A DNA stretch of 64,000 nucleotides, taken from positions 434,001 to 498,000 of the forward strand of contig JADEYG010000001.1 in NCBI GenBank assembly GCA_016906335.1, written 5' to 3'. Source of the DNA: Novakomyces olei. Lineage: Eukaryota. Position numbers and translations under genes: made by a program. The notes beneath the pieces are model-generated. The model ran no database searches, was not told the origin of the DNA, and saw only the letters and a list, made by a program, of their open reading frames with translations. This document shows positions 1 through 64,000 of the stretch, piece by piece (the stretch's first letter is position 1; each line of letters opens with the position of its first letter).

Positions 1-674
1 CGCCAGTTTATCGCCTTGTAGCCATTTAAACCACTAACTTAAAGGGATTCTTATAGAAAATGACCTTCAAAGGGACTGGAGGATGCATCTGCTCGACCAC
101 CCGTGGTCTATAAATAGGGACCCATTCGTTCATAGTTCTACGTAGTTTAATATTAATCTTAGTGCTTGAAATCAAACAGCGTCAGGACGCCGTTATCCTA
201 TAGCTCCGCCTATTATTATAACAGCGCGCTGCTATCTTGGGATAGTTAGGTTACTTAAATTATATATATTGGTTTGAGTCCTAACATAATAATAATCATA
301 GTAATATTAATGATATTATTAATAATATTATTATTATTCATGTCACTTCAATTGCCTGCCAAGAATATCTAGCTATGACTATTTCAACTGCGGTTCAAGA
401 AGTATTCCGAGAGTTCTTTTCAACGCAATAAGCTTATAGCTACAAATAATACTATATACTTTGACCTGGTCTTCAATAAATCTTCCTTACGCTTTGATGC
501 GACTAAATCCCTGTCCCTTAATAGCTCTCCAAAGAGCTGGCATGGAACATTATGCGTGCCGTTCATTGCTTTAATACCTTTGCTTCTTTACCAAATTCTT
601 TATCAATTCTCCATAAATTGGCGTGGTATATCCAGAATCCGCTTGCAGCAGCCTCGTGTGCAGCGAGATATAAA

Positions 675-743
675 GTCACGTGCTACTGTATTCTTGTGAC
701 AAGCACATGCCGCGCACGTGACTTTGACATGCTCTCACGTGAC
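675..743. promoter_or_regulatory. Cluster of three CACGTG E-boxes (Cbf1/bHLH-type, RTCACGTG)
   Basis: GTCACGTG at 675-682, CACGTGAC at 715-722 and TCACGTGAC at 735-743, all in intergenic DNA. Confidence 0.55.
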
Positions 744-1093
744 ATAAATCTAATTTACAAGTAGCGTTACAGCCAAACATGCGCTTTTCACAGGAGCGAG
801 CCAATTTTGCTATTTGATAGCGAGTCTTTTAAATGCCGCAAAAAGAAGCGAAACATGGTAATATTGCCTCATGCATACCTCTCATCCGTGCCCCTAATGC
901 TATATATATCTATTCATATTGTGCTCACAAGACAAATACAAAACCAACTGTAAATATTTAAAATCAGACGCTCAAATATATATATATATACTCATTGCAA
1001 AATCAAGTCAGGGTATAATCATGTACTCATAGCCGTGCTTTTGTCATGTATAATTTAGACAAAATTTCATGTATACCAGCCTTTCAACCTTCC

Positions 1094-2251
1094 TTAGCCT
1101 TCTCGAGCTGCTTCGTACAGGTCACAGCAGTAGCCGCAGCAAAGCCTGCATAAAATAGGCAGATCTGTTCGCCCACAGAATCCATCCCACCATTCGCTCA
1201 CCTCCACTACTGGCTGAACCATAATTCCCTGGCAGTAATCACATCGTAAATCATATGCATGTGCCATATAGCTCTTCGCAACGGAAGCCACCAAGTGTTC
1301 CGAAAGGCCTAGGCCTTCCACGTCTCTTGGATGAATCTTTTGCTGCCTTAGAGCACGGCGTGCAAATTCCCCCAAGCTTGGTACCCGAGCAGAAACTTCC
1401 GCACGGGATGATAATAGCCGCAGTTTATTGGTTTGAGAAGCTGGTGGAGTCGGTGGCAATGGCTCAGGGTTTTCCAGCAACGGATTAGGCCAAATGTAAA
1501 GATTGCGTAGATGCTTGAGCCTCAATAATGACCGCGGGAGTTGCCTTAAATAATTACCAGCCAAGTTTAGCTCCACCAAATTCTTTAGAGCACCAATTGC
1601 TGGTGGGATATCCGTCAGCTCATTTTGCCGCAAAGAAAGGACGGTCAAGTTTTCCAGGGCGAAAAGACCCGGAGGTAGACTGCTTATCCGATTGTCATAG
1701 AGCCAAAGTGAAAGCTTTGGAACCAAACTTTCACTTCGTTCTGGCGTGAAAGGGAGAACAACATTGTTCAATTGATCAATGTTTTCGGGAATAGACTTTA
1801 ATCCTCGCGAGTACAAGTCTATACAGGCAGCCCCGTTTTCAATAGCCTTGTCGATTGCCTGGACCGCCTCCTGTTCGGCATTTTGCGATCCATAGAAAAC
1901 TTCCACGTCACTGGTATTGTACCTCCGCCGAGGACCACTACGTCCGTATCGCCGTTGCCCCGGCAACACGGATTCTTCTGCCCCATCGACATCGCCCTCG
2001 TGCTCGGTACGAGCACGCTTGCGAGTTGTTCCGAAATGATCGCGCTGGAACACTTCTGATCGGTCGAACGCGTCTGACGCGAGAAACTCGCCGCCAACTC
2101 CGAACGCGTTTAAATCCGGTTCGGAAGAAAGAGGGTCGTGTGTTTCACGCGGAGCTCGTGAAAGCATAGCATAGTGACGAAAATCGTCACCCACTTCTGA
2201 ATCGAAGGAAAAGGCGAATGGAAGAAGCGCTGACGACCGTGGAACAGACAT
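1094..2251 (-). CDS. Leucine-rich repeat protein with BC-box-like motif and Cys-rich C-terminus (LRRC58-like)
   Basis: LRRs (LxxLxLxxNxLxxLP), then VPSLGEFARRAL, CDYC and FCGRTDLPILCRLCCGYCC; intronless 385 aa. Confidence 0.8.
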   Translation of the reverse strand: MSVPRSSALLPFAFSFDSEVGDDFRHYAMLSRAPRETHDPLSSEPDLNAFGVGGEFLASDAFDRSEVFQRDHFGTTRKRARTEHEGDVDGAEESVLPGQRRYGRSGPRRRYNTSDVEVFYGSQNAEQEAVQAIDKAIENGAACIDLYSRGLKSIPENIDQLNNVVLPFTPERSESLVPKLSLWLYDNRISSLPPGLFALENLTVLSLRQNELTDIPPAIGALKNLVELNLAGNYLRQLPRSLLRLKHLRNLYIWPNPLLENPEPLPPTPPASQTNKLRLLSSRAEVSARVPSLGEFARRALRQQKIHPRDVEGLGLSEHLVASVAKSYMAHAYDLRCDYCQGIMVQPVVEVSEWWDGFCGRTDLPILCRLCCGYCCDLYEAAREG

Positions 2252-2560
2252 GGGGGCAAAGTGGCAAGCGCATTTAATTAGGTTACTATTGTAAATATAA
2301 ACATTTATTGATTCTTACTAACCCTAACTAACCCTATAGGCATGTTAATAATAAAGTACTCGTGAATTATTGCGAAAACGTCGATTAGTTGGGATATTTG
2401 CAGTTTGTTCAAACGCCAATGGAAAATTATGTAATAGCACAAAACTTTTTAAAAATACGCGAAACGCGCCGTATGCTAGAATAATTCTCATTCATAATTT
2501 CATGTACAATCCAAATGCAATAACAAATGTTTGACTATTAGAGGCCAGGAGAAATAATAA

Positions 2561-3834
2561 TCACACACGCAGTCTACGCAAAGCCAAATGGCCCTCTGCT
2601 AAAAGTTCTGCGCCTGTGACAGGGCAGCAATTGTTCTTCTGCACCCAAGCATGAGCGCAAGTATAGCAAAAAACGTAACCTGTCTCCAAGGCGGTAGGAT
2701 TAACGATATCGCGCCCACAGATACCACATTTTTTGGAGTTTGCCTCATTAATCTGAAAGGCTTTACTTTCCGGATCTGCTTCAGGCTGCTGGGGCGGTTT
2801 GAGCGAATACGCCAGGGATGATTTAAGAGCTAGCCGCTTGGAGAAATTGGAAGCATTCCAAAACTCCAAGAATTTGAGTAGAAATACAGAGAGCGTCAAT
2901 GTATACCGTAGTAAAATTGCGCCCTTAAAAGTCCATTTAGACGAGTTTCCTGTAGGGGCGGTTGCCATCTTATGATAAGTTTTTTACCAGATATAAAAAA
3001 TCTAAACAGAAAAAAAAAACGAGAAAAACGAAGGAACGTACCATATCACCAGCATCAAAACGACGTAATCTAATTCCCAGCAGATAATGGAGAAAATCAT
3101 GATAATCAGTCACATCAAAAGTATAGCCTACAAGGTACGATAAATTCAGAAGTTGAAGGGCGGAACGTAGCGATCCGTAGACTTGCAGTAACCTTTGTGG
3201 AAATGTTTGATGTCTGTTGGTTTGCCTTAATAAACGAGCTCTCCGTGAAGTGCTCTCGTACTGTAAGTCTAGTTTTTCTTTTGCGTACTGCAGCAATATT
3301 GGAGCAAGAAGCACTTTAGCCTTATCGCTTGTACTGAGGCGTAAACTGCGGCCAATACGTTGAGAAAACTCCCGGTCGGCCCTTGGCGTTGCGTATTTCG
3401 GGGACTTTTGCTGCTTTATCCCGTACATTTGTAACGTAAATGTAGAGTCTAGATGAAACTAGTTAACATTTTTTTGATCTTTGTCTAGTGCCCAACCATA
3501 CCGAACGTTCCCACAAAATGGCCTTCAACAATGATCATCAAAAGCGCGTATATTTCGTCGAAACGATTAACGCAACGCAGCAAGTAACGAGGGTAGCGTT
3601 GGGCGTAATACTTAAAGGTTAGCAAACCCATTAATTCCTTTTCGTCTTTGATTTTTGTGAATATCGTCCAATCGCCTTTGGCCTTCTTGACGGCCAAGGC
3701 AGGTGACATACGGCAAGGACATAGCGCAAACTCGGTGCTATGAGACTCGCAAGCTCGCTTTGTGCTACCAATTCAAATGTTGTGGGTTTGTCCGGATTGA
3801 GAAGCTGCGGCTGCACTGACGAGAAAAAGTCCAT
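2561..3834 (-). CDS. PEX12: Peroxin-12, RING-type peroxisomal E3 subunit (4 exons)
   Basis: N-terminal KPTTFELVAQ...L.PSLRYVLA.YAQRYPRYLLR; FLLKFLEFW; C-terminal CGIC..NPTALETGYVFCYTC..CPVTG; introns 3611-3711, 3449-3501, 2969-3041. Confidence 0.93.
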
Positions 3835-4194
3835 TTTAAAATGCGACTGTCGCTATTCTAATCAGGTGTCATGAGACCATGCGACTTGATCTCTGGCAGA
3901 GTGTGGAGTCGGGCGAAAACTAACCCTAACTAACCCTGTTTACGTACACCTCAAATTAATGACATATCGGTTCATACAAGTCCACGATTCTAACTAACAT
4001 AGCCCAGTCATATTACATTAGTGAATACAAATTTCCTGGTTTTCTGAAATTTAAATTTAAATTCAAAATCTAAATTCTTATATCTATAATCTACAATCTA
4101 TCTATAATCCAAACCCTAAAATCTATATATTATCGCTAGCACGTAAAGAGCAAGGAACATTTGACAGTTCTACTACGCGTCAATTGCGACGACA

Positions 4195-5868
4195 ATGCCT
4201 GAATTCGCGGCATCAGCGCCGGGAAAAGTGATTCTTTTTGGCGAACATGCCGTCGTTCATGGAGCAGTATGTGTTTTTGTGTGTTATATTTTAGACAACT
4301 TATTGATTTATAGAGCGCAATTGCCGCCGCTATAAGTCTGCGAGCAGTGCTTAGTGTGTGTACCCCTCCGTTGCGATCGCCTTCAGAAATGGGAAAGAGC
4401 ATTGACGAAAATGCAGAATTGTGTTTGGAATTCTTCGATATGGATATGGCAATGAAGTTTAGGCTGAAGGACTTGCCCTGGAGTCTTGTTTCAGAAGGTA
4501 AAGTATTTTTTGTCGTGTCATACTCGTCAATCGTCAATCATCAGTTGCACCTTGTTTGTTTGTGCCAAATTATTTTTCTTTTCTTATTATTCATCAGATC
4601 AAATCTACAAATATAATCTGTACGGCTTTCTTTGATTCTGGTTTTAGCTGGAGTACTTTCTCAAATAAAAATTTTCTAATTGCAGATTGTCTCCATCCAT
4701 CACAAACTTTGGACACAAATTTGCTAGTTGCAGTCGAACAGTATTTGGAAACTATCAACTTTGAAGAGTCGTTTCACAAAGTATCTGCACTATTCACTCT
4801 TTACCTCTTCACCAGCCTCGGCAAGCAGCTAGTGCAGCGGCAATGTGCAGAGGGGGACTGGAAAATTCGTATAAAAAGCATGATTCCCATCGGACGCGGT
4901 CTTGGAAGCTCTGCTTGTGTTGTTGTTTGCCTTGTAGCCGCTTTACTTGAGGCTAATGGCCTTTTGGAATTAAACGGACAGGACTCTAATGAGACGCGTA
5001 TAGATCTAATTAATCGGTGGGCGTTCCTAGGCGAAAGATGCAACCATGGCAATCCATCTGGTGTGGATAATACCGTTGCTAGTGCTGGTGGAGCCTTATA
5101 TTTCAGAAGGGCCATGGCTAATCGCGAAGGTGCCCGTGAAATTATTCGAGGGTTAGGGTTAAACTTTGTATTCCGGCTTTAATTATCCTAATTATTATAT
5201 TATTCAATTTTCAATTCTATTCAGTTTGTTACTTCTATATTTCTTTCAACTTTATCTTCGATTAATTATTTTTGGCCCTTCAATTTCTTTTCTATGGGAC
5301 AAACTAACGTTTTAGGCTCCCCGCCTTACGCATTCTCGTGGTGGATACTCTTCATCCCAAATCAACAGCCGCTCTTGTACGCGGTGTCGGTGAGCTTCAC
5401 GCCAAATATCCCGACGTCATCGGGAATATGTTCACGGCTGTGGATGCAATTTCACAGACGGCCAAGACTCTACTTAAAAATCATTCGGAAGATCTGTATC
5501 AGCGACTTGGTGAGCTGATGCAATTGAACCAAAAATTACTGGAAGGATTGAAAGTTTCCCATCCAACATTGGAATTAGTGGGCCAGGCAGTCACAGAACA
5601 TAAACTGGGCTGGACTAAACTTACAGGAGCCGGCGGTGGAGGCTGTGCAGTTGTATTAATCGACCCTAATGCCTCGGCAGAGAGCCTTGATTGTGTAGAA
5701 AAAGCTTTAGCAGAGAAAGGCTTTCAGATCTATTCTGTTGAACTGGCTGGTAATGGTGTTGCATTGTATCGGGGGGAGAATCCTCTGGCACCTTTATTGT
5801 CTTTTGATAAATCGTCGGCGGCAGTGCAAACCAGCCTGGACGATGCCAAAAACTGGTTGTATTTGTGA
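4195..5868 (+). CDS. ERG12: Mevalonate kinase (4 exons)
   Basis: SAPGKVILFGEHAVVHG, PIGRGLGSSA, HGNPSGVDN and KLTGAGGGGC GHMP motifs; introns approximately 4267-4313, 4498-4685, 5152-5315. Confidence 0.95.
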
Positions 5869-5989
5869 TACCCTTTATATACATAGCCATAGATCAAAAA
5901 GGAAAAATAATTTACAAACAAATATATATATATATCAATAAATATTAATTGATAACGTTACAAAAGTAAAGCTTATTTTCATAATATCA

Positions 5990-6921
5990 TTACTCTATCA
6001 TCAAATCATGTTGCTCATACAAATCAGCTACTACGACGATAACCATATCGCAAATGGCCAAGATCGATGGAGGCAGAGGACTGCACCGTAGCCGTATACA
6101 CCGTCGACAAAGATCTCGCAGGATCGCAATATCGTCGGAAGCCAGTAATGGATCCAAAGTGGCCAGAAGAGCGAATAGCCAAGACAGCTGATTGTACGAG
6201 CAACTAGGTACAAGCCATTTCGGGTACCATCTCAGCAAATCAAATGTGCGTTTATACCCAACACTGAGAACTCGCTCAAGCGTAGCCTTATTCCGTGATT
6301 GCGACAAGTAAACCGTCCATTCTGGGTGTGTAGTCGGCAGTTTTTCATGACTTTTTATTATTTCCGGATTTTTCATTATTTCGATTGAGTTAATTGCAGA
6401 TTGATTTGGAGGTGGACAGTCTCTCAATTTGCTTCGTAACAACTTGAACTGATGTAAAAACTGCGCTCTCCACTCCTCGCTGAATTTAGGCGCTGTATTT
6501 GGCACATATGGATTCTTGCCAATAATAGGTAGCTTAAACCCAACCGTTTGGGGTTGCAACCTTAGCTCGGCAAACCTAAGTGAAGGAAGCATGGCTGCTT
6601 CAGATCTAGGATTGAGGTTAGAAGAGCGCGTGAACGATTTAAAAAATAAAAAAAATTTAAATATAAGGAATCAATATAGAACAAAATCGCGAGCAATAAA
6701 AGTCATCAAGAGGGAGCAGGAAGGAATTAATTTGAATCGAATCCGTACCTCACCAATTTAATGTACGACTGGGCGTCCAGTGGCGGACCTGCGTCTGACT
6801 CGCATGCTTCAGTCTGCGGAAAGGACGGCCTCTGCCCTGTCTCGGGATCTAAAGGTCCGCTCGTTAATTGCCGAGATCGGACGTCATTGGTTTCCGCGCT
6901 ACGCGGGCGCTTTCGAGACAT
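5990..6921 (-). CDS. Gemin2/SIP1 (SMN-complex, Brr1/Yip-like) protein, 2 exons
   Basis: PPLDAQSYIKLVR|SEA N-terminal motif; WLFALLATLDPLLASDDIAILRDLCRRC; C-terminal YEQHDL; intron about 6606-6748. Confidence 0.82.
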
Positions 6922-7621
6922 TCTACGCCATTATGATGCTCGCCCTCTTGTATCTCTTCTCCAGCAGATTATTTAACCTATTCAATATCACAATTATTTT
7001 GTACGAGGCCTAAATTAATTCAGTCATATCGCTATTGATTAGCGTTAATTTTGTAAGCAGTTAGATTTATGAGTTGAATTTTGTTTTATATTCTAAAGGC
7101 AAACGGTAGGCCAGCCCACAAATAATTTGCTTCGCCAGGCATAAATAATAATGAAAAAGAGAGGAAATAATGCCAAAAAAAATAAAAAATAAATTAAAAA
7201 ATAAATTAAAAAAATGAAAATGAAAAATAAAAAATAAAAAAAAATAAAAATGGAAAAAGGGAAAGAGTGCATTGACACCAATTAAAAATTAAAAATAAAA
7301 CTACGAAATATAGAGAAAAAGTTCTTATGACTAAAAAATTAAATCAAATGAGCAGAATAGATATTTTTATTCACTAACAAGCTGCTCAATCTCGACAAAG
7401 GTATGTATTGGGAAGACGAAGGATTTCCGTCCTATTTTTCTTCCAGATCCCTTCCTTCGAACTCCTCCTTGCCATTCACATCTTCTATTCTTCTAATGCT
7501 AATACTGAAGTTAAGCGCAAGGCCGGACTCATCAATTTCAATTTCAAATTGAAATCTGATATTTAGTTTTATATTACAAATTTGTCTTTAGTTCAGAGAT
7601 TTCCGGTTGGATACGGAGCAA

Positions 7622-9540
7622 ATGGTGCAGCAAGACGAAGAGCCGTGCGTAATTGGTATCGGCTTTGGTAATGCCAACAGCACGATTGCCTTTATCTCCA
7701 ACGACGGCACTGCCGATTGTTTGGCCAACGAGGACGGTGACCGTGTAATCCCTTCAGTACTCAGCTACAATGGTCCTGACGAGTATCATGGCGTTCAAGG
7801 CAAAGCGCAGTTGATTAGAAATGCCGACAATACCGTCTCACAGTTCCGTGATCACATTGGATTAAAGTAAGGATTATTTTTTGTTATCGATCTGGAAGTT
7901 GCAAGAGACCATGACTGAACCTGATTTGAGTTTTTTTTTTATATTATTTTCCATTCAATTTTTATATATTTTTAAGATCCTAATCAATGCTTCCGTGCTT
8001 CATTCAGGCTATTTCAGTTATAAATCTGTCATAAAGACTAATATTGATTATTTGCAATTTTAATGCTTTAATTCTGTGCCACACTAAGGCTTCCAGGTAC
8101 GCAGACTCGGACGTCTCCCGCCCGCTTCCCAGCTCTCAGCCCGTTGAGGCACAAGACGGGGGTATCGGCTACAAGCTACGGCAATCTACCTCAGCAGAGG
8201 AAGAACCAGTAGAAAGTGTTGTTCCCGTCTCCGAACTGGTTACAAGGCATCTGCGTCGCCTGCACGACTCAGCTGCTGCTTACTTGGGCAAGCCTGTTAC
8301 TGGTGCAGTTCTTTCAGTGCCTACAAATTTCTCAGCTCATCAGCGTGAGGCACTTACAAAAGCAGCATCCGATGCTGGGCTGAATGTCCTTCAAGTCATA
8401 AACGAGCCCCCGGCTGAGTATTTGGCAGTCCATGCTACAGATCTTCACAAGCAGCATTACCAGGATGACAGGGTAGTAGTCGTCGCAGACTTTGGAGCTT
8501 CTCGTAGCGATATCGCCGTCATTTCTGTGCGTGGTGGTCTTCTTACTATTCTGGCTACTAGTCATAATTCAGCCTTGGGTGGATCTGATCTCGACAGGCT
8601 GCTAGTCGAACATTTCGGAAAAGAATTCAAGAAATCTTGTCAACAAGATCCACTAGGAGATGCAAGGGCTTATGCAAAACTGCTGGCACAAAGTGAAATG
8701 ACAAAGAAATCGTTGAGTGCAGTGGGCAGTGCCCAAATCGCTATTGATTCTCTTTACCAGGGCCAAGATTTCAATAGTGCAATTACACGGCTGCGTTTTG
8801 ATCTGTTGGCCCGGCCAGTCTACGACAGAATGGTACAGTTGATTGAAAACACGGTTCATAAAGCAGGACTCGATGTTGTTGATGTTGGGGAAATTGTACT
8901 GGCCGGAGGCACTTCAAACATCCCTAAATTAGTCGCCCGAGTTCAACAGTCCTTCCCACAAAGCAGTATTAACACTGCCGGCAAATCTTCTTCCAGGGAC
9001 CCAGCTGAACTGGCGGCAATTGGGGCAGTTTTGCATGCTTCACTGATCGCAGATTATGAAGCTCAAGATATCGAAAGCTCAACTCATGCAGTGATAACTA
9101 CGTCACCGCATTTAGTGAACCCGGTGGGAATTGTTGTGCCTGGTGAAGGCTTCACAACTGTGCTTGAATTTGATTGTCCTTTGCCCGCTCGCAGATCTGT
9201 CACAGTCCCGGGCCCATTGGAGGGGGGAAGTTTCAAGTTTGATGTCTGCGAGGGAGCAAGAGAGATCCAGGTAGAGACCGTGGAAAAGCCGCAAGAAGAC
9301 GAAGAGGAAAAAGATTCAGATTTATCATCTGATGAAGATGAAGATGAAGAGCCAGAGGAGGTTCGATCACGAGTCGTAAAACCAGGAAAGAAACTGGCAC
9401 AGATTGAAATGGCAGATTTAGAAAAGGCAGCGACTATCGAAATTGTACTACAGGCAGACGCTGATGGTCAGCTGAGCGTTACAAGCCGACCAATTAAGGG
9501 AGCCAAGGGGGAAAGCGTGCGCGGCACTGTTACTATTTAG
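7622..9540 (+). CDS. SSZ1: Ribosome-associated atypical Hsp70 Ssz1 (2 exons)
   Basis: IGIGFGNANSTIA..ANEDGDRVIPS; VVVADFGASRSD; short acidic C-terminus without lid; intron 7867-8096. Confidence 0.92.
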
Positions 9541-9709
9541 ACTTGTCTCAATTATGTTAAAAAAATTATATTTATACATCATAGTAATGCCATAAAACGT
9601 TTAGGCTGAGACACAGGTGCAAGCACGTATACTCACTCACTGCTGACTAGCTCACGCTAGTCATTTAAATAAACTCTATAGTAATTTTATGCAAAACTAG
9701 TAAGAGCCG

Positions 9710-10462
9710 TTACCGGAACCACCAGTTCACAGAGGCTGCGAATCCCGGTCCGCTCTTGAGCGTGTGCCAAGCCTTTCGAGGGATATAAAGACCGTCTCCA
9801 GGACGCATTTCACACTCGCTACCTTCATGATCCAAATTCTTCAAGAGAGGAAACTTTTGCCTTGTTTCTGCCTCGTTCCACACGTCGGGAACGATAGTAG
9901 AGTTTCGCTTTATGGCTTCAGAGCTCAGGTAAAGAGCATCTTGCCTTGAAACATTGGCCGGGTAGATTCTTACGCGCTTTGTGCCTGCCAGTTGAACGAA
10001 AAGGTTATGATGCGGATCGCAGTGCAATGGAGTCAACGTGTTCTGGCCCATCCAGACGTTGGCAAGGTAAATGTCGCCTTTGCCTGCGTCTACTATTTCC
10101 TGCGCAATTGATCGAGAGCCTCCAACATCCTCCCACAGGCCAGGCGCGCTGTCCATCAGATTTGCTTGAGATAGATACAAGAGGTGCTTGTCGAATGCCT
10201 GCAGAAATATGCCTAAAGGCATTTGTACCCTTTCCAATTCGCCGCTAGTATAAGTCGCATCAATAGCATTTCGTACTTCAACTGGAACTATCACATCTTT
10301 GTAGTGTTCACGCAAGTAACGAGAGTCGTTTGCGAACCATTTCGTAATTGCCGGCAAAGAAGAAAATCTGTTGCGCAGCACAACCGGACATTGCTGGTCA
10401 AAAAACTGGTGCTTAAACTCGGAGAGTTTCAGAGTCCGTGCAACTTCAGCGACATGTCGCAT
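9710..10462 (-). CDS. JmjC/cupin-8 2-oxoglutarate oxygenase (JMJD5-like)
   Basis: NVWMG..TPLHCDPHHNLFVQLAGTKRV; PGDGLYIPRKAWH; SVNWWF (HxD...H Fe triad). Confidence 0.85.
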   Translation of the reverse strand: MRHVAEVARTLKLSEFKHQFFDQQCPVVLRNRFSSLPAITKWFANDSRYLREHYKDVIVPVEVRNAIDATYTSGELERVQMPLGIFLQAFDKHLLYLSQANLMDSAPGLWEDVGGSRSIAQEIVDAGKGDIYLANVWMGQNTLTPLHCDPHHNLFVQLAGTKRVRIYPANVSRQDALYLSSEAIKRNSTIVPDVWNEAETRQKFPLLKNLDHEGSECEMRPGDGLYIPRKAWHTLKSGPGFAASVNWWFR

Positions 10463-10472
10463 ATCTGTGCCC

Positions 10473-10592
<120 letters not shown>

Positions 10593-10803
10593 GTTCATAG
10601 GATCGTCAAATGCTTTTATTTACCTTAACTATATTTACCCTATCGTCACACTGCACACACAGTCAACTTGACTCTACAAATTCTATGCATTTTGATTTTA
10701 TTATTATGTTGCCTCCAATTTATTGCTAATTATTATGATTATGATTATAATTATGACTAAACACCAAATGATTTTATTTATACAAATTTTAGTTGTCCTG
10801 TCC

Positions 10804-12304
10804 ATGAATCTACGACTATCTGGCTCGCGCTCGCGATTAGGCTGGCGTGCCACGTGCGCTTTTCATGCGAGCGCGTATACAAAAGCACAGAGCCCTATTC
10901 AGCTTTATCGGGAGCGCGTAAATAAAGGAGTGCTACAACAAGATGAATTTCAAGAAGGAATAGTGCTTCGTCATTTGGAGAATTTATATCGGCAGTTGCG
11001 CTCGTACAATCCGCCTCAAATACCACTTCCGTCTCTCGATCCAGAGCCGACTACATGGAAAGGTACGAAGAAATAGCTAAAATTGACCATTAATTATTAA
11101 TTCTAAACTCAACTCTGGAATATTGAAAATAATAGAACGAATGAATACTCGGAAAAATGCAAACAATTCTATTTCGCAAAGATTTTGTTACTAATGAGAA
11201 GACCGTTTATCTCTAAAGTTTAAGCAGATCCTACACACAAGTTCCAAAATTGCACAGGCTCCTAAAGGAGTGTATCTGTATGGAGACGTGGGCTGCGGGA
11301 AAACAATGCTAATGGACCTGTTTTACGACGCCCTTGACAAATTACCCTTGAGTCATGAGCGAATCCATTTCCATAAATTTATGATGCAAATTCATAAACG
11401 TATTCACTCTCTTACAGAAGCTCATGGGGCCAATCAGGCCGGTATTGTACCCTATGTCGCTGCAGAAATTGCTCAGCGAGCCTCAGTACTGTGCTTTGAT
11501 GAATTTCAGGTTATTGATATAGTAGACGCAATGATATTAAGAAGACTGATTACTAATCTGATTGAGCGTGGGGTCGTGCTTTTTATGACTTCTAATCGAG
11601 CTCCACAAGAGCTCTACAAAAACGGAATACAAAGAGAAAATTTTGTTCCTTGCATAACTCTTATTGAAAAGGAATTACAAGTCGTTTCACTTGATTCTGG
11701 GACGGATTATCGCAGGGCGGAAAGGCCGCTGTCACACACATATTTTTCCCCATTGGATTCCCTTGAGACTGAGCGAGGCATAGACGCTTGGTACGAAAAA
11801 TTGGGAGATCCCAAAATGCCACCAACGCAGACAACTCTACACGTTTGGGGTAGGCCGATTGATGTTCCAAGCGCCTCTGGAAAAGCTGCTAAATTTACGT
11901 TTGCTCAGTTGTGTGGGCAACCGTTGTCAGCTAGTGATTATCTCGAACTGTGCCGTTTTTTTTCTGCTTTTATAGTAACAGATCTGCCTCAACTGGCTTC
12001 AGATGATGCGGACAAGTTACGCCGGTTTGTCACCTTTATAGACGCTTGCTACGAGGCTAGATGTATTCTTGTACTTTCTTCGGCAGTTCCTGTCTCCGAG
12101 ATACTGGCGCCTGCTCTAGGTATGGAATCTGTTCCTGCGGCCAAGGACTTGATACTAGAAGCAGGACATGATGAGGAAATGCCACCGAAAATGACACAGA
12201 TTGACTCTGAAACAGAGACAGAGTTTGCTTTTCACCGCACACTGTCGCGCCTGTTTGAAATGTCTTCGCGCAACTGGATTGACCGCGGATTGAGTAAGAT
12301 GTGA
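10804..12304 (+). CDS. AFG1: Mitochondrial AFG1/LACE1 (ZapE) ATPase, 2 exons
   Basis: Arg/Ser-rich presequence; PKGVYLYGDVGCGKTMLMDLF; LCFDEFQV; TSNRAP.ELYKNG; intron 11063-11201. Confidence 0.93.
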
Positions 12305-12708
12305 GTTTACTAATTGTACAATACGATAGAAGCCGGTGTATAAATATTCATTTTTTCTTTAACAGATTTATTGGATTGGATTTTGGAATACAAATCGAGC
12401 GTATGATAGAAATGTTTAGACGTCGGATCAGAAGGTTAATTGCTTTTATTAGAATTATTGGCGATTTGATGCCCATGATATTCTGTTTCTAGGGTTAGTT
12501 AGGGCCGTTGGCTGATAGATCACACATATAAGCATAACAAGCACCCGTGCCTTATCCGTCATTTGACCTATTCATTTGGCTTCTATTAAAACGCAGGCTT
12601 CCATGGACAAGTAATATACGATTCTGTGGGATTTAGGCGGGAAACTGTGGAGAAATAAAAGGTGGAAGCGGCCACAAACCAATTTTCTCTCCAAAGTAAA
12701 CGAGCAAG

Positions 12709-13909
12709 ATGGTACTCGAAACGCCTTCAAACAAACCCGTTTTCGATCTTTTCAAGCTCAATGGCAAGACTGCCATTGTGACAGGTAATGATAAAGTACA
12801 ATTGATGAATAAGTTTTCGAAATTGAAGGCAAAGCAGACAAAACCGAAAACAACAGCAAAAAAGAAAACAAAAAAAAAAGAAAAGAAAATAACGAAAATA
12901 TACCATATACAACAATCGACTAACAGTTGAAAGGCGGTGCGGGTGGCATTGGTACAGAAATAGTACGCGCGCTCGGTGAAGCAGGTGCGAATGTAAGAAT
13001 CAAATAAGATTGTGATTTTGCTAATTGTTAGATTGCCCTATTTTACAATACGTCACCAGTTGCAGAGCAAAAAGCAGCGGAATTGGCGAAAGAATTGGGT
13101 GTACGAATTGCAGCATATCAATGTGTGGTCACCGATGAGAAACGAGTAAATGAAGCGGTCGAGCGCGTGGTCAAGGACTTTGGAGGAGTCGATGTTATGG
13201 TGGCCAATGCCGGCGTCACTGACTGGGTGAACGCGCTAGACGTAAAACCGGATGCGTTTCGACGCGTAATACAGGTGAACGTGGACGGTGCTTTCTTTTG
13301 TGCACAGGCAGCAGCAAGGCATTTTAAGGCAGTTGGCAAGACTGGCAGTATTATCTTTACTGCCTCTGTTTCTGCTTCTATTGTCAATATTCCTCAACCT
13401 CAGGCTGCGGTAAGAATTGTTAGATTTATTTAAGACTGTTCGTTGTCACGTTTACTAATTCCAGTACAATGCGTCTAAAGCGGCGGTAGTTCAAATGGCA
13501 AAATGTCTCGCTGTAGAATGGATCGATTTTGCCCGTGTTAACTGTGTTTCGCCGGGATATATAAAGACTGATATGATTGGTGAATCGCCTGCCGAATGGA
13601 TGGATAAATGGAAAAGTATTATCCCAGGTGGGCGGTTTTCCGAGCCCTACGAGCTCAAGGGGGTAAGCAGTTAATACGAATCTTGTGCACTTTCTTGTTT
13701 CCATTTTCTTTCATTGTTACTTTAAATTTGAGTCATATAATTTTTGCTTCACGTCATTGGGTTCTTGGAATTTAGTTTTTGTTGTCTGTTTTCTGCTATT
13801 TCTTTGAGGTGTGCTCTAACATCAGATTTATGTTTTCCTCGCCAGTACTGCGTCTAGCTATATGACAGGCGCGGATCTTATTGTGGACGGCGGGCTTTCG
13901 CTGCCTTAG
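12709..13909 (+). CDS. Short-chain dehydrogenase, sorbose/L-xylulose reductase (Sou1-like), 5 exons
   Basis: LFKLNGKTAIVTG|GAGGIG; VANAG; NIPQPQAA|YNASKAAV; RVNCVSPGYI; YMTGADLIVDGG. Confidence 0.88.
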
Positions 13910-14045
13910 ATTGGGCGGTTTTTATCTATACGAATAATTAGACACAAATAATCATTAGATGGTCATTATACATGAATGGATAATTTGCAATTTTCTCTTG
14001 GCCCAATGCCAATGTCAAATAGCTCTAATATTGGCGAAAATTAGT

Positions 14046-14166
14046 CATTGTAACACCATCCATGTATTCGATCGAAAGGGGGCCGCGACTAGACATGAGT
14101 AGAATTCTGTTGCTAACGTACAAGGCATTTACTAGGCTTTCTAAATACCACAGGTTACTCTAACAA
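14046..14166 (-). ncRNA. Candidate box H/ACA snoRNA
   Basis: Hairpin GGTATTTA/TAAATGCC with internal loop, ACAGAA (ANANNA) H box at 14105-14110, second stem CATGT/ACATG, ACA at 14049-14051; TTAGGG sites upstream. Confidence 0.35.
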
Positions 14167-14462
14167 AATACATCAGGCTTAGGATTAGGGTTAGGTTATT
14201 CCGGCCCTTCTGACATTGTGTCTTTGACCGCCGAATTTAATTACGGTTCACGCAAAGCGACGTCGACGTAACCCTAATCAACCCTGACTATAGCCCTGAG
14301 ATTGTCGCTACTTCTCCAATATTTTAAATATATCGACTAATTTCCAATACATTTTAGAAGAGGCAAACTGGCGTCCTATCGTTGTTTACTTTATAAATAA
14401 TAAATAAACATTAAACAAGTCGCCAAATAAAGCCCGGCACTTGCCAAAGATCCCCGGAAAAG

Positions 14463-16905
14463 ATGGAGGCCGACACGGCCACAAAAGATTTGGCAGAGGC
14501 CCTACTCTCACTATCCTTTTCGCCTCATACTCCAAAATCTGAAAAAGACGAGCAAATTGATATTCGCCCTAAACACTTGCCAGTTACAGCTCTTTTTCAA
14601 GACGCGTGTGCGAAGCACCGGTTCCAGCGTATTTGCAGCGCGCGCGAGCTCGCTACTATAGTAGAGCGGCCGGAAAGATTGCGTGCTGCTTACTTGGGTA
14701 TGCGCTTCAAGCTACATTTACTGGACTTGTTATTTAGCGTTTGCGCTTCTCTTATTTAATCCCGTTTCACGAGTATTTATTTTTTCTTTTAAATGTGCAT
14801 AGCGTGCCTGCTCCGTCGCTGGCGCGTCAACTATATTTTATTATATTTTATCGTATTTCATTGTATTTTATTATGCGGCCGTCTGAACCAATCTCAAAAA
14901 TACCGCCAAATTGATCATAAACTAGAGGCAAAACTAACAAATTCAAGGTGTTGTTGGTGCGCAGGAAAGGCTTCTGCAACAGTACGGCCAAACCTTTTCC
15001 AAAGTTACGACACAGCGTAAAGGCTCCCTTCGTGACGTGTACGTTGAGCGGGTGCATGGCGCAGAAGCAATAGCGAACCTGCAAGGTCTTTGTACAAAAA
15101 GTGGAGAAAAACTGGGCAAAAATCAACTCGAAGTCCCGGATGATTACCATCCGGGCGACCTGTATCTCTGCCCTGCTTCGCTTGAAGCCTTTGAAGGGTG
15201 TCTGGGGGCTTTGTACGAAGGAGTCGATACAGTATTTAAAGGCGCACCGCAGATTACGCATGTTGTAATTCGGCCACCAGGTCACCATTGTGCAACTTCA
15301 ATGCCCAGCGGATTTTGCTGGATAAACAACGTTCATATCGCTATCCAGTATGCCCGTGAGCACTATGGAATCGAAAAGGCAGCAATCTTGGACTTTGATT
15401 TGCATCATGGGGATGGAAGCCAGGAAATTGCTTGGCGATTAAACGAGAAAGACGCATATACAATCGGGTATTTCTCCCTGCACGATATCAACTCGTACCC
15501 GTGTGAGTATGGCCAGGAGGACAAAGTTAAAGAGGCCAGTTTGTGCCTTTCTGCCCATGGCCAGGCAGTGTGGAACGTGCATTTGCAGCCGTATCAAACA
15601 GAAACAGAATTCGCTGCCATATACGAAAAGCAGTACTCTGTCCTTTTTGATAAGGCGAAACAATATTTTTCGCAGGGAGAAAAGCCTAGTGAACCGGACA
15701 AGTGTCTAGTTATCTTAAGTGCAGGATTTGATGCCTGTGAGCACGAAAGCGCGGGCATGCAGAGACATAGGGTTAATGTACCCGTGTCGTTTTACTACCG
15801 ATTTTCTCGTGATGCAGTGCAATTGGCAAGCACGTTTTCAAACGGACACGTGCTTTCTGTCATGGAAGGCGGCTATTCCGATCGCGCAATAATGTCGGGC
15901 ACTTTTGCCCACATGACTGGATTATCCGTGGGTGTAGGGGAAAGACCTAGCCCGGCAAATATTGAGGAGGCGAATGTAAGAGAAGGAGCGGCACAGGAAA
16001 CAAACCAGATTAATGGGCAAGAATCTGTTGAGCAAGAGCGGCCGACTATCAAAATTGAGCAATTGGATGGAAAAGAAGGCGATTTTAAGGGGAGCAGGGA
16101 GCAAAAGAAAGAGGAAAGAATCAAAAGCGAAGGGTACATCTTTCCAAACACAGGCACAGTTGAGACTGTGCTAATTTCAAATACAATTAAGGATAATTCA
16201 TCAAATATATCTCACAGCAGTTGGTGGCAGACTCCACACTTGGCTGCCCTTGAGCGAGCTGGCTCCGGGAAAAAGGTACAGACTAAACCGACAAAAGCAC
16301 AGCCTGTGCTTTTAAGCAGCAATGACGATGTAAACTGGCTAAATGCTGTTCACACAAGGCTAAATGCTGAATCACAGTTAAGAGACGCGACTCCGCCTGC
16401 AACTGAACGAAGGTCCCTACGTGATAGACGCGCTCTGATAAGTGAGAGTAGAGCTGTTGCTAGTGAGAGCAAAGCCGGGACGCGTTCTACAGCTCGTCAT
16501 GTATTAATACAAAGGGAAGAAGAGGCAATTCAACGCAGACCAGTCGAGAGCCCGGTCGAGAGTCCATTGGCAACTCACCAACCAGCAAAGACAGCTGATC
16601 AGAGGAATAATCTTTATATACAGGAGCCTGTTCCCGGGTCCAATTCGCCATTAGTGGAGGTTAAAGGTGGAAAGGCAGATGAAGATTCTCTGTGGAGGGC
16701 AGTTGGGTATACAGAAAGCAATGGGAAAGTGGATGACTTAGGAAAAGTCGAGAGTAGGCGTCAGTCTGAGATCGACGGGAGCAATTCGAGCAAAGAGACT
16801 TCGGAGCTGGCTGATAGTGTCAGTAAAGGAGATTTGGAGCGGTACGATCCACTTTCGCTCGAATCGCTTTTAGCCCGGGCAACGCTAGGCGCAGACGAGC
16901 AGTGA
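14463..16905 (+). CDS. HOS3: Hos3-type histone deacetylase, 2 exons
   Basis: TIVERPERLRA; GDLYLCP; IRPPGHHC..PSGFCWINN; LDFDLHHGDGSQ; SAGFDACEHE; MEGGYSD; intron 14698-14947. Confidence 0.92.
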
Positions 16906-17279
16906 TGATGTTTGGTACTGGCGAATGATTGCTGTAAATAATGTATATGTACATTTCAACCTAACTTATTTTATTTTATGTTTGTTTTGTTTGTTTTTGC
17001 CTCCTATTTCAATATGCGATCCGGGCATGTACAGCTATTTCAGATTTCAGATTTCATATAACGATATCCATGATAATAAAATTGAATTGTAAACTAATGC
17101 CTTATTTATGAAGACGATATCAAACGTGTAGTGCCGGCAATGGTAAATGCAGGTCTTGAAACTTTTGCATGGCCATTAAATGCTCAATACAACTAGCAAA
17201 CATGCATAATAAAAATTGAAAAGAATTATAAGAATAAGAATAGTATAAATAATTGTTCAATTATTTAATTATTTAATCA

Positions 17280-17987
17280 TTACCAAAGATCGCGTAAGAC
17301 AGGATCGTTGATGGAAACAACGAAAACTCCATTTTCCTCCAGCTGCTTTAAAGCGGCAGCTTCTGCCTCGGTAGAAGCGCCTTTAATTGCTTCACTCACA
17401 ACGTAGGTGGGTCGTTTTAACAGCCGTGAGGCATCGAGAGCAGTATTAAATACACAAATCTCAGTGACTAGGCCGCATATAACAACACGCTCAATTTGTA
17501 GTAAATCGTCCAAGATATTAGTCTCTTCTTCCTTGAAGCAGTTCAGAAAAGGCGAGTAAGCTTCGACAGTCGCGTCAGTGCCTTTACGTACTGTGCGTGT
17601 AAGCTTTGCACTCTGCAAGTCCGGGAAAAGATCTGCGCCCGGTGTACCTTGAACACAATGATCGGGCCAAAGTGTTTGCTCTGCGCTTTTATTTGATTTA
17701 CTCTTTATTATGATCCGATCAAAAATGTTATGGCCCGGGTGTGATGAGGCAAACGAGACATGATGCACAGGATGCCAGTCTTGAGTGGCAATTTTAACCG
17801 CAAAATTCCCGTCCAGTAGCCGATTACACGGGGCAATTATGGCCGTTGCGCCAGCTACACCGAAATCGCTGCTCTGAAAGAGGGTTAGGGTTTATATTAT
17901 GACAGGTATTTGACAGGGACGGTGGATTGTTACCTCCAACACAAAGTCATTTTGCACATCCACCACGATGAGTGCGGACCGTCCCAT
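17280..17987 (-). CDS. PNC1: Nicotinamidase (isochorismatase family), 2 exons
   Basis: ALIVVDVQNDF; ATQDWHP; LWPDHCVQGTPGA; EAYSPF; GLVTEICV; intron about 17874-17933. Confidence 0.9.
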
Positions 17988-18507
17988 TTCGTACAGCGCA
18001 GGTCACATGTAAAAGGCGGACTATCACTTTCCGCACTGCGACGAGACGGTGTCTATCGTCTGCGAGTTGCTGAGGATAAATAGGATATGGCGATAGCGTA
18101 TAAAGTTACTGTGAAAGCAGTTGTCTATATGTAACTAGCATCTGTATATTTAGAGACAGTGGTAGGTTAGGATTAGGGTTAGCTTCTTTATCTTTACTGT
18201 AAGTCTAAAAGGGAAAATAGGAGTTTAAACAAAACTCTGACCGTCGAGCTTTTGGTTCGAGCATCTTGCAGTATTTGATTGTATCCAACTGCGAGCGTCG
18301 TCGCTTCAGGCACTAATGTTTTGCATAAAATGTACATTAAAATCAAGGCCATGTATAACCTAAGCGGACAGCAATTACACTGATCTGCCAGCACATGTAC
18401 GTAATGTATATATACTGGATTAGTTGAACAAATACATAGAAAATATATCATAGAACATATATCATAGATAATCAGTCAATCACAAAATACAGAGAAAGCA
18501 ATTTTTT

Positions 18508-20196
18508 ATGCTACGGGCTTTGAGTCGGCAGACAAGGTTTGGAGCACGACCACGGCACGCAGACTGTACTGTATTTTCAATTCACCCAAGAACGATGGCC
18601 ACTAACGGCGGAAATGCAAATGACCAATTGCTGGAAGAAATACGTATAAAAGGCGATGAGATTAAGGCTAAAAAAGCCGCCAATGCAGCAAAACAAGACG
18701 TCGATGTCCTTGTAGCGCAGCTCTTGACTCTCAAAGAAAAAGCAGGCATTGAAAAGAAAAAAGTGCAGCAGTTTACACTCAAAACACCCAAGGGCACAAA
18801 GGACTGGGCGGACAAGGATATCGTGCTGAGGGAACGGATTTTCCGTACAATTGAAAAAGTGTTCAAAAGACACGGCGCTCAGACTCTGGATACCCCGGTC
18901 TTTGAACTGCGAGAGATTCTTTCTGGAAAGTACGGAGAGGACAGTAAACTGATTTACGATCTGCAAGACCAAGGGGGGGAGCTTTGCTCTCTGCGGTACG
19001 ATTTGACTGTGCCTTTTGCCCGCTGGCTGGCTATGAATTCTAACGTGCAACAAATCAAACGGTATCATATCGCCAAGGTGTACCGACGCGATCAGCCGGC
19101 TATGCAAAAAGGCAGAATGCGAGAGTTTTACCAGTGTGATTTTGATATTGCTGGGCAATTTGATCGCATGATGCCCGACGCTGAATGTCTTCGTATTGCA
19201 GTTGAGGTGTTTAAGCAACTCGATTTCCCGAATTTTTCTATCAAACTGAATAACCGTAAAATTCTTGATGGCCTTTTCCAGGTCTGCGGGGTTCCAGAGG
19301 CTAAAACGCGAACAATCTCAAGTGCTATTGATAAACTGGATAAATTACCTTGGGCTGAAGTGCGCTTGGAAATGACGCAAGAAAAAGGGCTGGACGGACA
19401 AGTTGCCGATCGTATCGGAGAGTATGTAAAACTACGGGGCGGCCGTAATTTGATTGAGCAGCTTTTACAGTCAGAGCAACTAAAAAGCAATGCTAGAGCC
19501 CTTGAGGGGCTGCTTGACATGCGACTGCTTTACGATTACTTGGATGCGTTCCAGGTTACGGATTATGTAGTGTTTGATCTTTCGTTGGCCCGCGGCCTGG
19601 ATTATTATACTGGAGTCATTTACGAAGTTATTACAGAAGGATCAGCGCCCAGACACCCGGGGAAAAAGAACGCAGATGGTGAGAAGGACGAAGACAGTAT
19701 CGGTGTAGGATCGATAGCTGCTGGTGGAAGGTATGATGAATTAGTGGGCATGTTTTCACAGTCGAAAAAGGGACCAAACCATTTACCCTGCGTCGGAATT
19801 TCATTTGGAGTCGAACGAATTTTCTCGATTTTAAGAGCTCGGGTCGACGAATCCAAGTTACGACCTTCTGATGTCGATGTTTACGTAATGGCGTTTGGGG
19901 GCGGTAAAGATTTTGATGGGTTTCCGCGGGAACGAATGGCTGTTTGCCGTGAACTGTGGGATGCAGGAATAAGTGCAGAATATCTGTACAAGGCGAAGCC
20001 TAAACCTAAACAGCAATTTGATGCTGCTGATCGCTCAGCCGTACCTGCCGCTGTCATCCTGGGCCAAGATGAATTAGCACAAGGACAAGTTAGAGTGAAA
20101 AGGCTCGGATTGAAAGAGGCTGCCGATGAAGGGAAAGTAGTAGCGCGCAACGAGATGGTTACAGAGATCCGAAGGCTTCTTGCGGATGTGAAGTAG
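18508..20196 (+). CDS. HTS1: Histidyl-tRNA synthetase, probably with mitochondrial (ATG 18508) and cytosolic (ATG 18595) starts
   Basis: [44 protein letters not shown]; Arg-rich 29-aa N-extension. Confidence 0.97.
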
Positions 20197-20621
20197 ATCT
20201 ATGTATTTTTATTTTTGACTCCTCGATACACAAATTGTCTTGCATTCACAAGCTATAATCTCACAGATCGTTATCGTCCAGAAAACTTAGACAGTAGAAA
20301 TTGCTGTCGTTTGACAGGTTTGTATAATATCAGACCTGTCAGTATGACATTGGCACTAATCAATATTTATCGTTAATAACAATTAAACAATAAAATGGCA
20401 GAGTAACTATGTAATATAATAGAAGATAAGGCGGCGTATACATTATAGAGATAAACCCAAACGCGTTTATAATATAAGGCCTGTTTATTATATAAGGCCT
20501 GTTTATTATGTAAGGCTAGCAAATTGAGAAAAAAGGCGCGTAGAGTCAATGGTAATAGCGCTGTGTATTTAATTAATAAATATACAAAATAAAAAGCAAT
20601 TATCTGTATACGCGATGACTC

Positions 20622-22717
20622 ATGGACGAGACAGCGAGAGTCGAGTGCCCCGTTTGCGGCCGCAGAATTAACATCGAGAGCATAAACAGCCATTTAGATC
20701 GTGACTGTGATAAAGACGCGACACCTTCGTCGCCTAATGTAAGTCCTAAACAGCTTGCGACGTTAACAAACTTTGGCCTTTCAAGCATTAAGACCGTTAC
20801 CGACGAGCGGCGATAAAGCACACTCCAAAAGCTCGCAAACCGGTCTGTCGAGCCAAACCGTCCTCCAGAGCTCTCCATTTAGTGAAGCAAAAGTTAAAGC
20901 GGAGCCTACTTTTCAGGACGACGAATCCAGTGTAAAAGTTGAAGGCACTGAACCCGACGACGCGCACAAATCATCAGCGTCAGTCAAGTCTCAGGGGCTC
21001 AAACGTAAACGCGACGAAAGCCGGCCACTGGCTGATTTTGTTCGCCCAGAATCTTTGGACGATTTTGTAGGACAACAAGATCTTGTAGGGCCTCGCGGAA
21101 TTTTGCGTGGAGTCATTGAACAAGATAGGCTGCCTTCATTTATACTTTGGGGTCCTTCAGGCACGGGGAAAACTACTCTAGCCAGGGTATGGAGTTGATT
21201 TATTATTCATTTTTATACATTTTTATATATTTTTATTATCTTATATTTTTCCTTTTTTTTTGTTTCTTTTTTTTTCTTCCAATATCCTTATTTTTTGGAA
21301 TGGGAATTTCTAATTCTCAGATTCCCTCTCAGTACAAACTGTGTTTACAGTCTTGTCTATGCAAATAATTTGGCCCCTTTTGACGTACGACTACCATGTT
21401 CAAGCGTCAAGCTCTAGTTTGCCTTTCCCATTAAAGCATCTCCACTAATTCTAGATTATCGCAAAAAGAACGAAGAGCCTTTTTCGAGAGGTAAGCGCGA
21501 CGGCCAATGGTATACAGGCATGCAAGAAAGTCTTTGAAGAGGCGCTAGGGGCTCTTCGCTTGACGGGCCAACGTACTATTCTTTTTCTTGATGAGATTCA
21601 TCGGTTTAATAAGGTATCAGCCAGATGAGTGAAATCTAGTGACCAACTAACCATAGGCGCAACAAGATATTTTTCGTATGAGCAATTGGTGTTGTCGCTT
21701 TTCTAACTTTAGTGCCTTTTGTCGAGCGTGGGACAATCACTCTGTAAGGACAAACATGTAGAAAAATACACTTATTTATTTTTTGGACTCAATTTTAACA
21801 ACAGAATTGGAGCGACAACAGAAAACCCGTCTTTTCGTGTCAATAATGCTCTGCTTTCACGGTGTCGGGTCTTTGTGCTTCGCAAGCTGGACAGCCAAGA
21901 AATACTGGAAATCCTTGAACGAGCAGAAGCCAAGTGTCAAATTGCTGTAGCCCATGATGTACTCCACTACCTTGCCGACTTGAGTGACGGAGACTCTCGA
22001 GTGGCACTAAATCTTTTGGAAATTATAGCAAATATGCCAGACTCTGATCGACGACTGTTGGACGTTGAGACATGTCGCGCTTTACTGCAGAGAACGAGTT
22101 TTGCCTACGATAAAGTAGGCGATGCTCATTACGATACGATATCGGCGTTTCACAAATCCGTTCGGGGTAGTGATGCCGATGCCGCGCTCTATTACGTGGG
22201 CCGAATGTTACAAAGTGGAGAGGATCCATTGTATATAGCTCGTCGAATGGTGAGAATAGCGAGTGAAGATGTCGGACTGGCGGATAACAATGCTCTGCCT
22301 TTGGCAGTCAATACGTATACAGCTGTCCAGCAAGTTGGAATGCCAGAGGCAGACTGTATACTAGCTCATTGTGCTTGTTATTTAGCCCAGGCACCAAAAT
22401 CCACGCGAGTATACGCTGCTTATAACAGGGTAAAGGCCTGTTTAGCTCAACGGCCAGGCGCTGCTAGTGCAGAGATCCCACTGCACATACGTAACGCACC
22501 CACTAGGTTAATGAAGGATCTGGGGTACAGTGCAGGGTACAAGTATAACCCTAATTACCGTGAGGGTAAAGTAGCGCAGGAATACCTGCCCGAAATGCTA
22601 CGGGGGGAAAAGTTTTTATACGACCAGGAAGAGGGGACAATGGTGGATAATAGTTTGGAGCCAGAGGCCAATGTTAATGGTAGCGTTACCGACGCCAGTG
22701 ATGGTGAATTATACTAA
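20622..22717 (+). CDS. MGS1: Mgs1/WRNIP1 AAA+ ATPase with N-terminal UBZ finger, multi-exon with microexons
   Basis: [80 protein letters not shown]; junction of exon 1 uncertain. Confidence 0.92.
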
Positions 22718-23100
22718 TAATGAAATAAATATTAGTAAAAATATAAATTAGACATATACGAAATTAAATAATATAAAATGAAATAATCTTTAATAATAAT
22801 AATAATAAACCAGGGTTAGGGTTAAATAGCATTTGATTACATCTCACCCCAGAAACTAATGGCATTAACTGTGGAATGCCAGTTTACAAGGTGTCACTCT
22901 TTGGCGGCAAACTCAAAATTGAAACGTAACTGATTTACCAAGAAATGAGTCTAGCAATTAACATGCACAAAACTATTACAAGCATCAAGCTTAAATATGT
23001 CACATTATATCGATAAAAAAATATAATAATATCAAATGATCAAGATCAAAAGATAAAGATCATGTAGCCGCGTAGGCCAATCCAAACTTCTCCCTCGTTC

Positions 23101-23466
23101 CTATTTGGTGCCAAGCAGCTCTACGTCAAAGATGAGAGGCGAATTGGGAGGAATAAGGCCCGGGAACCCCCGATTGCCATAAGCATAGTCGGCCGAAATA
23201 AACAGCTTGGCCTTTTCGCCGACAGACATGGACGGAATAGCCTCGTCCCATCCACGGATGACTTGGCCGACTCCGATTACACACTCAAAAGGTCGGCCGC
23301 GGTCCACGCTGGAATCGAACTTCTTTCCGTTCTCTAGGGTTCCCGTGTAGTGGATCGATACCCTTTGACCTTTTTGAGGGTACGTTTTCTCGTCGCCGGG
23401 CTGTATAATTAGCTATTGCAGACAAGACTATTTACGTACGGAAACGATCTCCTTTTTGACTGCCAT
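23101..23466 (-). CDS. FPR1: FKBP12 peptidyl-prolyl isomerase, 2 exons
   Basis: [51 protein letters not shown]; intron 23401-23439. Confidence 0.96.
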
Positions 23467-23832
23467 TGTTGTGATTGTAGAGTGACGTCGCCGTGGTAGG
23501 TTTGAGTTGCGAAAGAAGCACGTACGTTATTCTCTACACACACGTATATATATTATTTAATGTATTTAATGTAATATTTACGTATTTATTTATATTTAAT
23601 ATTTAAATTAAATATTCATATATACATATATATATTACTTGGTGTATATTGAAATACTCCCGATAGACAGAAAGCCAGACAGCGCGCAACAGTTAGCGTA
23701 TAAGTCAATAATTTAATATACATAATAAATATAATACTGCAATAAAATACAGAAAAAATGTACCAAAGTCGCCTTTGCCGAAAATCCGACTGCTTTTCTG
23801 TTGGCCTCTATGACGATCGGCACAATCGCCGG

Positions 23833-24967
23833 ATGGAGGCACATAAATGCCACTATGAAAACTGTAATAAATCGTACAAAAAACGGTGCAGGCTAGACGA
23901 ACATTTAAAGTCGCATACAGATCAGCGTGATTTTTGCTGTGAGCTTTGCAGTGCCAAGTTTTTGCGTGAAACGCACTTGAAGGCTCATAAACGCTTCAAG
24001 CACGATGAAACTGGCGCCCACTATACCTGCGAATACTGCGACCTCCATTTCAAAACAAAGCAGCATTTACGCCGACATGAAGAGAGGCACAAGGAACTAA
24101 AGGTATGTGGCTATGATCTATGTACAATTTACCTGTACACTACTGATTGTGCCTTTGCCTTTTGCACTATATGTTTGTTTCATGCATAGAATAAATGCCG
24201 TTTATTTCCGTTGGCTCACTGCTAATCGTATCCAGTGCCCCATATGCCACACAAACGTTTTACGGTCTGAGCTTTATGCTCATACATCTTTACAGCACCC
24301 ACCCCGCTTGAATCGATGCGAAGACTGTGATGCGATATTCCCGACACCCTCAAAATTGCTGCGTCATATCCACTCAGCGCATAGACCGAAAACCCATCGC
24401 TTTGAATGCTGTTATCCCGAGTGTGCGAATGTATCATTTTCAAGTGCAAACGAGTTACACGAGCACGTGCGCAAAATCCATCCTCTAAAATGTCCCGTTT
24501 GTGACCAAGTTTTTTCGAGGTCTCAGTACCTTTGCGAGCATATGCAGATCCATAACACTACGCTTGAGCAACGAAAACAATTTGTCTGCGATTGCGGTAA
24601 GGCGTTCACCAAAGCCTCTGCTCTCAATGTCCATAGAAGGACTTTTCATTTGGGAATGCGTGAGTTTTGCTGCTCTCTGTGCGAGTCCAAGTTTAGTTCA
24701 AACGCGTCGTTGAAGAGGCATGTCTACAATCTACACTTGAAACCGCAGGAAAAAGAGATCCGGCCGGCTGACGCTGAGCACGTGGCTGAAGACGAGGCTT
24801 CAAAGGTGATTGAGATGCTGAGTGGAGCCAGCTATAAACGCGGAAGAAACGTTAAATGCCCAGTTGAAGAGTGCCTTTATTATTTCACTCGCCAACACGA
24901 TCTTGAGCGGCATCTAGCCGCCTTGCATGGTGAACGACTAGTCTGCGGTGCTAAGACAGAAAAATAA
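23833..24967 (+). CDS. PZF1: Multi-C2H2 zinc-finger protein, likely transcription factor IIIA (alternative in-frame ATG 23758)
   Basis: Finger 1 C..ENCNKSYKKRCRLDEHLKSHT; FLRETHLKAH; FKTKQHLRRH; about 10 fingers, the last after IEMLSGASY; intron 24103-24234. Confidence 0.75.
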
Positions 24968-25606
24968 ACGATCATATATGATATAGGGTCGAATATGATT
25001 TTGGGAAAGTTTGGTCTACGCCGGGCTGGTTGGATGTTTAGTTGTATGCAGTGCAATGTTGTCTCAAACAGACACTGTGACAAGCTCCCACTGCTACACA
25101 AAAGCAGATTTTATTTAGATTTTATCGATATTGACAATTACGGAGGATACAGTATTTTGTTTAGAGGAATAGCCGACAATGGTCCAAGAATTGTAGCCAA
25201 AAGCTCGTTTGCTACTACCTTTGTAAGCCGAATAGCACTGGCGATACTTTGGACGAAACAGAAATAAAATAATATTACGGCGGCAAAACTAGATTGTACA
25301 TACAGCCTTGGTAGACAAACATTTCCTCCCAGTCGCTCCTTAGCCGTCCCACCCCAAATCTGATCTCGATATTGCCCTCGCTGGTAAAGACAGGCACACA
25401 TACCATAAACTTGCCCATTTTTCCAGTACCCAGGCAGGTTCTTGCCGTACACTTATTGCCGGCTTTTTGAAATTTATTACATTTAATTATTTTCGTTATT
25501 TTAATTATTTTAATTATTTTTTATTTCAACTTTTCCTTTCCTCTTTTCATTGATAAACCATCGGGTATACTGGCACGGTACATGGCTCCTTTCCAAGCGC
25601 GCTCAA

Positions 25607-25857
25607 CTACCGCGCCTCGAACTGTACCATACGATCTAAATGTCAGTAAAAACTTGAGCACGAGTATCTTACTAGTCCTGCGCTTGTACATTACTCGATG
25701 TCCACATTCGCGACAGCGGATCACTTCTTTCGGCTGTATACTATTTACCGCTCCGCAATCTAGGATGTGAGTATACGCCATAGAGCATAAGATTGCCAAT
25801 ACCCGCACAAAGGTACGTCATTGCCTGCGGCACCAGCGAAGGCTGAGCCGAGTTCAT
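25607..25857 (-). CDS. RPB12: RNA polymerase I/II/III shared subunit RPABC4, 3 exons
   Basis: Spliced product ..[34 protein letters not shown]; introns 25760-25802 and 25636-25672. Confidence 0.95.
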
Positions 25858-26327
25858 TGTCGACAAAAGCTTTTTTTTTTGGCTGCTAATGTTTGATATT
25901 TAATTTATAATTTATCAACGAGCACTGCTAATAAATTGCTGATAGAAATCAGATAATATATGGATAATATTGTACATATTTCGTGTATATATTATAAATA
26001 AAAACATGCGGATGAAATTGCAGCTCGAACCTAATTGCACATTGGATTACATATTAATTGCTAAATAAAAACATTATATTGTCTACTCGCTCATAATATA
26101 GGGCATTCGTATAAATAATAGTACGGGTACTAATATTAGTATTGATACTGGTGTTAATATAATATTTTGTACTGATTAGTTTTATTTTATTTTACGCTGT
26201 ATATTTAAATATAAATAGCCAAGCGGCGCTAGGAGCAAAAGGTACAATGACACTATGGTAATTATTCTACTGTAAAGTTCGTTACGTTTATTTTTATCCA
26301 TCTTTTTCAAAGCCAAACACTTTTTAT

Positions 26328-29300
26328 CTATGACGTCTCAGCTTCAACACCATTCTCCGCTTCCGCCACACCAGTCTCAGTCTCTTGCGGCTCAGCCGTG
26401 CCTTGTTCAGTCACAGGATGAGCATTGTCTTTTTCATTCTCTTCAATGAGCAAATCGTTCGCCAGAGACTCTGGCACGTCCGTCAAGTTCCATTCTGTGA
26501 AAAGCTCAGGCTCCTCGTCAGGCGCTACCAACAAATCCGCCACTCTCTTACGATTATTCGCTACTAAATCTGCCTTCCACGACTTGAGGATCCGCGAAAA
26601 AGATTTAGGAGCAAAAGTGAGACTAAACAGCCCCGCTTCAGCAAACCGGTTGGTCTGCTCCAAAACCTTTAAACAACCGTCCACATCGTGCAGCAGCCAA
26701 GCGCTTATGAAGGCATTATTATAGACTCCCTGAGCGAGCGCTTCCTGCCGGCAAAGCTCGAGTCCCTCAACGTCGTTTGTGCTGGAGGCAAAAAGTAACA
26801 TGGATCCGAGGTCCTTGGCATTGTAGAAACATTCTCGAGCAAGTTCCAGGTTCCAGGCAGACATGGCAGCATCGCCCACCGTCTTCCATTTAGCTTCAAT
26901 CTCGGATTCACGTGCTAATTCAACAGCTAATTCAAGGTTGCCCAGAGCAAGAGCAAGTTCAAACCGATGCTCTGCGTCCGTTGTGACCTGCAACGCCAGT
27001 TCCGTGTAGCCCTGAGCCTGGAGAAATCGTGAAACAATGCCACGCTCTTCCTCGGGAATTTTTTGCAAAAGCTCTTGTGCTAAATCCATATCGCCACGAA
27101 GCACTACTGTCTGATACTCGATCAAAGCCAGACTGAGCCGGTAGGAAACGAATTTGTGGGCCTTATTGACCAAGTAAACTCTGCCGTCTCGCGGCAAATA
27201 GCCGACTACAAAGAGCGGCTGGTCGAAATTGGCCACTGTCTTTACCTGGCCACCTACTATATAATTCAAACGGTTGGATTGCGTAGTATACACAAAGCAA
27301 TCACCGATCCAAGTGCCGGAAATTACCGTGTCCTCCACGTCAGAAATGGCCTCGAACGCGTCCTCATAGCCCTCTTCGTCTGGACATTAGTTTGTTGATA
27401 ATTAAAAGTAATACATAAAATAAATATAAATACAAATATAAATCTATTTCCGAAATACTTCTGCTTCACTTACTTTCAACATCTTCATCAACTGCATCCG
27501 GATTGTACTTTAGAATATAGAACGAATCCGTGCAAACAACGGCACAGAGTGTCGATTCGGACCAGTAAACATTACGAGCGCCTGCAACTTCAATAATCCG
27601 CACTAGCCGTCCGGTGTCCCAAGTGTAGAAAGCCACAAACTCTCGGCCTTTTAGTCCAATCAGCTTTCCGCCCCACAATTGCTCGCTTTCAAAAGGCAAA
27701 TCGATGACCAACCCGCCTCCTGATCCTGAGCCTGCGTCCTTAAAGTTGCGGAGGACGCGTACACTAGTAGTCGTGTCACGAATAGCATACTCGGTGGAAG
27801 AATTGGCAGACCAACCAAAATCAAGAGCGGGTCCAAAAGCCATATTTCTCCAGGCCAAAGCAGTATAGATAATATACTCGCCATCTCCACACACAACGAC
27901 AAAACGGCCATTGGGCGAATGCTTCAAAAAATGAGGATAAATTTCAGAGGAAGCAACATCTTTGACGGGCAGTGTAAGTTGAGCTCCGTCCTGTAAATCT
28001 TCACCGCTATTACCAGCTGGTGCCTTTATTATAGCAGCCTGAATATCCATATGACGGGCCCATACAAGTTTGCCACTAGCGTCCATACTAACAGCAGGTT
28101 CTTCACTGCCGATTTTAAACACTGTAGAACCCTCGTCGAAACCAATTGCAATATTGTTGCTTCCCCGGAGATAGGCTACAGCCCAAGCACGTTCTAGACC
28201 ATAATTTATAGTCTCCTCAAGGCGGTAGGTGGTAGAGTGCCAAATCTTTACGAGTCCATCCTCTGCGCCACTAATAATTAGAGGCAGTTCTGGGTGGAAA
28301 ACGGAGAAGGAAACATTGTTCGAATGGCCCTCGAGCACCTGCACACAGGCTTTCGTTTGATAGTCCCATATTTTAATGAGCTTATCGTCACCAGTAGTCA
28401 CGAGGTAAGGCTTATCGTTGCCATGGTAATAGTCCACGTAATTCACGCCCTTTTCATGAGCATCGAGTGTGAAATTAGCTTGCGCGGAACCTAAATTCCA
28501 GACTTTAACCGTACGATCTAAACAGGCTGAAGCAAAAGTGTTGGGGTCTTTAGGGTTAATCGCCAGCGACATTACAAAGTGAGCATGACCCTCGTACGTT
28601 TGCACTAGCTTCCAGTTTTGCTCCCAATTCCAACACCGGACTGTCATATCATCCGAGCTCGTCAGGACAAACGGCTGCGTTGGGTGAACTGCCAGTGCCC
28701 GCACATAATCGGGGTGAGCTTCAAACGAAGTTACCCTTTCCCCAGTATTGTAATTGTACACGCGCAACTGGAAATCATCGGCTCCACAGACGAACCAGTT
28801 CCTGCGTGCAATAAACTTGCACGCACGGATAGGAACGTCCGTGAGCTCGAACGTCTTCACAAGCAGCTAAACCGTTAGTCTTGATTATTTTATTCCAAAG
28901 TATCTTCTTTGCATGGTGGAGGCTGCTTTAGACAGGGGACTTGAATTTGGTCTCTCAATTCTTATTTTGACGTATGCATTTTGGTTTTATTTTATCTTGA
29001 AAACATCTCGATTCTGATGCCAAATTTGATCTTTTTACCAACGGCTTTTTCTTATTTTATTCATTTATTTATTTTTTTGGTTATTGTTTGGCGTTGATGC
29101 GTTTGTTTGTTAACCGTGTCCCTTCTCTCTTCGTCCAATTCAATTCAAATTTTCACTTCATACCTGAGTCTCGTGGTTCCAAATGAACACTTGTCCATTA
29201 TAAAGACTGGAAATAATCCACGGTTCCGTTGGATGAAAATCGATGGCCTTTACGCGATCAGACCGCGCTAGCAATTTTCTCTACAATTGAGCAACGAATT

Positions 29301-29415
29301 CAGCGTCGCCAAAGAGACGCGTGTGCCGCAAGTGTCAGCCAAGTCCTTTCTTAAAATCAAATCAACAAGCAATTATTGCTGTTTGACTCGTCCATACCTT
29401 TATATCGAGCCGCAT
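26328..29415 (-). CDS. SEC27: Coatomer beta-prime subunit, 4 exons
   Basis: [29 protein letters not shown]40 repeats; [11 protein letters not shown]; introns about 29281-29397, 28867-29163 and one near 27380-27473. Confidence 0.96.
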
Positions 29416-30039
29416 GGTCCGTGTCGAATGCTGCCCGCCGTCTGACTCGTGGCTCTAGTGCTCTGTGGAAAACCCTGGTTTCTTTTCGTTGAGCATTGTT
29501 ATATGTAATCCTAGTGTAAGGTTACGCACAATCGATTGTGTTCATGTCTTGTCGTTATTATAGAGTTGGCCTGTTCATATTACTTTTATAGCCTTGTGAG
29601 TACATAAAAGAACCATAATTTATTATCGTAATAATAAGCCACTTGACAGTTTACATGAGTTTTGTTATTGGTTTATTGTTTATTGTTTTGTGTTTTTCAG
29701 ATATTAAATGGCATTTATCTGCAAAATGTTAAAGGCGCTGGCAGGATGCCAATTCCTAATTACAGCATATTCATTTTAATTGGCTTTGATCATATATCAT
29801 GTACAAATTTCATGTATGAAACGGCTATCTACATTCCATACCCATTTGTTAATGGCATATTGATCTAGAGGCAATAAATCACCATAAACTGGCCAAACAA
29901 TCTAAGCGTACGATTTGCATAAGATACTGGCGTATGCGTAACGTAAGAAGAGGGACGCTTGAATACAGCCACGAGATCTCGTTCATGACTATATTGTGAA
30001 TTATTTATTTTACAATATACTTATTGATCTAATACCACC

Positions 30040-31734
30040 CTAAACAACCCGAACGTGTACGGATTTCAGCTTGTAAAATTGCTCAAATCCGTGACGCGAT
30101 AAAGTAACACCTCGACCCGAATTCTTCCAGCCCGTCCAGGCCAGTGATGGATCTGGGTAATCGGCCCGATTTGCAAACACAGTCCCGGCTTCAACGCCGT
30201 CAATAAAAGCCTGTGCTTCAGAAGAAAGAGGATTTCGTGTCCAAATAGACGCAGTAAGGCCAAACTCTGAATCGTTTACAAGCTCGAGAGCCTCTGCATC
30301 ACTAGAGACTTTCTGTACTCCTGAAACAGGACCAAAAGTCTCCTCTCGCATTACCTCCATATCATGGCTTACTTTTGTAAGAAGTTGGGGGTACACGTAT
30401 CCCTCGGGAATAGCTTTACTCTCGTCACTAAAGCCGACAACTTTAAAGTCCGTTGACGATAAGAGGGCCTTTGCACCTTTTGCAATTGCCTCCTCCACTT
30501 GGCCACGGATCTTTTTAGCCGCAGCTAAACTAATGACCGGTCCAATCGTCGTTTCTGCATGCAGTGGTGGACCCAAGACGGCCTGCTGTTTTACCTGCGA
30601 CACTAACTTTTCTATAAATTGATCAAAAACCTTTTCGTGAACGTAGACACGCTCAATCGCACAACAAGACTGACCGGAATTAAAGATAATTCCATCTGCT
30701 ATTTGTTCTGCTGCGTAGTCTAAATCGGCATCTGCCATAACATACGCTGGATCTTTACCGCCCAGTTCGAGGCCGACGTTGATAAACTGCTTTGTAGTCT
30801 GAGCAGATTGAGCCACTGCTAATTGAATAGCGTTGCCACCTGGAACAGATCCAGTGAAGGCCACGTGTTTGATGCCTTTGTCTGAACACAAATGGCATAC
30901 AGTGGCAACATTACCGATATGTGCAGTCTGTAACACTCCAGCTGGAAGACCTGCCTGTTCCAACAGCCTTTGCAAAGCGTCCGCACTAAGTGGAGTTTGC
31001 GGTGAAGGTTTAAGAATGACCGAGTTGCCTGCCAGCAAGGCAGGGACAAGCGCGTTGATTGTAACGAGGTAAGGGTAGTTCCACGCTATGATAATGTTAG
31101 CATGATGAAGCGGTCTGGAAGAAAAGAACGAAATCATAAATAAAAATAAAATTAGGATTAAAATCATAATACAAATATAAATATAAATAAAGTACTGAGC
31201 AATTGCGATGATAAACATCTATAGCTAATGCAGCACATGATACAAAGGCCCAGGTGAACACCGACAATCACGGTATGAAGTATTATAGACAAGACTGTCT
31301 AATAAACCATAAATCTCCGTGTTAAGCATACCTCCAATTATCACAACTGGCCCTAACGGAACTTTGCGAACGGACCTTTGCAAGTTGCTTGGCCCTGTTT
31401 TGTAAGGATCAGCTTCCACGTTCTCGGGTGCAAGCACGTCTGTCGCGATATTTGCCAAGTAACGGCCACGTAAGGCAGCTGTGCGAACCTCAACAGGACA
31501 AAACCGTGCCGGCCGACCCATTTGTACACTGACATCACGACCCAACTGCTCTGCTTCGTTTTCCAAAGCCTGTAAGAATGTATTTATAACACCAATCCGT
31601 TCTTTAAGCGATTTTTCAGCCCAAAGACGGCCCTTTGCAGTGGAAGTATGCACTAAACCATCAATATCCTGCACCCGAATTTCGTCGCGCCGGGCGACTA
31701 CGCTTTGATCGACGGGAGAAAGCGTTTCAATCAT
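30040..31734 (-). CDS. Aldehyde dehydrogenase of the subfamily associated with bacterial glutamylation operons, 2 exons
   Basis: WNYPYL; KPSPQTP; FTGSV.GG; LELGGKDPAYV; FNSGQSCCAIER; EETFGP; NRADYPDPSLAWTGWKNSGRG; intron 31086-31331. Confidence 0.9.
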
Positions 31735-32083
31735 GAGCGTAAAAGATTGCCTCGTTCAAACAACGTTAATCGCTCTTTGCACAAGTTTACGATATATTAA
31801 CTGTGACACTATTTGTATGTACGCAATACATAATATAATGTATGGCGCGTGCGATTAATGCTCGGAGCTTTTCGATAACAATCTTGATCACGTGCAAACA
31901 CTAATATTGCTTGGATGTCAGGACAGTCTCCTTGGAGAAATACGATTGCCGCAGGAATATGCGATAGTCGATAAGTCGACACGAGCAGTGTCAAAACTCT
32001 AATACTCTATTATAATCTCAAAAGATTATAATTAATTATATTATTATCCTTTGATAGGGAAAACAGCCGCTCATCAGTTCGCA

Positions 32084-33278
32084 ATGGGACGTCTTCAGGA
32101 CAAAGTGGCCGTCATCACCGGCGCTGCAGGGTAAGCTGCGCCACAGTAATGACATCTGTTTTGTTTATTTGGGTTTTGTTTTGTGGCTTATTTGGGTTTT
32201 GTTTTTCTGTTTCATTTTGTTTTATTTTGTATTAATTTAATTTAATTTTGTTTTAATTTTGTTTTATTTCTGTATAATGTCTATGCCGAGTCGGGTTGTT
32301 TAGTGTTCGCGTCTGCCCACTTACTGTGCCGTATTTTCCGTGTGCCTTATCCCATCAGACCAAAGTTAACAAGCATGTAAAGCGGCATCGGCCTGGAAAC
32401 AGCAATCTTGTTTGCTCAGGAAGGAGCGCGTCTTGTACTGTCTGATGTAAACGCAACCGGATTGCAAAGCGCTTCGGCCCGAGTACTCGAGCTGTGCCCG
32501 AAAGCTTCTGTTTACTCCAAACTGTGTGACGTCAGTAAAGAATCCGAGGTTGCAGATCTGATTGCCTTTGCGGACGGAAAGTTTCCTTCCGGCGTGGATG
32601 TTATGTTCAATAATGCCGGAATTATGCATTCAGCGGATGACGACGCTCTTTCAACCGACGAAAAAGTTTGGGATCTAACCCAAGCGATTAATGTAAAGGG
32701 AGTCTGGTTTGGCTGCAAGTACGCTATAAAGAGCATGCTTGCTCACAAAAAGCAAAAGGCTTCTATCATTAATACTGCGTCTTTTGTCGCACTTTTGGGT
32801 GCTGCTACACCTCAGATTGCTTACACTGCCTCTAAGGGCGCAGTACTGGCTCTGACCCGCGAATTGGCCTGCGTTCATGCCCGTGACGGGATCAGGATTA
32901 ATGCCCTGTGCCCAGGGCCGCTCAATACTCCTCTGCTACAGAATTTTCTTGATACGGAGGAGAAACGGTACCGCAGACTGGTTCATGCCCCAACTGGCCG
33001 GTTCGGAGAGGCTATCGAGCAGGCTCATGCAGTCGTTTTTCTCGCCTCTGACGAGAGCAGTTTTGTCATCGGTCAAGATTTTATCGTTGATGGAGGTATG
33101 CTGAACCATATGAAGGGACTGCCTTGTGTCTTTTATTTAATATCATGTCAGCGATAGATATTTTTTAATTTATCTATTCTTTTTTTTCCGCATGCAGACA
33201 TACTAATTTACAGGCCTGAGCAGCGCGTACGTCACGCCCGAGGGGAAACCTTTGCCGGCTCCTCAAAACCAGGCGTGA
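32084..33278 (+). CDS. Short-chain dehydrogenase resembling the SDRs of actinobacterial glnA4-type clusters, 3 exons
   Basis: GRLQDKVAVITGAAG|GIG; MFNNAGI; NTASFVALLGAATPQIAYTASKGAVL; RRLVHAPTGRF; DGGLSSAYVTP; introns 32131-32382 and 33096-33213. Confidence 0.9.
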
Positions 33279-33522
33279 GAGACCGTACGAGTACCAAATG
33301 CACTACTAGAATATATAGATTGGTGTCAGTAATTTAGCTGTATAGATAGATTTGTTAAATGAGTGTCGTATGTGCACGTAGCCGTTTACAGCCTCTTGAA
33401 ATACAAGAAACTTTATAAATAAAAGAGCTGAAACGGCTCATTCGATGATTTATTTATTTATTTATATATTTATTTATTTATTAATTGATTAATTAATTAA
33501 TTAATTAATTAGTAATTATTGA

Positions 33523-35339
33523 TCAATCACGCCGGAACCACTTTGCATACGCCAGCAGGTAGTATAGCCGAAAACTCTTGAAAGCAAACTCGTCTTTACG
33601 CAAATCTTGAGGGTAATCTGCTCCCAAATCAACGGCAGCTGCCAATCCCGAAATTATGGCGGTCTCATGTGCATTGACTACGGTCCATGAACCGGCAAAA
33701 CGAGTATTACTTTTCCCCTGCAAAGTCCAGACCCACGGTACGACAAAGATGTAGTGAGAAATAGAGTGGCAGAGCTGGTGCCACCAGTCCTTGCGAATAA
33801 TTTTGTCAGGATCAATTTCATCGATGGACCACAAATGCGAATCGCGGTCTTTATTCAAAAAAATTGTTTGGAAGACATGACGATCAAATTCAATGTCTTT
33901 AGGAAACTGCGACTGGTAATTTGTTGTATCAAAGCACATTTCCAATTTGCTGCGATCTTCATCGTATTCTTTAATATAATACATTGGTTTAAAATTGTGC
34001 TGTGCAATTTCGCACCTGTGACTTTGATCGACTCCGTTTAGTGAAGTGACGGCTTGTGCTTCATTGTAATCATTTTCATAGTGTCGCCTCATATAGTTCG
34101 TATCGTTGTGCGTGACCGTAATATCGTCACTAAACTTTGCGTGCTTCAAAATGTTTTTCTCTTTCCAGCTAGCGTTCGGCTCGAGGATTTTGCAGGCTGC
34201 ATCGGCCAGCACACACAGAACAATTTCGTCGTACTCTTCTTGTACGTTGTTTGCTTCATAGTAATCGTCATTCACATTGCTATTGTTGCTGCTATTGCTC
34301 TGTGCAACCGACGACTGTTCCTTCCGTTGGCCTCTAGTCGACAAGGAAACCCTAACCCCCTTTCCATCACGTAAGACAGACGTGACCATAGTGTTTAATC
34401 TGACTTGAGCGCCCTGCGCTTCCAAATCACGTCGCCAAGCCGCGTAAAAAGCCCGTAGCTCCGGGAAGACAATCATTGGAGGGTAATTGCTGACAATACT
34501 CGCCTTGTCCCCCGGGTACCACATCCCGACTGTTGGCGAAGTTACCAGCCGTTCCAGAATAATCGCTGGCACTTGTGGAGTCGCGTTGCCTGTACCCAAA
34601 AACAGGGCCACCATGGGCAAGGCCACATCGTTTATAAACTCTGAGGAGAACATGAAAAGCTTGAGCAGTAATTGCAAGGGGTAAAGCAGCCAGAGCACTT
34701 CGGTCCAAGAGATGAATCTCAGCATTCTATGGAACCTTTTGGCTTCGGCTGCGTGACGAACGAGTAGTTTTGTAGGGTAAACGTTGGTCCAGAAGTGCTC
34801 GTCTTTTCCGAAACTGACCTGTAAATCTACAGGGCTCGCATCGAAGCCCTGCTTTTTGAACATTGCCATCGTATGGTGGAAGATATAACTCCCGCCTTGG
34901 ACCCCCTGGTTCAGCCAACCGGCCCCGTAACGCGACTCATCTATCGGTATGGAAAACGCCTGACCACCACAGTAATCGTTGCTTTCGACGAGCGTGACCT
35001 TGGGGTATTTTGTTAGCTAAAGATGCGAATAAAAAGATTATCATTTTTCCCCAATTCATTTCGATCAGCTCTGCACAATTTTTCAGCACAATTTTTTCAA
35101 TTCAAATTGATTTCCTTTTGGATTTATTTCAGCCGATCTTTATTTTTATTTAATTATTTAATATCATATCGCTCGAGATGGGCCGACTTGCCTGGAACTT
35201 TTCCGGGTGCTGTGAAAGATGGTACGCACAAGACATTCCCTAAAATATTAATCAAAGTGCAGTTTTTAAAACAATATTTTAAACTTACTGCGGCACCTGC
35301 GCCGACAACGAGGACGCGTTTAGGCCGTGGAGCTGCCAT
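33523..35339 (-). CDS. FAD-dependent oxidoreductase (amine-oxidase-like), 3 exons
   Basis: RVLVVGAGAA|GMSCAYHL..|VTLVE...CGG dinucleotide-binding fold; C-terminal FAGSW..HE.AIISGLAAA.DLG; introns 35240-35288 and 34999-35191 (GC-AG). Confidence 0.85.
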
Positions 35340-35608
35340 AATTGTCGAGTGTCTTTGGTTTGGTCGCCAATAAAGGTAATTCGGCGATCTACGAATTGAT
35401 GTGTATGACATAACGATATCATTCATATAGTAAGTAACGATAACAGAAAGGTCATACTTGTAACCCTAACACTAATTCAGAGATTATAAACTAACCCTAC
35501 CTAACCCTAACTCCAATTCACCAATATTAGAAAGCAACCCGTGTTTGTGGAGCATGCACAGACTTTTGTAGAAAGCTTAGTGTGCCGAACCGTCAATGAG
35601 CTTTGTCA

Positions 35609-36217
35609 ATGAGCTTTGTGGAGAGACGATACTTGCGACTGTCGCGTAATGTCGCGATTGAGCTACGATTGTTTGTAGAGAATGGCGACAGTGAGTGGCT
35701 GAGTTACATTTTGCCGGTAAGATTCGCGTTGTTTGCAGTGACTAATTGCCATGAAGTCTCTCGTGGAACAGGTACGGCCGACAATAATGACAAAACTGCA
35801 TCAGGAGCGAGACCTTTCACGACAGAGACTTTTCAGTCGAAAAGAGACAATGATGGGTGACGGGTATAGTGCGGATATATATCTTGTGCCCACAACAACT
35901 CGGCACTCGTTGCTTGTAAAGGTTGGATTCTTTATTCATTTATGTTTGTGCCCTTTCATTTAAAAAAACAGTAGCCATTTCTTTTGTGCGTTCAGCAGGT
36001 TCGTGATCTATGATACTGACTTGTAAAGAACGCTGAACTCGAAGAGCCTGTGGATGGAGACGTATTCGATACGAAGCCAGTCCTGCGCGTGAATTACAAG
36101 GGACTACGTAATCATGATCATTCGATATGTCTCGTGATTCACAAAGATCAAGGATCATCTACGATAAAGACGGAGCAGCCTCCAATTAGCGCCTGGATCG
36201 AAAGTACTCAGCAATAG
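35609..36217 (+). CDS. Small hypothetical protein, probably 3 exons
   Basis: RYLRLSRNVAIELRLF, intron 35717-35756, RHSLLVK, second intron from 35922 (acceptor uncertain), then KPVLRVNYKG..ICLVI..AWIESTQQ*. Confidence 0.6.
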
Positions 36218-36388
36218 CAAAACTGGCACAAATAGCCGCCGTTTGGGGTCTTTATTGGCCAGGAATACCATATTATGGCATTATATCGACGGTTACGAGA
36301 ACAACAGATCGTGTAATTGGCACATAAAAAAAAAGTCAACAAATGATCAAAGGTTAAGCAGTTAATTCTGCTACAAAGATGATAGTGG

Positions 36389-37172
36389 CTACAAATACCG
36401 CGTTTCATCAAACTCCTCAATATCAAGCTTTAGCGACCGAGACTCCTTATAGCTTGGTGTTGGTGCTGTAGGATTCTGTTGCAGGTAGAACCGTCGAAGC
36501 AGCACAATTGCTTCCTTGCGGAAAAACCCTGGGTATGCCGGGTATCCCTGGTCAATGCTATTATGGTCACTATTGATTTTGAAAACGCTACCGCAACCGC
36601 CAAATCGATCGTTTCCACAGCCGAAAAAGACAGATCGTATATGAAGTTGTCTTAATGCGGCTGCACACATGAGGCAAGGTTCAACAGAGACATAAAGATC
36701 AGTTTCCTTGAACACCTCTGGGCTGTACGTCTTTAATATTTCTTCGATTGCTACAATTTCTGCGTGGCGAATTCCCTGTTATTAGCTACATTCGGCTATA
36801 GGCAAGAAAATTTGCGCTAAACAAAAAGGAAAGAATTAAAGAATTAAATAAACATGTCGCACAATTGAACTAAACTAAATTAAATTGAACTAAATTAAAT
36901 TAAATTAAATTAAATTAGATTAAATTAATAAAGAACTAAACTCGAGAATTGCATAGTTATGGCCTTACACACAACGAGCGATTAGTATCGTTTTTCCCAG
37001 TTCCAATTACTGTGCCATTATTTACAAAGACGCAGCCAACAGGCACTTCGTTCGCGTCTAATGCGTCTTCCGCCTAGCGAGTTAATTCAAGTAATACGAT
37101 GCCAGCATTACCAAAGCAACCGCTTTTCCCATATGGTGCCAGTGATCTTGATTTTCTCGTACAGCCAAGAGT
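36389..37172 (-). CDS. TAD2: tRNA adenosine-34 deaminase catalytic subunit (3 exons; appears to be the C-terminal half of a fusion gene)
   Basis: EVPVGCVFV; RHAE; VEPCLMCAAAL; GCGNDRFGGCGSV; LLRRFY..NP.AP; introns 37074-37111 and 36776-36968. Confidence 0.93.
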
Positions 37173-37204
37173 CTTTTGATCAGATTTCGTATAGTACTGC
37201 GCAC

Positions 37205-37866
37205 TTACGATTCTGACTGTCCACCCCCCGTGTTCTCCTTGTCCTTATTGCCAGAGACCTTTCCGAGTATGTGTGCTACCACCAATCCTGCAGCCGCGTC
37301 CACCTGCTCACTGTCTTCGTTGGGGAGAACGAGGTCGGCCGATTTTCTTGTAGTCTCGGCAATCTCATCGCCGGGCTTACTTTGCTCCAAATATTTGGTA
37401 ATACTTGATCGGACGAGAGAAAAGTCTGTCCCATCGCCACAGTCACGCAGCAGTATCCGTGCTAGCCTTATATCCGCATCTGCAGCAATAAACAAGGCAA
37501 AATCGTAATGCTTTAGCAGATTAGGAGCCAAAGCCAGATTGCCCACTATTAAAACAACACGGGGCTCACTGCACCCAGCAAGGGCCTCGAGCGACCGTTC
37601 GAGCAGCGTAAAGTCTTTATAATTAGAGGCAAAAGACCAAAATAAATGTGAGTAAAATGAGCTGGCAGTACGGTACCCGTAGACTCCAAGTCTTTGCCTG
37701 GACTGACGAATTCGCAGAGCTCGAGTGTCGCTATTGCACCGGGACCAAGTGTCTCGATTTCTCTCACTATTTTGTTGGCGACGCGCGTCTATTAAAGTTA
37801 ACATGGAAATTTTTAAACGACTACTTTTCCCGCCGCAGTGGCGCCGCCAATGCCGACAATCAGCAT
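37205..37866 (-). CDS. Uridine-kinase-like P-loop protein (Das2-like), 3 exons
   Basis: MLIVGIGGATAAGK|T Walker A; DFTLL; ALFIAADADIRLARILLRD; ADLVLPN; introns 37789-37824 and 37615-37676. Confidence 0.8.
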
Positions 37867-38097
37867 CTCAGCTCATGCCAGGTTTTTGTGTAGGCGGCAA
37901 GTATTGCGAATATTATCATTTTAATGGATTTAGCATGACTCTAGTTGAATATTTTAATTTTAATATTATTCAATTTTAATTTATCCAATTTTAATGATAT
38001 AATAGCATAATAATGAATATCAATAAAATAGCATTATAATCTGGGGTCTGAGCATAAATAAGCTTTAACCTGATGCTTGTGGATTACGACGGGTGCA

Positions 38098-39744
38098 ATG
38101 GAAGAATTGGTGCAACAGGTACGCAGCAATTGAAGTCGTTAGGGCAGATTTACTCACAATTTTAGTTGGAAGCAGATGAGCGGGTAAAAGTTGCGGGCAT
38201 AGATGTTGATGGAATACTCCGTGGAAAGATTATGCTCAAGGACAAGTTCCTCTCTGCGTGTAAAGGCGATGGGTTCGGATTTTGCTCCGTCGTGTTTGGT
38301 AAGAAGCTGCTCGTGTACAATTCCAATCGTGGATCAATCAACTGAGCCTGAACCGTAGATTTTTGGCGGTCGTTTATTAGTCACAATTATGTTTACACGA
38401 CTTGCCTGGTTTGGCTTGACTTGCTCTGATTGACCTGTTTTGTCTGAAGATTTATTTTGCAAGTATTTTACAGTCCACAATTCGCAATGCGCTTTTCAAG
38501 GCACTGACCCTACAGGCTGGGACATGCATGATTCGATGTATGGACGCGAATTACTCGTATCGAACGCAGAGAACGGGTACCGTGATGTAATTGCGCGGAT
38601 CGACACGAAGAGTATACGGCGCATACCATGGGAGGGCAATATTCCTCTCTTTCTCGTGTCATTTAACGATGCTTTAACTGGCGATCCGATAGCCGCTGAT
38701 CCACGCAATTTATTGGCTCGAGCCTGTACGGATCTGGGCGATGTTAAAGCAATGGCCGGAGTCGAACTTGAATTCTTCAATTTTGAGGAGACTCCTCGCT
38801 CACTCGAGCAGAAACGGGGCATCGGCCTTGTGCCTATGACTCCGGGAAATTTCGGGTACTCCCTACATCGGCCCGCGTCCCAGCAAGATTTCTTTTACGA
38901 AATATTTGATCAGTGTCTTGCGTTTGGAATCCCTATTGAGGGCTTCCATACAGAGACAGGTCCGGGAGTTTATGAGGCAGCTCTACAGTTTTCCGAGGCC
39001 TCTTTAATCGCAGACAGAACAAGTCTTTTCAAAATGTCGGTTAAACAGCTGGCTTTGAAACGGAACTTGATCTCCTCATTTATGGCTAAACCTCATAATG
39101 GCTTGGCCGGGTGTTCTGGGCATATACACATTTCCCTGATGCAAAACGGACGCAATTTATTTGCTCGCGACTCGCTTGATTCAAGTGCCAACGTATGGGA
39201 AGACGTCCGTGGCCTCAGTGACTTGGGGCGTCAATTTTTAGCGGGTCTCTTGGACGCTCTAATGGACATTATGCCCATGTTTGCTCCGACTGTTAATTCA
39301 TACAAGAGACTAGTAGAGAATTTTTGGGCGCCCGTGACTGTTTCGTGGGGCCTGGAAAACAGAGTTGCGTCTATCCGACTCATAACGCCGCCTACTTGCA
39401 AACCGGAAGCGACTCGTATTGAAGTTCGAACGCCCGGTGCGGATGTAAATGTTCACTATGCTCTGGCTGCTATAATTGCTGCCGGCCAAAGAGGCATTCA
39501 AAAGAGAATGGAACTGACTCTGCCTCCGCTGGACAAGTCTGGTAAAGATTTGGCCCGGGCCCAGAGGCTACCTCGGACTTTGCAAGAGGCAACTTCTCGA
39601 ATGGCCAGTCCAAAATCTGTAGCCAGAGAGCTTTTCGGTGACGATTTTGTTGATCATTACTGTGGTACACGTGAACACGAAGTTCGGTTATGGAACGACT
39701 ATGTCACTGACTGGGAGGTTAAACGATACATTGAGACTGTTTGA
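38098..39744 (+). CDS. Glutamine synthetase-like gamma-glutamyl-amine ligase (GSI-like, 460 aa), 3 exons
   Basis: AGIDVDGILRGK; GVELEFF; HTETGPGVYE; FMAKP...GCSGHIHISL; NSYKRLVENFWAP; ENRVASIR; RIEVRTPGAD; introns 38119-38165 and 38299-38515. Confidence 0.92.
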
Positions 39745-40686
39745 GGATACATTGTGTGACTGATATATAAAATACAGGATTTTTGGTGTCGTTGATAAAT
39801 ATACAATACTCAGAGATATAACAATTGTCATAGTATTAATCCACAAATACATTGTTCATAAGAATGCAATTCTATTTGTTCTGCTAATATATTGAAATTT
39901 TAGTTGGATGCGCCATCTTGGATAGGCCTAAAATTCTTACTATGTTGAATCTATTATCAATTAAAAGCGAATCTCTTCGACTAGAATTAAATAATATAAT
40001 TCGTATTTTACGTCGTTTGCACACGCAAAAGACCCTTGCTTTTTTGAAAAGTATGACATTGGAACGTGTAAAAAGTACTGACAAACACCTAACTCATTCG
40101 TTCTTATCTAATTGTCTTCATAATTTTACGCTTTTGCTCTGTAATGAACTTGTGCTCTCCAATGAAGTAAGCTCGTTTAACCTGCTCCCGCATGTTTTGA
40201 TTTCATAAAGATTGTTTTTATTATTATCAACTCATTCGTACAGAATAACATTATCTGACTAAACCATGCCCACATTATGCGATCTACCAACTATGCAACA
40301 TTGTAACATACGTACACTCGAGTAAACGATCCCGCTCCACGCTTGGTGGACTTGTACCTCAAAGGCAGCAATCAATCTATAGTACAAAAGTGATAGACTA
40401 AAACAGTATAGATAAAAATTGATAATAAAGATGAAAAAAAGCAAAAAATTATAATTATAATTATAATTAAAATTAAATTAAAAAAATAATTAGTAATTAG
40501 TAATTAAAAATAATAGTAATAGTAGTAATAAAAAAAAATAAACAAACTTTATGCCTGTCCTTTCAACAAGCCTCTGAAGGAACGAAGAGGCTGAAGGTCT
40601 CTTTTGAGATTCAGACTCTTCAACTGCGGGATTGAAATTCTCAGTCCTCGCTCCTTTGTCCTCAACTCCCAGCTTTCACAACAAGG

Positions 40687-43138
40687 CTACCGATCGACCT
40701 GCCTAGTATGAACATCGTCTTGGATCTTGGACACTGGAGCACAAGATGGCTCTGGCGCAGTTTGCACAATAGACATCCGCCTGTCAACAAAAGGCAGCCA
40801 TAATCCAACTGGTCCAGCGTATTTGGTATGCAAGCTTGTATCGTCCCTTGCATCCGGAGCATAATCAACATCCTTACCCGCATCGATGTACCGCTGAGTA
40901 ATGACGCTGGTAATAAACTCTACAATATGCCACTGCGGCCAAACCCCCTCCCAACTCCGGATTTCTGGCTGCTTGTAATCATAAGCAAAAGCACCGGTAT
41001 CTGATTTAGCTTCCTCTTCAGTAACGCAGGAGCCCTGCTTGCCCTTGGCAGAGTAGTCAAACTTGTGAGCGTGTGGGGTATAGCCGGCAATTGTAGAACT
41101 GACGGCAGAAGATCGAGCATTGGTCCCGTTCATTAGAGCAGTAAAGAGCGAAGCGTCATCCTCACCGCCGTAGAAATCGAGGCCGGTGGACGAGGATCTG
41201 ATACCGCGAAAGTCCAGAGTGGAATCAGCACGACTGACGTTGTAGACGTTGGCAGTATTGCTCGATGGCGATTTAGGGATAAGCATTTGCTGAGACGAAG
41301 AGTTTCTGTTTAACCTTTTCCCCGGAGAATTGGCGGGCATTGAAGAGTCCATCAGTGACGAAGGAGCCAGAGAGTAGACAGAGTCCTGAGCGGCAGTCAT
41401 GAGCGGCCGAGTGGGAGGCGAAGCTGTAGGAGCAGCTGCAAAATTGTTGAGCTGGTCTTCAGAGGCTAAAGAGCCACGGCGGTCAACGACAGCGTAGCGG
41501 TACAGCCGTGCTTGGTGAGAGTAGAGAGCGTTTTGTATGGGCTCTGGGACCATTGCAACAACAGAGTTCTTGGGCACAAGGATCCTGCCCACGAGGCAGT
41601 CGCTGCGGGTCAGTTTAGGGATGAGTAAAGGCCTTGCGGATAAGCTGCCCAGACTGCCAAGCTCTGGATCGCGGCAGCGTAGTAGAGCAAAGTAGAGACA
41701 GGCAGTTGCCAGCTGCCTTGTAACGAGGTACTGGGCAAGAACGTGCTCAGACAGCTCTGTGTTTACGAGATCCTCTGTCAGCACTGGAGCCGGCTGCCTC
41801 AGACTCGAACTCGCGTCGTCGCTAGTCTCGAGCTTTGTAGTGGCCTCGCTCCGCTTGTCCTTTTCCTTGTTTGCGTGTCCGCCAGTATTGCTGCTGACAT
41901 TGTTATTGCTGACATTGTTATTGCTGCAACTGCTCTCGCTATTATTGCCCGCACTCGTTCCCGCATCCGTGTCCGTTTCCCCATCAAAGGTGGCAATACT
42001 CGGAGCAGAGTACATTACATACTGAATGTACTCTGCTCCACCGGCAAAGGCCTCTTTGTCCCGCAAATGTGTGAGCATTAGACTCGCAATTGAAGACTGT
42101 GCCTGCATAAATAGCGCAGTCATTCCTTTGTGCGTAGAGGGAACAGAGCTGCTTTTATTGCTCTTGTTTTTTCGAGAGAGCGGGTGCTGCTCTGGTAAAA
42201 GGGCATAGTACAGAGTAGCCAGCTGCTGGTACAGCTCATCCACCATTCGGCCGAAAAAGACGCTCTGCAGACTCGAGGCAACACACGCGTCTACCAGCTC
42301 GTACAGTTCACCGGCTGCCAGAGTCCACGATTGGTCAACGGCACTGTGGTAAACTCCCACTCTTTGCCGGGAAAAGGCGCTCCGTAAACAAGCGTGAGAG
42401 CTCTGTGTATTACGTAACGACCTGCCAAAGATCTTGCCTCCAGTCTGGGTTTGAGAGGAACCCGATCTCAAACTTTTCCGGCTCGAAAAAAGCGCACTCT
42501 TCTGACTCACGTACCCAATCGCGTCCCAGGCCGACCGGATAGCTCCGTCCGCCGACCCGTAGGCCAGATCAAGGTTTAGGAAGCCGTAGAGTAGTCCCTT
42601 ACGCACGGGATTTAGTACTGTTACAGCCGTATGATTGTACCCGGTAATGATATCCGACCAGAAAATAGTCGTACTGTGCTCACTGCCATCTCCGCCTCCT
42701 CCTCCGCCAGCGCCTCCGCCTTTGTTGCGGATACTCAGCCGCTCAAACGCTCGCTCTATATACTTTCTGGGGTCCTTTTGAAACTGCCGCCGCCGTAAAT
42801 AAGGTGGCGTGAGAAGGACCTGCGTGTGCGACGGGATACAGGGGTAAGGATGGTGCAGCCGAGGCCGTATATAAACCCTGCGTGTGTAAGAAAATGGACA
42901 GACAACAAAAGGCCACTTAAAACAGGGCGGAAATATAAAGGGAAAATGGGATAATTGCTCGTGGCTTCAACGGCTCAATTTTCCCCAGGTTTGGCCAATT
43001 GATTGATCCCTTGTGGAACCCATGATAAAGGCAAAACGTATAGTCTCATTACCAGTAAAAAACCGATAGGCACAATAGGAGTACGGCAACGACAAACCAG
43101 GGTGAGAGGATCACGGCTATAGCGCGCTGCCCTCTCAT
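40687..43138 (-). CDS. 758-aa protein with N-terminal membrane anchor, possibly a degenerate cytochrome P450 fold; 2 exons
   Basis: Exon 43053-43138 (MRGQRAIAVILSPWFVVAVLLLCLSVFY) splices in frame (intron 42878-43052) to a stop-free frame 42877-40687 that extends the listed 639-aa ORF. Confidence 0.7.
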
Positions 43139-43960
43139 GTTGATTTTTGCAGGGTACTTCTCTCAGGAACCGGGGCCAGGGCTGTAATAAAAAGACTGGA
43201 AAAATTGTGCCTGATAGGGAAACGAGAGTGAGAAAAGTGCACGGTAAGCCGACACCGTTAACGTGCAAAAGGCAGTGCCTTTAGCACAGTGTGATGTCTT
43301 CACTATGAGTGTATACCGACCACACTTTTACCGTAAGCTGTGCGCCGCCACAATTTATTCTCGCCTACGATTGGTGAAGCGCAACATTGGCATAACTTAA
43401 TCTGGGTTATGGATATTGGTATATTATTAGAAGTGCTTGGTTGCACCATATAATGGTATTTACATTATATTATATAGTATTTAAATTACCTATATAGCGC
43501 TATTTACATTACTTGTATCCAATTAGGTAGATCGACGGGCAATAGCTGGTTTACCTGTACCCTGGAACTGCCTTTGTATTACTAGTGCGTTGGCTTTCAT
43601 ACTACTATTGCATTTGCCATTCTTTGATTAAGTTATTCTTTGATTTTGCGTACAAGCTGATGACTTTTTATTATTATCTACCTTTTTATTTTTATATAAT
43701 TTATTATTGTTAATATCCGACAGGCTAAACGTCTATCAGATATCTTTGCTGGCCGATTAGGCAGTTCACCCGACCGCACATGACGATAAGTTGCCTTGAG
43801 CAAGCGCAGCTTTCCGTGATAGAATAAACCTTTACTGATACGTCACCGTGTCGAACCGTTTTTGTATTCTTTTTGTTTCATTCATTCGTTAAAGTATTAA
43901 TTATTATTTGTTTCTTTCAAGAGCAATTTAAATTAGATGCTTGACGCAATTGCCGTGCCT

Positions 43961-44393
43961 TTATTTTACGGCAGCCACCATCTCCATCTCAACTTTAGCG
44001 CCACCAGGAAGACCAGCGATAAACACACACGTACGTGGTGGTCGTGGGTCAGGGATCATGTCCTTGTACACCTCGTTCATTGCGCTATAATCGGCAGAAT
44101 CAACCAGGAAAATGTTGATTTTGAGTACACGAGTCAGGTCAGAGCCAGCGGCCTCCAAGATGTTCCCCAGATTTGTAATCATCTGTTTCGTTTGCGAAGT
44201 GACATCATCGCCTGCCAGTTTACCGCTTACATCAGCTCCGATCTGACCAGACGTATACACAAGGCCATTGAACACTTTGGCGTGGTCTGTCCATATGTTA
44301 GACTTATTCACAATACGAATTCGACTCACGGAAAAGACCGGGTGGAAAGGCGCAAGCCTTGTCGCTGATTACAGGTTTGACTTCGCCCGGCAT
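43961..44393 (-). CDS. RidA/YjgF/UK114 reactive-intermediate deaminase, 2 exons
   Basis: VYTSGQIG; NL..ILEAAGSD..V.K.NIFL; MNEVY; PPRTCV...LP.GAKVEME; intron starting GTGAGT at 44329. Confidence 0.93.
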
Positions 44394-44532
44394 TGTAGTC
44401 TGTGAATCGCTCGTGTTTGCCTTGGGCACGTGTGCGAGAGGCTCTTGCTTTTATACCCATTCTTGCGTGGGACCGGACGTGTCCGCCAACCTACTGATAA
44501 GCCCTGCAGCCGGGATTTAACCCGTAGTATGG

Positions 44533-44592
44533 GGATAAACCAGGCTAAGGCTGGATGGATAAACCATTGTGGATAAACCAGTGTGGATAAAC
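44533..44592. promoter_or_regulatory. Four GGATAAAC motifs upstream of the RidA gene
   Basis: GGATAAAC at 44533, 44557, 44571 and 44585; the last three form a 14-bp tandem. Confidence 0.5.
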
Positions 44593-45362
44593 ATTACAGG
44601 GTAGACTAGTTTACATACGACAGGACTTCGTCTTACTGCTAGACAAAATCTTAGTAGAGGCGAAAAGGGCGAAACAAACGGCAGACTTATTATCATTTAT
44701 GTCGTCTTCGTATCGACTTTTGCCAGCTTTGCATTAGTGTAAAAGAAACGCAAAATACTTGTTTTTGTTCTACAATCTCTTCACTCTCACATAGTCTAGT
44801 AAAACAGTGCAAATAATTATTGAACACAAAGCACGTAAGACGAGTATGCTTTAGACGTGCCCATACTGCGTTCAATCAAACGTACTACAAACAAAACTTG
44901 AAGCCAAACAAGCTCAGACTGTGGAAAATTTGCAGAATGCAGTGAGTAGATGTAACATGTTCAAACACACCGTTCCACTTCTCCCATCTAACACCGATTA
45001 CTGTGCCTTTAAATGCCAATAAGAGATTATAAATATTATTTGTCAGATTATTCACATTCGCCTTAGTGGAGCACTTTACGTGTGTGGAGAACATTTTAGA
45101 TTGCTTGTAACTTTTATAATCGTATCAGTGTTTACAGACATTTGAAATAAATTTAAATAATTTCGCTAAATTAGCATGAAATAGTTGTGCGCCTTTTAAA
45201 AACAAAAATTTATTTCTAAAGCGCCTACTCAAACAGTCAGCGTAAGAAGCAGTCAATCGTTCTCCGACTGGGCGATCGACCGTCGGCTGTGGAAGACTCT
45301 ATTTCAAATCATGTTGGAAAAATAAGATCTATTCTATTCAGCCAAACCAGATTTGTCCCCCG

Positions 45363-47491
45363 ATGACACAAACGAAAGAATTCTTGAGCGATGTTTGGGC
45401 CGCCTGTCAGATTGTAAGTGCTTGCCTGTGCCTGGCTTAACCATTTTCCCGCCTTGACAATGGCATTTGTCCTTTTGTTTTTCGTACCATTTTGGTTTTC
45501 CTACCGTTTTCAGTGGGGTACTTGAAATGCTCTCAATTCAGTCTCTAGTTGACAATAAAATCAAATCCTCTGTATTTGATGTTTGCTGCTTAACAACGAG
45601 GTTTCAGCAGCATTTAGTCTGAAACTCTCTATCTGGAACAACAATTGCATGCGCCAATGGCCAGCTCTGAAAGATTTGCCAAAATATATAAAAATAAATA
45701 ATGAAATAATGAAATAATTTAAATATACACCTCACGCTAACATGGTAGGCATTTTCTGCCGTCAAGGACAAGGCTATTCGCGACTATATTTACGTACCAA
45801 TCGGAGTCATAACCCTTATGGCGGCAGTATTTGGAGTAAGGCAGCTAATCGGTCTGTCCAGTGTAACTTTCCCCGCAAGTGTCGCCTGCATGTTGGCAGC
45901 ACTAGTGCTTTTGCTTGTTTCACAAAAACTACTTGGCAAGCAAAAGACACAATGGCTCGTCGCCCTATTCGATGTGCCTGCCGGCTGGTCTTTGAGGTAC
46001 ATGAGCTTGTTTTTCACTCCGTCCTTTGTTGTCCTGCCCCTAAGTCCCTCGATCAGACCTGTTGAAGTGGGCAAAATTGCTGCAGTTTTTATTATTGGCT
46101 TTTGCCTTGGCATGATTATTACCACGTATATTGTGAGGCTGTTATGCCTGCTACTGGGCTCCGCCAAGTACCAAGTCGCTACTAGTGAATTACAGGACAA
46201 TGAGATTGAAATGCAGCCATCTTCTGCTCTTCTTCGCAGGGCGACTACAAACGAAGAGCTTTTTATTGATGATCCTGCCAGTATACTTTCCCGTCCGGCT
46301 TCCGTAGCCGATCCGTCCCGCTTACGTGGACCCGGCCCTGACCTCGGGCCCAATCTCGGGCCAAACCTCGGGATCAATCACGATCCAGACCAGGGCCAAG
46401 TCGCCGATGCTCTAGAAAAGGTTCCGACTTCTCACGTAGTCAACTCTGCTCTTCCTGTCCCTGAACTGAGTCCCGACCAGATGCAAGAGCCAGCTGAGCT
46501 GTCTAAAAGGGACGAAATGGCTGCGTTTATTGTGCAAAACTTTGATTATTTGGTATATTGCCTTCTTTTCATTATTGGAGCAATAGTACTTGGCGCTACA
46601 GGCTACTCTATGATTATCGACTTGGCCATCAACACAATGGCTTTTATGACTGTGCGAAAGCTGCCCAGATTTATTCTCCGGGTTATCCATCCCATTTTGG
46701 CAGCTGCTTTCCTTACTTCCCTCTTTATCTTTGTATTGGCCCGGGTAAGACTTTACCCTTATACCCGAGCCCTGCACGACTATAGCAACGGGTCTCGATA
46801 TTATAATCTGGTGATTGGCCAGGCTCCGGGTCGGCCAGGAGCGGGCGATGTTCTTATATCTATTCTCGATGTGGCTATTGTATCACTAGCGCTTCCTTGT
46901 TTTAGTTATCGCATGGAATTACAGAGGCATTTTTGGGTCGTTGTAGTGCCCAGTACCGTTTGCTCTGTGGCCAGCTTTTTTTTGTATCCGTTAGTTTGTC
47001 ATGCTATTGGCATAGACGCTCAACGGTCTCTGGCTTTTGCCCCGAGAAGTGTAACCTTGGCTCTTGCCCAGCTTATTAATGAAAACTTGAAGGGAGATGT
47101 ATCCCTAGTCAATGTGACTGCCATATTAAGTATGATTGGTTGATTTATTTATTTATCTATCTGTTCGTCTATCTGTTTGCTTGATGTTTGTTATACTTAT
47201 ACTAGGCGGTATTGTTGGCGTGCTCATCGAACCTGTTTATTTCAAAATATTAAAAGTTGTCAAGGAAGACTTTTTGACTCGAGGTGTAACTTTGGGAGTC
47301 AATGCTTCAGCATTAGCAACAGCAGCTCTTTTACCGGTAGATCCTCGTGCTGCTGCTATGAGCTGTGTGAGCTTTATCATTTTTGGAGTAAGTTTGGCTT
47401 TTATTCGTTCTAACTTTAGGTAACTATGGTCGTACTTAGCGTTATACCCCCTCTTACGGCCATTCTGCATCGAATGGTTCATATTGATTAA
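45363..47491 (+). CDS. Fused LrgA/LrgB-family (PLGG1-like) membrane transporter, 4 exons
   Basis: FPASVACM; LRYMSLFFTPSFVVLP; FAPRSVTLALA; TRGVTLGVNASALATA; multiple hydrophobic helices; last intron 47388-47419. Confidence 0.85.
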
Positions 47492-47749
47492 ATTTATAGT
47501 TTGTACATGCTTTCCCTCAGAATGTCAGAATGTATATTTAAATGTATAAACTTGGGTAAAATCAGAGGATTGACGAAGGAATGAACTTCTAAAGCTGTTC
47601 TAAACCGGTTTGCCTGATTGATTTCAGTTTAAACCAAGTATTAAATATTTAATGTTACCACTAATTATTAATTGTTAATTATTTATTATTAGTTATTGTT
47701 TTTGTTATTATTATTAATACAATATAAAATATTCCATCTACTATATACA

Positions 47750-50700
47750 CTATGAATCATTATTCACTTCTGCGAACCACTGTCTAAGCGCAAGAGCAAG
47801 CATTTCCGGCAAAGTCTTCACATCCTGAACGATTAAATAATAGTCAAAGGCAAATTTGGACATGTAAGATTCAATTCGCAGATTCATTTTGCCATTTGCA
47901 TCCGTTTCGTATTGAACTTGATTCATATCGAGAATTGAACACGTTTTGTTTGCGTACAGAGCATCAATAACGACAAAAATAATCAGAATTCGCTCTTCAC
48001 GAGCTTTACGAAGAAGTTTTCGCACCTTTTCATGGTCCTCGTGGACTCCATCAGAAATTATTACACCAAGTTGCCAAAGACCAGTATCGCTGTTACCATT
48101 TGCTTGACGAGCAGTTTGTAGCAATTCTGTGATTTTCTCAATTAATGCAGAAACATTTGTCTGTTCACGATCAAAGCCTAAATGCTGGCACATTTGAGCT
48201 CCGTCTTGTGTGCTTACGCTCTCGCTAAAATCGTGCAGTAACTTTGCTTGCTGATCAAATTTAACAAAAGCGATTTGGCCTGCTTCGAGAGAGGATAAAC
48301 CTTTGGCTAAAAGAGCCATTGACTGAAGGGTTAAATCGGCACTTTTGGACTCCATCATCGATTTAGAATTGTCAACAGCAATCAGCACTTGGTACTGCCT
48401 TTTGCTCGGCTTTGATCGTCTCATCCAGATCTTGTCCCGTTTGAAATTGCTCGCTATATAGGGGATAATTCGTTTTAAATTAATTCTTTTGCCTGTCTTG
48501 TAATCCCCTCTCATTTTTGCCGCTACTGTTGGCTCCAATATGAGTCGAAGCTGCTCTGCTAATTTGAAAGATAAGTCTCTGGTTGCTGATTCCGCAAGGG
48601 TCCAGCGTTGCGTTGCCTCCTGGAGACTTGAAACTTCATGGTCAGAATCATCCAAAGTAGCACTATCATCTGTATCATCCATCTCCAATCCATTTTCTTC
48701 AGTTTCCCCTGCACGCTGACCAATCCGATTTAGAGCCTCGGTGCCCGAGTCAGTCGTGTCGGCCATATTTTCTTCATTTTCTTTATTTCTTTCGGCAGAC
48801 TTTTCAATATTTTTAGAGCTTCCATTTAGTAAATCTTGCTCCCTCTCAGCTTTCTCATCAAGCTTAGAATTATCTTCGTCATCTTCATTTTTGTTATCCT
48901 CGTCTTCACGGCTTTCATGGTCTTGTTTGTCGAGAGCAGATTTGTCCCCAAATTCCGAGTGCTGTACTCGATGATTAGAATTGGTCTCATTTGCGTTCTC
49001 ATCATTATCATTCTTATTTTGTCCAGAATCATCCGGCTCGTCTCCGCTCATCGGTGTTTCGATTACCGCGCTTCGATCAAGCTTTTCCAGTGACTCCGCA
49101 AGCTGCTTTAATTCCTTTTGAAACTCTGACTGTTGCCGATCATTGCTATCTTCAAAGGCCGAATTTAAAGGATCATTGCCTTCTTTTTGTTCGGACGATT
49201 CACCGGATAGAGCTTGGCTCCTTCCTTGTTTGGTTCCAGACTCTTGCTTTTTATCTTCATCTTCACCGTCCTCACTTTCATTGCCATCTTCTGTCTCTTT
49301 AGCATTTTGATCTTGCTCCTCATTCAATTGCTCGTCTGAACCGTTTTCACCTGCTCTCGGCCTCTGAGGGAAATCGTCATCAGCTGAATCCTGCATATTT
49401 TCGTCATTCTGCTGCTTATCATCAGACTGTTCATCTTTATTTTCATGTTGCTCATTATCACCTTCCGCATCACTTTCAACAACGCCTTCATCGTCTATAG
49501 ATTCTCCCATCAATGCTTCTTCTTCTTCTTTGCCTTCATCCAACTCTTCATTCGCTTCTTCGTCTTTGAAATCAATCTCTTTATCCAACTCGGCTTCTTC
49601 AGGATTTATTGCCTCGTCGCCGTCTTCCCCTTCTTGGTCTTCGTCCTCATCCTCGTCCAGCCTTTCGACTTGACTCGCATCTTTATTCTCAGCTTGTTTA
49701 TTTCCTTCTCTTTCTTCTTCGTCTAGTTCTTCTTCGTCAATGCCTTCTTTTTCTCCATTTTCATCGTCTAAATCCTGAGACTGATCATCTTCGTCTCGAT
49801 CATTCTCACCTTGATCCTGCTTTTCATCCTTTGTGGACTGATCCTTATCAAAATCCATTTTATCGATCAAATCTTGGGAATCGTCGCCATTCTCTTGCTC
49901 TGCCTTCTCGTCAGTTTGATCATGAGCACTTTGCTCATTGTCCCACATTGATTCATTTAGCTTCGTTTCCTCATCATCATCAACTTTCCCCATTTCATCA
50001 TCGTGGGACTCGTCCATCTCTTCCAAATCACTTTCTTGATCGGAACCAGAATCGTTTTTTGTATCAGATTTAGTTGAGGCGTTGTCTCCAAAATAGTCGT
50101 CTTTGTCTTTCTCAATGGCCTCATCGCCGCCATTTTCGTCATCGTTTTCTTGGTCTTCTCCTTCTTCTTGCATCATATCGTCTTCGTTGAACTCATCCTT
50201 GTCCACCTGATCCGAAATGTCTTTTGCGTTTTTGTTATCAGCAGCACCAAGACCAAGCCCATTGCCTTCCGCCTCAGTTTCATTAGAATCTGATTGTGGC
50301 TCACAAAAGCCTTTTCTTAACACGACTATAGCCAAACACGATAAATTGTTGAAGCTCGCCAGTAAACCATGTAAGAGGCGATCAAGAAAACGTCGAGTGT
50401 CTTGCAAGAAGGTCAAGTAGGCCTGCAAAATAGGCGAAATCGAGACTATTTGAGCTTTCCACAAGACGTCTCCGCCAGCACGCAAAGAAGAGCTATTCTG
50501 GCCCACTTCAAAGAGGTCAGTGAGTGCATCTGCTGCACTGTTCAGCTTTCGCAGATCAATACTGTTAACGGTCACAAAAGGCTCTCGAAACGAATCTTTG
50601 CGAGCCCCTGTATTTTTTTGATTACTTTCAAATACTTGCAAAACAGAATCTGCAAACTTGCAAACAAGTCTATCAAACTTGCGATTATCAAAAGCGTGCA

Positions 50701-53700
50701 CTGCGTCTTCATGGATGCTGGGAAAATAAAGCTCCACTTCTTCAATCGCAGCTACTCCACAATTCAAGTGCCATTTCAAATGGCTGTTTACCGTGCGAGA
50801 ATGTAAAAGATCCTGGTACGCTGCCAGATGCTCTTGTAGCAGTACTTTTTGCTGCTGCAGTCTATGAAACGAAGCGGCAGAAATAATACAAAACTGATTA
50901 ATCATTCCGCTCACTTCAGTTTGCATAGTCTTCAAATCGCTTTCGATGCACTTGGAAAAAGTCAATACAGATTGGCAGTCGAAGGACTTGTTTGCCGCTT
51001 CAAAAATGGTAGTTATTATGCTAAATATACCAATCGCCTTGCCCAACGCTGTAGAGTACGCATCTAAAGAGTAAAAATACGATTGATCCTGCAAATCCAA
51101 GCTCAGCATTTCCTTTACCGTCGAGTAGAGCCGCTCGTACATGGAAGTAAATTCTTTTCTTGCCTGAGCAACACGAATAGTATCGTCCAGCAGCTCATCA
51201 ATAAAAGACAAGACTGCAGAGGAATCGGAAGCCTTGATATCCTGCGAATGACTCACTGCCAATTCTCTTAGCGGCTTGATTTTTCCAAGACACTTAGAGG
51301 CGAGGGATAGAGTGCCCGGGTAGTCGTGTAATGCTGCTCCGCTAATGAGAGAATAGATTGTAGCCGTGCGCAAATTAGGATCAAGATGGCGAAGGCTTTT
51401 CTTACCGGAATAACCATTCCGGCGCAGAGTTTTCAAACTGTCTGAGAGCAATCGCTGCTTTAGTGTTTTCACGTGCTTAAACTTGGCCACGTGCTGCTCC
51501 GTCTCAAGTGTCGTTGGAGTGCTCGCCTCGAGCTCCCGTGCCCGTTCAACCAGCTTGAATGAGAAATCAATCAGATCATCGTTGCCAGAGTCAAGCTTGC
51601 CAAAACTTTGCATAGTTTTCGCTGTGGCAAATACGTTCAAATGCCGGGGCGATCTATCCGCAATTTGTGCAGATTCTTTAACGAGTCGGAGCGCCAGCTG
51701 GACAGAACCGGCTGAAACCACAAACGAGTCCTCTGCTGCTGGAAACGAAAACTTTTCATACGGTGCAAGTGCCTTCAAATCTGCCTGTTCAAACAAAGAT
51801 TTCACGAGCTGCCCCATGGGATGAAGAACAATCTCGCGTTGCTTGCGCATCATTTTCAATATTTGAACGTGTGATTTATGTGCAGATTCGCGGAGAGCAA
51901 ACACGTTGCGATCGTTCCAGCTGAATAGAGTCACACAATCTTTCATCTGCTTTTTCAATGGCTTCAAGAGACCCTCCTTATACTGGACAACATGGGGCCT
52001 TGCTTGGCTGTAATAATTATACAGAGAGCAGAGACAATCCCAGGTTTTTGACCATTTTTTATTCATCAAATCAAGCTGGCTAATTAGGGTTCGAATCATA
52101 AGCAGCCGCGTCTCAAATTCACACAGCGGTGACTCATCCATGAACGACGATAAAAGAGCAATAAATTCGTCCTCCTCGCTTTGATTATCGCTGTTCATGT
52201 ATCGCTCCCCGTTCAAAATTACAACGTCGTACAATTGAAGCCACCAACAAAAGGCCGACTTTGCCATCTCTTGCTCTTGAAAATCAAGAATGCTTTTCCA
52301 GCTCCCCAATTCTATTTTCCTCCAGTCAATAATGATGCACGAGACGTCGTCTATCAAAGGCTTGGGCGACCATTCCCTGCTCGACAATTCTTGCCAAGAA
52401 CTGAGCAGCGATAAGCTTTTTTCTGCCAAAGTAATAGCTTTCGATAAAGGCTGGTTAGCTGTAGCCATCAAAGCCTCTTGGCAATGGCCAAACATCTCCT
52501 TAACAACTTGATGTTCAGGGAAGGCTTCTTGCAGGGTGGTCGCAAAAGTGAAAAACTTTTCATAAAACTGTGACAATCGTCGCAATTCTTTTCCGTTGAC
52601 ATCAATATAAAAATTTGCATCTGAGCAGGTAAAGCGATCAGCTGTTTCTTCGGCAAAAATAAAGGGTAGACTCCTTCCATTCAACGGCACAAGATTGCCC
52701 TGATTTTCCCAAGCATGACTAGTCTTATTGCTCACTGCTTTTGTTACTTGAACTGCCTTTTGTAGCAGACAAGTAGGGCTTCCCGAATCTTTTGTCTCTG
52801 CTGTAGAGTCAAAAAATACTGCTTGATGTAAGAGGAAAGCTTCAGCATAGGCTTGAGAACTAAAGCCTGTATCCTCGTTCGCATTCGATTCTGTATCTCC
52901 AGTACCGTCATCATTCACGAACTCAGCCAGGATGTTGGATATTTGTAAAGACCGGTCATCTAAAGCGTGATTCCGGAGCTTGAACGAAAATTGGTGCGTA
53001 CTTTTCTTTTCGCCATTTTGAAGGAGCTCCAGAGTCTGCTCGTACCAAGACAATAAACAGTTTTGTGCGATTTTGGAAACTTTGTCTATACGCAGCGCAA
53101 AACAGATACAAAAAAGCTCAAACATACGGTATTCATGAAAAGATTCAAGACCCAAAGTTTCCTCCTCGTGCTTTGAATTATCCAAAAAACGCAAATCGCA
53201 AATTATACGGGGATCAGTATAGTTGTGGAATGACTGATTCAAATTGCCTGACATTAGTCGTAACGATACTCCAGCGTCAAACAGCACCGCCATATTTTGG
53301 ACTGGTAGAGAAATGTCCCAATAATGCTCGGACGTCGCATCCGCCAGCCGTTGCACAAGCGATCTTAGATTAGAATGAATCGTGCCGTAAAACAAACGCT
53401 CCTCCTCATTTCCAATTGATCTTGTCGTCTCTAGTTTGGGTAGATACTGGCATTTAATGATAAAGTCTTTGATATTTGTCATATTATTGAACACCGACTC
53501 GTGCAGTTTGGCCGGGCGAACCGCAGATCTAACATTTTCATGCATAGCCAAAAGCCCAGTCATGGATTCCTTGCTTGCCTGTAGAAATTCGGCAGAGACG
53601 AACAAGTTGGTGTCCAGGGCTTGAAGCGTATTTTCGACGTTATCAACCGATATTAGATCTTGCTTCGCTAGTTTGTAAACGGCGATTTCCATATTGTCAA

Positions 53701-56700
53701 GTTCTGCTGGATCAAAAAAGTGTTGAGGCACACAGCGTGAGATTCCGGCATATGATGAAATTGCAAGAGACGCTCCGACAAAGGCAAACACGTCCGAATC
53801 ATTTTCAGCATTTTTAAGCATTGTTAAATAGTCGAGCGACTTGGCGAGAAGTCTTTTACATGGGTCATCTCCATGCACAGAGTCATCAAGTCGATGTCGC
53901 AATGACTCTGCCAAATATCCATAGTCCTTGATTTCCAAGGACTCGGCCGAATCTACTGAAAAAGCTCCGTAAAAGCAGAAGATCAATTCTAAGCAAAACC
54001 GGAATGCCAGATTGGCGGTAAACTTGGGTAGGCTGACAGCCTCGTCGTCCCCGAGACTCCAGAATTGCGACTTGAAATGTTTGATATACTGTGCGACACG
54101 GTCCATGTTAAATAGTTGCAAGGATTGGAAATCTAAGACCGAGCTGACATCCCATCCATCTTTGAGCAATGAAGAAGGGTAAAAAATATCCGGCGAAGCC
54201 CAAAGCGACTGTGAAGCAGAAAGCAGTTGGCCAGGGTTTTCAAAATTACTCAATTCTGCCGAAATGTTGCTTTCGATATACTGACTTTTCGACAACGCGA
54301 GTTTTCCGACACGAACGGACGCGGAACTCTCCAAAGTTCCGCTGTTAATATAGCACAGTCTTTCAATGCTTTTCTGAGCCATTGAAAAAGATTTCCATAA
54401 CACATTCGCTTCTGGCAATTCTATCGAGCTTGAACTAGACGCTATTCTCTGTGCGACAGTCTCCATCTGCTCCATCCAAACAGAAAGTTGAGGTGCAGAT
54501 TCAGAGCGCTGCTCATGAATAATTTTATAGGCCTTTGCAACCATTGAAATCATGCTGTTGACCACAGACTGCGGGACAAAAACCTCCTCGCATGTTTTGA
54601 GGAAAGCTTGCAAAATCTCAGTCAAATGCAGTGACTGATGATACGCTTCAAATGTGGGAAACGGTTTTGGTGAAAAATGCCTCCACACTCTATAGAAGCC
54701 TTCAAGGTCAAATGAAATTTTGTCGAAATCGATTGTACTTGACCAATGTTTGAATACAGGTTTCATGACCTCTGATCCATGGTTTTCGAGAATAAATTTC
54801 GCCAAACGCAGCAAAGCAACATTCTGGTTTTCTTGATCAATCGTTCGTGTAATCGTACAAAGCTCGTCCGCAAATAACCCGGCCATATTTGACCCTTCAT
54901 GATCGAGTGCATTTCCTGCAACATACTGGCAAATAGTGTCATACAAGTATTCGCTGCTATTCAGGACGCTAGACTTCAATTCCTGGGAAAGGAGTGACAG
55001 GGACTCCGATCGAGATTCAAAATGAAGCCGAATCGAGATCAATTTGTCGAGCAATGATGAAACAGGAATCGCGGCTTTATTGGACTCGCTGCCTCTGGAA
55101 ATAATGCTCGACATAGAATTGAAATAGAGGGGGTTTCCCGATACAAAGGGCCAGACGGTTGAATTGCCCACAGAAAAGCCAGAAAGAATTTTATTAAAGA
55201 TCTCTTCACCAATTTGTACATTTCGCAAGACACCATCGTTCATCTCCATTTTCAGAGCAGAAGAGGCATTCTGTAGCAAGAACTCAATCTCGCTCAGTGC
55301 GAAAGAGTTCAAAATAAATCTTGCAGCTTCAATATCGTCCTTGTTACGATAAATCTGACTGAAAATCTGCAGTTTCGACTGGAATTGCCATTGACATGCG
55401 TCCCAAGTCGAAAGGGGCGCTCGGTGCTTGCTGCGCTCCATATTTTGGTGCGAAAGAAATAACTCCAAGCACCTGTTCCGCATAGCGCGAGACAGCTCGC
55501 CCTTGCTCGGGTCAACGGTCATAAAAAGCCTGAATCCAGAAGCAGCTCTGTACTCCTTTATCGTTCCGTCCGAGTTCGGGTGCTCTGTAAGCTGAAGAGC
55601 TCCATCATCCTCCAACAGAGAATTCATGCGATCTAAGACTGCTGCAGAGCAAAGATTTGCGTGATCGATTAAGACCCATTTTCCTTGCACTAGAGCATCC
55701 AGGAACCGGCTTTCAATCCATTCAAATTGACTAGCTTCGTTACCGCTAGTAACCGCAGTGTCTAGACGATCCAACAACTCCTCCATTCTACTGGAGACCT
55801 TTCCAAATTGATTGAAAGGTTTCTTTTCCCTCAAATAGCCCAGAAGACGGGCGATCCCGTTATTGCTGCTGCCATCAACTTCCCGCAGCATTATCCTTAT
55901 ATTTTCAAGTTCATGAACGGCATCAAGAACCTCAGGCGAATGGCTAGAGACGAAACTTGTGCGTAGCAATGGCAGCATACGAGATATCGTATCATCAGCC
56001 AGATTTATCAGACTCTGCTGCTCATAATTCCCTACAAGATCTAACGAGTCAAATTCCCTTGAAACTTTGATCTCAATCAATTCACTGTTGCTCAAGTAGG
56101 CCAAAGATCTCACCAGGCTCCTGCCATGGGCAGCATCATTGCTCACAAGAATTAGAGGCCACGACATGCTTGTACCAAGAACCATTTTCTCCAAGTAATC
56201 AACGTCAAAATTAGATATATCGCCAAGGCTGAGAGGTGAACACGGCGTATACTGACTCGTATTTCGTGAAAGCTCAACCTTCCCAACCACTATACATTCA
56301 GGGGAGATTGATAGGGTAGGCGGCACTATAGTACCAGGCTTGCTGAATGTGAATCGCTCGTCGTACAGCGTTTGAGCCATCTGTTTGTCCCTTTGAGACC
56401 TCAATCGGGCCAAAACAATTGTTTCAAAGGCTTTAGCACATAGCGATTCATTGCAAGAAACCAGCTGCAGCCAACGAAACGTGTCTCTCAAGTTAAAATC
56501 AAATGGCCGGCCATCTATTATGCTACCAGACAAGCATGCGTTTTCCATAGCTGAAACAAAATCTACAATTGTATCACGAATACTGTCTGCAACAGTGGGA
56601 AAACTTAAGCGTGCAATGTTTTTCAAATCGCCTGCTGATTGATCGTCCATGTAAATGAGTGAAAATCGATTGAGGAAAGATTTTGGCAGCCCCTTGCGCC

Positions 56701-59700
56701 CGCCGCCTTGATGATAAGGGTTCTGAGCTGCAAAGACCTTGAATTGCTGATGGCAGCGAAACGTCCGGTCTAGTTCTGGTATATAAACCTCTCCACGGTG
56801 ATCGAAACAAGCGTTCAGGCCTTCAAGAACACTTTGAGAAGCAAGATTCATCTCATCCAACAGCACCCAGTCTCCACTCTTCATTGCCTTTAAAAAAGCT
56901 GCATCTTTCCACTGCATACTGCCAATACCTTCGCCTTCAGTCGGCGCATCACAGCCAAAAAGGTCCACCAAATCCGTTTGCTCAGACAGGTTGATTCTAG
57001 TGAAGACGTGGCCTGCTGCCTGAGCAATTCGCGAGACTATACTAGACTTGCCGACACCAGGACTGCCTTCAAGAAGAATCGGTTTACGAAGCTGCAAGGC
57101 TCTCAATATTTTAACAGTGTTGAGCCTTGTGCTCAGCGAACCGTTAAAAAAATCAACGTCAAACCCAAAATTTTCCACTCGCGGAATCCGGAAAGAACCC
57201 GCGAGAAAGTAATTCTCATCGTATACGACTGATGCCTGGAAAAGTTCGTCTTCATCTAGATCCTGTACTATTTCCTTCTTCAAAAAAGCGATGCTCTGAG
57301 CCCTAACGGCTTCTGGAGAAAGAGGTTCTCCAGCGCTAGCGATTTTTTGCTGCTCCAACACGCCGAATCCGTCAATGTAAACCAAAAGAGCGCCCTCAAC
57401 AAAGCTTTTCCAGGAATTTTGAAACAGGCCAATATTCATAAACTGTGCCCATGATATTATGTCCCTCAGGGAAATAGGGAAATTAAAAGTATCCGATGCT
57501 AATGATACAAAGTTTTCATGAAACCACAACGCAAATTTAAGCATTGGTTCCGCCCAGTCACAATAACAAGGCGCTAATTTTGATGAAAGAATCATTTGTA
57601 TATCCGATTCATCGAGAGCATTTGGAACCCAGATTTCAGTGAAACGATTCCGCAATGCCGGTGAGAGCTCGCGCTTCCCATAATCACCTCCCGGGTTCAT
57701 TGTTGCAAAGAACCGAAACCCTTCATCAGCCTTCAACGCCAAATCACTTGTGCCCTTTTCCGCTAGTGTTATAGATCTGCTTGGTTCCAGCACGGAATTT
57801 AGTCGCTCAAGTACTGAATCTTCAGCCAGTGAGATTTCGTCCAACAAGAAATAGTTTCCAGTCTCCATCGCAGACACTAAGGGACCATTTGACCATTGGA
57901 ACAGGATCCGAGTTTCCCTTTCGTTTTCGGCAATTTGCTGCAGCAGAGCCAATGACTGTTCAGTATGCTTTAGCGGTTTGCTCCTTTGTTCGCCATATGC
58001 TTTCAATAAATCGTTTTCGTTGTCCACGTTAACATCAAAGATTTGCAAAAAGGAGGAAATGTCCTGCAACATTTTTGAGCGTATCGCGCTTCGGTCGCGC
58101 TTGGGCCTCTGCGATCCAATTACATCACTGGTTTCAAGGTTTTGGTGGCCATTTAGAATAGACAACTCCTTACCATAAATGGCAGCAAATATTTGGATTA
58201 TCGTCGTCTTACCAGATCCAGTTTCCCCCACCAAAAGAAGCGGCTCCTTGTGTTTTATAGCCCTTTCAACCAATACAAAAAGCTTCTTCATAGCTTTTGT
58301 CCAAACGATCTGAGATTCGATTTCATGCAATTCATTATATCTTTTAAAAGCGCCCAAAGCAGAAACATCGTACAGCTTATCCTGATCAATAGAAACACGC
58401 AAACTGTCCTGGATCACAGACTTGACCAATAATCTGTCTTCCGCTGTGCGAGAGCGCTCTCCTAAAAGCATGAAGCCATCGGCAGCCAGCTGCTCTACAC
58501 TTTCAGGCTGCCGACCTCCCCACCGAAACAGGTCTCGAAGCGTTGCAAAACTGTTTTTGGAATCAAATATACGAGTACTCTGCCTTTTCGTCTCCAAATT
58601 TTTATAAACCGTCAGAATCCGCTTTGCATAAGACGGAGCAATTCCGCAGCGCTGAAACAGAATAGTCTCCAACTCATCCTCTGGAATATCATCAAAATGA
58701 AGCTCTATAAACCGGTTTCTAAAGGCCCGAGACAGATGCTTTCGGCCACCATAAAGCCCCGCCGGGTTTTGTGTTGCAAATAGGACAAATTGGTCATGTG
58801 CTTTTACCGTTTCCTGTAACTCTGGTACAAACAGCTCATGATTATCGTCCAAAAGCCGATTCAACGATTCTAGAACGTCACTTGGAGCCAAATTAAGCTC
58901 GTCTAAAATAATCCAGTACCCATTTCGCACAGCATCAAGCAGCAAGCCTTCCTCATATTTGAGAATACCTTGGGCATCCGCAACATAAGATCCCAAGTAC
59001 TCTTGTATATCGGTATGCTCATGGTTATTAATGCGTACCACCTTGTTTCCCGTAATATTGGCAAGATATTCTACCATCGACGTCTTTCCACTCGACGTGG
59101 GCCCTTGTAATAGCACAGGATAGTGCCGACAGCGAATTGCGCGGACGAGATTTAGTAGATTTGACTCAACAAACGGAGTCAATATATAGTCGGGCCTCTG
59201 TAAAACATCAAATGGTCCTACTGGAATTTGATATTGTTTAAATGTAATCATCCCCTCGTGATCCCTACGCACACGATTCCTTAAAAAGTCTTTTGCCCCA
59301 TTGCCAATGTATTCTATAGCCAAATTGTTTAAAACACCACAAGATTTTACATCGAGAACCGTTAAAAAGCACATACAAAAGCCTTCATAAAGGGCTCTTC
59401 GTAGCCCAAATTCAGGCGAAACTTGTACAGCAAACTCTAGAGCCCTGGAAAGAGTTCGTATCGAGTATATAGGCAGGCCTCCAGAGCCATCTTGAAGCGC
59501 TCCTTCCCTAACGAGCGCTTTAGCTTTGGCATACAAGTTTGCAAAGTCGTAGGCTGCTCTTTCATCTCCGAGACATACGTTGAGCAACTTTGATTTTATA
59601 ATGAAAAGCAAATCCTCAAAGTCTTCATCCGGAGAATGGACATAGATTTCTGTAAAATGAGATCTAATTGAAGGTGCAATATTTTTTTTGCCAACATCAG

Positions 59701-61795
59701 CAGCCGGGTTCATTGCTGCAAAAAGTCTAAAATTAGCATGTGCCTTTACTGGCTCGATATCTCCACGCTCGCTCAATAAAATACTGCGTGTTGATAAGAC
59801 TTGAGAAATTGCTTCTAAAATATCGGAGCTGGCCAGATTGACTTCGTCCAAAAGGATCCAATCACCCGCACGCAAAGCCTTTACAAACACACCTTCCACA
59901 AAATTAAACCTAAAATCACCCCGATCAATCTGCTCCTCAAACCCTCTCAAATCCCGTGACAAAAGTCTCCATTCTTCCAATGTTTCAAAATCAAACCTCC
60001 TTCGTTTCGCTTTCCGTTCCAACATTTTTTCCTCGGTACTGGCAATAGACTCCTCATACATTTTGATTGCCAGTGAATGGCCCTGATCTAAAAGTTTTGT
60101 GAAGCGTTTCCATTTTTGATGATTGAAGGCTTTAAGGATGGAGTCATTAAAATTCTGGTTTCTTTTAATCGAAAATGTCTTCGGGTATAGTCGCTTCCAT
60201 TGCTCCAAGATGTTTGCTGCCAGCAGACGCATATCTATTGGTCTAAACCCGCCAATTAGATCACTAACTTCCGATTGTTGGGATAAGTTTATGGGTATCA
60301 TTGTACTGCCGGACAGCTTTGCTAAATGCTGGATCACCGTCGTTTTACCCACCCCCGTTTCGCCCACAAGCAAAAGATTCTCTTTATTTTGTATGGCAAT
60401 AGCAATCGTCTCCATCAATCTTAACGAGTGCTTTGTCAGAGAAAACTGCCGTAAATCCTCATTGTACCGGTCATGTTTTACCACATGCGCCCGACCAATT
60501 ACAACGGAATCCATGGACTCCTTGTACTCGGGTCTTCGACCGCCAGAGACAAGTGCCTCTGCTCTTTCCGGGACAATTGCCATGGCCTGTGCAATGCACC
60601 GGCAAAGCCTAAGCCTAAGCTGCATCTCTGGAATAGAGGCAGAAAATACATCACAAGCATCAAGGAAAATACAGTCTTGGTCCGCCTGATCAAGCGTACT
60701 CAGCCTCGTTAGTCTCCGCTGTATCCTCCCACACCATACAAACAAATCACGTACAGACAAGGGCTTTACTACGAGGGCAAAAGTCCGGGTATCGAGCAGT
60801 TGATTGATTGCATTATAGACTGCAATCAGCTGAGGCAGCAGCTTTTGCAGCGTAGGAAACTGTATTTGTATAAAAGTAAAAAGATCTGAATTAGATACTG
60901 GATCCATCTCGAGCCATTCCCAGCCAGAATGGCCTGTTATTCGTGATTTAATTGGATTGCTATCAAAAGAGGCACTAGACCTACTCCTTGTAGTGACAGT
61001 AGCAAACAGCATAAACCCCGGAGCAGCCAGTCTGGTTCTGCCCTGTACCTCCACCAGTCTTCGGTCGGCAATATCGCTTAGCAGTACTTGCACATCTTGG
61101 CCTGCTTGATCGAGTCCTTCGACCACGAGCACTTTTCCCTCTGTCACACAGCGTGTAACGGCACCAGGCTTGAACTCGAATCGGCCGGGTTTAGTGGTTA
61201 CGTAATTGCCCAGTAACGATTTAGCGTCCAGTGCACCTGTAACGTTAAGGCGAACCACGTCCTGCCTGGCCACAAGGGTACACAGCAGGGAAATGTAGAA
61301 AGTTTTGCCACTTCCCGAGGGACCAGTTAGCACACATGCCTTGTGCGTGTATAAATTGCGCGCTAAAAATTTCATGACCCGCCGGGCTTGACCCGTCCAG
61401 TCTACGCTGTAATCAGCTGCAAGAGGCTTCGCCGGAAATTGGTAGCCACAGACATTTATTCCTCCATTATCTGCTTCGACGACAAGGCTGTCGGCCGCCT
61501 CTGCACAGTTTAGAATTTGGTCATTGTCCTGTAATAATTTTGTCGTTAAAATTGGAGTGAAAAACAAGTTCATTCCGTTATAAATAGGCGGTTCATGGAC
61601 GTGCGCCATTAATACATCTGCCCTTTGTGCGTCTGTTAAACCCAGTCGGCGACATACTAAAAGGCACGAAAGATACTGGACACAAACGTCCGAGTGCCGT
61701 CGCCAAGACCATAGTTGTGGAAGCGACCAGGGAACATTGGTCTCGTCTAGTGACGGAAGAACGGCCACCGCCAGCAGTGACTCGACCAGGTTCAT
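47750..61795 (-). CDS. MDN1: Midasin (Rea1) AAA-ring ATPase; 5' exon(s) unresolved, possibly up to about 62173
   Basis: Tandem AAA modules (GETGVGKT, GPTSSGKT, GETGSGKT, GSPGVGKS), long helical linker, D/E-rich tail, MIDAS (AVDNSKSM..ISDG). Confidence 0.97.
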   Translation of the reverse strand: MNLVESLLAVAVLPSLDETNVPWSLPQLWSWRRHSDVCVQYLSCLLVCRRLGLTDAQRADVLMAHVHEPPIYNGMNLFFTPILTTKLLQDNDQILNCAEAADSLVVEADNGGINVCGYQFPAKPLAADYSVDWTGQARRVMKFLARNLYTHKACVLTGPSGSGKTFYISLLCTLVARQDVVRLNVTGALDAKSLLGNYVTTKPGRFEFKPGAVTRCVTEGKVLVVEGLDQAGQDVQVLLSDIADRRLVEVQGRTRLAAPGFMLFATVTTRSRSSASFDSNPIKSRITGHSGWEWLEMDPVSNSDLFTFIQIQFPTLQKLLPQLIAVYNAINQLLDTRTFALVVKPLSVRDLFVWCGRIQRRLTRLSTLDQADQDCIFLDACDVFSASIPEMQLRLRLCRCIAQAMAIVPERAEALVSGGRRPEYKESMDSVVIGRAHVVKHDRYNEDLRQFSLTKHSLRLMETIAIAIQNKENLLLVGETGVGKTTVIQHLAKLSGSTMIPINLSQQSEVSDLIGGFRPIDMRLLAANILEQWKRLYPKTFSIKRNQNFNDSILKAFNHQKWKRFTKLLDQGHSLAIKMYEESIASTEEKMLERKAKRRRFDFETLEEWRLLSRDLRGFEEQIDRGDFRFNFVEGVFVKALRAGDWILLDEVNLASSDILEAISQVLSTRSILLSERGDIEPVKAHANFRLFAAMNPAADVGKKNIAPSIRSHFTEIYVHSPDEDFEDLLFIIKSKLLNVCLGDERAAYDFANLYAKAKALVREGALQDGSGGLPIYSIRTLSRALEFAVQVSPEFGLRRALYEGFCMCFLTVLDVKSCGVLNNLAIEYIGNGAKDFLRNRVRRDHEGMITFKQYQIPVGPFDVLQRPDYILTPFVESNLLNLVRAIRCRHYPVLLQGPTSSGKTSMVEYLANITGNKVVRINNHEHTDIQEYLGSYVADAQGILKYEEGLLLDAVRNGYWIILDELNLAPSDVLESLNRLLDDNHELFVPELQETVKAHDQFVLFATQNPAGLYGGRKHLSRAFRNRFIELHFDDIPEDELETILFQRCGIAPSYAKRILTVYKNLETKRQSTRIFDSKNSFATLRDLFRWGGRQPESVEQLAADGFMLLGERSRTAEDRLLVKSVIQDSLRVSIDQDKLYDVSALGAFKRYNELHEIESQIVWTKAMKKLFVLVERAIKHKEPLLLVGETGSGKTTIIQIFAAIYGKELSILNGHQNLETSDVIGSQRPKRDRSAIRSKMLQDISSFLQIFDVNVDNENDLLKAYGEQRSKPLKHTEQSLALLQQIAENERETRILFQWSNGPLVSAMETGNYFLLDEISLAEDSVLERLNSVLEPSRSITLAEKGTSDLALKADEGFRFFATMNPGGDYGKRELSPALRNRFTEIWVPNALDESDIQMILSSKLAPCYCDWAEPMLKFALWFHENFVSLASDTFNFPISLRDIISWAQFMNIGLFQNSWKSFVEGALLVYIDGFGVLEQQKIASAGEPLSPEAVRAQSIAFLKKEIVQDLDEDELFQASVVYDENYFLAGSFRIPRVENFGFDVDFFNGSLSTRLNTVKILRALQLRKPILLEGSPGVGKSSIVSRIAQAAGHVFTRINLSEQTDLVDLFGCDAPTEGEGIGSMQWKDAAFLKAMKSGDWVLLDEMNLASQSVLEGLNACFDHRGEVYIPELDRTFRCHQQFKVFAAQNPYHQGGGRKGLPKSFLNRFSLIYMDDQSAGDLKNIARLSFPTVADSIRDTIVDFVSAMENACLSGSIIDGRPFDFNLRDTFRWLQLVSCNESLCAKAFETIVLARLRSQRDKQMAQTLYDERFTFSKPGTIVPPTLSISPECIVVGKVELSRNTSQYTPCSPLSLGDISNFDVDYLEKMVLGTSMSWPLILVSNDAAHGRSLVRSLAYLSNSELIEIKVSREFDSLDLVGNYEQQSLINLADDTISRMLPLLRTSFVSSHSPEVLDAVHELENIRIMLREVDGSSNNGIARLLGYLREKKPFNQFGKVSSRMEELLDRLDTAVTSGNEASQFEWIESRFLDALVQGKWVLIDHANLCSAAVLDRMNSLLEDDGALQLTEHPNSDGTIKEYRAASGFRLFMTVDPSKGELSRAMRNRCLELFLSHQNMERSKHRAPLSTWDACQWQFQSKLQIFSQIYRNKDDIEAARFILNSFALSEIEFLLQNASSALKMEMNDGVLRNVQIGEEIFNKILSGFSVGNSTVWPFVSGNPLYFNSMSSIISRGSESNKAAIPVSSLLDKLISIRLHFESRSESLSLLSQELKSSVLNSSEYLYDTICQYVAGNALDHEGSNMAGLFADELCTITRTIDQENQNVALLRLAKFILENHGSEVMKPVFKHWSSTIDFDKISFDLEGFYRVWRHFSPKPFPTFEAYHQSLHLTEILQAFLKTCEEVFVPQSVVNSMISMVAKAYKIIHEQRSESAPQLSVWMEQMETVAQRIASSSSSIELPEANVLWKSFSMAQKSIERLCYINSGTLESSASVRVGKLALSKSQYIESNISAELSNFENPGQLLSASQSLWASPDIFYPSSLLKDGWDVSSVLDFQSLQLFNMDRVAQYIKHFKSQFWSLGDDEAVSLPKFTANLAFRFCLELIFCFYGAFSVDSAESLEIKDYGYLAESLRHRLDDSVHGDDPCKRLLAKSLDYLTMLKNAENDSDVFAFVGASLAISSYAGISRCVPQHFFDPAELDNMEIAVYKLAKQDLISVDNVENTLQALDTNLFVSAEFLQASKESMTGLLAMHENVRSAVRPAKLHESVFNNMTNIKDFIIKCQYLPKLETTRSIGNEEERLFYGTIHSNLRSLVQRLADATSEHYWDISLPVQNMAVLFDAGVSLRLMSGNLNQSFHNYTDPRIICDLRFLDNSKHEEETLGLESFHEYRMFELFCICFALRIDKVSKIAQNCLLSWYEQTLELLQNGEKKSTHQFSFKLRNHALDDRSLQISNILAEFVNDDGTGDTESNANEDTGFSSQAYAEAFLLHQAVFFDSTAETKDSGSPTCLLQKAVQVTKAVSNKTSHAWENQGNLVPLNGRSLPFIFAEETADRFTCSDANFYIDVNGKELRRLSQFYEKFFTFATTLQEAFPEHQVVKEMFGHCQEALMATANQPLSKAITLAEKSLSLLSSWQELSSREWSPKPLIDDVSCIIIDWRKIELGSWKSILDFQEQEMAKSAFCWWLQLYDVVILNGERYMNSDNQSEEDEFIALLSSFMDESPLCEFETRLLMIRTLISQLDLMNKKWSKTWDCLCSLYNYYSQARPHVVQYKEGLLKPLKKQMKDCVTLFSWNDRNVFALRESAHKSHVQILKMMRKQREIVLHPMGQLVKSLFEQADLKALAPYEKFSFPAAEDSFVVSAGSVQLALRLVKESAQIADRSPRHLNVFATAKTMQSFGKLDSGNDDLIDFSFKLVERARELEASTPTTLETEQHVAKFKHVKTLKQRLLSDSLKTLRRNGYSGKKSLRHLDPNLRTATIYSLISGAALHDYPGTLSLASKCLGKIKPLRELAVSHSQDIKASDSSAVLSFIDELLDDTIRVAQARKEFTSMYERLYSTVKEMLSLDLQDQSYFYSLDAYSTALGKAIGIFSIITTIFEAANKSFDCQSVLTFSKCIESDLKTMQTEVSGMINQFCIISAASFHRLQQQKVLLQEHLAAYQDLLHSRTVNSHLKWHLNCGVAAIEEVELYFPSIHEDAVHAFDNRKFDRLVCKFADSVLQVFESNQKNTGARKDSFREPFVTVNSIDLRKLNSAADALTDLFEVGQNSSSLRAGGDVLWKAQIVSISPILQAYLTFLQDTRRFLDRLLHGLLASFNNLSCLAIVVLRKGFCEPQSDSNETEAEGNGLGLGAADNKNAKDISDQVDKDEFNEDDMMQEEGEDQENDDENGGDEAIEKDKDDYFGDNASTKSDTKNDSGSDQESDLEEMDESHDDEMGKVDDDEETKLNESMWDNEQSAHDQTDEKAEQENGDDSQDLIDKMDFDKDQSTKDEKQDQGENDRDEDDQSQDLDDENGEKEGIDEEELDEEEREGNKQAENKDASQVERLDEDEDEDQEGEDGDEAINPEEAELDKEIDFKDEEANEELDEGKEEEEALMGESIDDEGVVESDAEGDNEQHENKDEQSDDKQQNDENMQDSADDDFPQRPRAGENGSDEQLNEEQDQNAKETEDGNESEDGEDEDKKQESGTKQGRSQALSGESSEQKEGNDPLNSAFEDSNDRQQSEFQKELKQLAESLEKLDRSAVIETPMSGDEPDDSGQNKNDNDENANETNSNHRVQHSEFGDKSALDKQDHESREDEDNKNEDDEDNSKLDEKAEREQDLLNGSSKNIEKSAERNKENEENMADTTDSGTEALNRIGQRAGETEENGLEMDDTDDSATLDDSDHEVSSLQEATQRWTLAESATRDLSFKLAEQLRLILEPTVAAKMRGDYKTGKRINLKRIIPYIASNFKRDKIWMRRSKPSKRQYQVLIAVDNSKSMMESKSADLTLQSMALLAKGLSSLEAGQIAFVKFDQQAKLLHDFSESVSTQDGAQMCQHLGFDREQTNVSALIEKITELLQTARQANGNSDTGLWQLGVIISDGVHEDHEKVRKLLRKAREERILIIFVVIDALYANKTCSILDMNQVQYETDANGKMNLRIESYMSKFAFDYYLIVQDVKTLPEMLALALRQWFAEVNNDS

Positions 61796-62253
61796 GTCAC
61801 CTGAAATTTTATTGGACGTGAGGCAGTCTTGAAATGTCAAAATATATTTTGATAATTACACAGCTATAAAAATTATTTTATTTATTTTATTTATTTTATT
61901 TTATTTTATTTTATTTTAATTTATTTCAATTTATTTATTTATTTGTATTTTAATATTAAACTATTTTGTAATTAAATATTCATACTAAATATTACCACTA
62001 GACTGAACCTGTGGCGAGAGTCGTGCCCGCTGGCCGAGCGCTCAAGAGCGGCAGACTGTCGAGCCAATTCCCATACTGCTTTGACCAAAATCGTAATTGG
62101 CGACTAATTTACATCTTATTGATTCTCATATTTGCTCTTTACCACTCTGTCCTCCAACCAAAGAATAGACATTAGATATTCAGTATTTAATATAGGTACC
62201 ACGTAGTCGTACACTTGCAACACCAGGCTGCGCGGTTGCGCGGTTGCGCGGCT

Positions 62254-64000
62254 ATGAAACAGCTCCTTTGGCTCATTTTTGCTCTGCTGAAATTTACAGC
62301 TGCCACTCAAGTTGGCAGCAGTATCCACTCTGCAGACGCGCAAAACGACGCCACCAGCTTTGCACGGTTTGAGCAGCGAAAAACGGTGCAGGCGCCAAAG
62401 CTGCAAGTCTCCAATGCAAGGCCAGAGCAGTCTCCGCAGTGCGCTACATTGGACACGGAAAAGCCCTCTGCCAGTGTGGGCGGCAATACAACTGTGTCCC
62501 GTCCAGAGCAGAATTCTGATATCGAACTTGGCTCAGTTTCTCGCGTGGCCTATAGCGAATCTGTCTCGCAAACCTGTCCTGAACCCGTATCCGTCGCCAA
62601 AGATCCTGCCAGTAGCACTGAAAGTGTACCTTTAAATAGCGGTTACGGTACCGCCTTTTCTACTCCGCTTCCTTCTCTGCCGGACTTGCTGTCGCCGACA
62701 GGTTCCCCGGCCTTGCCTTTACCGGAAACCTCGATGCACCAAACAGCTGAGCCTTTGCTGCCTTTATCCACTGCCTCTGATAGTGTATCAGACTCATTTA
62801 CTGGACCAGTCGACAAATCTTTATCTTTGTCTCCTTCTCCTTCTCCCTCTTCTTCCTCTCCTTCTCCCTCTTCTTCCTCTCCTTCTTCTCCTTCTCCTGC
62901 TACGAAAAGTTCGCTGAACGATACTGAGGGCTCAGGTACCTTGGCTAGTGATGATCAGCAGCCGTCGAAAGAGCAGGCTGACCTGGCTTCGCCTTCTTCA
63001 GAACACCCTGAAACTGCAAAGCCCTCTGAACCTGCAAAGCCCTCTGAACCTGCAAAGCCCTCTGAACCTGCAAAGCCCTCTGAACCTGCAAAGCCCTCTG
63101 AACCTGCAAAGCCCTCTGAACCTGCAGAGCCTTCCGAACCTGCAGAGCCTTTGGGCGAAGAAGCCACGGTTCAGGACAGCGACCGCTTCAATTACGCCTC
63201 CTTTGACTGTGCAGCTACAATTTTAAAGCATAATATTGAGGCTAAAGGCGCTAGCAATATCTTGTCTGAAGACCGTGATCGGTACATGCTGAACAAATGC
63301 GCTGCGGACAATCAGTTTTTCATTGTTGAGCTGTGTGCAGACATTTTGGTTGATACTCTCTATCTTGCAAACTATGAATTTTTTTCCTCTATATTCAAAG
63401 ACTTTCGTGTATCCGTTTCCGACAGGTACCCGGCAAAGGCATCGGCCTGGAAGGTTTTGGGTACGTTTACGGCTCAAAACATACGGCAATTACAACGTTT
63501 TAAAATTGAGAATCCTTTGATTTGGACAAAGTATCTGCGTATAGAGATACTTAGCCATTACGGCAACGAGTACTATTGCCCAGTCTCTGTATTGCGAGTC
63601 CATGGGACAAGCATGATTGAGGATATTCGGGATACAGACATTGCAGAGACTCAGACTACCGCGTCTCCTGATGACTCTTTTGTCTCTCTTACTAATCACA
63701 ACGCTAGTGATACACAATATTCGACAGACAGCCCAGTGCAATCTGGTCTGCCTGCAAACGGTTCTTCTAATGCAACACAGCCAGATGGATTCCTTTCAGC
63801 AAAGGAGCCCGAGACGAGTAAACGAGCACAGGATGTAATGAATCAAAAACTAGACACTAACAATACTGTGAAAGAGCCAGCACCAGAATCACCCTCCTCT
63901 GTGAAACAGCACCGGCCTCAGCAAGTTGAGTCAATGACCACACCTTTGGCTAATCCAACGACCCAAGAATCAATTTACAAGAGCATTATTAAACGTTTAG
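62254..64000 (+). CDS. SLP1: Mid-SUN domain protein Slp1/SUCO, truncated by the window end (not in the ORF track)
   Basis: Signal peptide MKQLLWLIFALLK; RFNYASFDCAATI; YMLNKC; LANYEFFSS.FK.F; YGNEYYCPVSVLRVHGTSM; TQESIYKSIIKRL. Confidence 0.9.
   Translation, partial: MKQLLWLIFALLKFTAATQVGSSIHSADAQNDATSFARFEQRKTVQAPKLQVSNARPEQSPQCATLDTEKPSASVGGNTTVSRPEQNSDIELGSVSRVAYSESVSQTCPEPVSVAKDPASSTESVPLNSGYGTAFSTPLPSLPDLLSPTGSPALPLPETSMHQTAEPLLPLSTASDSVSDSFTGPVDKSLSLSPSPSPSSSSPSPSSSSPSSPSPATKSSLNDTEGSGTLASDDQQPSKEQADLASPSSEHPETAKPSEPAKPSEPAKPSEPAKPSEPAKPSEPAKPSEPAEPSEPAEPLGEEATVQDSDRFNYASFDCAATILKHNIEAKGASNILSEDRDRYMLNKCAADNQFFIVELCADILVDTLYLANYEFFSSIFKDFRVSVSDRYPAKASAWKVLGTFTAQNIRQLQRFKIENPLIWTKYLRIEILSHYGNEYYCPVSVLRVHGTSMIEDIRDTDIAETQTTASPDDSFVSLTNHNASDTQYSTDSPVQSGLPANGSSNATQPDGFLSAKEPETSKRAQDVMNQKLDTNNTVKEPAPESPSSVKQHRPQQVESMTTPLANPTTQESIYKSIIKRL
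63010..63150 (+). repeat. 18-bp coding minisatellite, about 8 copies, encoding EPAKPS
   Basis: Unit gaacctgcaaagccctct repeated inside SLP1. Confidence 0.95.

Follow-up and report, generated by a model that had tools for sequence, protein, structure and literature searches.

Organization of the locus

Four spliced gene models, encoding an aldehyde dehydrogenase (ALDH), a short-chain dehydrogenase (SDR), a flavoprotein and a GSI-like ligase, lie in the window (the whole 64,000-nucleotide stretch analyzed here, from the yeast-like fungus Novakomyces olei), and all four are intact, each presenting an open frame with a single stop. The features of the interval are listed below.

30040..31734 (31734-31332 + 31085-30040), minus strand: ALDH, 482 aa, 1 intron; proposed gamma-glutamyl-aminoacetaldehyde dehydrogenase
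31735..32083, no strand: upstream region common to ALDH and SDR, 349 bp; presumed shared promoter
32084..33278 (32084-32130, 32383-33095, 33214-33278), plus strand: classical SDR, 274 aa, 2 introns; proposed gamma-glutamyl-ethanolamide dehydrogenase
33523..35339 (35339-35289, 35239-35192, 34998-33523), minus strand: flavoprotein with an amine-oxidase fold, 525 aa, 2 introns (one GC-AG); probably outside the pathway
About 35609-36217, plus strand: small spliced ORF of approximate exon structure; no Pfam match for two exons
36389..37118, minus strand: TAD2-like zinc deaminase, taken from its sequence type to be a tRNA adenosine deaminase; housekeeping gene between flavoprotein and ligase
37205..37867, minus strand: uridine-kinase-like gene (udk matches weak, under cut-off), head-to-head with the ligase, 230 bp apart
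38098..39744 (38098-38118, 38166-38298, 38516-39744), plus strand: GSI-like gamma-glutamyl-amine ligase, 460 aa, 2 introns

The ALDH and SDR genes are divergent, with start codons 349 bp apart, bearing out the layout given in a preliminary description of this DNA (a divergent pair with a 350-bp shared promoter, whose function as a promoter is presumed). The same description correctly placed the flavoprotein gene beside the pair and the ligase gene 5 kb further on. Measured downstream from the SDR stop, the flavoprotein gene ends at 244 bp and the ligase gene starts at 4,819 bp; ligase, SDR and ALDH all fall within 10 kb. The four genes that it joined into a cluster are real, but three unrelated genes that it had not seen (the small ORF, the TAD2-like deaminase and the uridine-kinase-like gene) intervene between flavoprotein and ligase, and the locus is therefore a loose neighborhood rather than a contiguous four-gene cluster. 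Under uniform placement, a given gene would start no more than 349 bp from the SDR start with a rough probability of 5e-5, and the ligase would lie within 4.8 kb of the SDR with one of 7e-4; the two figures are not independent because the ligase-SDR link is inherited. Three GATAA sites occur in the region upstream of ALDH and SDR, where the window average predicts about 0.85, and comparison of this region with the ligase promoter yielded no convincing common motif, only AT-rich words. As previously noted, hydrolases and permeases of the kinds encoded in the bacterial operons are absent from the window; no polyketide context was found around the flavoprotein within it.

Relationship of the ligase, SDR and ALDH to bacterial enzymes

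The ligase matches the E. coli GlnA catalytic set at E135, E137, E198, E205, H254, H256, E354, R316, R334, R339 and R356, keeping the metal, glutamate and ATP residues, and has lost the ammonium-handling Glu-flap (E327 to W322). GlnA N264 is replaced by A249, and the D50 region is not conserved with respect to GlnA, the alignment of D50 and Y179 being uncertain. The same residue pattern is described for GlnA4 and PauA7 in an excerpt of PMC6529630. The 408-aa large exon of the ligase scores 205.8 bits against TIGR00653 (GlnA), below a cut-off of 429.15 that a full-length ortholog (P0002, 200.1 bits) also fails to reach; the ligase falls under all NCBIfam GS cut-offs and scores 160.9 against the PuuA-type model NF045547 (cut-off 650). 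PF00120 has two matches in the 14.3-Mb genome, corresponding to the ligase and to a canonical GLN1 elsewhere, and databases label the ligase orthologs glutamine synthetase. A fold search with the ligase did not tell true GS and gamma-glutamyl ligases apart; ranked by sequence, 5DM3 and 11ZS come out as its best solved relatives, before the structures of true GS. The protein in 5DM3 is Chromohalobacter salexigens Csal_0679, presumably the ligase of the ethanolamine pathway in that organism. This is the species in which an ethanolamine gamma-glutamylation pathway has been reported (PMC10132767, PMC9397018).

The ligase phylogeny was reconstructed from 44 rows, 27 of the initial 71 being left out as long branches or near-duplicates. 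The resulting tree shows that the 10 fungal rows define one clade (100/100), sister (100/99) to nine rows of group A, the proteobacterial ligase clade, with PuuA and GlnA placed elsewhere. Group B, the clade of GlnA4/Csal_0679-type ethanolamine ligases, represented in the tree by stand-ins for the characterized proteins, is separate (100/100), with the fungal ligase outside it. The ligase is 31-36% identical to this GlnA4/Csal-type clade, which holds characterized enzymes, 34-35% to IpuC-type ligases and 29% to PuuA. To our knowledge, no member of group A has been characterized. The 13 bacterial group A loci present the same ALDH subfamily in 10 cases, an Fe-ADH in six and an ethanolamine-permease-family gene in three (two of them over the TIGR00908 cut-off), and one combines TRAP, ALDH and Fe-ADH as in the Phaeobacter ethanolamine operon. 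Two show an aminotransferase with a spermidine/putrescine ABC transporter, two a fatty-acid desaturase with a C26 gene (one also with a GMC oxidoreductase), and none of the 13 a fungal-type SDR. Five distant loci from a single-ligase search of genome contigs belong to other ligase clades and were kept out of these counts. Among the permeases tested beside the ligases, 8/19 pass TIGR00908, and layouts with an ethanolamine permease, TRAP or Fe-ADH reappear in SDR operons as well as in each of the two ligase groups.

The SDR carries TGxxxGIG, S149/Y163/K167 and an Asp after strand 2, which by an established rule denotes NAD preference. By a wide margin its best model is PRK06057 (NF004713), against which the large exon scores 251.7 bits and a full ortholog (P0121) 283.4 bits, both below the cut-off of 404. 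Among the matches listed for the 14.3-Mb genome it is the sole member of its subfamily, with 72% identity to its ortholog versus 24-42% for the other 19. At loci selected by SDR similarity alone, using a 6-kb window for the ligase, a ligase accompanies 42/59 bacterial-type SDRs (30/31 of those with at least 1.5 kb upstream), an ALDH 31/59 and an amidotransferase or C26 gene 17/59; at fungal-type SDR loci the ligase is found in 7/21 (7/8 of those with room). The SDR falls in a ligase-linked clade (96-98 SH-aLRT), together with that of a Streptomyces operon whose ligase (L106) has the GlnA4 residue pattern. Bacteria pair an SDR of this kind with group B ligases, and fungi with a group A-related ligase.

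In the ALDH, E241 (LELGGK) and C275 (GQSCC) are intact; the SDR motif and the ALDH tail that had been quoted earlier are both present, the latter (NRADYPDPSLAWTG) at residue 440. No other match listed for the 14.3-Mb genome belongs to the subfamily of the ALDH, whose main exon reaches 56% and first exon 39% identity against 24-43% for the other 18. In a survey of 201 genomes, 23/27 ALDH matches, picked by ALDH similarity alone, are at most 2 kb and 25/27 at most 7 kb from a ligase match; 30 of these genomes have the ligase, 25 the ALDH and 23 both. The ALDH falls in a ligase-linked clade (99 SH-aLRT), different from that of PuuC (34% identity). A 252-aa protein beside the Rhodotorula ALDH was rejected as a partner, being an unrelated low-complexity membrane-type protein. 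The kinship with the Streptomyces GlnA4 cluster that had been suggested holds, as a direct one, for the SDR, but not for the ligase, which is sister to the proteobacterial clade, nor for the ALDH when compared with actinobacterial stand-ins; the suggested polyamine (Puu) analogy is not supported, with PuuA and PuuC in other clades.

Flavoprotein, hydrolase candidates and distribution in fungi

The flavoprotein stands alone in its subfamily in the 14.3-Mb genome (one match). Among solved structures it comes closest, though distantly, to the amide oxidase LkcE (profile E 3e-38, TM 0.70, 17% identity), an enzyme that oxidizes an amide according to an excerpt of PMC6162330. A flavoprotein ortholog has only a 31-residue FAD motif in common with PuuB, a plasmid search returned no match, and no fetched locus contains one, including the eight fungal-type SDR loci that extend 2 kb or more downstream. 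On these grounds (FAD motif only, no plasmid match, no linkage) we rejected both a PuuB role and conserved pathway membership for the flavoprotein, contrary to its initial inclusion; it is probably an unrelated neighbor.

Following the suggestion that a C26 or formylglutamate-type hydrolase be sought, the 14.3-Mb genome was found to contain no FGase, no PuuD-type hydrolase and no true C26 hydrolase, its C26 matches being of TRP3 and GUA1 type. An unlinked stand-alone class I amidotransferase (G000:C7:972307-973304), 29-38% identical to operon ones over the first 130-200 residues only, is a weak candidate for the gamma-glutamyl hydrolase of the pathway; of its 35 bacterial matches, two have a listed ligase no more than 7 kb away. 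Permeases related to the ethanolamine permease occur outside the window (best 33%), and two copper amine oxidases provide another way to use primary amines.

Orthologs of ligase, SDR and ALDH are found across ascomycetes, and of ALDH also in basidiomycetes, in line with the old origin first proposed. The expected synteny holds in part: the ligase adjoins the SDR in many filamentous ascomycetes, with neighboring locus tags or accessions in Verruconis, Stachybotrys, Ustilaginoidea, Metarhizium anisopliae and M. rileyi, but in most of the fungi checked the ALDH is not linked to them. It lies beside the SDR at 0/21 fungal-type SDR loci, is on a different contig from the ligase/SDR genes in Verruconis and Thermoascus, and is separated by about 90 genes in two species of Saitoella. 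The Yarrowia gene Yali0D13024g (gln2) is, we assume, protein P0107. An excerpt of PMC5311114 treats it as a nitrogen-assimilation gene, higher on ammonium than on peptone, and one 1,629-character supplement file of PMC4766638 contains nothing on Yarrowia neighbors. M. oryzae GLN3, which would belong to the ligase family, can be deleted with no growth defect and does not cover the loss of GLN2 (glutamine auxotrophy), as stated in an excerpt of PMC8229676. Our literature search yielded no account of this pathway from a fungus.

A proposed gamma-glutamylation route and its relation to known systems

Taken together, these data suggest that the ligase, SDR and ALDH probably form a gamma-glutamylation route in which each catalyzes one of three committed steps and a small amino alcohol, in all likelihood ethanolamine, is the substrate, and for these three enzymes they support the order of amine, gamma-glutamyl-amide, aldehyde and acid advanced in the preliminary description, with ethanolamine as the best candidate. 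In the bacterial route, the glutamyl tag prevents release of a reactive amino-aldehyde, and vitamin B12 is not needed. In the fungus, the ligase would use ATP to join Glu to ethanolamine, a step that we strongly infer; the NAD-type SDR would then oxidize the alcohol of gamma-glutamyl-ethanolamide to an N-protected aminoacetaldehyde, and the ALDH, whose head-to-head position with the SDR names the probable third step, would yield gamma-glutamyl-glycine. An unlinked gamma-glutamyl hydrolase, the gene for which was not located, would free glycine and recycle Glu. While gamma-glutamylation chemistry is already known from bacteria, the ALDH gene head-to-head with the SDR is new here. Judged from sequence, the pathway would be old and widespread in fungi, with ethanolamine as its putative substrate and a putative final hydrolase.

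The same three-step chemistry might instead serve another main substrate (aminopropanol, alaninol or serinol-like) or broad monoamine detoxification. This is suggested by the mixed neighborhoods within group A, by the 34-35% identity to IpuC-type ligases, which also have W at the flap, by the 11/19 tested permeases failing the ethanolamine-permease cut-off, and by the make-up of the fungal set, a group A ligase together with an SDR found beside group B ligases in bacteria. We consider it rather unlikely, given the ethanolamine-type layouts recurrent in both ligase groups and SDR operons and the position of the Ipu SDR and ALDH in other clades. Participation of the flavoprotein as a fourth member, for instance oxidizing the N-acyl carbon of the gamma-glutamyl amide to give glutamine and aldehyde without a hydrolase, appears improbable: its gene directly adjoins that of the SDR, LkcE is its closest solved structure and an operon-type hydrolase was not found in the genome, but identity to LkcE is 17%, fetched loci and plasmids gave no match, and three plainly unrelated genes share the interval.

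A reading of the ligase as another genuine glutamine synthetase, with the dehydrogenases as chance neighbors, is very improbable. The database names of its orthologs, the ammonium response of Yarrowia gln2 and the three genes separating ligase from SDR favor that reading; they are opposed by the lost Glu-flap, the missed NCBIfam GS cut-offs, the presence of GLN1, the ligase-SDR adjacency across fungi and bacteria and, if orthology is accepted, the failure of M. oryzae GLN3 to prevent glutamine auxotrophy. A Puu-type polyamine pathway (ligase as PuuA, flavoprotein as PuuB, ALDH as PuuC) is hardly credible: the general chemistry is the same and polyamine ABC transporters lie near 2/13 group A loci, yet PuuA (29%) and PuuC (34%) fall in other clades, the PuuB similarity of the flavoprotein ortholog is confined to the FAD motif, the scheme has no place for an alcohol dehydrogenase, and a PuuD-type hydrolase was not found.

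Returning to the ethanolamine route, we tentatively propose a broader scenario, somewhat short of probable, in which an undescribed B12-free ethanolamine-to-glycine pathway may have been present in fungi before the ascomycetes radiated, assembled as a mosaic from bacterial components: a group A ligase, a PRK06057-like SDR and an operon-type ALDH. The fungal 'GLN2/GLN3', annotated as second glutamine synthetases, would be its first enzyme, and the early-branching N. olei may keep an ancestral linkage of the three genes that in moulds was reduced to the ligase-SDR pair, leaving the ALDH free. The ethanolamine route gives a testable function to three conserved fungal enzyme families whose current labels are 'glutamine synthetase', 'glucose 1-dehydrogenase' and 'aldehyde dehydrogenase'. 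If true, fungi would have a route recycling the phosphatidylethanolamine head group into glycine, and nitrogen-metabolism studies or models counting the second 'GS' as ammonium-assimilating would need correction.

Among known systems, LkcE-type amide oxidase/cyclases, marked by conserved E64, Y182 and R326 and by a lankacidin cluster setting, resemble the flavoprotein in fold only. Aspergillus nidulans FluG is, like the ligase, a fungal GSI-like protein proposed as a gamma-glutamyl ligase, with substrate not known (PMC6478659), but by description it is an 865-residue amidohydrolase fusion rather than a stand-alone 460-residue enzyme. The E. coli Puu pathway (PuuA/B/C/D) also attaches a gamma-glutamyl tag before oxidation, with enzymes from separate clades; the fungus has no PuuB or PuuD counterpart and has an alcohol dehydrogenase. 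The ipu isopropylamine pathway (IpuC as annotated, Paenarthrobacter aurescens pTC1) shares a W-flap gamma-glutamyl ligase and alcohol and aldehyde oxidation, whereas its SDR and ALDH come from other clades and the fungal set has no P450 system. The Streptomyces coelicolor GlnA4 cluster (SCO1610-SCO1615, PMC6529630) has the same ligase, SDR and ALDH composition and, judged from the stand-in operon of L106, a common SDR clade; in contrast, the fungal ligase is 32% identical, belongs to another clade and has W instead of F at the flap, and the actinobacterial stand-in ALDH is of a different subfamily (34%). The ethanolamine operon of C. salexigens and Phaeobacter sp. MED193 comprises ligase, Fe-ADH, ALDH, formylglutamate-type amidohydrolase and TRAP (PMC10132767, PMC9397018). 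The fungal locus differs in having an SDR in place of Fe-ADH, a ligase from the sister lineage of group A rather than group B, and intron-bearing eukaryotic genes, with neither FGase nor TRAP and no operon; it shares with that operon a ligase family devoid of the Glu-flap, the proposed reaction order, and an ALDH of the same clade as those of such layouts (41-46% identity).

Gene models and layout of the neighbourhood

The genome of N. olei comprises 14.3 Mb in 15 contigs. Each of the four genes that the preliminary description had placed in an amine gamma-glutamylation cluster yielded an open spliced model with canonical branch points, and all three of the models checked aligned end to end with their best relatives.

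30040..31734, minus strand: ALDH, 482 aa
32084..33278, plus strand: SDR, 274 aa
33523..35339, minus strand: flavoprotein, 525 aa, second intron GC-AG
38098..39744, plus strand: GSI-like ligase, 460 aa

The start codons of ALDH and SDR are separated by 349 bp, and 4,819 bp lie between the SDR stop and the ligase start. The proposed neighbourhood stands as regards the presence and openness of its four genes, but its layout is loose, with three other genes between the flavoprotein and the ligase: a small ORF, a TAD2-like deaminase and a uridine-kinase-like gene. The small ORF, a spliced gene at 35609-36217 (plus strand), has two exons without Pfam match. The remainder of the window presents the following features.

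~10480-10600: long trinucleotide run, read as poly-Asn/poly-Ile
13032-13433, plus strand: second SDR, unrelated
17280-17891, minus strand: isochorismatase/nicotinamidase-like gene
18472-20196, plus strand: histidyl-tRNA synthetase
23746-24967, plus strand: C2H2 zinc-finger protein
26328-28866, minus strand: coatomer beta-prime
40687-42966, minus strand: 759-codon open frame, Ser/Asn-rich, without Pfam match
43961-44368, minus strand: RidA/YjgF-family protein (PF01042), ~4 kb beyond the ligase
45749-47143, plus strand: LrgB-like membrane protein (PF04172)
47750-61855, minus strand: 4,701-codon open frame, probably encoding a midasin-type protein
49001-50100: strong C/T skew, due to the acidic tail of the 4,701-codon frame

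In the inferred trees, the ligase branches outside Saccharomycotina and Pezizomycotina, and SDR and ALDH group near Saitoella, Taphrina and Protomyces sequences. These positions suggest that N. olei is probably an ascomycete of early-branching type.

The ligase, the ALDH and their bacterial relatives

PF00120 matches two genes in the N. olei genome, the GSI-like ligase and canonical GLN1, which are only 19% alike. The best 120 of 7,951 relatives share 54-74% identity with the ligase, and those that are named are all fungal. Alignment with E. coli GlnA reveals that the metal, glutamate and nucleotide ligands are all kept, with E327 replaced by W322 and N264 by A249 (the alignment is unreliable at D50 and Y179). 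The loss of acidic residues at such positions is described as the mark of gamma-glutamyl ligases in two reports (PMC6529630, PMC6478659). The solved structures nearest in sequence are 5DM3 (Csal_0679; E 2e-47) and 11ZS (E 4e-47), compared to E 2e-37 for the best true GS structure.

A search of 201 genomes from one phylum (E <= 1e-45) returned 34 ligase matches in 30 genomes, distributed in two tiers at 39-42% (group A, proteobacterial) and 31-36% (mostly group B, the GlnA4/Csal_0679-type clade). In a quick tree of 71 rows, the fungal clade was the weakly supported (83) sister of group A, and a mixture-model tree of 44 rows recovered the same relationship at 100/99; in the latter, group B, the IpuC-type ligases and the PuuA clade form separate branches of unsettled order. 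Group B includes operons with the layout of Chromohalobacter and Phaeobacter (ligase, Fe-ADH, ALDH, FGase, TRAP; PMC10132767, PMC9397018), as well as a Streptomyces operon ligase (locus L106) that repeats the published residues of GlnA4 at a constant offset. Among the 13 group A loci, an ALDH of the N. olei subfamily is present in 10, Fe-ADH in six, an ethanolamine-permease-family gene in three and a TRAP system in one, and the fungal-type SDR in none; the ligase is accompanied in two by a polyamine ABC transporter together with an aminotransferase, and in another two by a desaturase and a C26 hydrolase. Next to ligase operons of both groups (L126, L127, L157 and L035) there are genes for FGGY kinase, for glycerol-phosphate-dehydrogenase-like flavoproteins, or for both, an arrangement that would be consistent with glycerophospho-ethanolamine breakdown or an aminodiol substrate.

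The ALDH is the sole member of its subfamily in the N. olei genome and has orthologs with 52-65% identity in ascomycetes and basidiomycetes. Querying the same 201 genomes (E <= 1e-62) produced 27 ALDH matches, 23 of them with a ligase match within 2 kb and two more within 7 kb. The Fisher p of 6e-22 exaggerates the strength of the association, as the genomes are related. For the other two ALDH matches, the 12 kb retrieved contained no ligase, and one of these adjoins an ethanolamine-permease-like gene and an amidotransferase. The fungal ALDHs and these bacterial ones define one clade (support 99) that excludes PuuC, actinobacterial operon ALDHs, Ipu ALDHs and three N. olei paralogs. The ALDH is mostly unlinked in other fungi examined. 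An SDR and an ALDH of early-branching type (relatives P0131 and P0242) each come from a 4,531-base contig; this weakly hints at a second ALDH-SDR pair, as equal sizes also arise by chance (P0064, P0290).

SDR neighbourhoods and the flavoprotein

The SDR is single copy in the N. olei genome, and its best NCBIfam model, PRK06057, scores under the cut-off. An alignment-driven scan of metagenomes gave 597 matches, of which the best 80 were hand-sorted into 21 fungal-type and 59 bacterial-type loci, the latter with several near-duplicates and many on short contigs.

Genes near the SDR at the 80 hand-sorted metagenome loci
Ligase within 6 kb: bacterial-type 42/59 (30/31 with >=1.5 kb upstream); fungal-type 7/21 (7/8 with room)
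ALDH: bacterial-type 31/59; fungal-type 0/21
Amidotransferase or C26: bacterial-type 17/59; fungal-type 0/21

Bacterial loci usually run permease, ligase, SDR, ALDH, amidotransferase; six of the seven fungal-type ligase-SDR pairs are head-to-head and one is tandem. Of 19 permeases tested, eight passed the TIGR00908 cut-off and three more had it as best model, with seven nearest TIGR00907 and one without match. In a plasmid collection (seven SDR matches), a GS-like gene lies within three genes of the SDR at all four loci examined, one of which continues with an annotated ethanolamine permease. In Verruconis, Stachybotrys, Ustilaginoidea and two species of Metarhizium, the locus tags or accessions of ligase and SDR follow directly on one another. 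The two genes are separated by 8 such numbers in Moelleriella and by 18 in one Ophiocordyceps, and come from equally long contigs in Westerdykella, Aspergillus bertholletiae and Thermoascus. Methylcitrate-cycle-type genes (citrate-synthase, PrpD or isocitrate-lyase families) lie near the fungal-type SDR at 4/13 loci (L029, L030, L031, L047), which may be plain synteny. In both L012 and L027, the fungal ligase-SDR pair is bordered by DUF3237 and an AdoMet methyltransferase.

The flavoprotein, also single copy, has 771 representatives at E <= 0.001 and more distant bacterial clusters in the Atlas; the named relatives among 10 sampled are six fungi and one red alga. Its predicted structure (pLDDT 92) is nearest LkcE (17% identity, TM 0.70). 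Its initial assignment to the pathway was not borne out: no match occurs in any fetched locus or in the plasmids, and an ortholog has only the FAD motif in common with PuuB. We treat it as a neighbour that is probably not a pathway member. Several CTAACCC-like units occur at ~35460-35515, in the 5' region of its gene.

Candidate final hydrolase and comparison with bacterial routes

No FGase was found in the N. olei genome, and its two C26 matches were rejected as the hydrolase, being by sequence anthranilate synthase II and GMP synthase. One other gene was considered.

Contig C7, 972307-973304 (916-1913 of fetched locus L090, minus strand there): stand-alone class I glutamine amidotransferase with Cys and His-x-Glu motifs

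This protein resembles bacterial operon amidotransferases, but few of the bacterial proteins similar to it are encoded near these ligases (2/35), making it a weak candidate for the missing hydrolase. Plant GGP1 presumably belongs to the same family. GGP1 is described in the literature as a gamma-glutamyl peptidase. CTAACCC-like units also follow the amidotransferase gene in L090. Elsewhere, the genome encodes two copper amine oxidases, as well as relatives of one of the operon types of amino-acid permease.

We take Yarrowia 'gln2' and M. oryzae 'GLN3' to be orthologs of the ligase. According to the respective reports, the former is expressed more highly on ammonium than on peptone (PMC5311114), and the latter is dispensable and provides no cover for glutamine synthesis (PMC8229676). 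A literature search with little subscription-journal coverage for this pathway in fungi recovered only bacterial papers and FluG.

Conserved residues, the trees and two neighbourhood tests that are independent of each other give good support to a three-enzyme pathway in which the ligase, SDR and ALDH very probably perform gamma-glutamylation chemistry; ethanolamine is the somewhat favoured substrate. Since the parts of the trio come from lineages combined otherwise in bacteria, a single operon transfer is not demonstrated. The N. olei trio is proposed to work like the bacterial ethanolamine gamma-glutamylation route, yet it copies no sampled operon.

Follow-up and report, generated by a model that had tools for sequence, protein, structure and literature searches.

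Within the 64-kb stretch of DNA analysed here (the window), an open frame that resembles a uridine kinase stops at a TAA on the minus strand, and the first ATG of a Tad2-like tRNA deaminase follows in the same frame. Does this locus encode two proteins, or is the TAA part of an intron, that is, do the kinase-like domain and the deaminase belong to one polypeptide? Tad2/Tad3 is the tRNA adenosine-34 deaminase that makes wobble inosine; Tad2 is its catalytic subunit and is essential. The initial annotation had proposed a fusion of the kinase-like domain with Tad2, and this is very probably right: from its match to known proteins, we read the interval 37866-36389 (-) as a single six-exon gene, the counterpart of fission-yeast tad2, that would encode a uridine-cytidine-kinase (UCK)-like domain fused to a deaminase.

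The stop codon lies inside a consensus splice-donor sequence

On the minus strand the kinase-like frame runs into TCG TAA at 37210-37205, and the TAA (37207-37205) lies inside the hexanucleotide GTAAGT, whose G is at 37208. A branch-like CTGAT is found about 24 bases on from this donor and is followed by CAAAAG, with the AG at 37174-37173; the CTGAT is reported 6 nt before the AAG acceptor (37175-37173). The intron so defined (37208-37173, intron 3 below) is 36 nt long, a multiple of three, so the frame is kept, and the TAA is the only in-frame stop within it. The kinase-like frame stays open from the TAA through the next in-frame ATG (37132-37130, 72 nt past the TAA) and beyond, with no other ATG between. 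Thus, the donor, branch-like site, acceptor, intron length and downstream ATG of the initial annotation all hold at their coordinates on this strand.

The complete gene model is given below in transcript order; the predicted introns are 36, 62, 36, 38 and 193 nt long.

Exon 1, 37825-37866 (-): contains the start ATG (37866) and encodes the P-loop up to GK; the T that completes the Walker A motif GxxxxGK/T lies beyond intron 1, and the motif aligns with the fission-yeast Tad2 P-loop
Intron 1, 37789-37824 (-): 36 nt, GTAGTC...TTAAC...TAG; its removal is needed for GK-T and the next helix, alignable to S. pombe Tad2
Exon 2, 37677-37788 (-): first helix and strand of the kinase-like domain
Intron 2, 37615-37676 (-): 62 nt, GTACCG...CTAAT...AAG; the sole frame-restoring join of exons 2 and 3 found by eye, with an AAG acceptor
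Exon 3, 37209-37614 (-): main body of the uridine-kinase-like domain, matching fission-yeast Tad2 residues 98-192
Intron 3, 37173-37208 (-): 36 nt, GTAAGT...CTGAT...AAG, containing the TAA; predicted to be spliced from its signals and from homology
Exon 4, 37112-37172 (-): linker and beginning of the Tad2 N-terminal helix, with the internal ATG at 37132
Intron 4, 37074-37111 (-): 38 nt, GTAATG...TTAAC...TAG; its removal joins a helix alignable to fission-yeast Tad2
Exon 5, 36969-37073 (-): first part of the deaminase (PF00383, E 5.3e-5 on a 35-aa piece), matching fission-yeast residues 225-258
Intron 5, 36776-36968 (-): 193 nt, GTAAGG...CTAAT...CAG; exons 5 and 6 abut at residues 258/260 in the fission-yeast alignment
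Exon 6, 36389-36775 (-): catalytic core of the deaminase (HAE, PCxxC), C-terminal tail and TAG stop; 63-69% identity to three Schizosaccharomyces Tad2 proteins

Scripted joining of the six exons by coordinate gives 1113 nt, a predicted spliced product of 370 aa; when intron 3 is kept, reading ends at the TAA after 187 aa. Both product lengths are those that had been put forward for the spliced and retained forms.

Nine stop-free, frame-keeping GT-AG pairs are present near the junction, and a consensus donor is found only in the 37208/37173 pair; the donors of the competing pairs are GTGAGC, GTGGAC and GTCAGA. The hexanucleotide GTAAGT is rare (13 copies on both strands of the window), and arithmetic from this count places the chance of its landing exactly on a stop codon at roughly 1 in 10^4 per position. 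A scan of the window with a loose donor/branch/acceptor pattern showed no enrichment (78 observed vs 93 +/- 12 in shuffles), so the scan was dropped as evidence for the splice. As the reference for the splice signals of this genome, we used the evident intron at 27473, whose donor is another of the 13 GTAAGT copies: these 94 nt (27380-27473, minus strand; GTAAGT...CTAAT...CAG) split a COPB2-like WD40 gene into the frames 27466-28866 and 26328-27386.

Several other features of the window surround the gene. A glutamine-synthetase-like gene (38434-39744, plus strand; PF00120, E 4.6e-81) is divergent from tad2, with an intergenic region of about 570-660 bp, depending on the start codon. Long open frames of 497 and 759 codons (33523-35016 and 40687-42966, both minus strand) flank the tad2 region and match no Pfam family at E <= 1e-5. 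An uninterrupted frame of 4701 codons at 47750-61855 (-), with multiple AAA_5 and midasin lid domains (Mdn1/Rea1-like), has no introns in 14 kb, compared with five in tad2, a gene of 1.5 kb. Within intron 5 of tad2, about 70 nt consist of an imperfect pentanucleotide repeat of the AATTT type.

The predicted product aligns end to end with fission-yeast Tad2

At the DNA level the UCK-like domain immediately precedes the deaminase on one strand, collinear and in frame across the consensus 36-nt intron. A tblastn search with fission-yeast Tad2 places its residues 98-192, 225-258 and 260-386 collinearly on this one strand at 37561-37268, 37073-36972 and 36775-36392. The predicted 370-aa product aligns over its whole length with three Schizosaccharomyces Tad2 proteins (168/357, 153/357 and 138/338 residues identical; 47, 43 and 41%), and this alignment takes in the P-loop as well as part of the linker ahead of ATG 37132. 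There, the 11 residues that precede the encoded methionine agree with the fission-yeast linkers at V, EN and H positions. Their codons are in frame with the kinase-like ORF and include no start codon.

The locus might instead have two products. If the TAA were a real stop, it would end a 187-aa kinase-like protein; translation from ATG 37132, either from a transcript of its own or from a bicistronic one, would supply a separate 183-aa Tad2. The fission-yeast-type fusion would then have been split in this lineage, and its N-domain would work in trans. Two observations point this way: Met 37132 lines up with the methionine at which a stand-alone Tad2 (P0009) begins, and P0071, the nearest relative of the kinase-like exon in our searches, is a predicted protein of 211 aa that has no deaminase part. 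However, the gap from stop to ATG is only 72 nt, the stop falls inside the consensus donor of a frame-preserving intron with a branch-like site, and the codons upstream of ATG 37132 resemble the fission-yeast linker, yet offer no place to start. Moreover, P0071 comes from a contig of 1179 nt and ends ...SESAL GK followed by a stop; this end resembles the spliced junction found here and, we infer, would be expected if a gene caller had read into a GTAAGT donor. We consider a two-product locus unlikely.

Removal, retention or recoding of the 36 nt

The signals of intron 3 are not ideal: its AAG acceptor and branch-like CTGAT are less usual than YAG and CTAAC, that is, they are sub-optimal. The other introns of the gene provide the context for these departures. 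Intron 1 is required by homology, so 36-nt introns do occur in this tad2; with introns 1 and 4 (36 and 38 nt) both required in this way and intron 2 ending in AAG, small size and an AAG acceptor are in character for the gene. Intron 3 is thus most simply an ordinary, very short spliceosomal intron and its TAA intronic, an interpretation for which homology and the splice signals argue together.

Weak signals could also be taken as a sign that retention of intron 3 is regulated within the fusion gene, which under some conditions would lower Tad2 output or yield a protein consisting of the N-domain only; the in-frame stop sits at the very start of the intron, so a retained mRNA would be truncated just after that domain. 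However, most short introns contain in-frame stops by chance, an mRNA that retains an intron is usually a substrate for decay and not the source of a product, and the splicing of an essential gene such as tad2 must be efficient. Regulated retention is, in our judgment, somewhat less probable still than two separate products.

Recoding without splicing would leave the 36 nt in the mRNA, with readthrough of the UAA or its A-to-I editing to a sense codon giving a 382-aa fusion. This would suit an in-frame segment with one stop only and has a precedent in the ADAT-dependent editing of mRNA stop codons in filamentous ascomycetes (PMC11156358, PMC4817773). It is very improbable, since the consensus splice signals account for the same facts more simply, the linker is already eight residues longer than that of S. 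pombe after splicing, and the editing described in the cited parts of these reports concerns filamentous ascomycetes during sexual reproduction and is not known to extend to this lineage.

The C-terminal half is a Tad2-type deaminase

The translation of exon 6 contains ..RHAEI.. and ..EPCLMCAAA.., that is, intact HAE and PCxxC motifs, and this exon alone scores 45.6 bits against PF00383 (cut-off 25). A search with exon 6 among longer proteins returned 69 proteins; the best three of the 69 are entries named Tad2, from S. octosporus and S. pombe (386 aa each) and from S. japonicus (365 aa), with 63-69% identity and E-values of 1e-47 to 1e-50, and the next named matches are entries called 'tRNA-specific adenosine deaminase 2'. 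By these motifs and matches, the C-terminal half is a zinc deaminase of the CMP/dCMP type (PF00383), the predicted Tad2/ADAT2 catalytic subunit of Tad2/Tad3. Besides PF00383, two of the three Schizosaccharomyces proteins also have PF00485 (PRK/uridine kinase), a family found in none of the 66 other proteins.

The N-domain is a degenerate domain resembling uridine-cytidine kinases

The Pfam family PRK (PF00485) matches exon 3, which holds 135 of the 187 N-domain residues, with 13.2 bits against a cut-off of 22, that is, below the gathering score; exon 2 scanned alone gave no match to Pfam, and these scans took the exons one by one rather than as the joined domain. The best sequence match of the kinase-like exon in the PDB is 7EEY ('tRNA-specific adenosine deaminase subunit tad2'; E 1.6e-8), with UCK1/2 only slightly behind (about 1e-7). 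In BLASTP, the N-domain is 35% identical to S. pombe Tad2 along an alignment of 100 residues (E 2e-8).

The residues that characterize nucleoside kinases of this family are largely missing. Aligned to UCK2 chains, the window domain retains only R169 among the lid residues of human UCK2; R166 is replaced by Ile, R176 by Thr and Q184 by Lys. Alignment with UCK-like representatives and the fission-yeast domains places a Cys at the position of the catalytic Asp, and the P.YD..H.R uridine hairpin is absent: the region is a gap in the window domain and in P0071 and a degenerate segment in the fission yeasts. The Walker A motif is GKT in the window, as in S. pombe, and GKK in S. octosporus and S. japonicus.

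The architecture is already on record. Liu, Zhou, Ge and Xie (2021; PMC8217354) describe a UCK-like N-domain followed by the deaminase in S. pombe Tad2 and crystallised the N-domain (PDB 7EEY); with the same fusion annotated in three fission yeasts, the earlier view that no equivalent had been described has to be given up. In the parts of that paper cited here, the N-domain (N-SpTad2) is reported to have no kinase activity and to bind neither tRNA nor DNA, and its removal abolishes deaminase activity and destabilises SpTad2/3 (PMC8217354). By analogy and from its sequence, we therefore describe the N-domain as a degenerate UCK-like P-loop domain, a predicted pseudokinase and not a nucleoside kinase. 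The initial annotation had linked pyrimidine salvage to wobble inosine formation through this domain; the loss of the uridine hairpin, the lid arginines, Gln184 and the catalytic Asp, together with the reported inactivity of the S. pombe domain, makes such a link unlikely.

Distribution and origin of the fusion

A search for the same fusion in relatives, as the initial annotation had suggested, finds it in the Tad2 proteins of S. pombe, S. octosporus and S. japonicus. These partners emerged only from the deaminase-side search: when the kinase-like exon was used in a word-based search of longer proteins, none of the 2635 candidates matched at E <= 0.001. An exhaustive HMMER search with the same exon gave 47 matches at E <= 0.001, of which only P0071 is close (E 2.7e-16, 41% identity); the remaining matches are UCK-like proteins with E > 5e-6. 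P0071-P0076 were inspected for deaminase domains. A metagenome scan with the deaminase exon yielded nine fungal Tad2 loci (31-67% identity), and none of the nine has a kinase-like match upstream at E <= 1, with at least 3.7 kb of upstream DNA at six of them and little at L002, L004 and L009.

The N-domain tree contains 35 rows, that is, five Tad2-type domains and 30 of the 46 representatives P0072-P0117 (a length filter of 185-270 aa removed the other 16). In the free tree, the window domain pairs with P0071 (SH-aLRT 94), and this pair joins the fission-yeast domains weakly (SH-aLRT 36) and on long branches. A tree constrained to hold the window, P0071 and the three fission-yeast N-domains in one clade has an lnL 1.26 above that of the free tree and is not rejected (p-AU 0.55). 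A common origin of the fusion in the window and in the fission yeasts is thus compatible with the data and not proven.

Two stand-alone UCK-like predicted proteins from outside the window, P0073 (232 aa) and P0106 (246 aa), group with the Tad2-type N-domains in a weakly supported part of the tree, and P0073 has the P-loop GKK seen in S. octosporus and S. japonicus Tad2. These two may be further split or mis-called tad2 genes.

The position of the source organism was assessed with the histidyl-tRNA synthetase (HisRS) encoded in the window, which shares 61-67% identity with the enzymes of Saitoella, Schizosaccharomyces, Lipomyces and many Pezizomycotina. A tree of 18 HisRS sequences places the window outside the three Schizosaccharomyces species, which form a fully supported clade, and also outside the Saccharomycotina, Pezizomycotina and Protomyces/Savitreella clades; the window falls in none of the starred clades. 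The Tad2 identities (41-47% between the window and Schizosaccharomyces, compared with 56-68% among the three fission yeasts) agree with the HisRS tree in placing the window outside the Schizosaccharomyces clade. The cited part of PMC8217354 states that the N-terminal domain occurs in S. pombe and three other Schizosaccharomyces species only, with the species list given as 'data not shown'. Our comparison suggests that the fusion is older than the genus Schizosaccharomyces as sampled.

Discussion

We propose that the 36-nt intron at 37208-37173 is removed from the transcript to give a mature mRNA for a 370-aa Tad2. Its N-domain, by analogy with N-SpTad2, would serve as a structural module on which the stability and activity of the Tad2/Tad3 heterodimer depend, and its C-terminal zinc deaminase, with HAE and PCxxC intact, would be the catalytic part of Tad2/Tad3 that forms wobble inosine. 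The pattern of conservation suggests that what has been retained is a scaffold rather than a kinase.

A bolder proposal, to which we attach little probability, combines two ideas. The stop-bearing, frame-neutral intron at the exact domain boundary would be a switch, with splicing giving full Tad2 and retention releasing the N-domain alone, which would compete for Tad3 or in some other way adjust the level of active Tad2/3 and, hence, of wobble inosine; separately, the fusion would predate the known Schizosaccharomyces and mark a deeper, unsampled ascomycete lineage.

The single-gene reading has a practical consequence for annotation: a gene caller or a reader that misses introns of 36-38 nt would record a 'uridine kinase' and a short Tad2 in place of one essential gene for tRNA editing. 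For the history of the protein, the window contributes a divergent member, more reduced in form, of a fusion that had been reported from Schizosaccharomyces alone; the new element is phylogenetic only, the architecture itself being known from fission yeast.

Three known systems can be compared with the predicted protein. With the uridine-cytidine kinases (UCK1/UCK2 and bacterial Udk; PF00485), the N-domain has in common the P-loop GxxxxGKT, the DxDxRLxR segment and the C-terminal helix, but it differs from them in having neither the uridine-binding hairpin nor the catalytic Asp, R166, R176 and Q184. With stand-alone Tad2/ADAT2 proteins of the budding-yeast and animal type, the predicted protein shares the deaminase core and the N-terminal helix from the conserved Met onward (45-61% identity to many of them over the last exon); unlike the window protein, these have no N-terminal kinase-like domain. 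The Schizosaccharomyces Tad2 proteins have the same order of parts, that is, a UCK-like P-loop domain, a short linker and then a TadA-like deaminase, at a similar length (365-386 vs 370 aa). In these proteins as in the window protein, an internal Met stands at the beginning of the deaminase helix, HAE and PCxxC are intact, and the UCK lid arginines and Gln have been lost. The window protein differs from them in its overall identity of only 41-47% and in its spliced linker, which is the longer one, as noted above for S. pombe; in addition, the window and P0071 lack a segment of about 16 residues that the fission yeasts have in place of the uridine hairpin.
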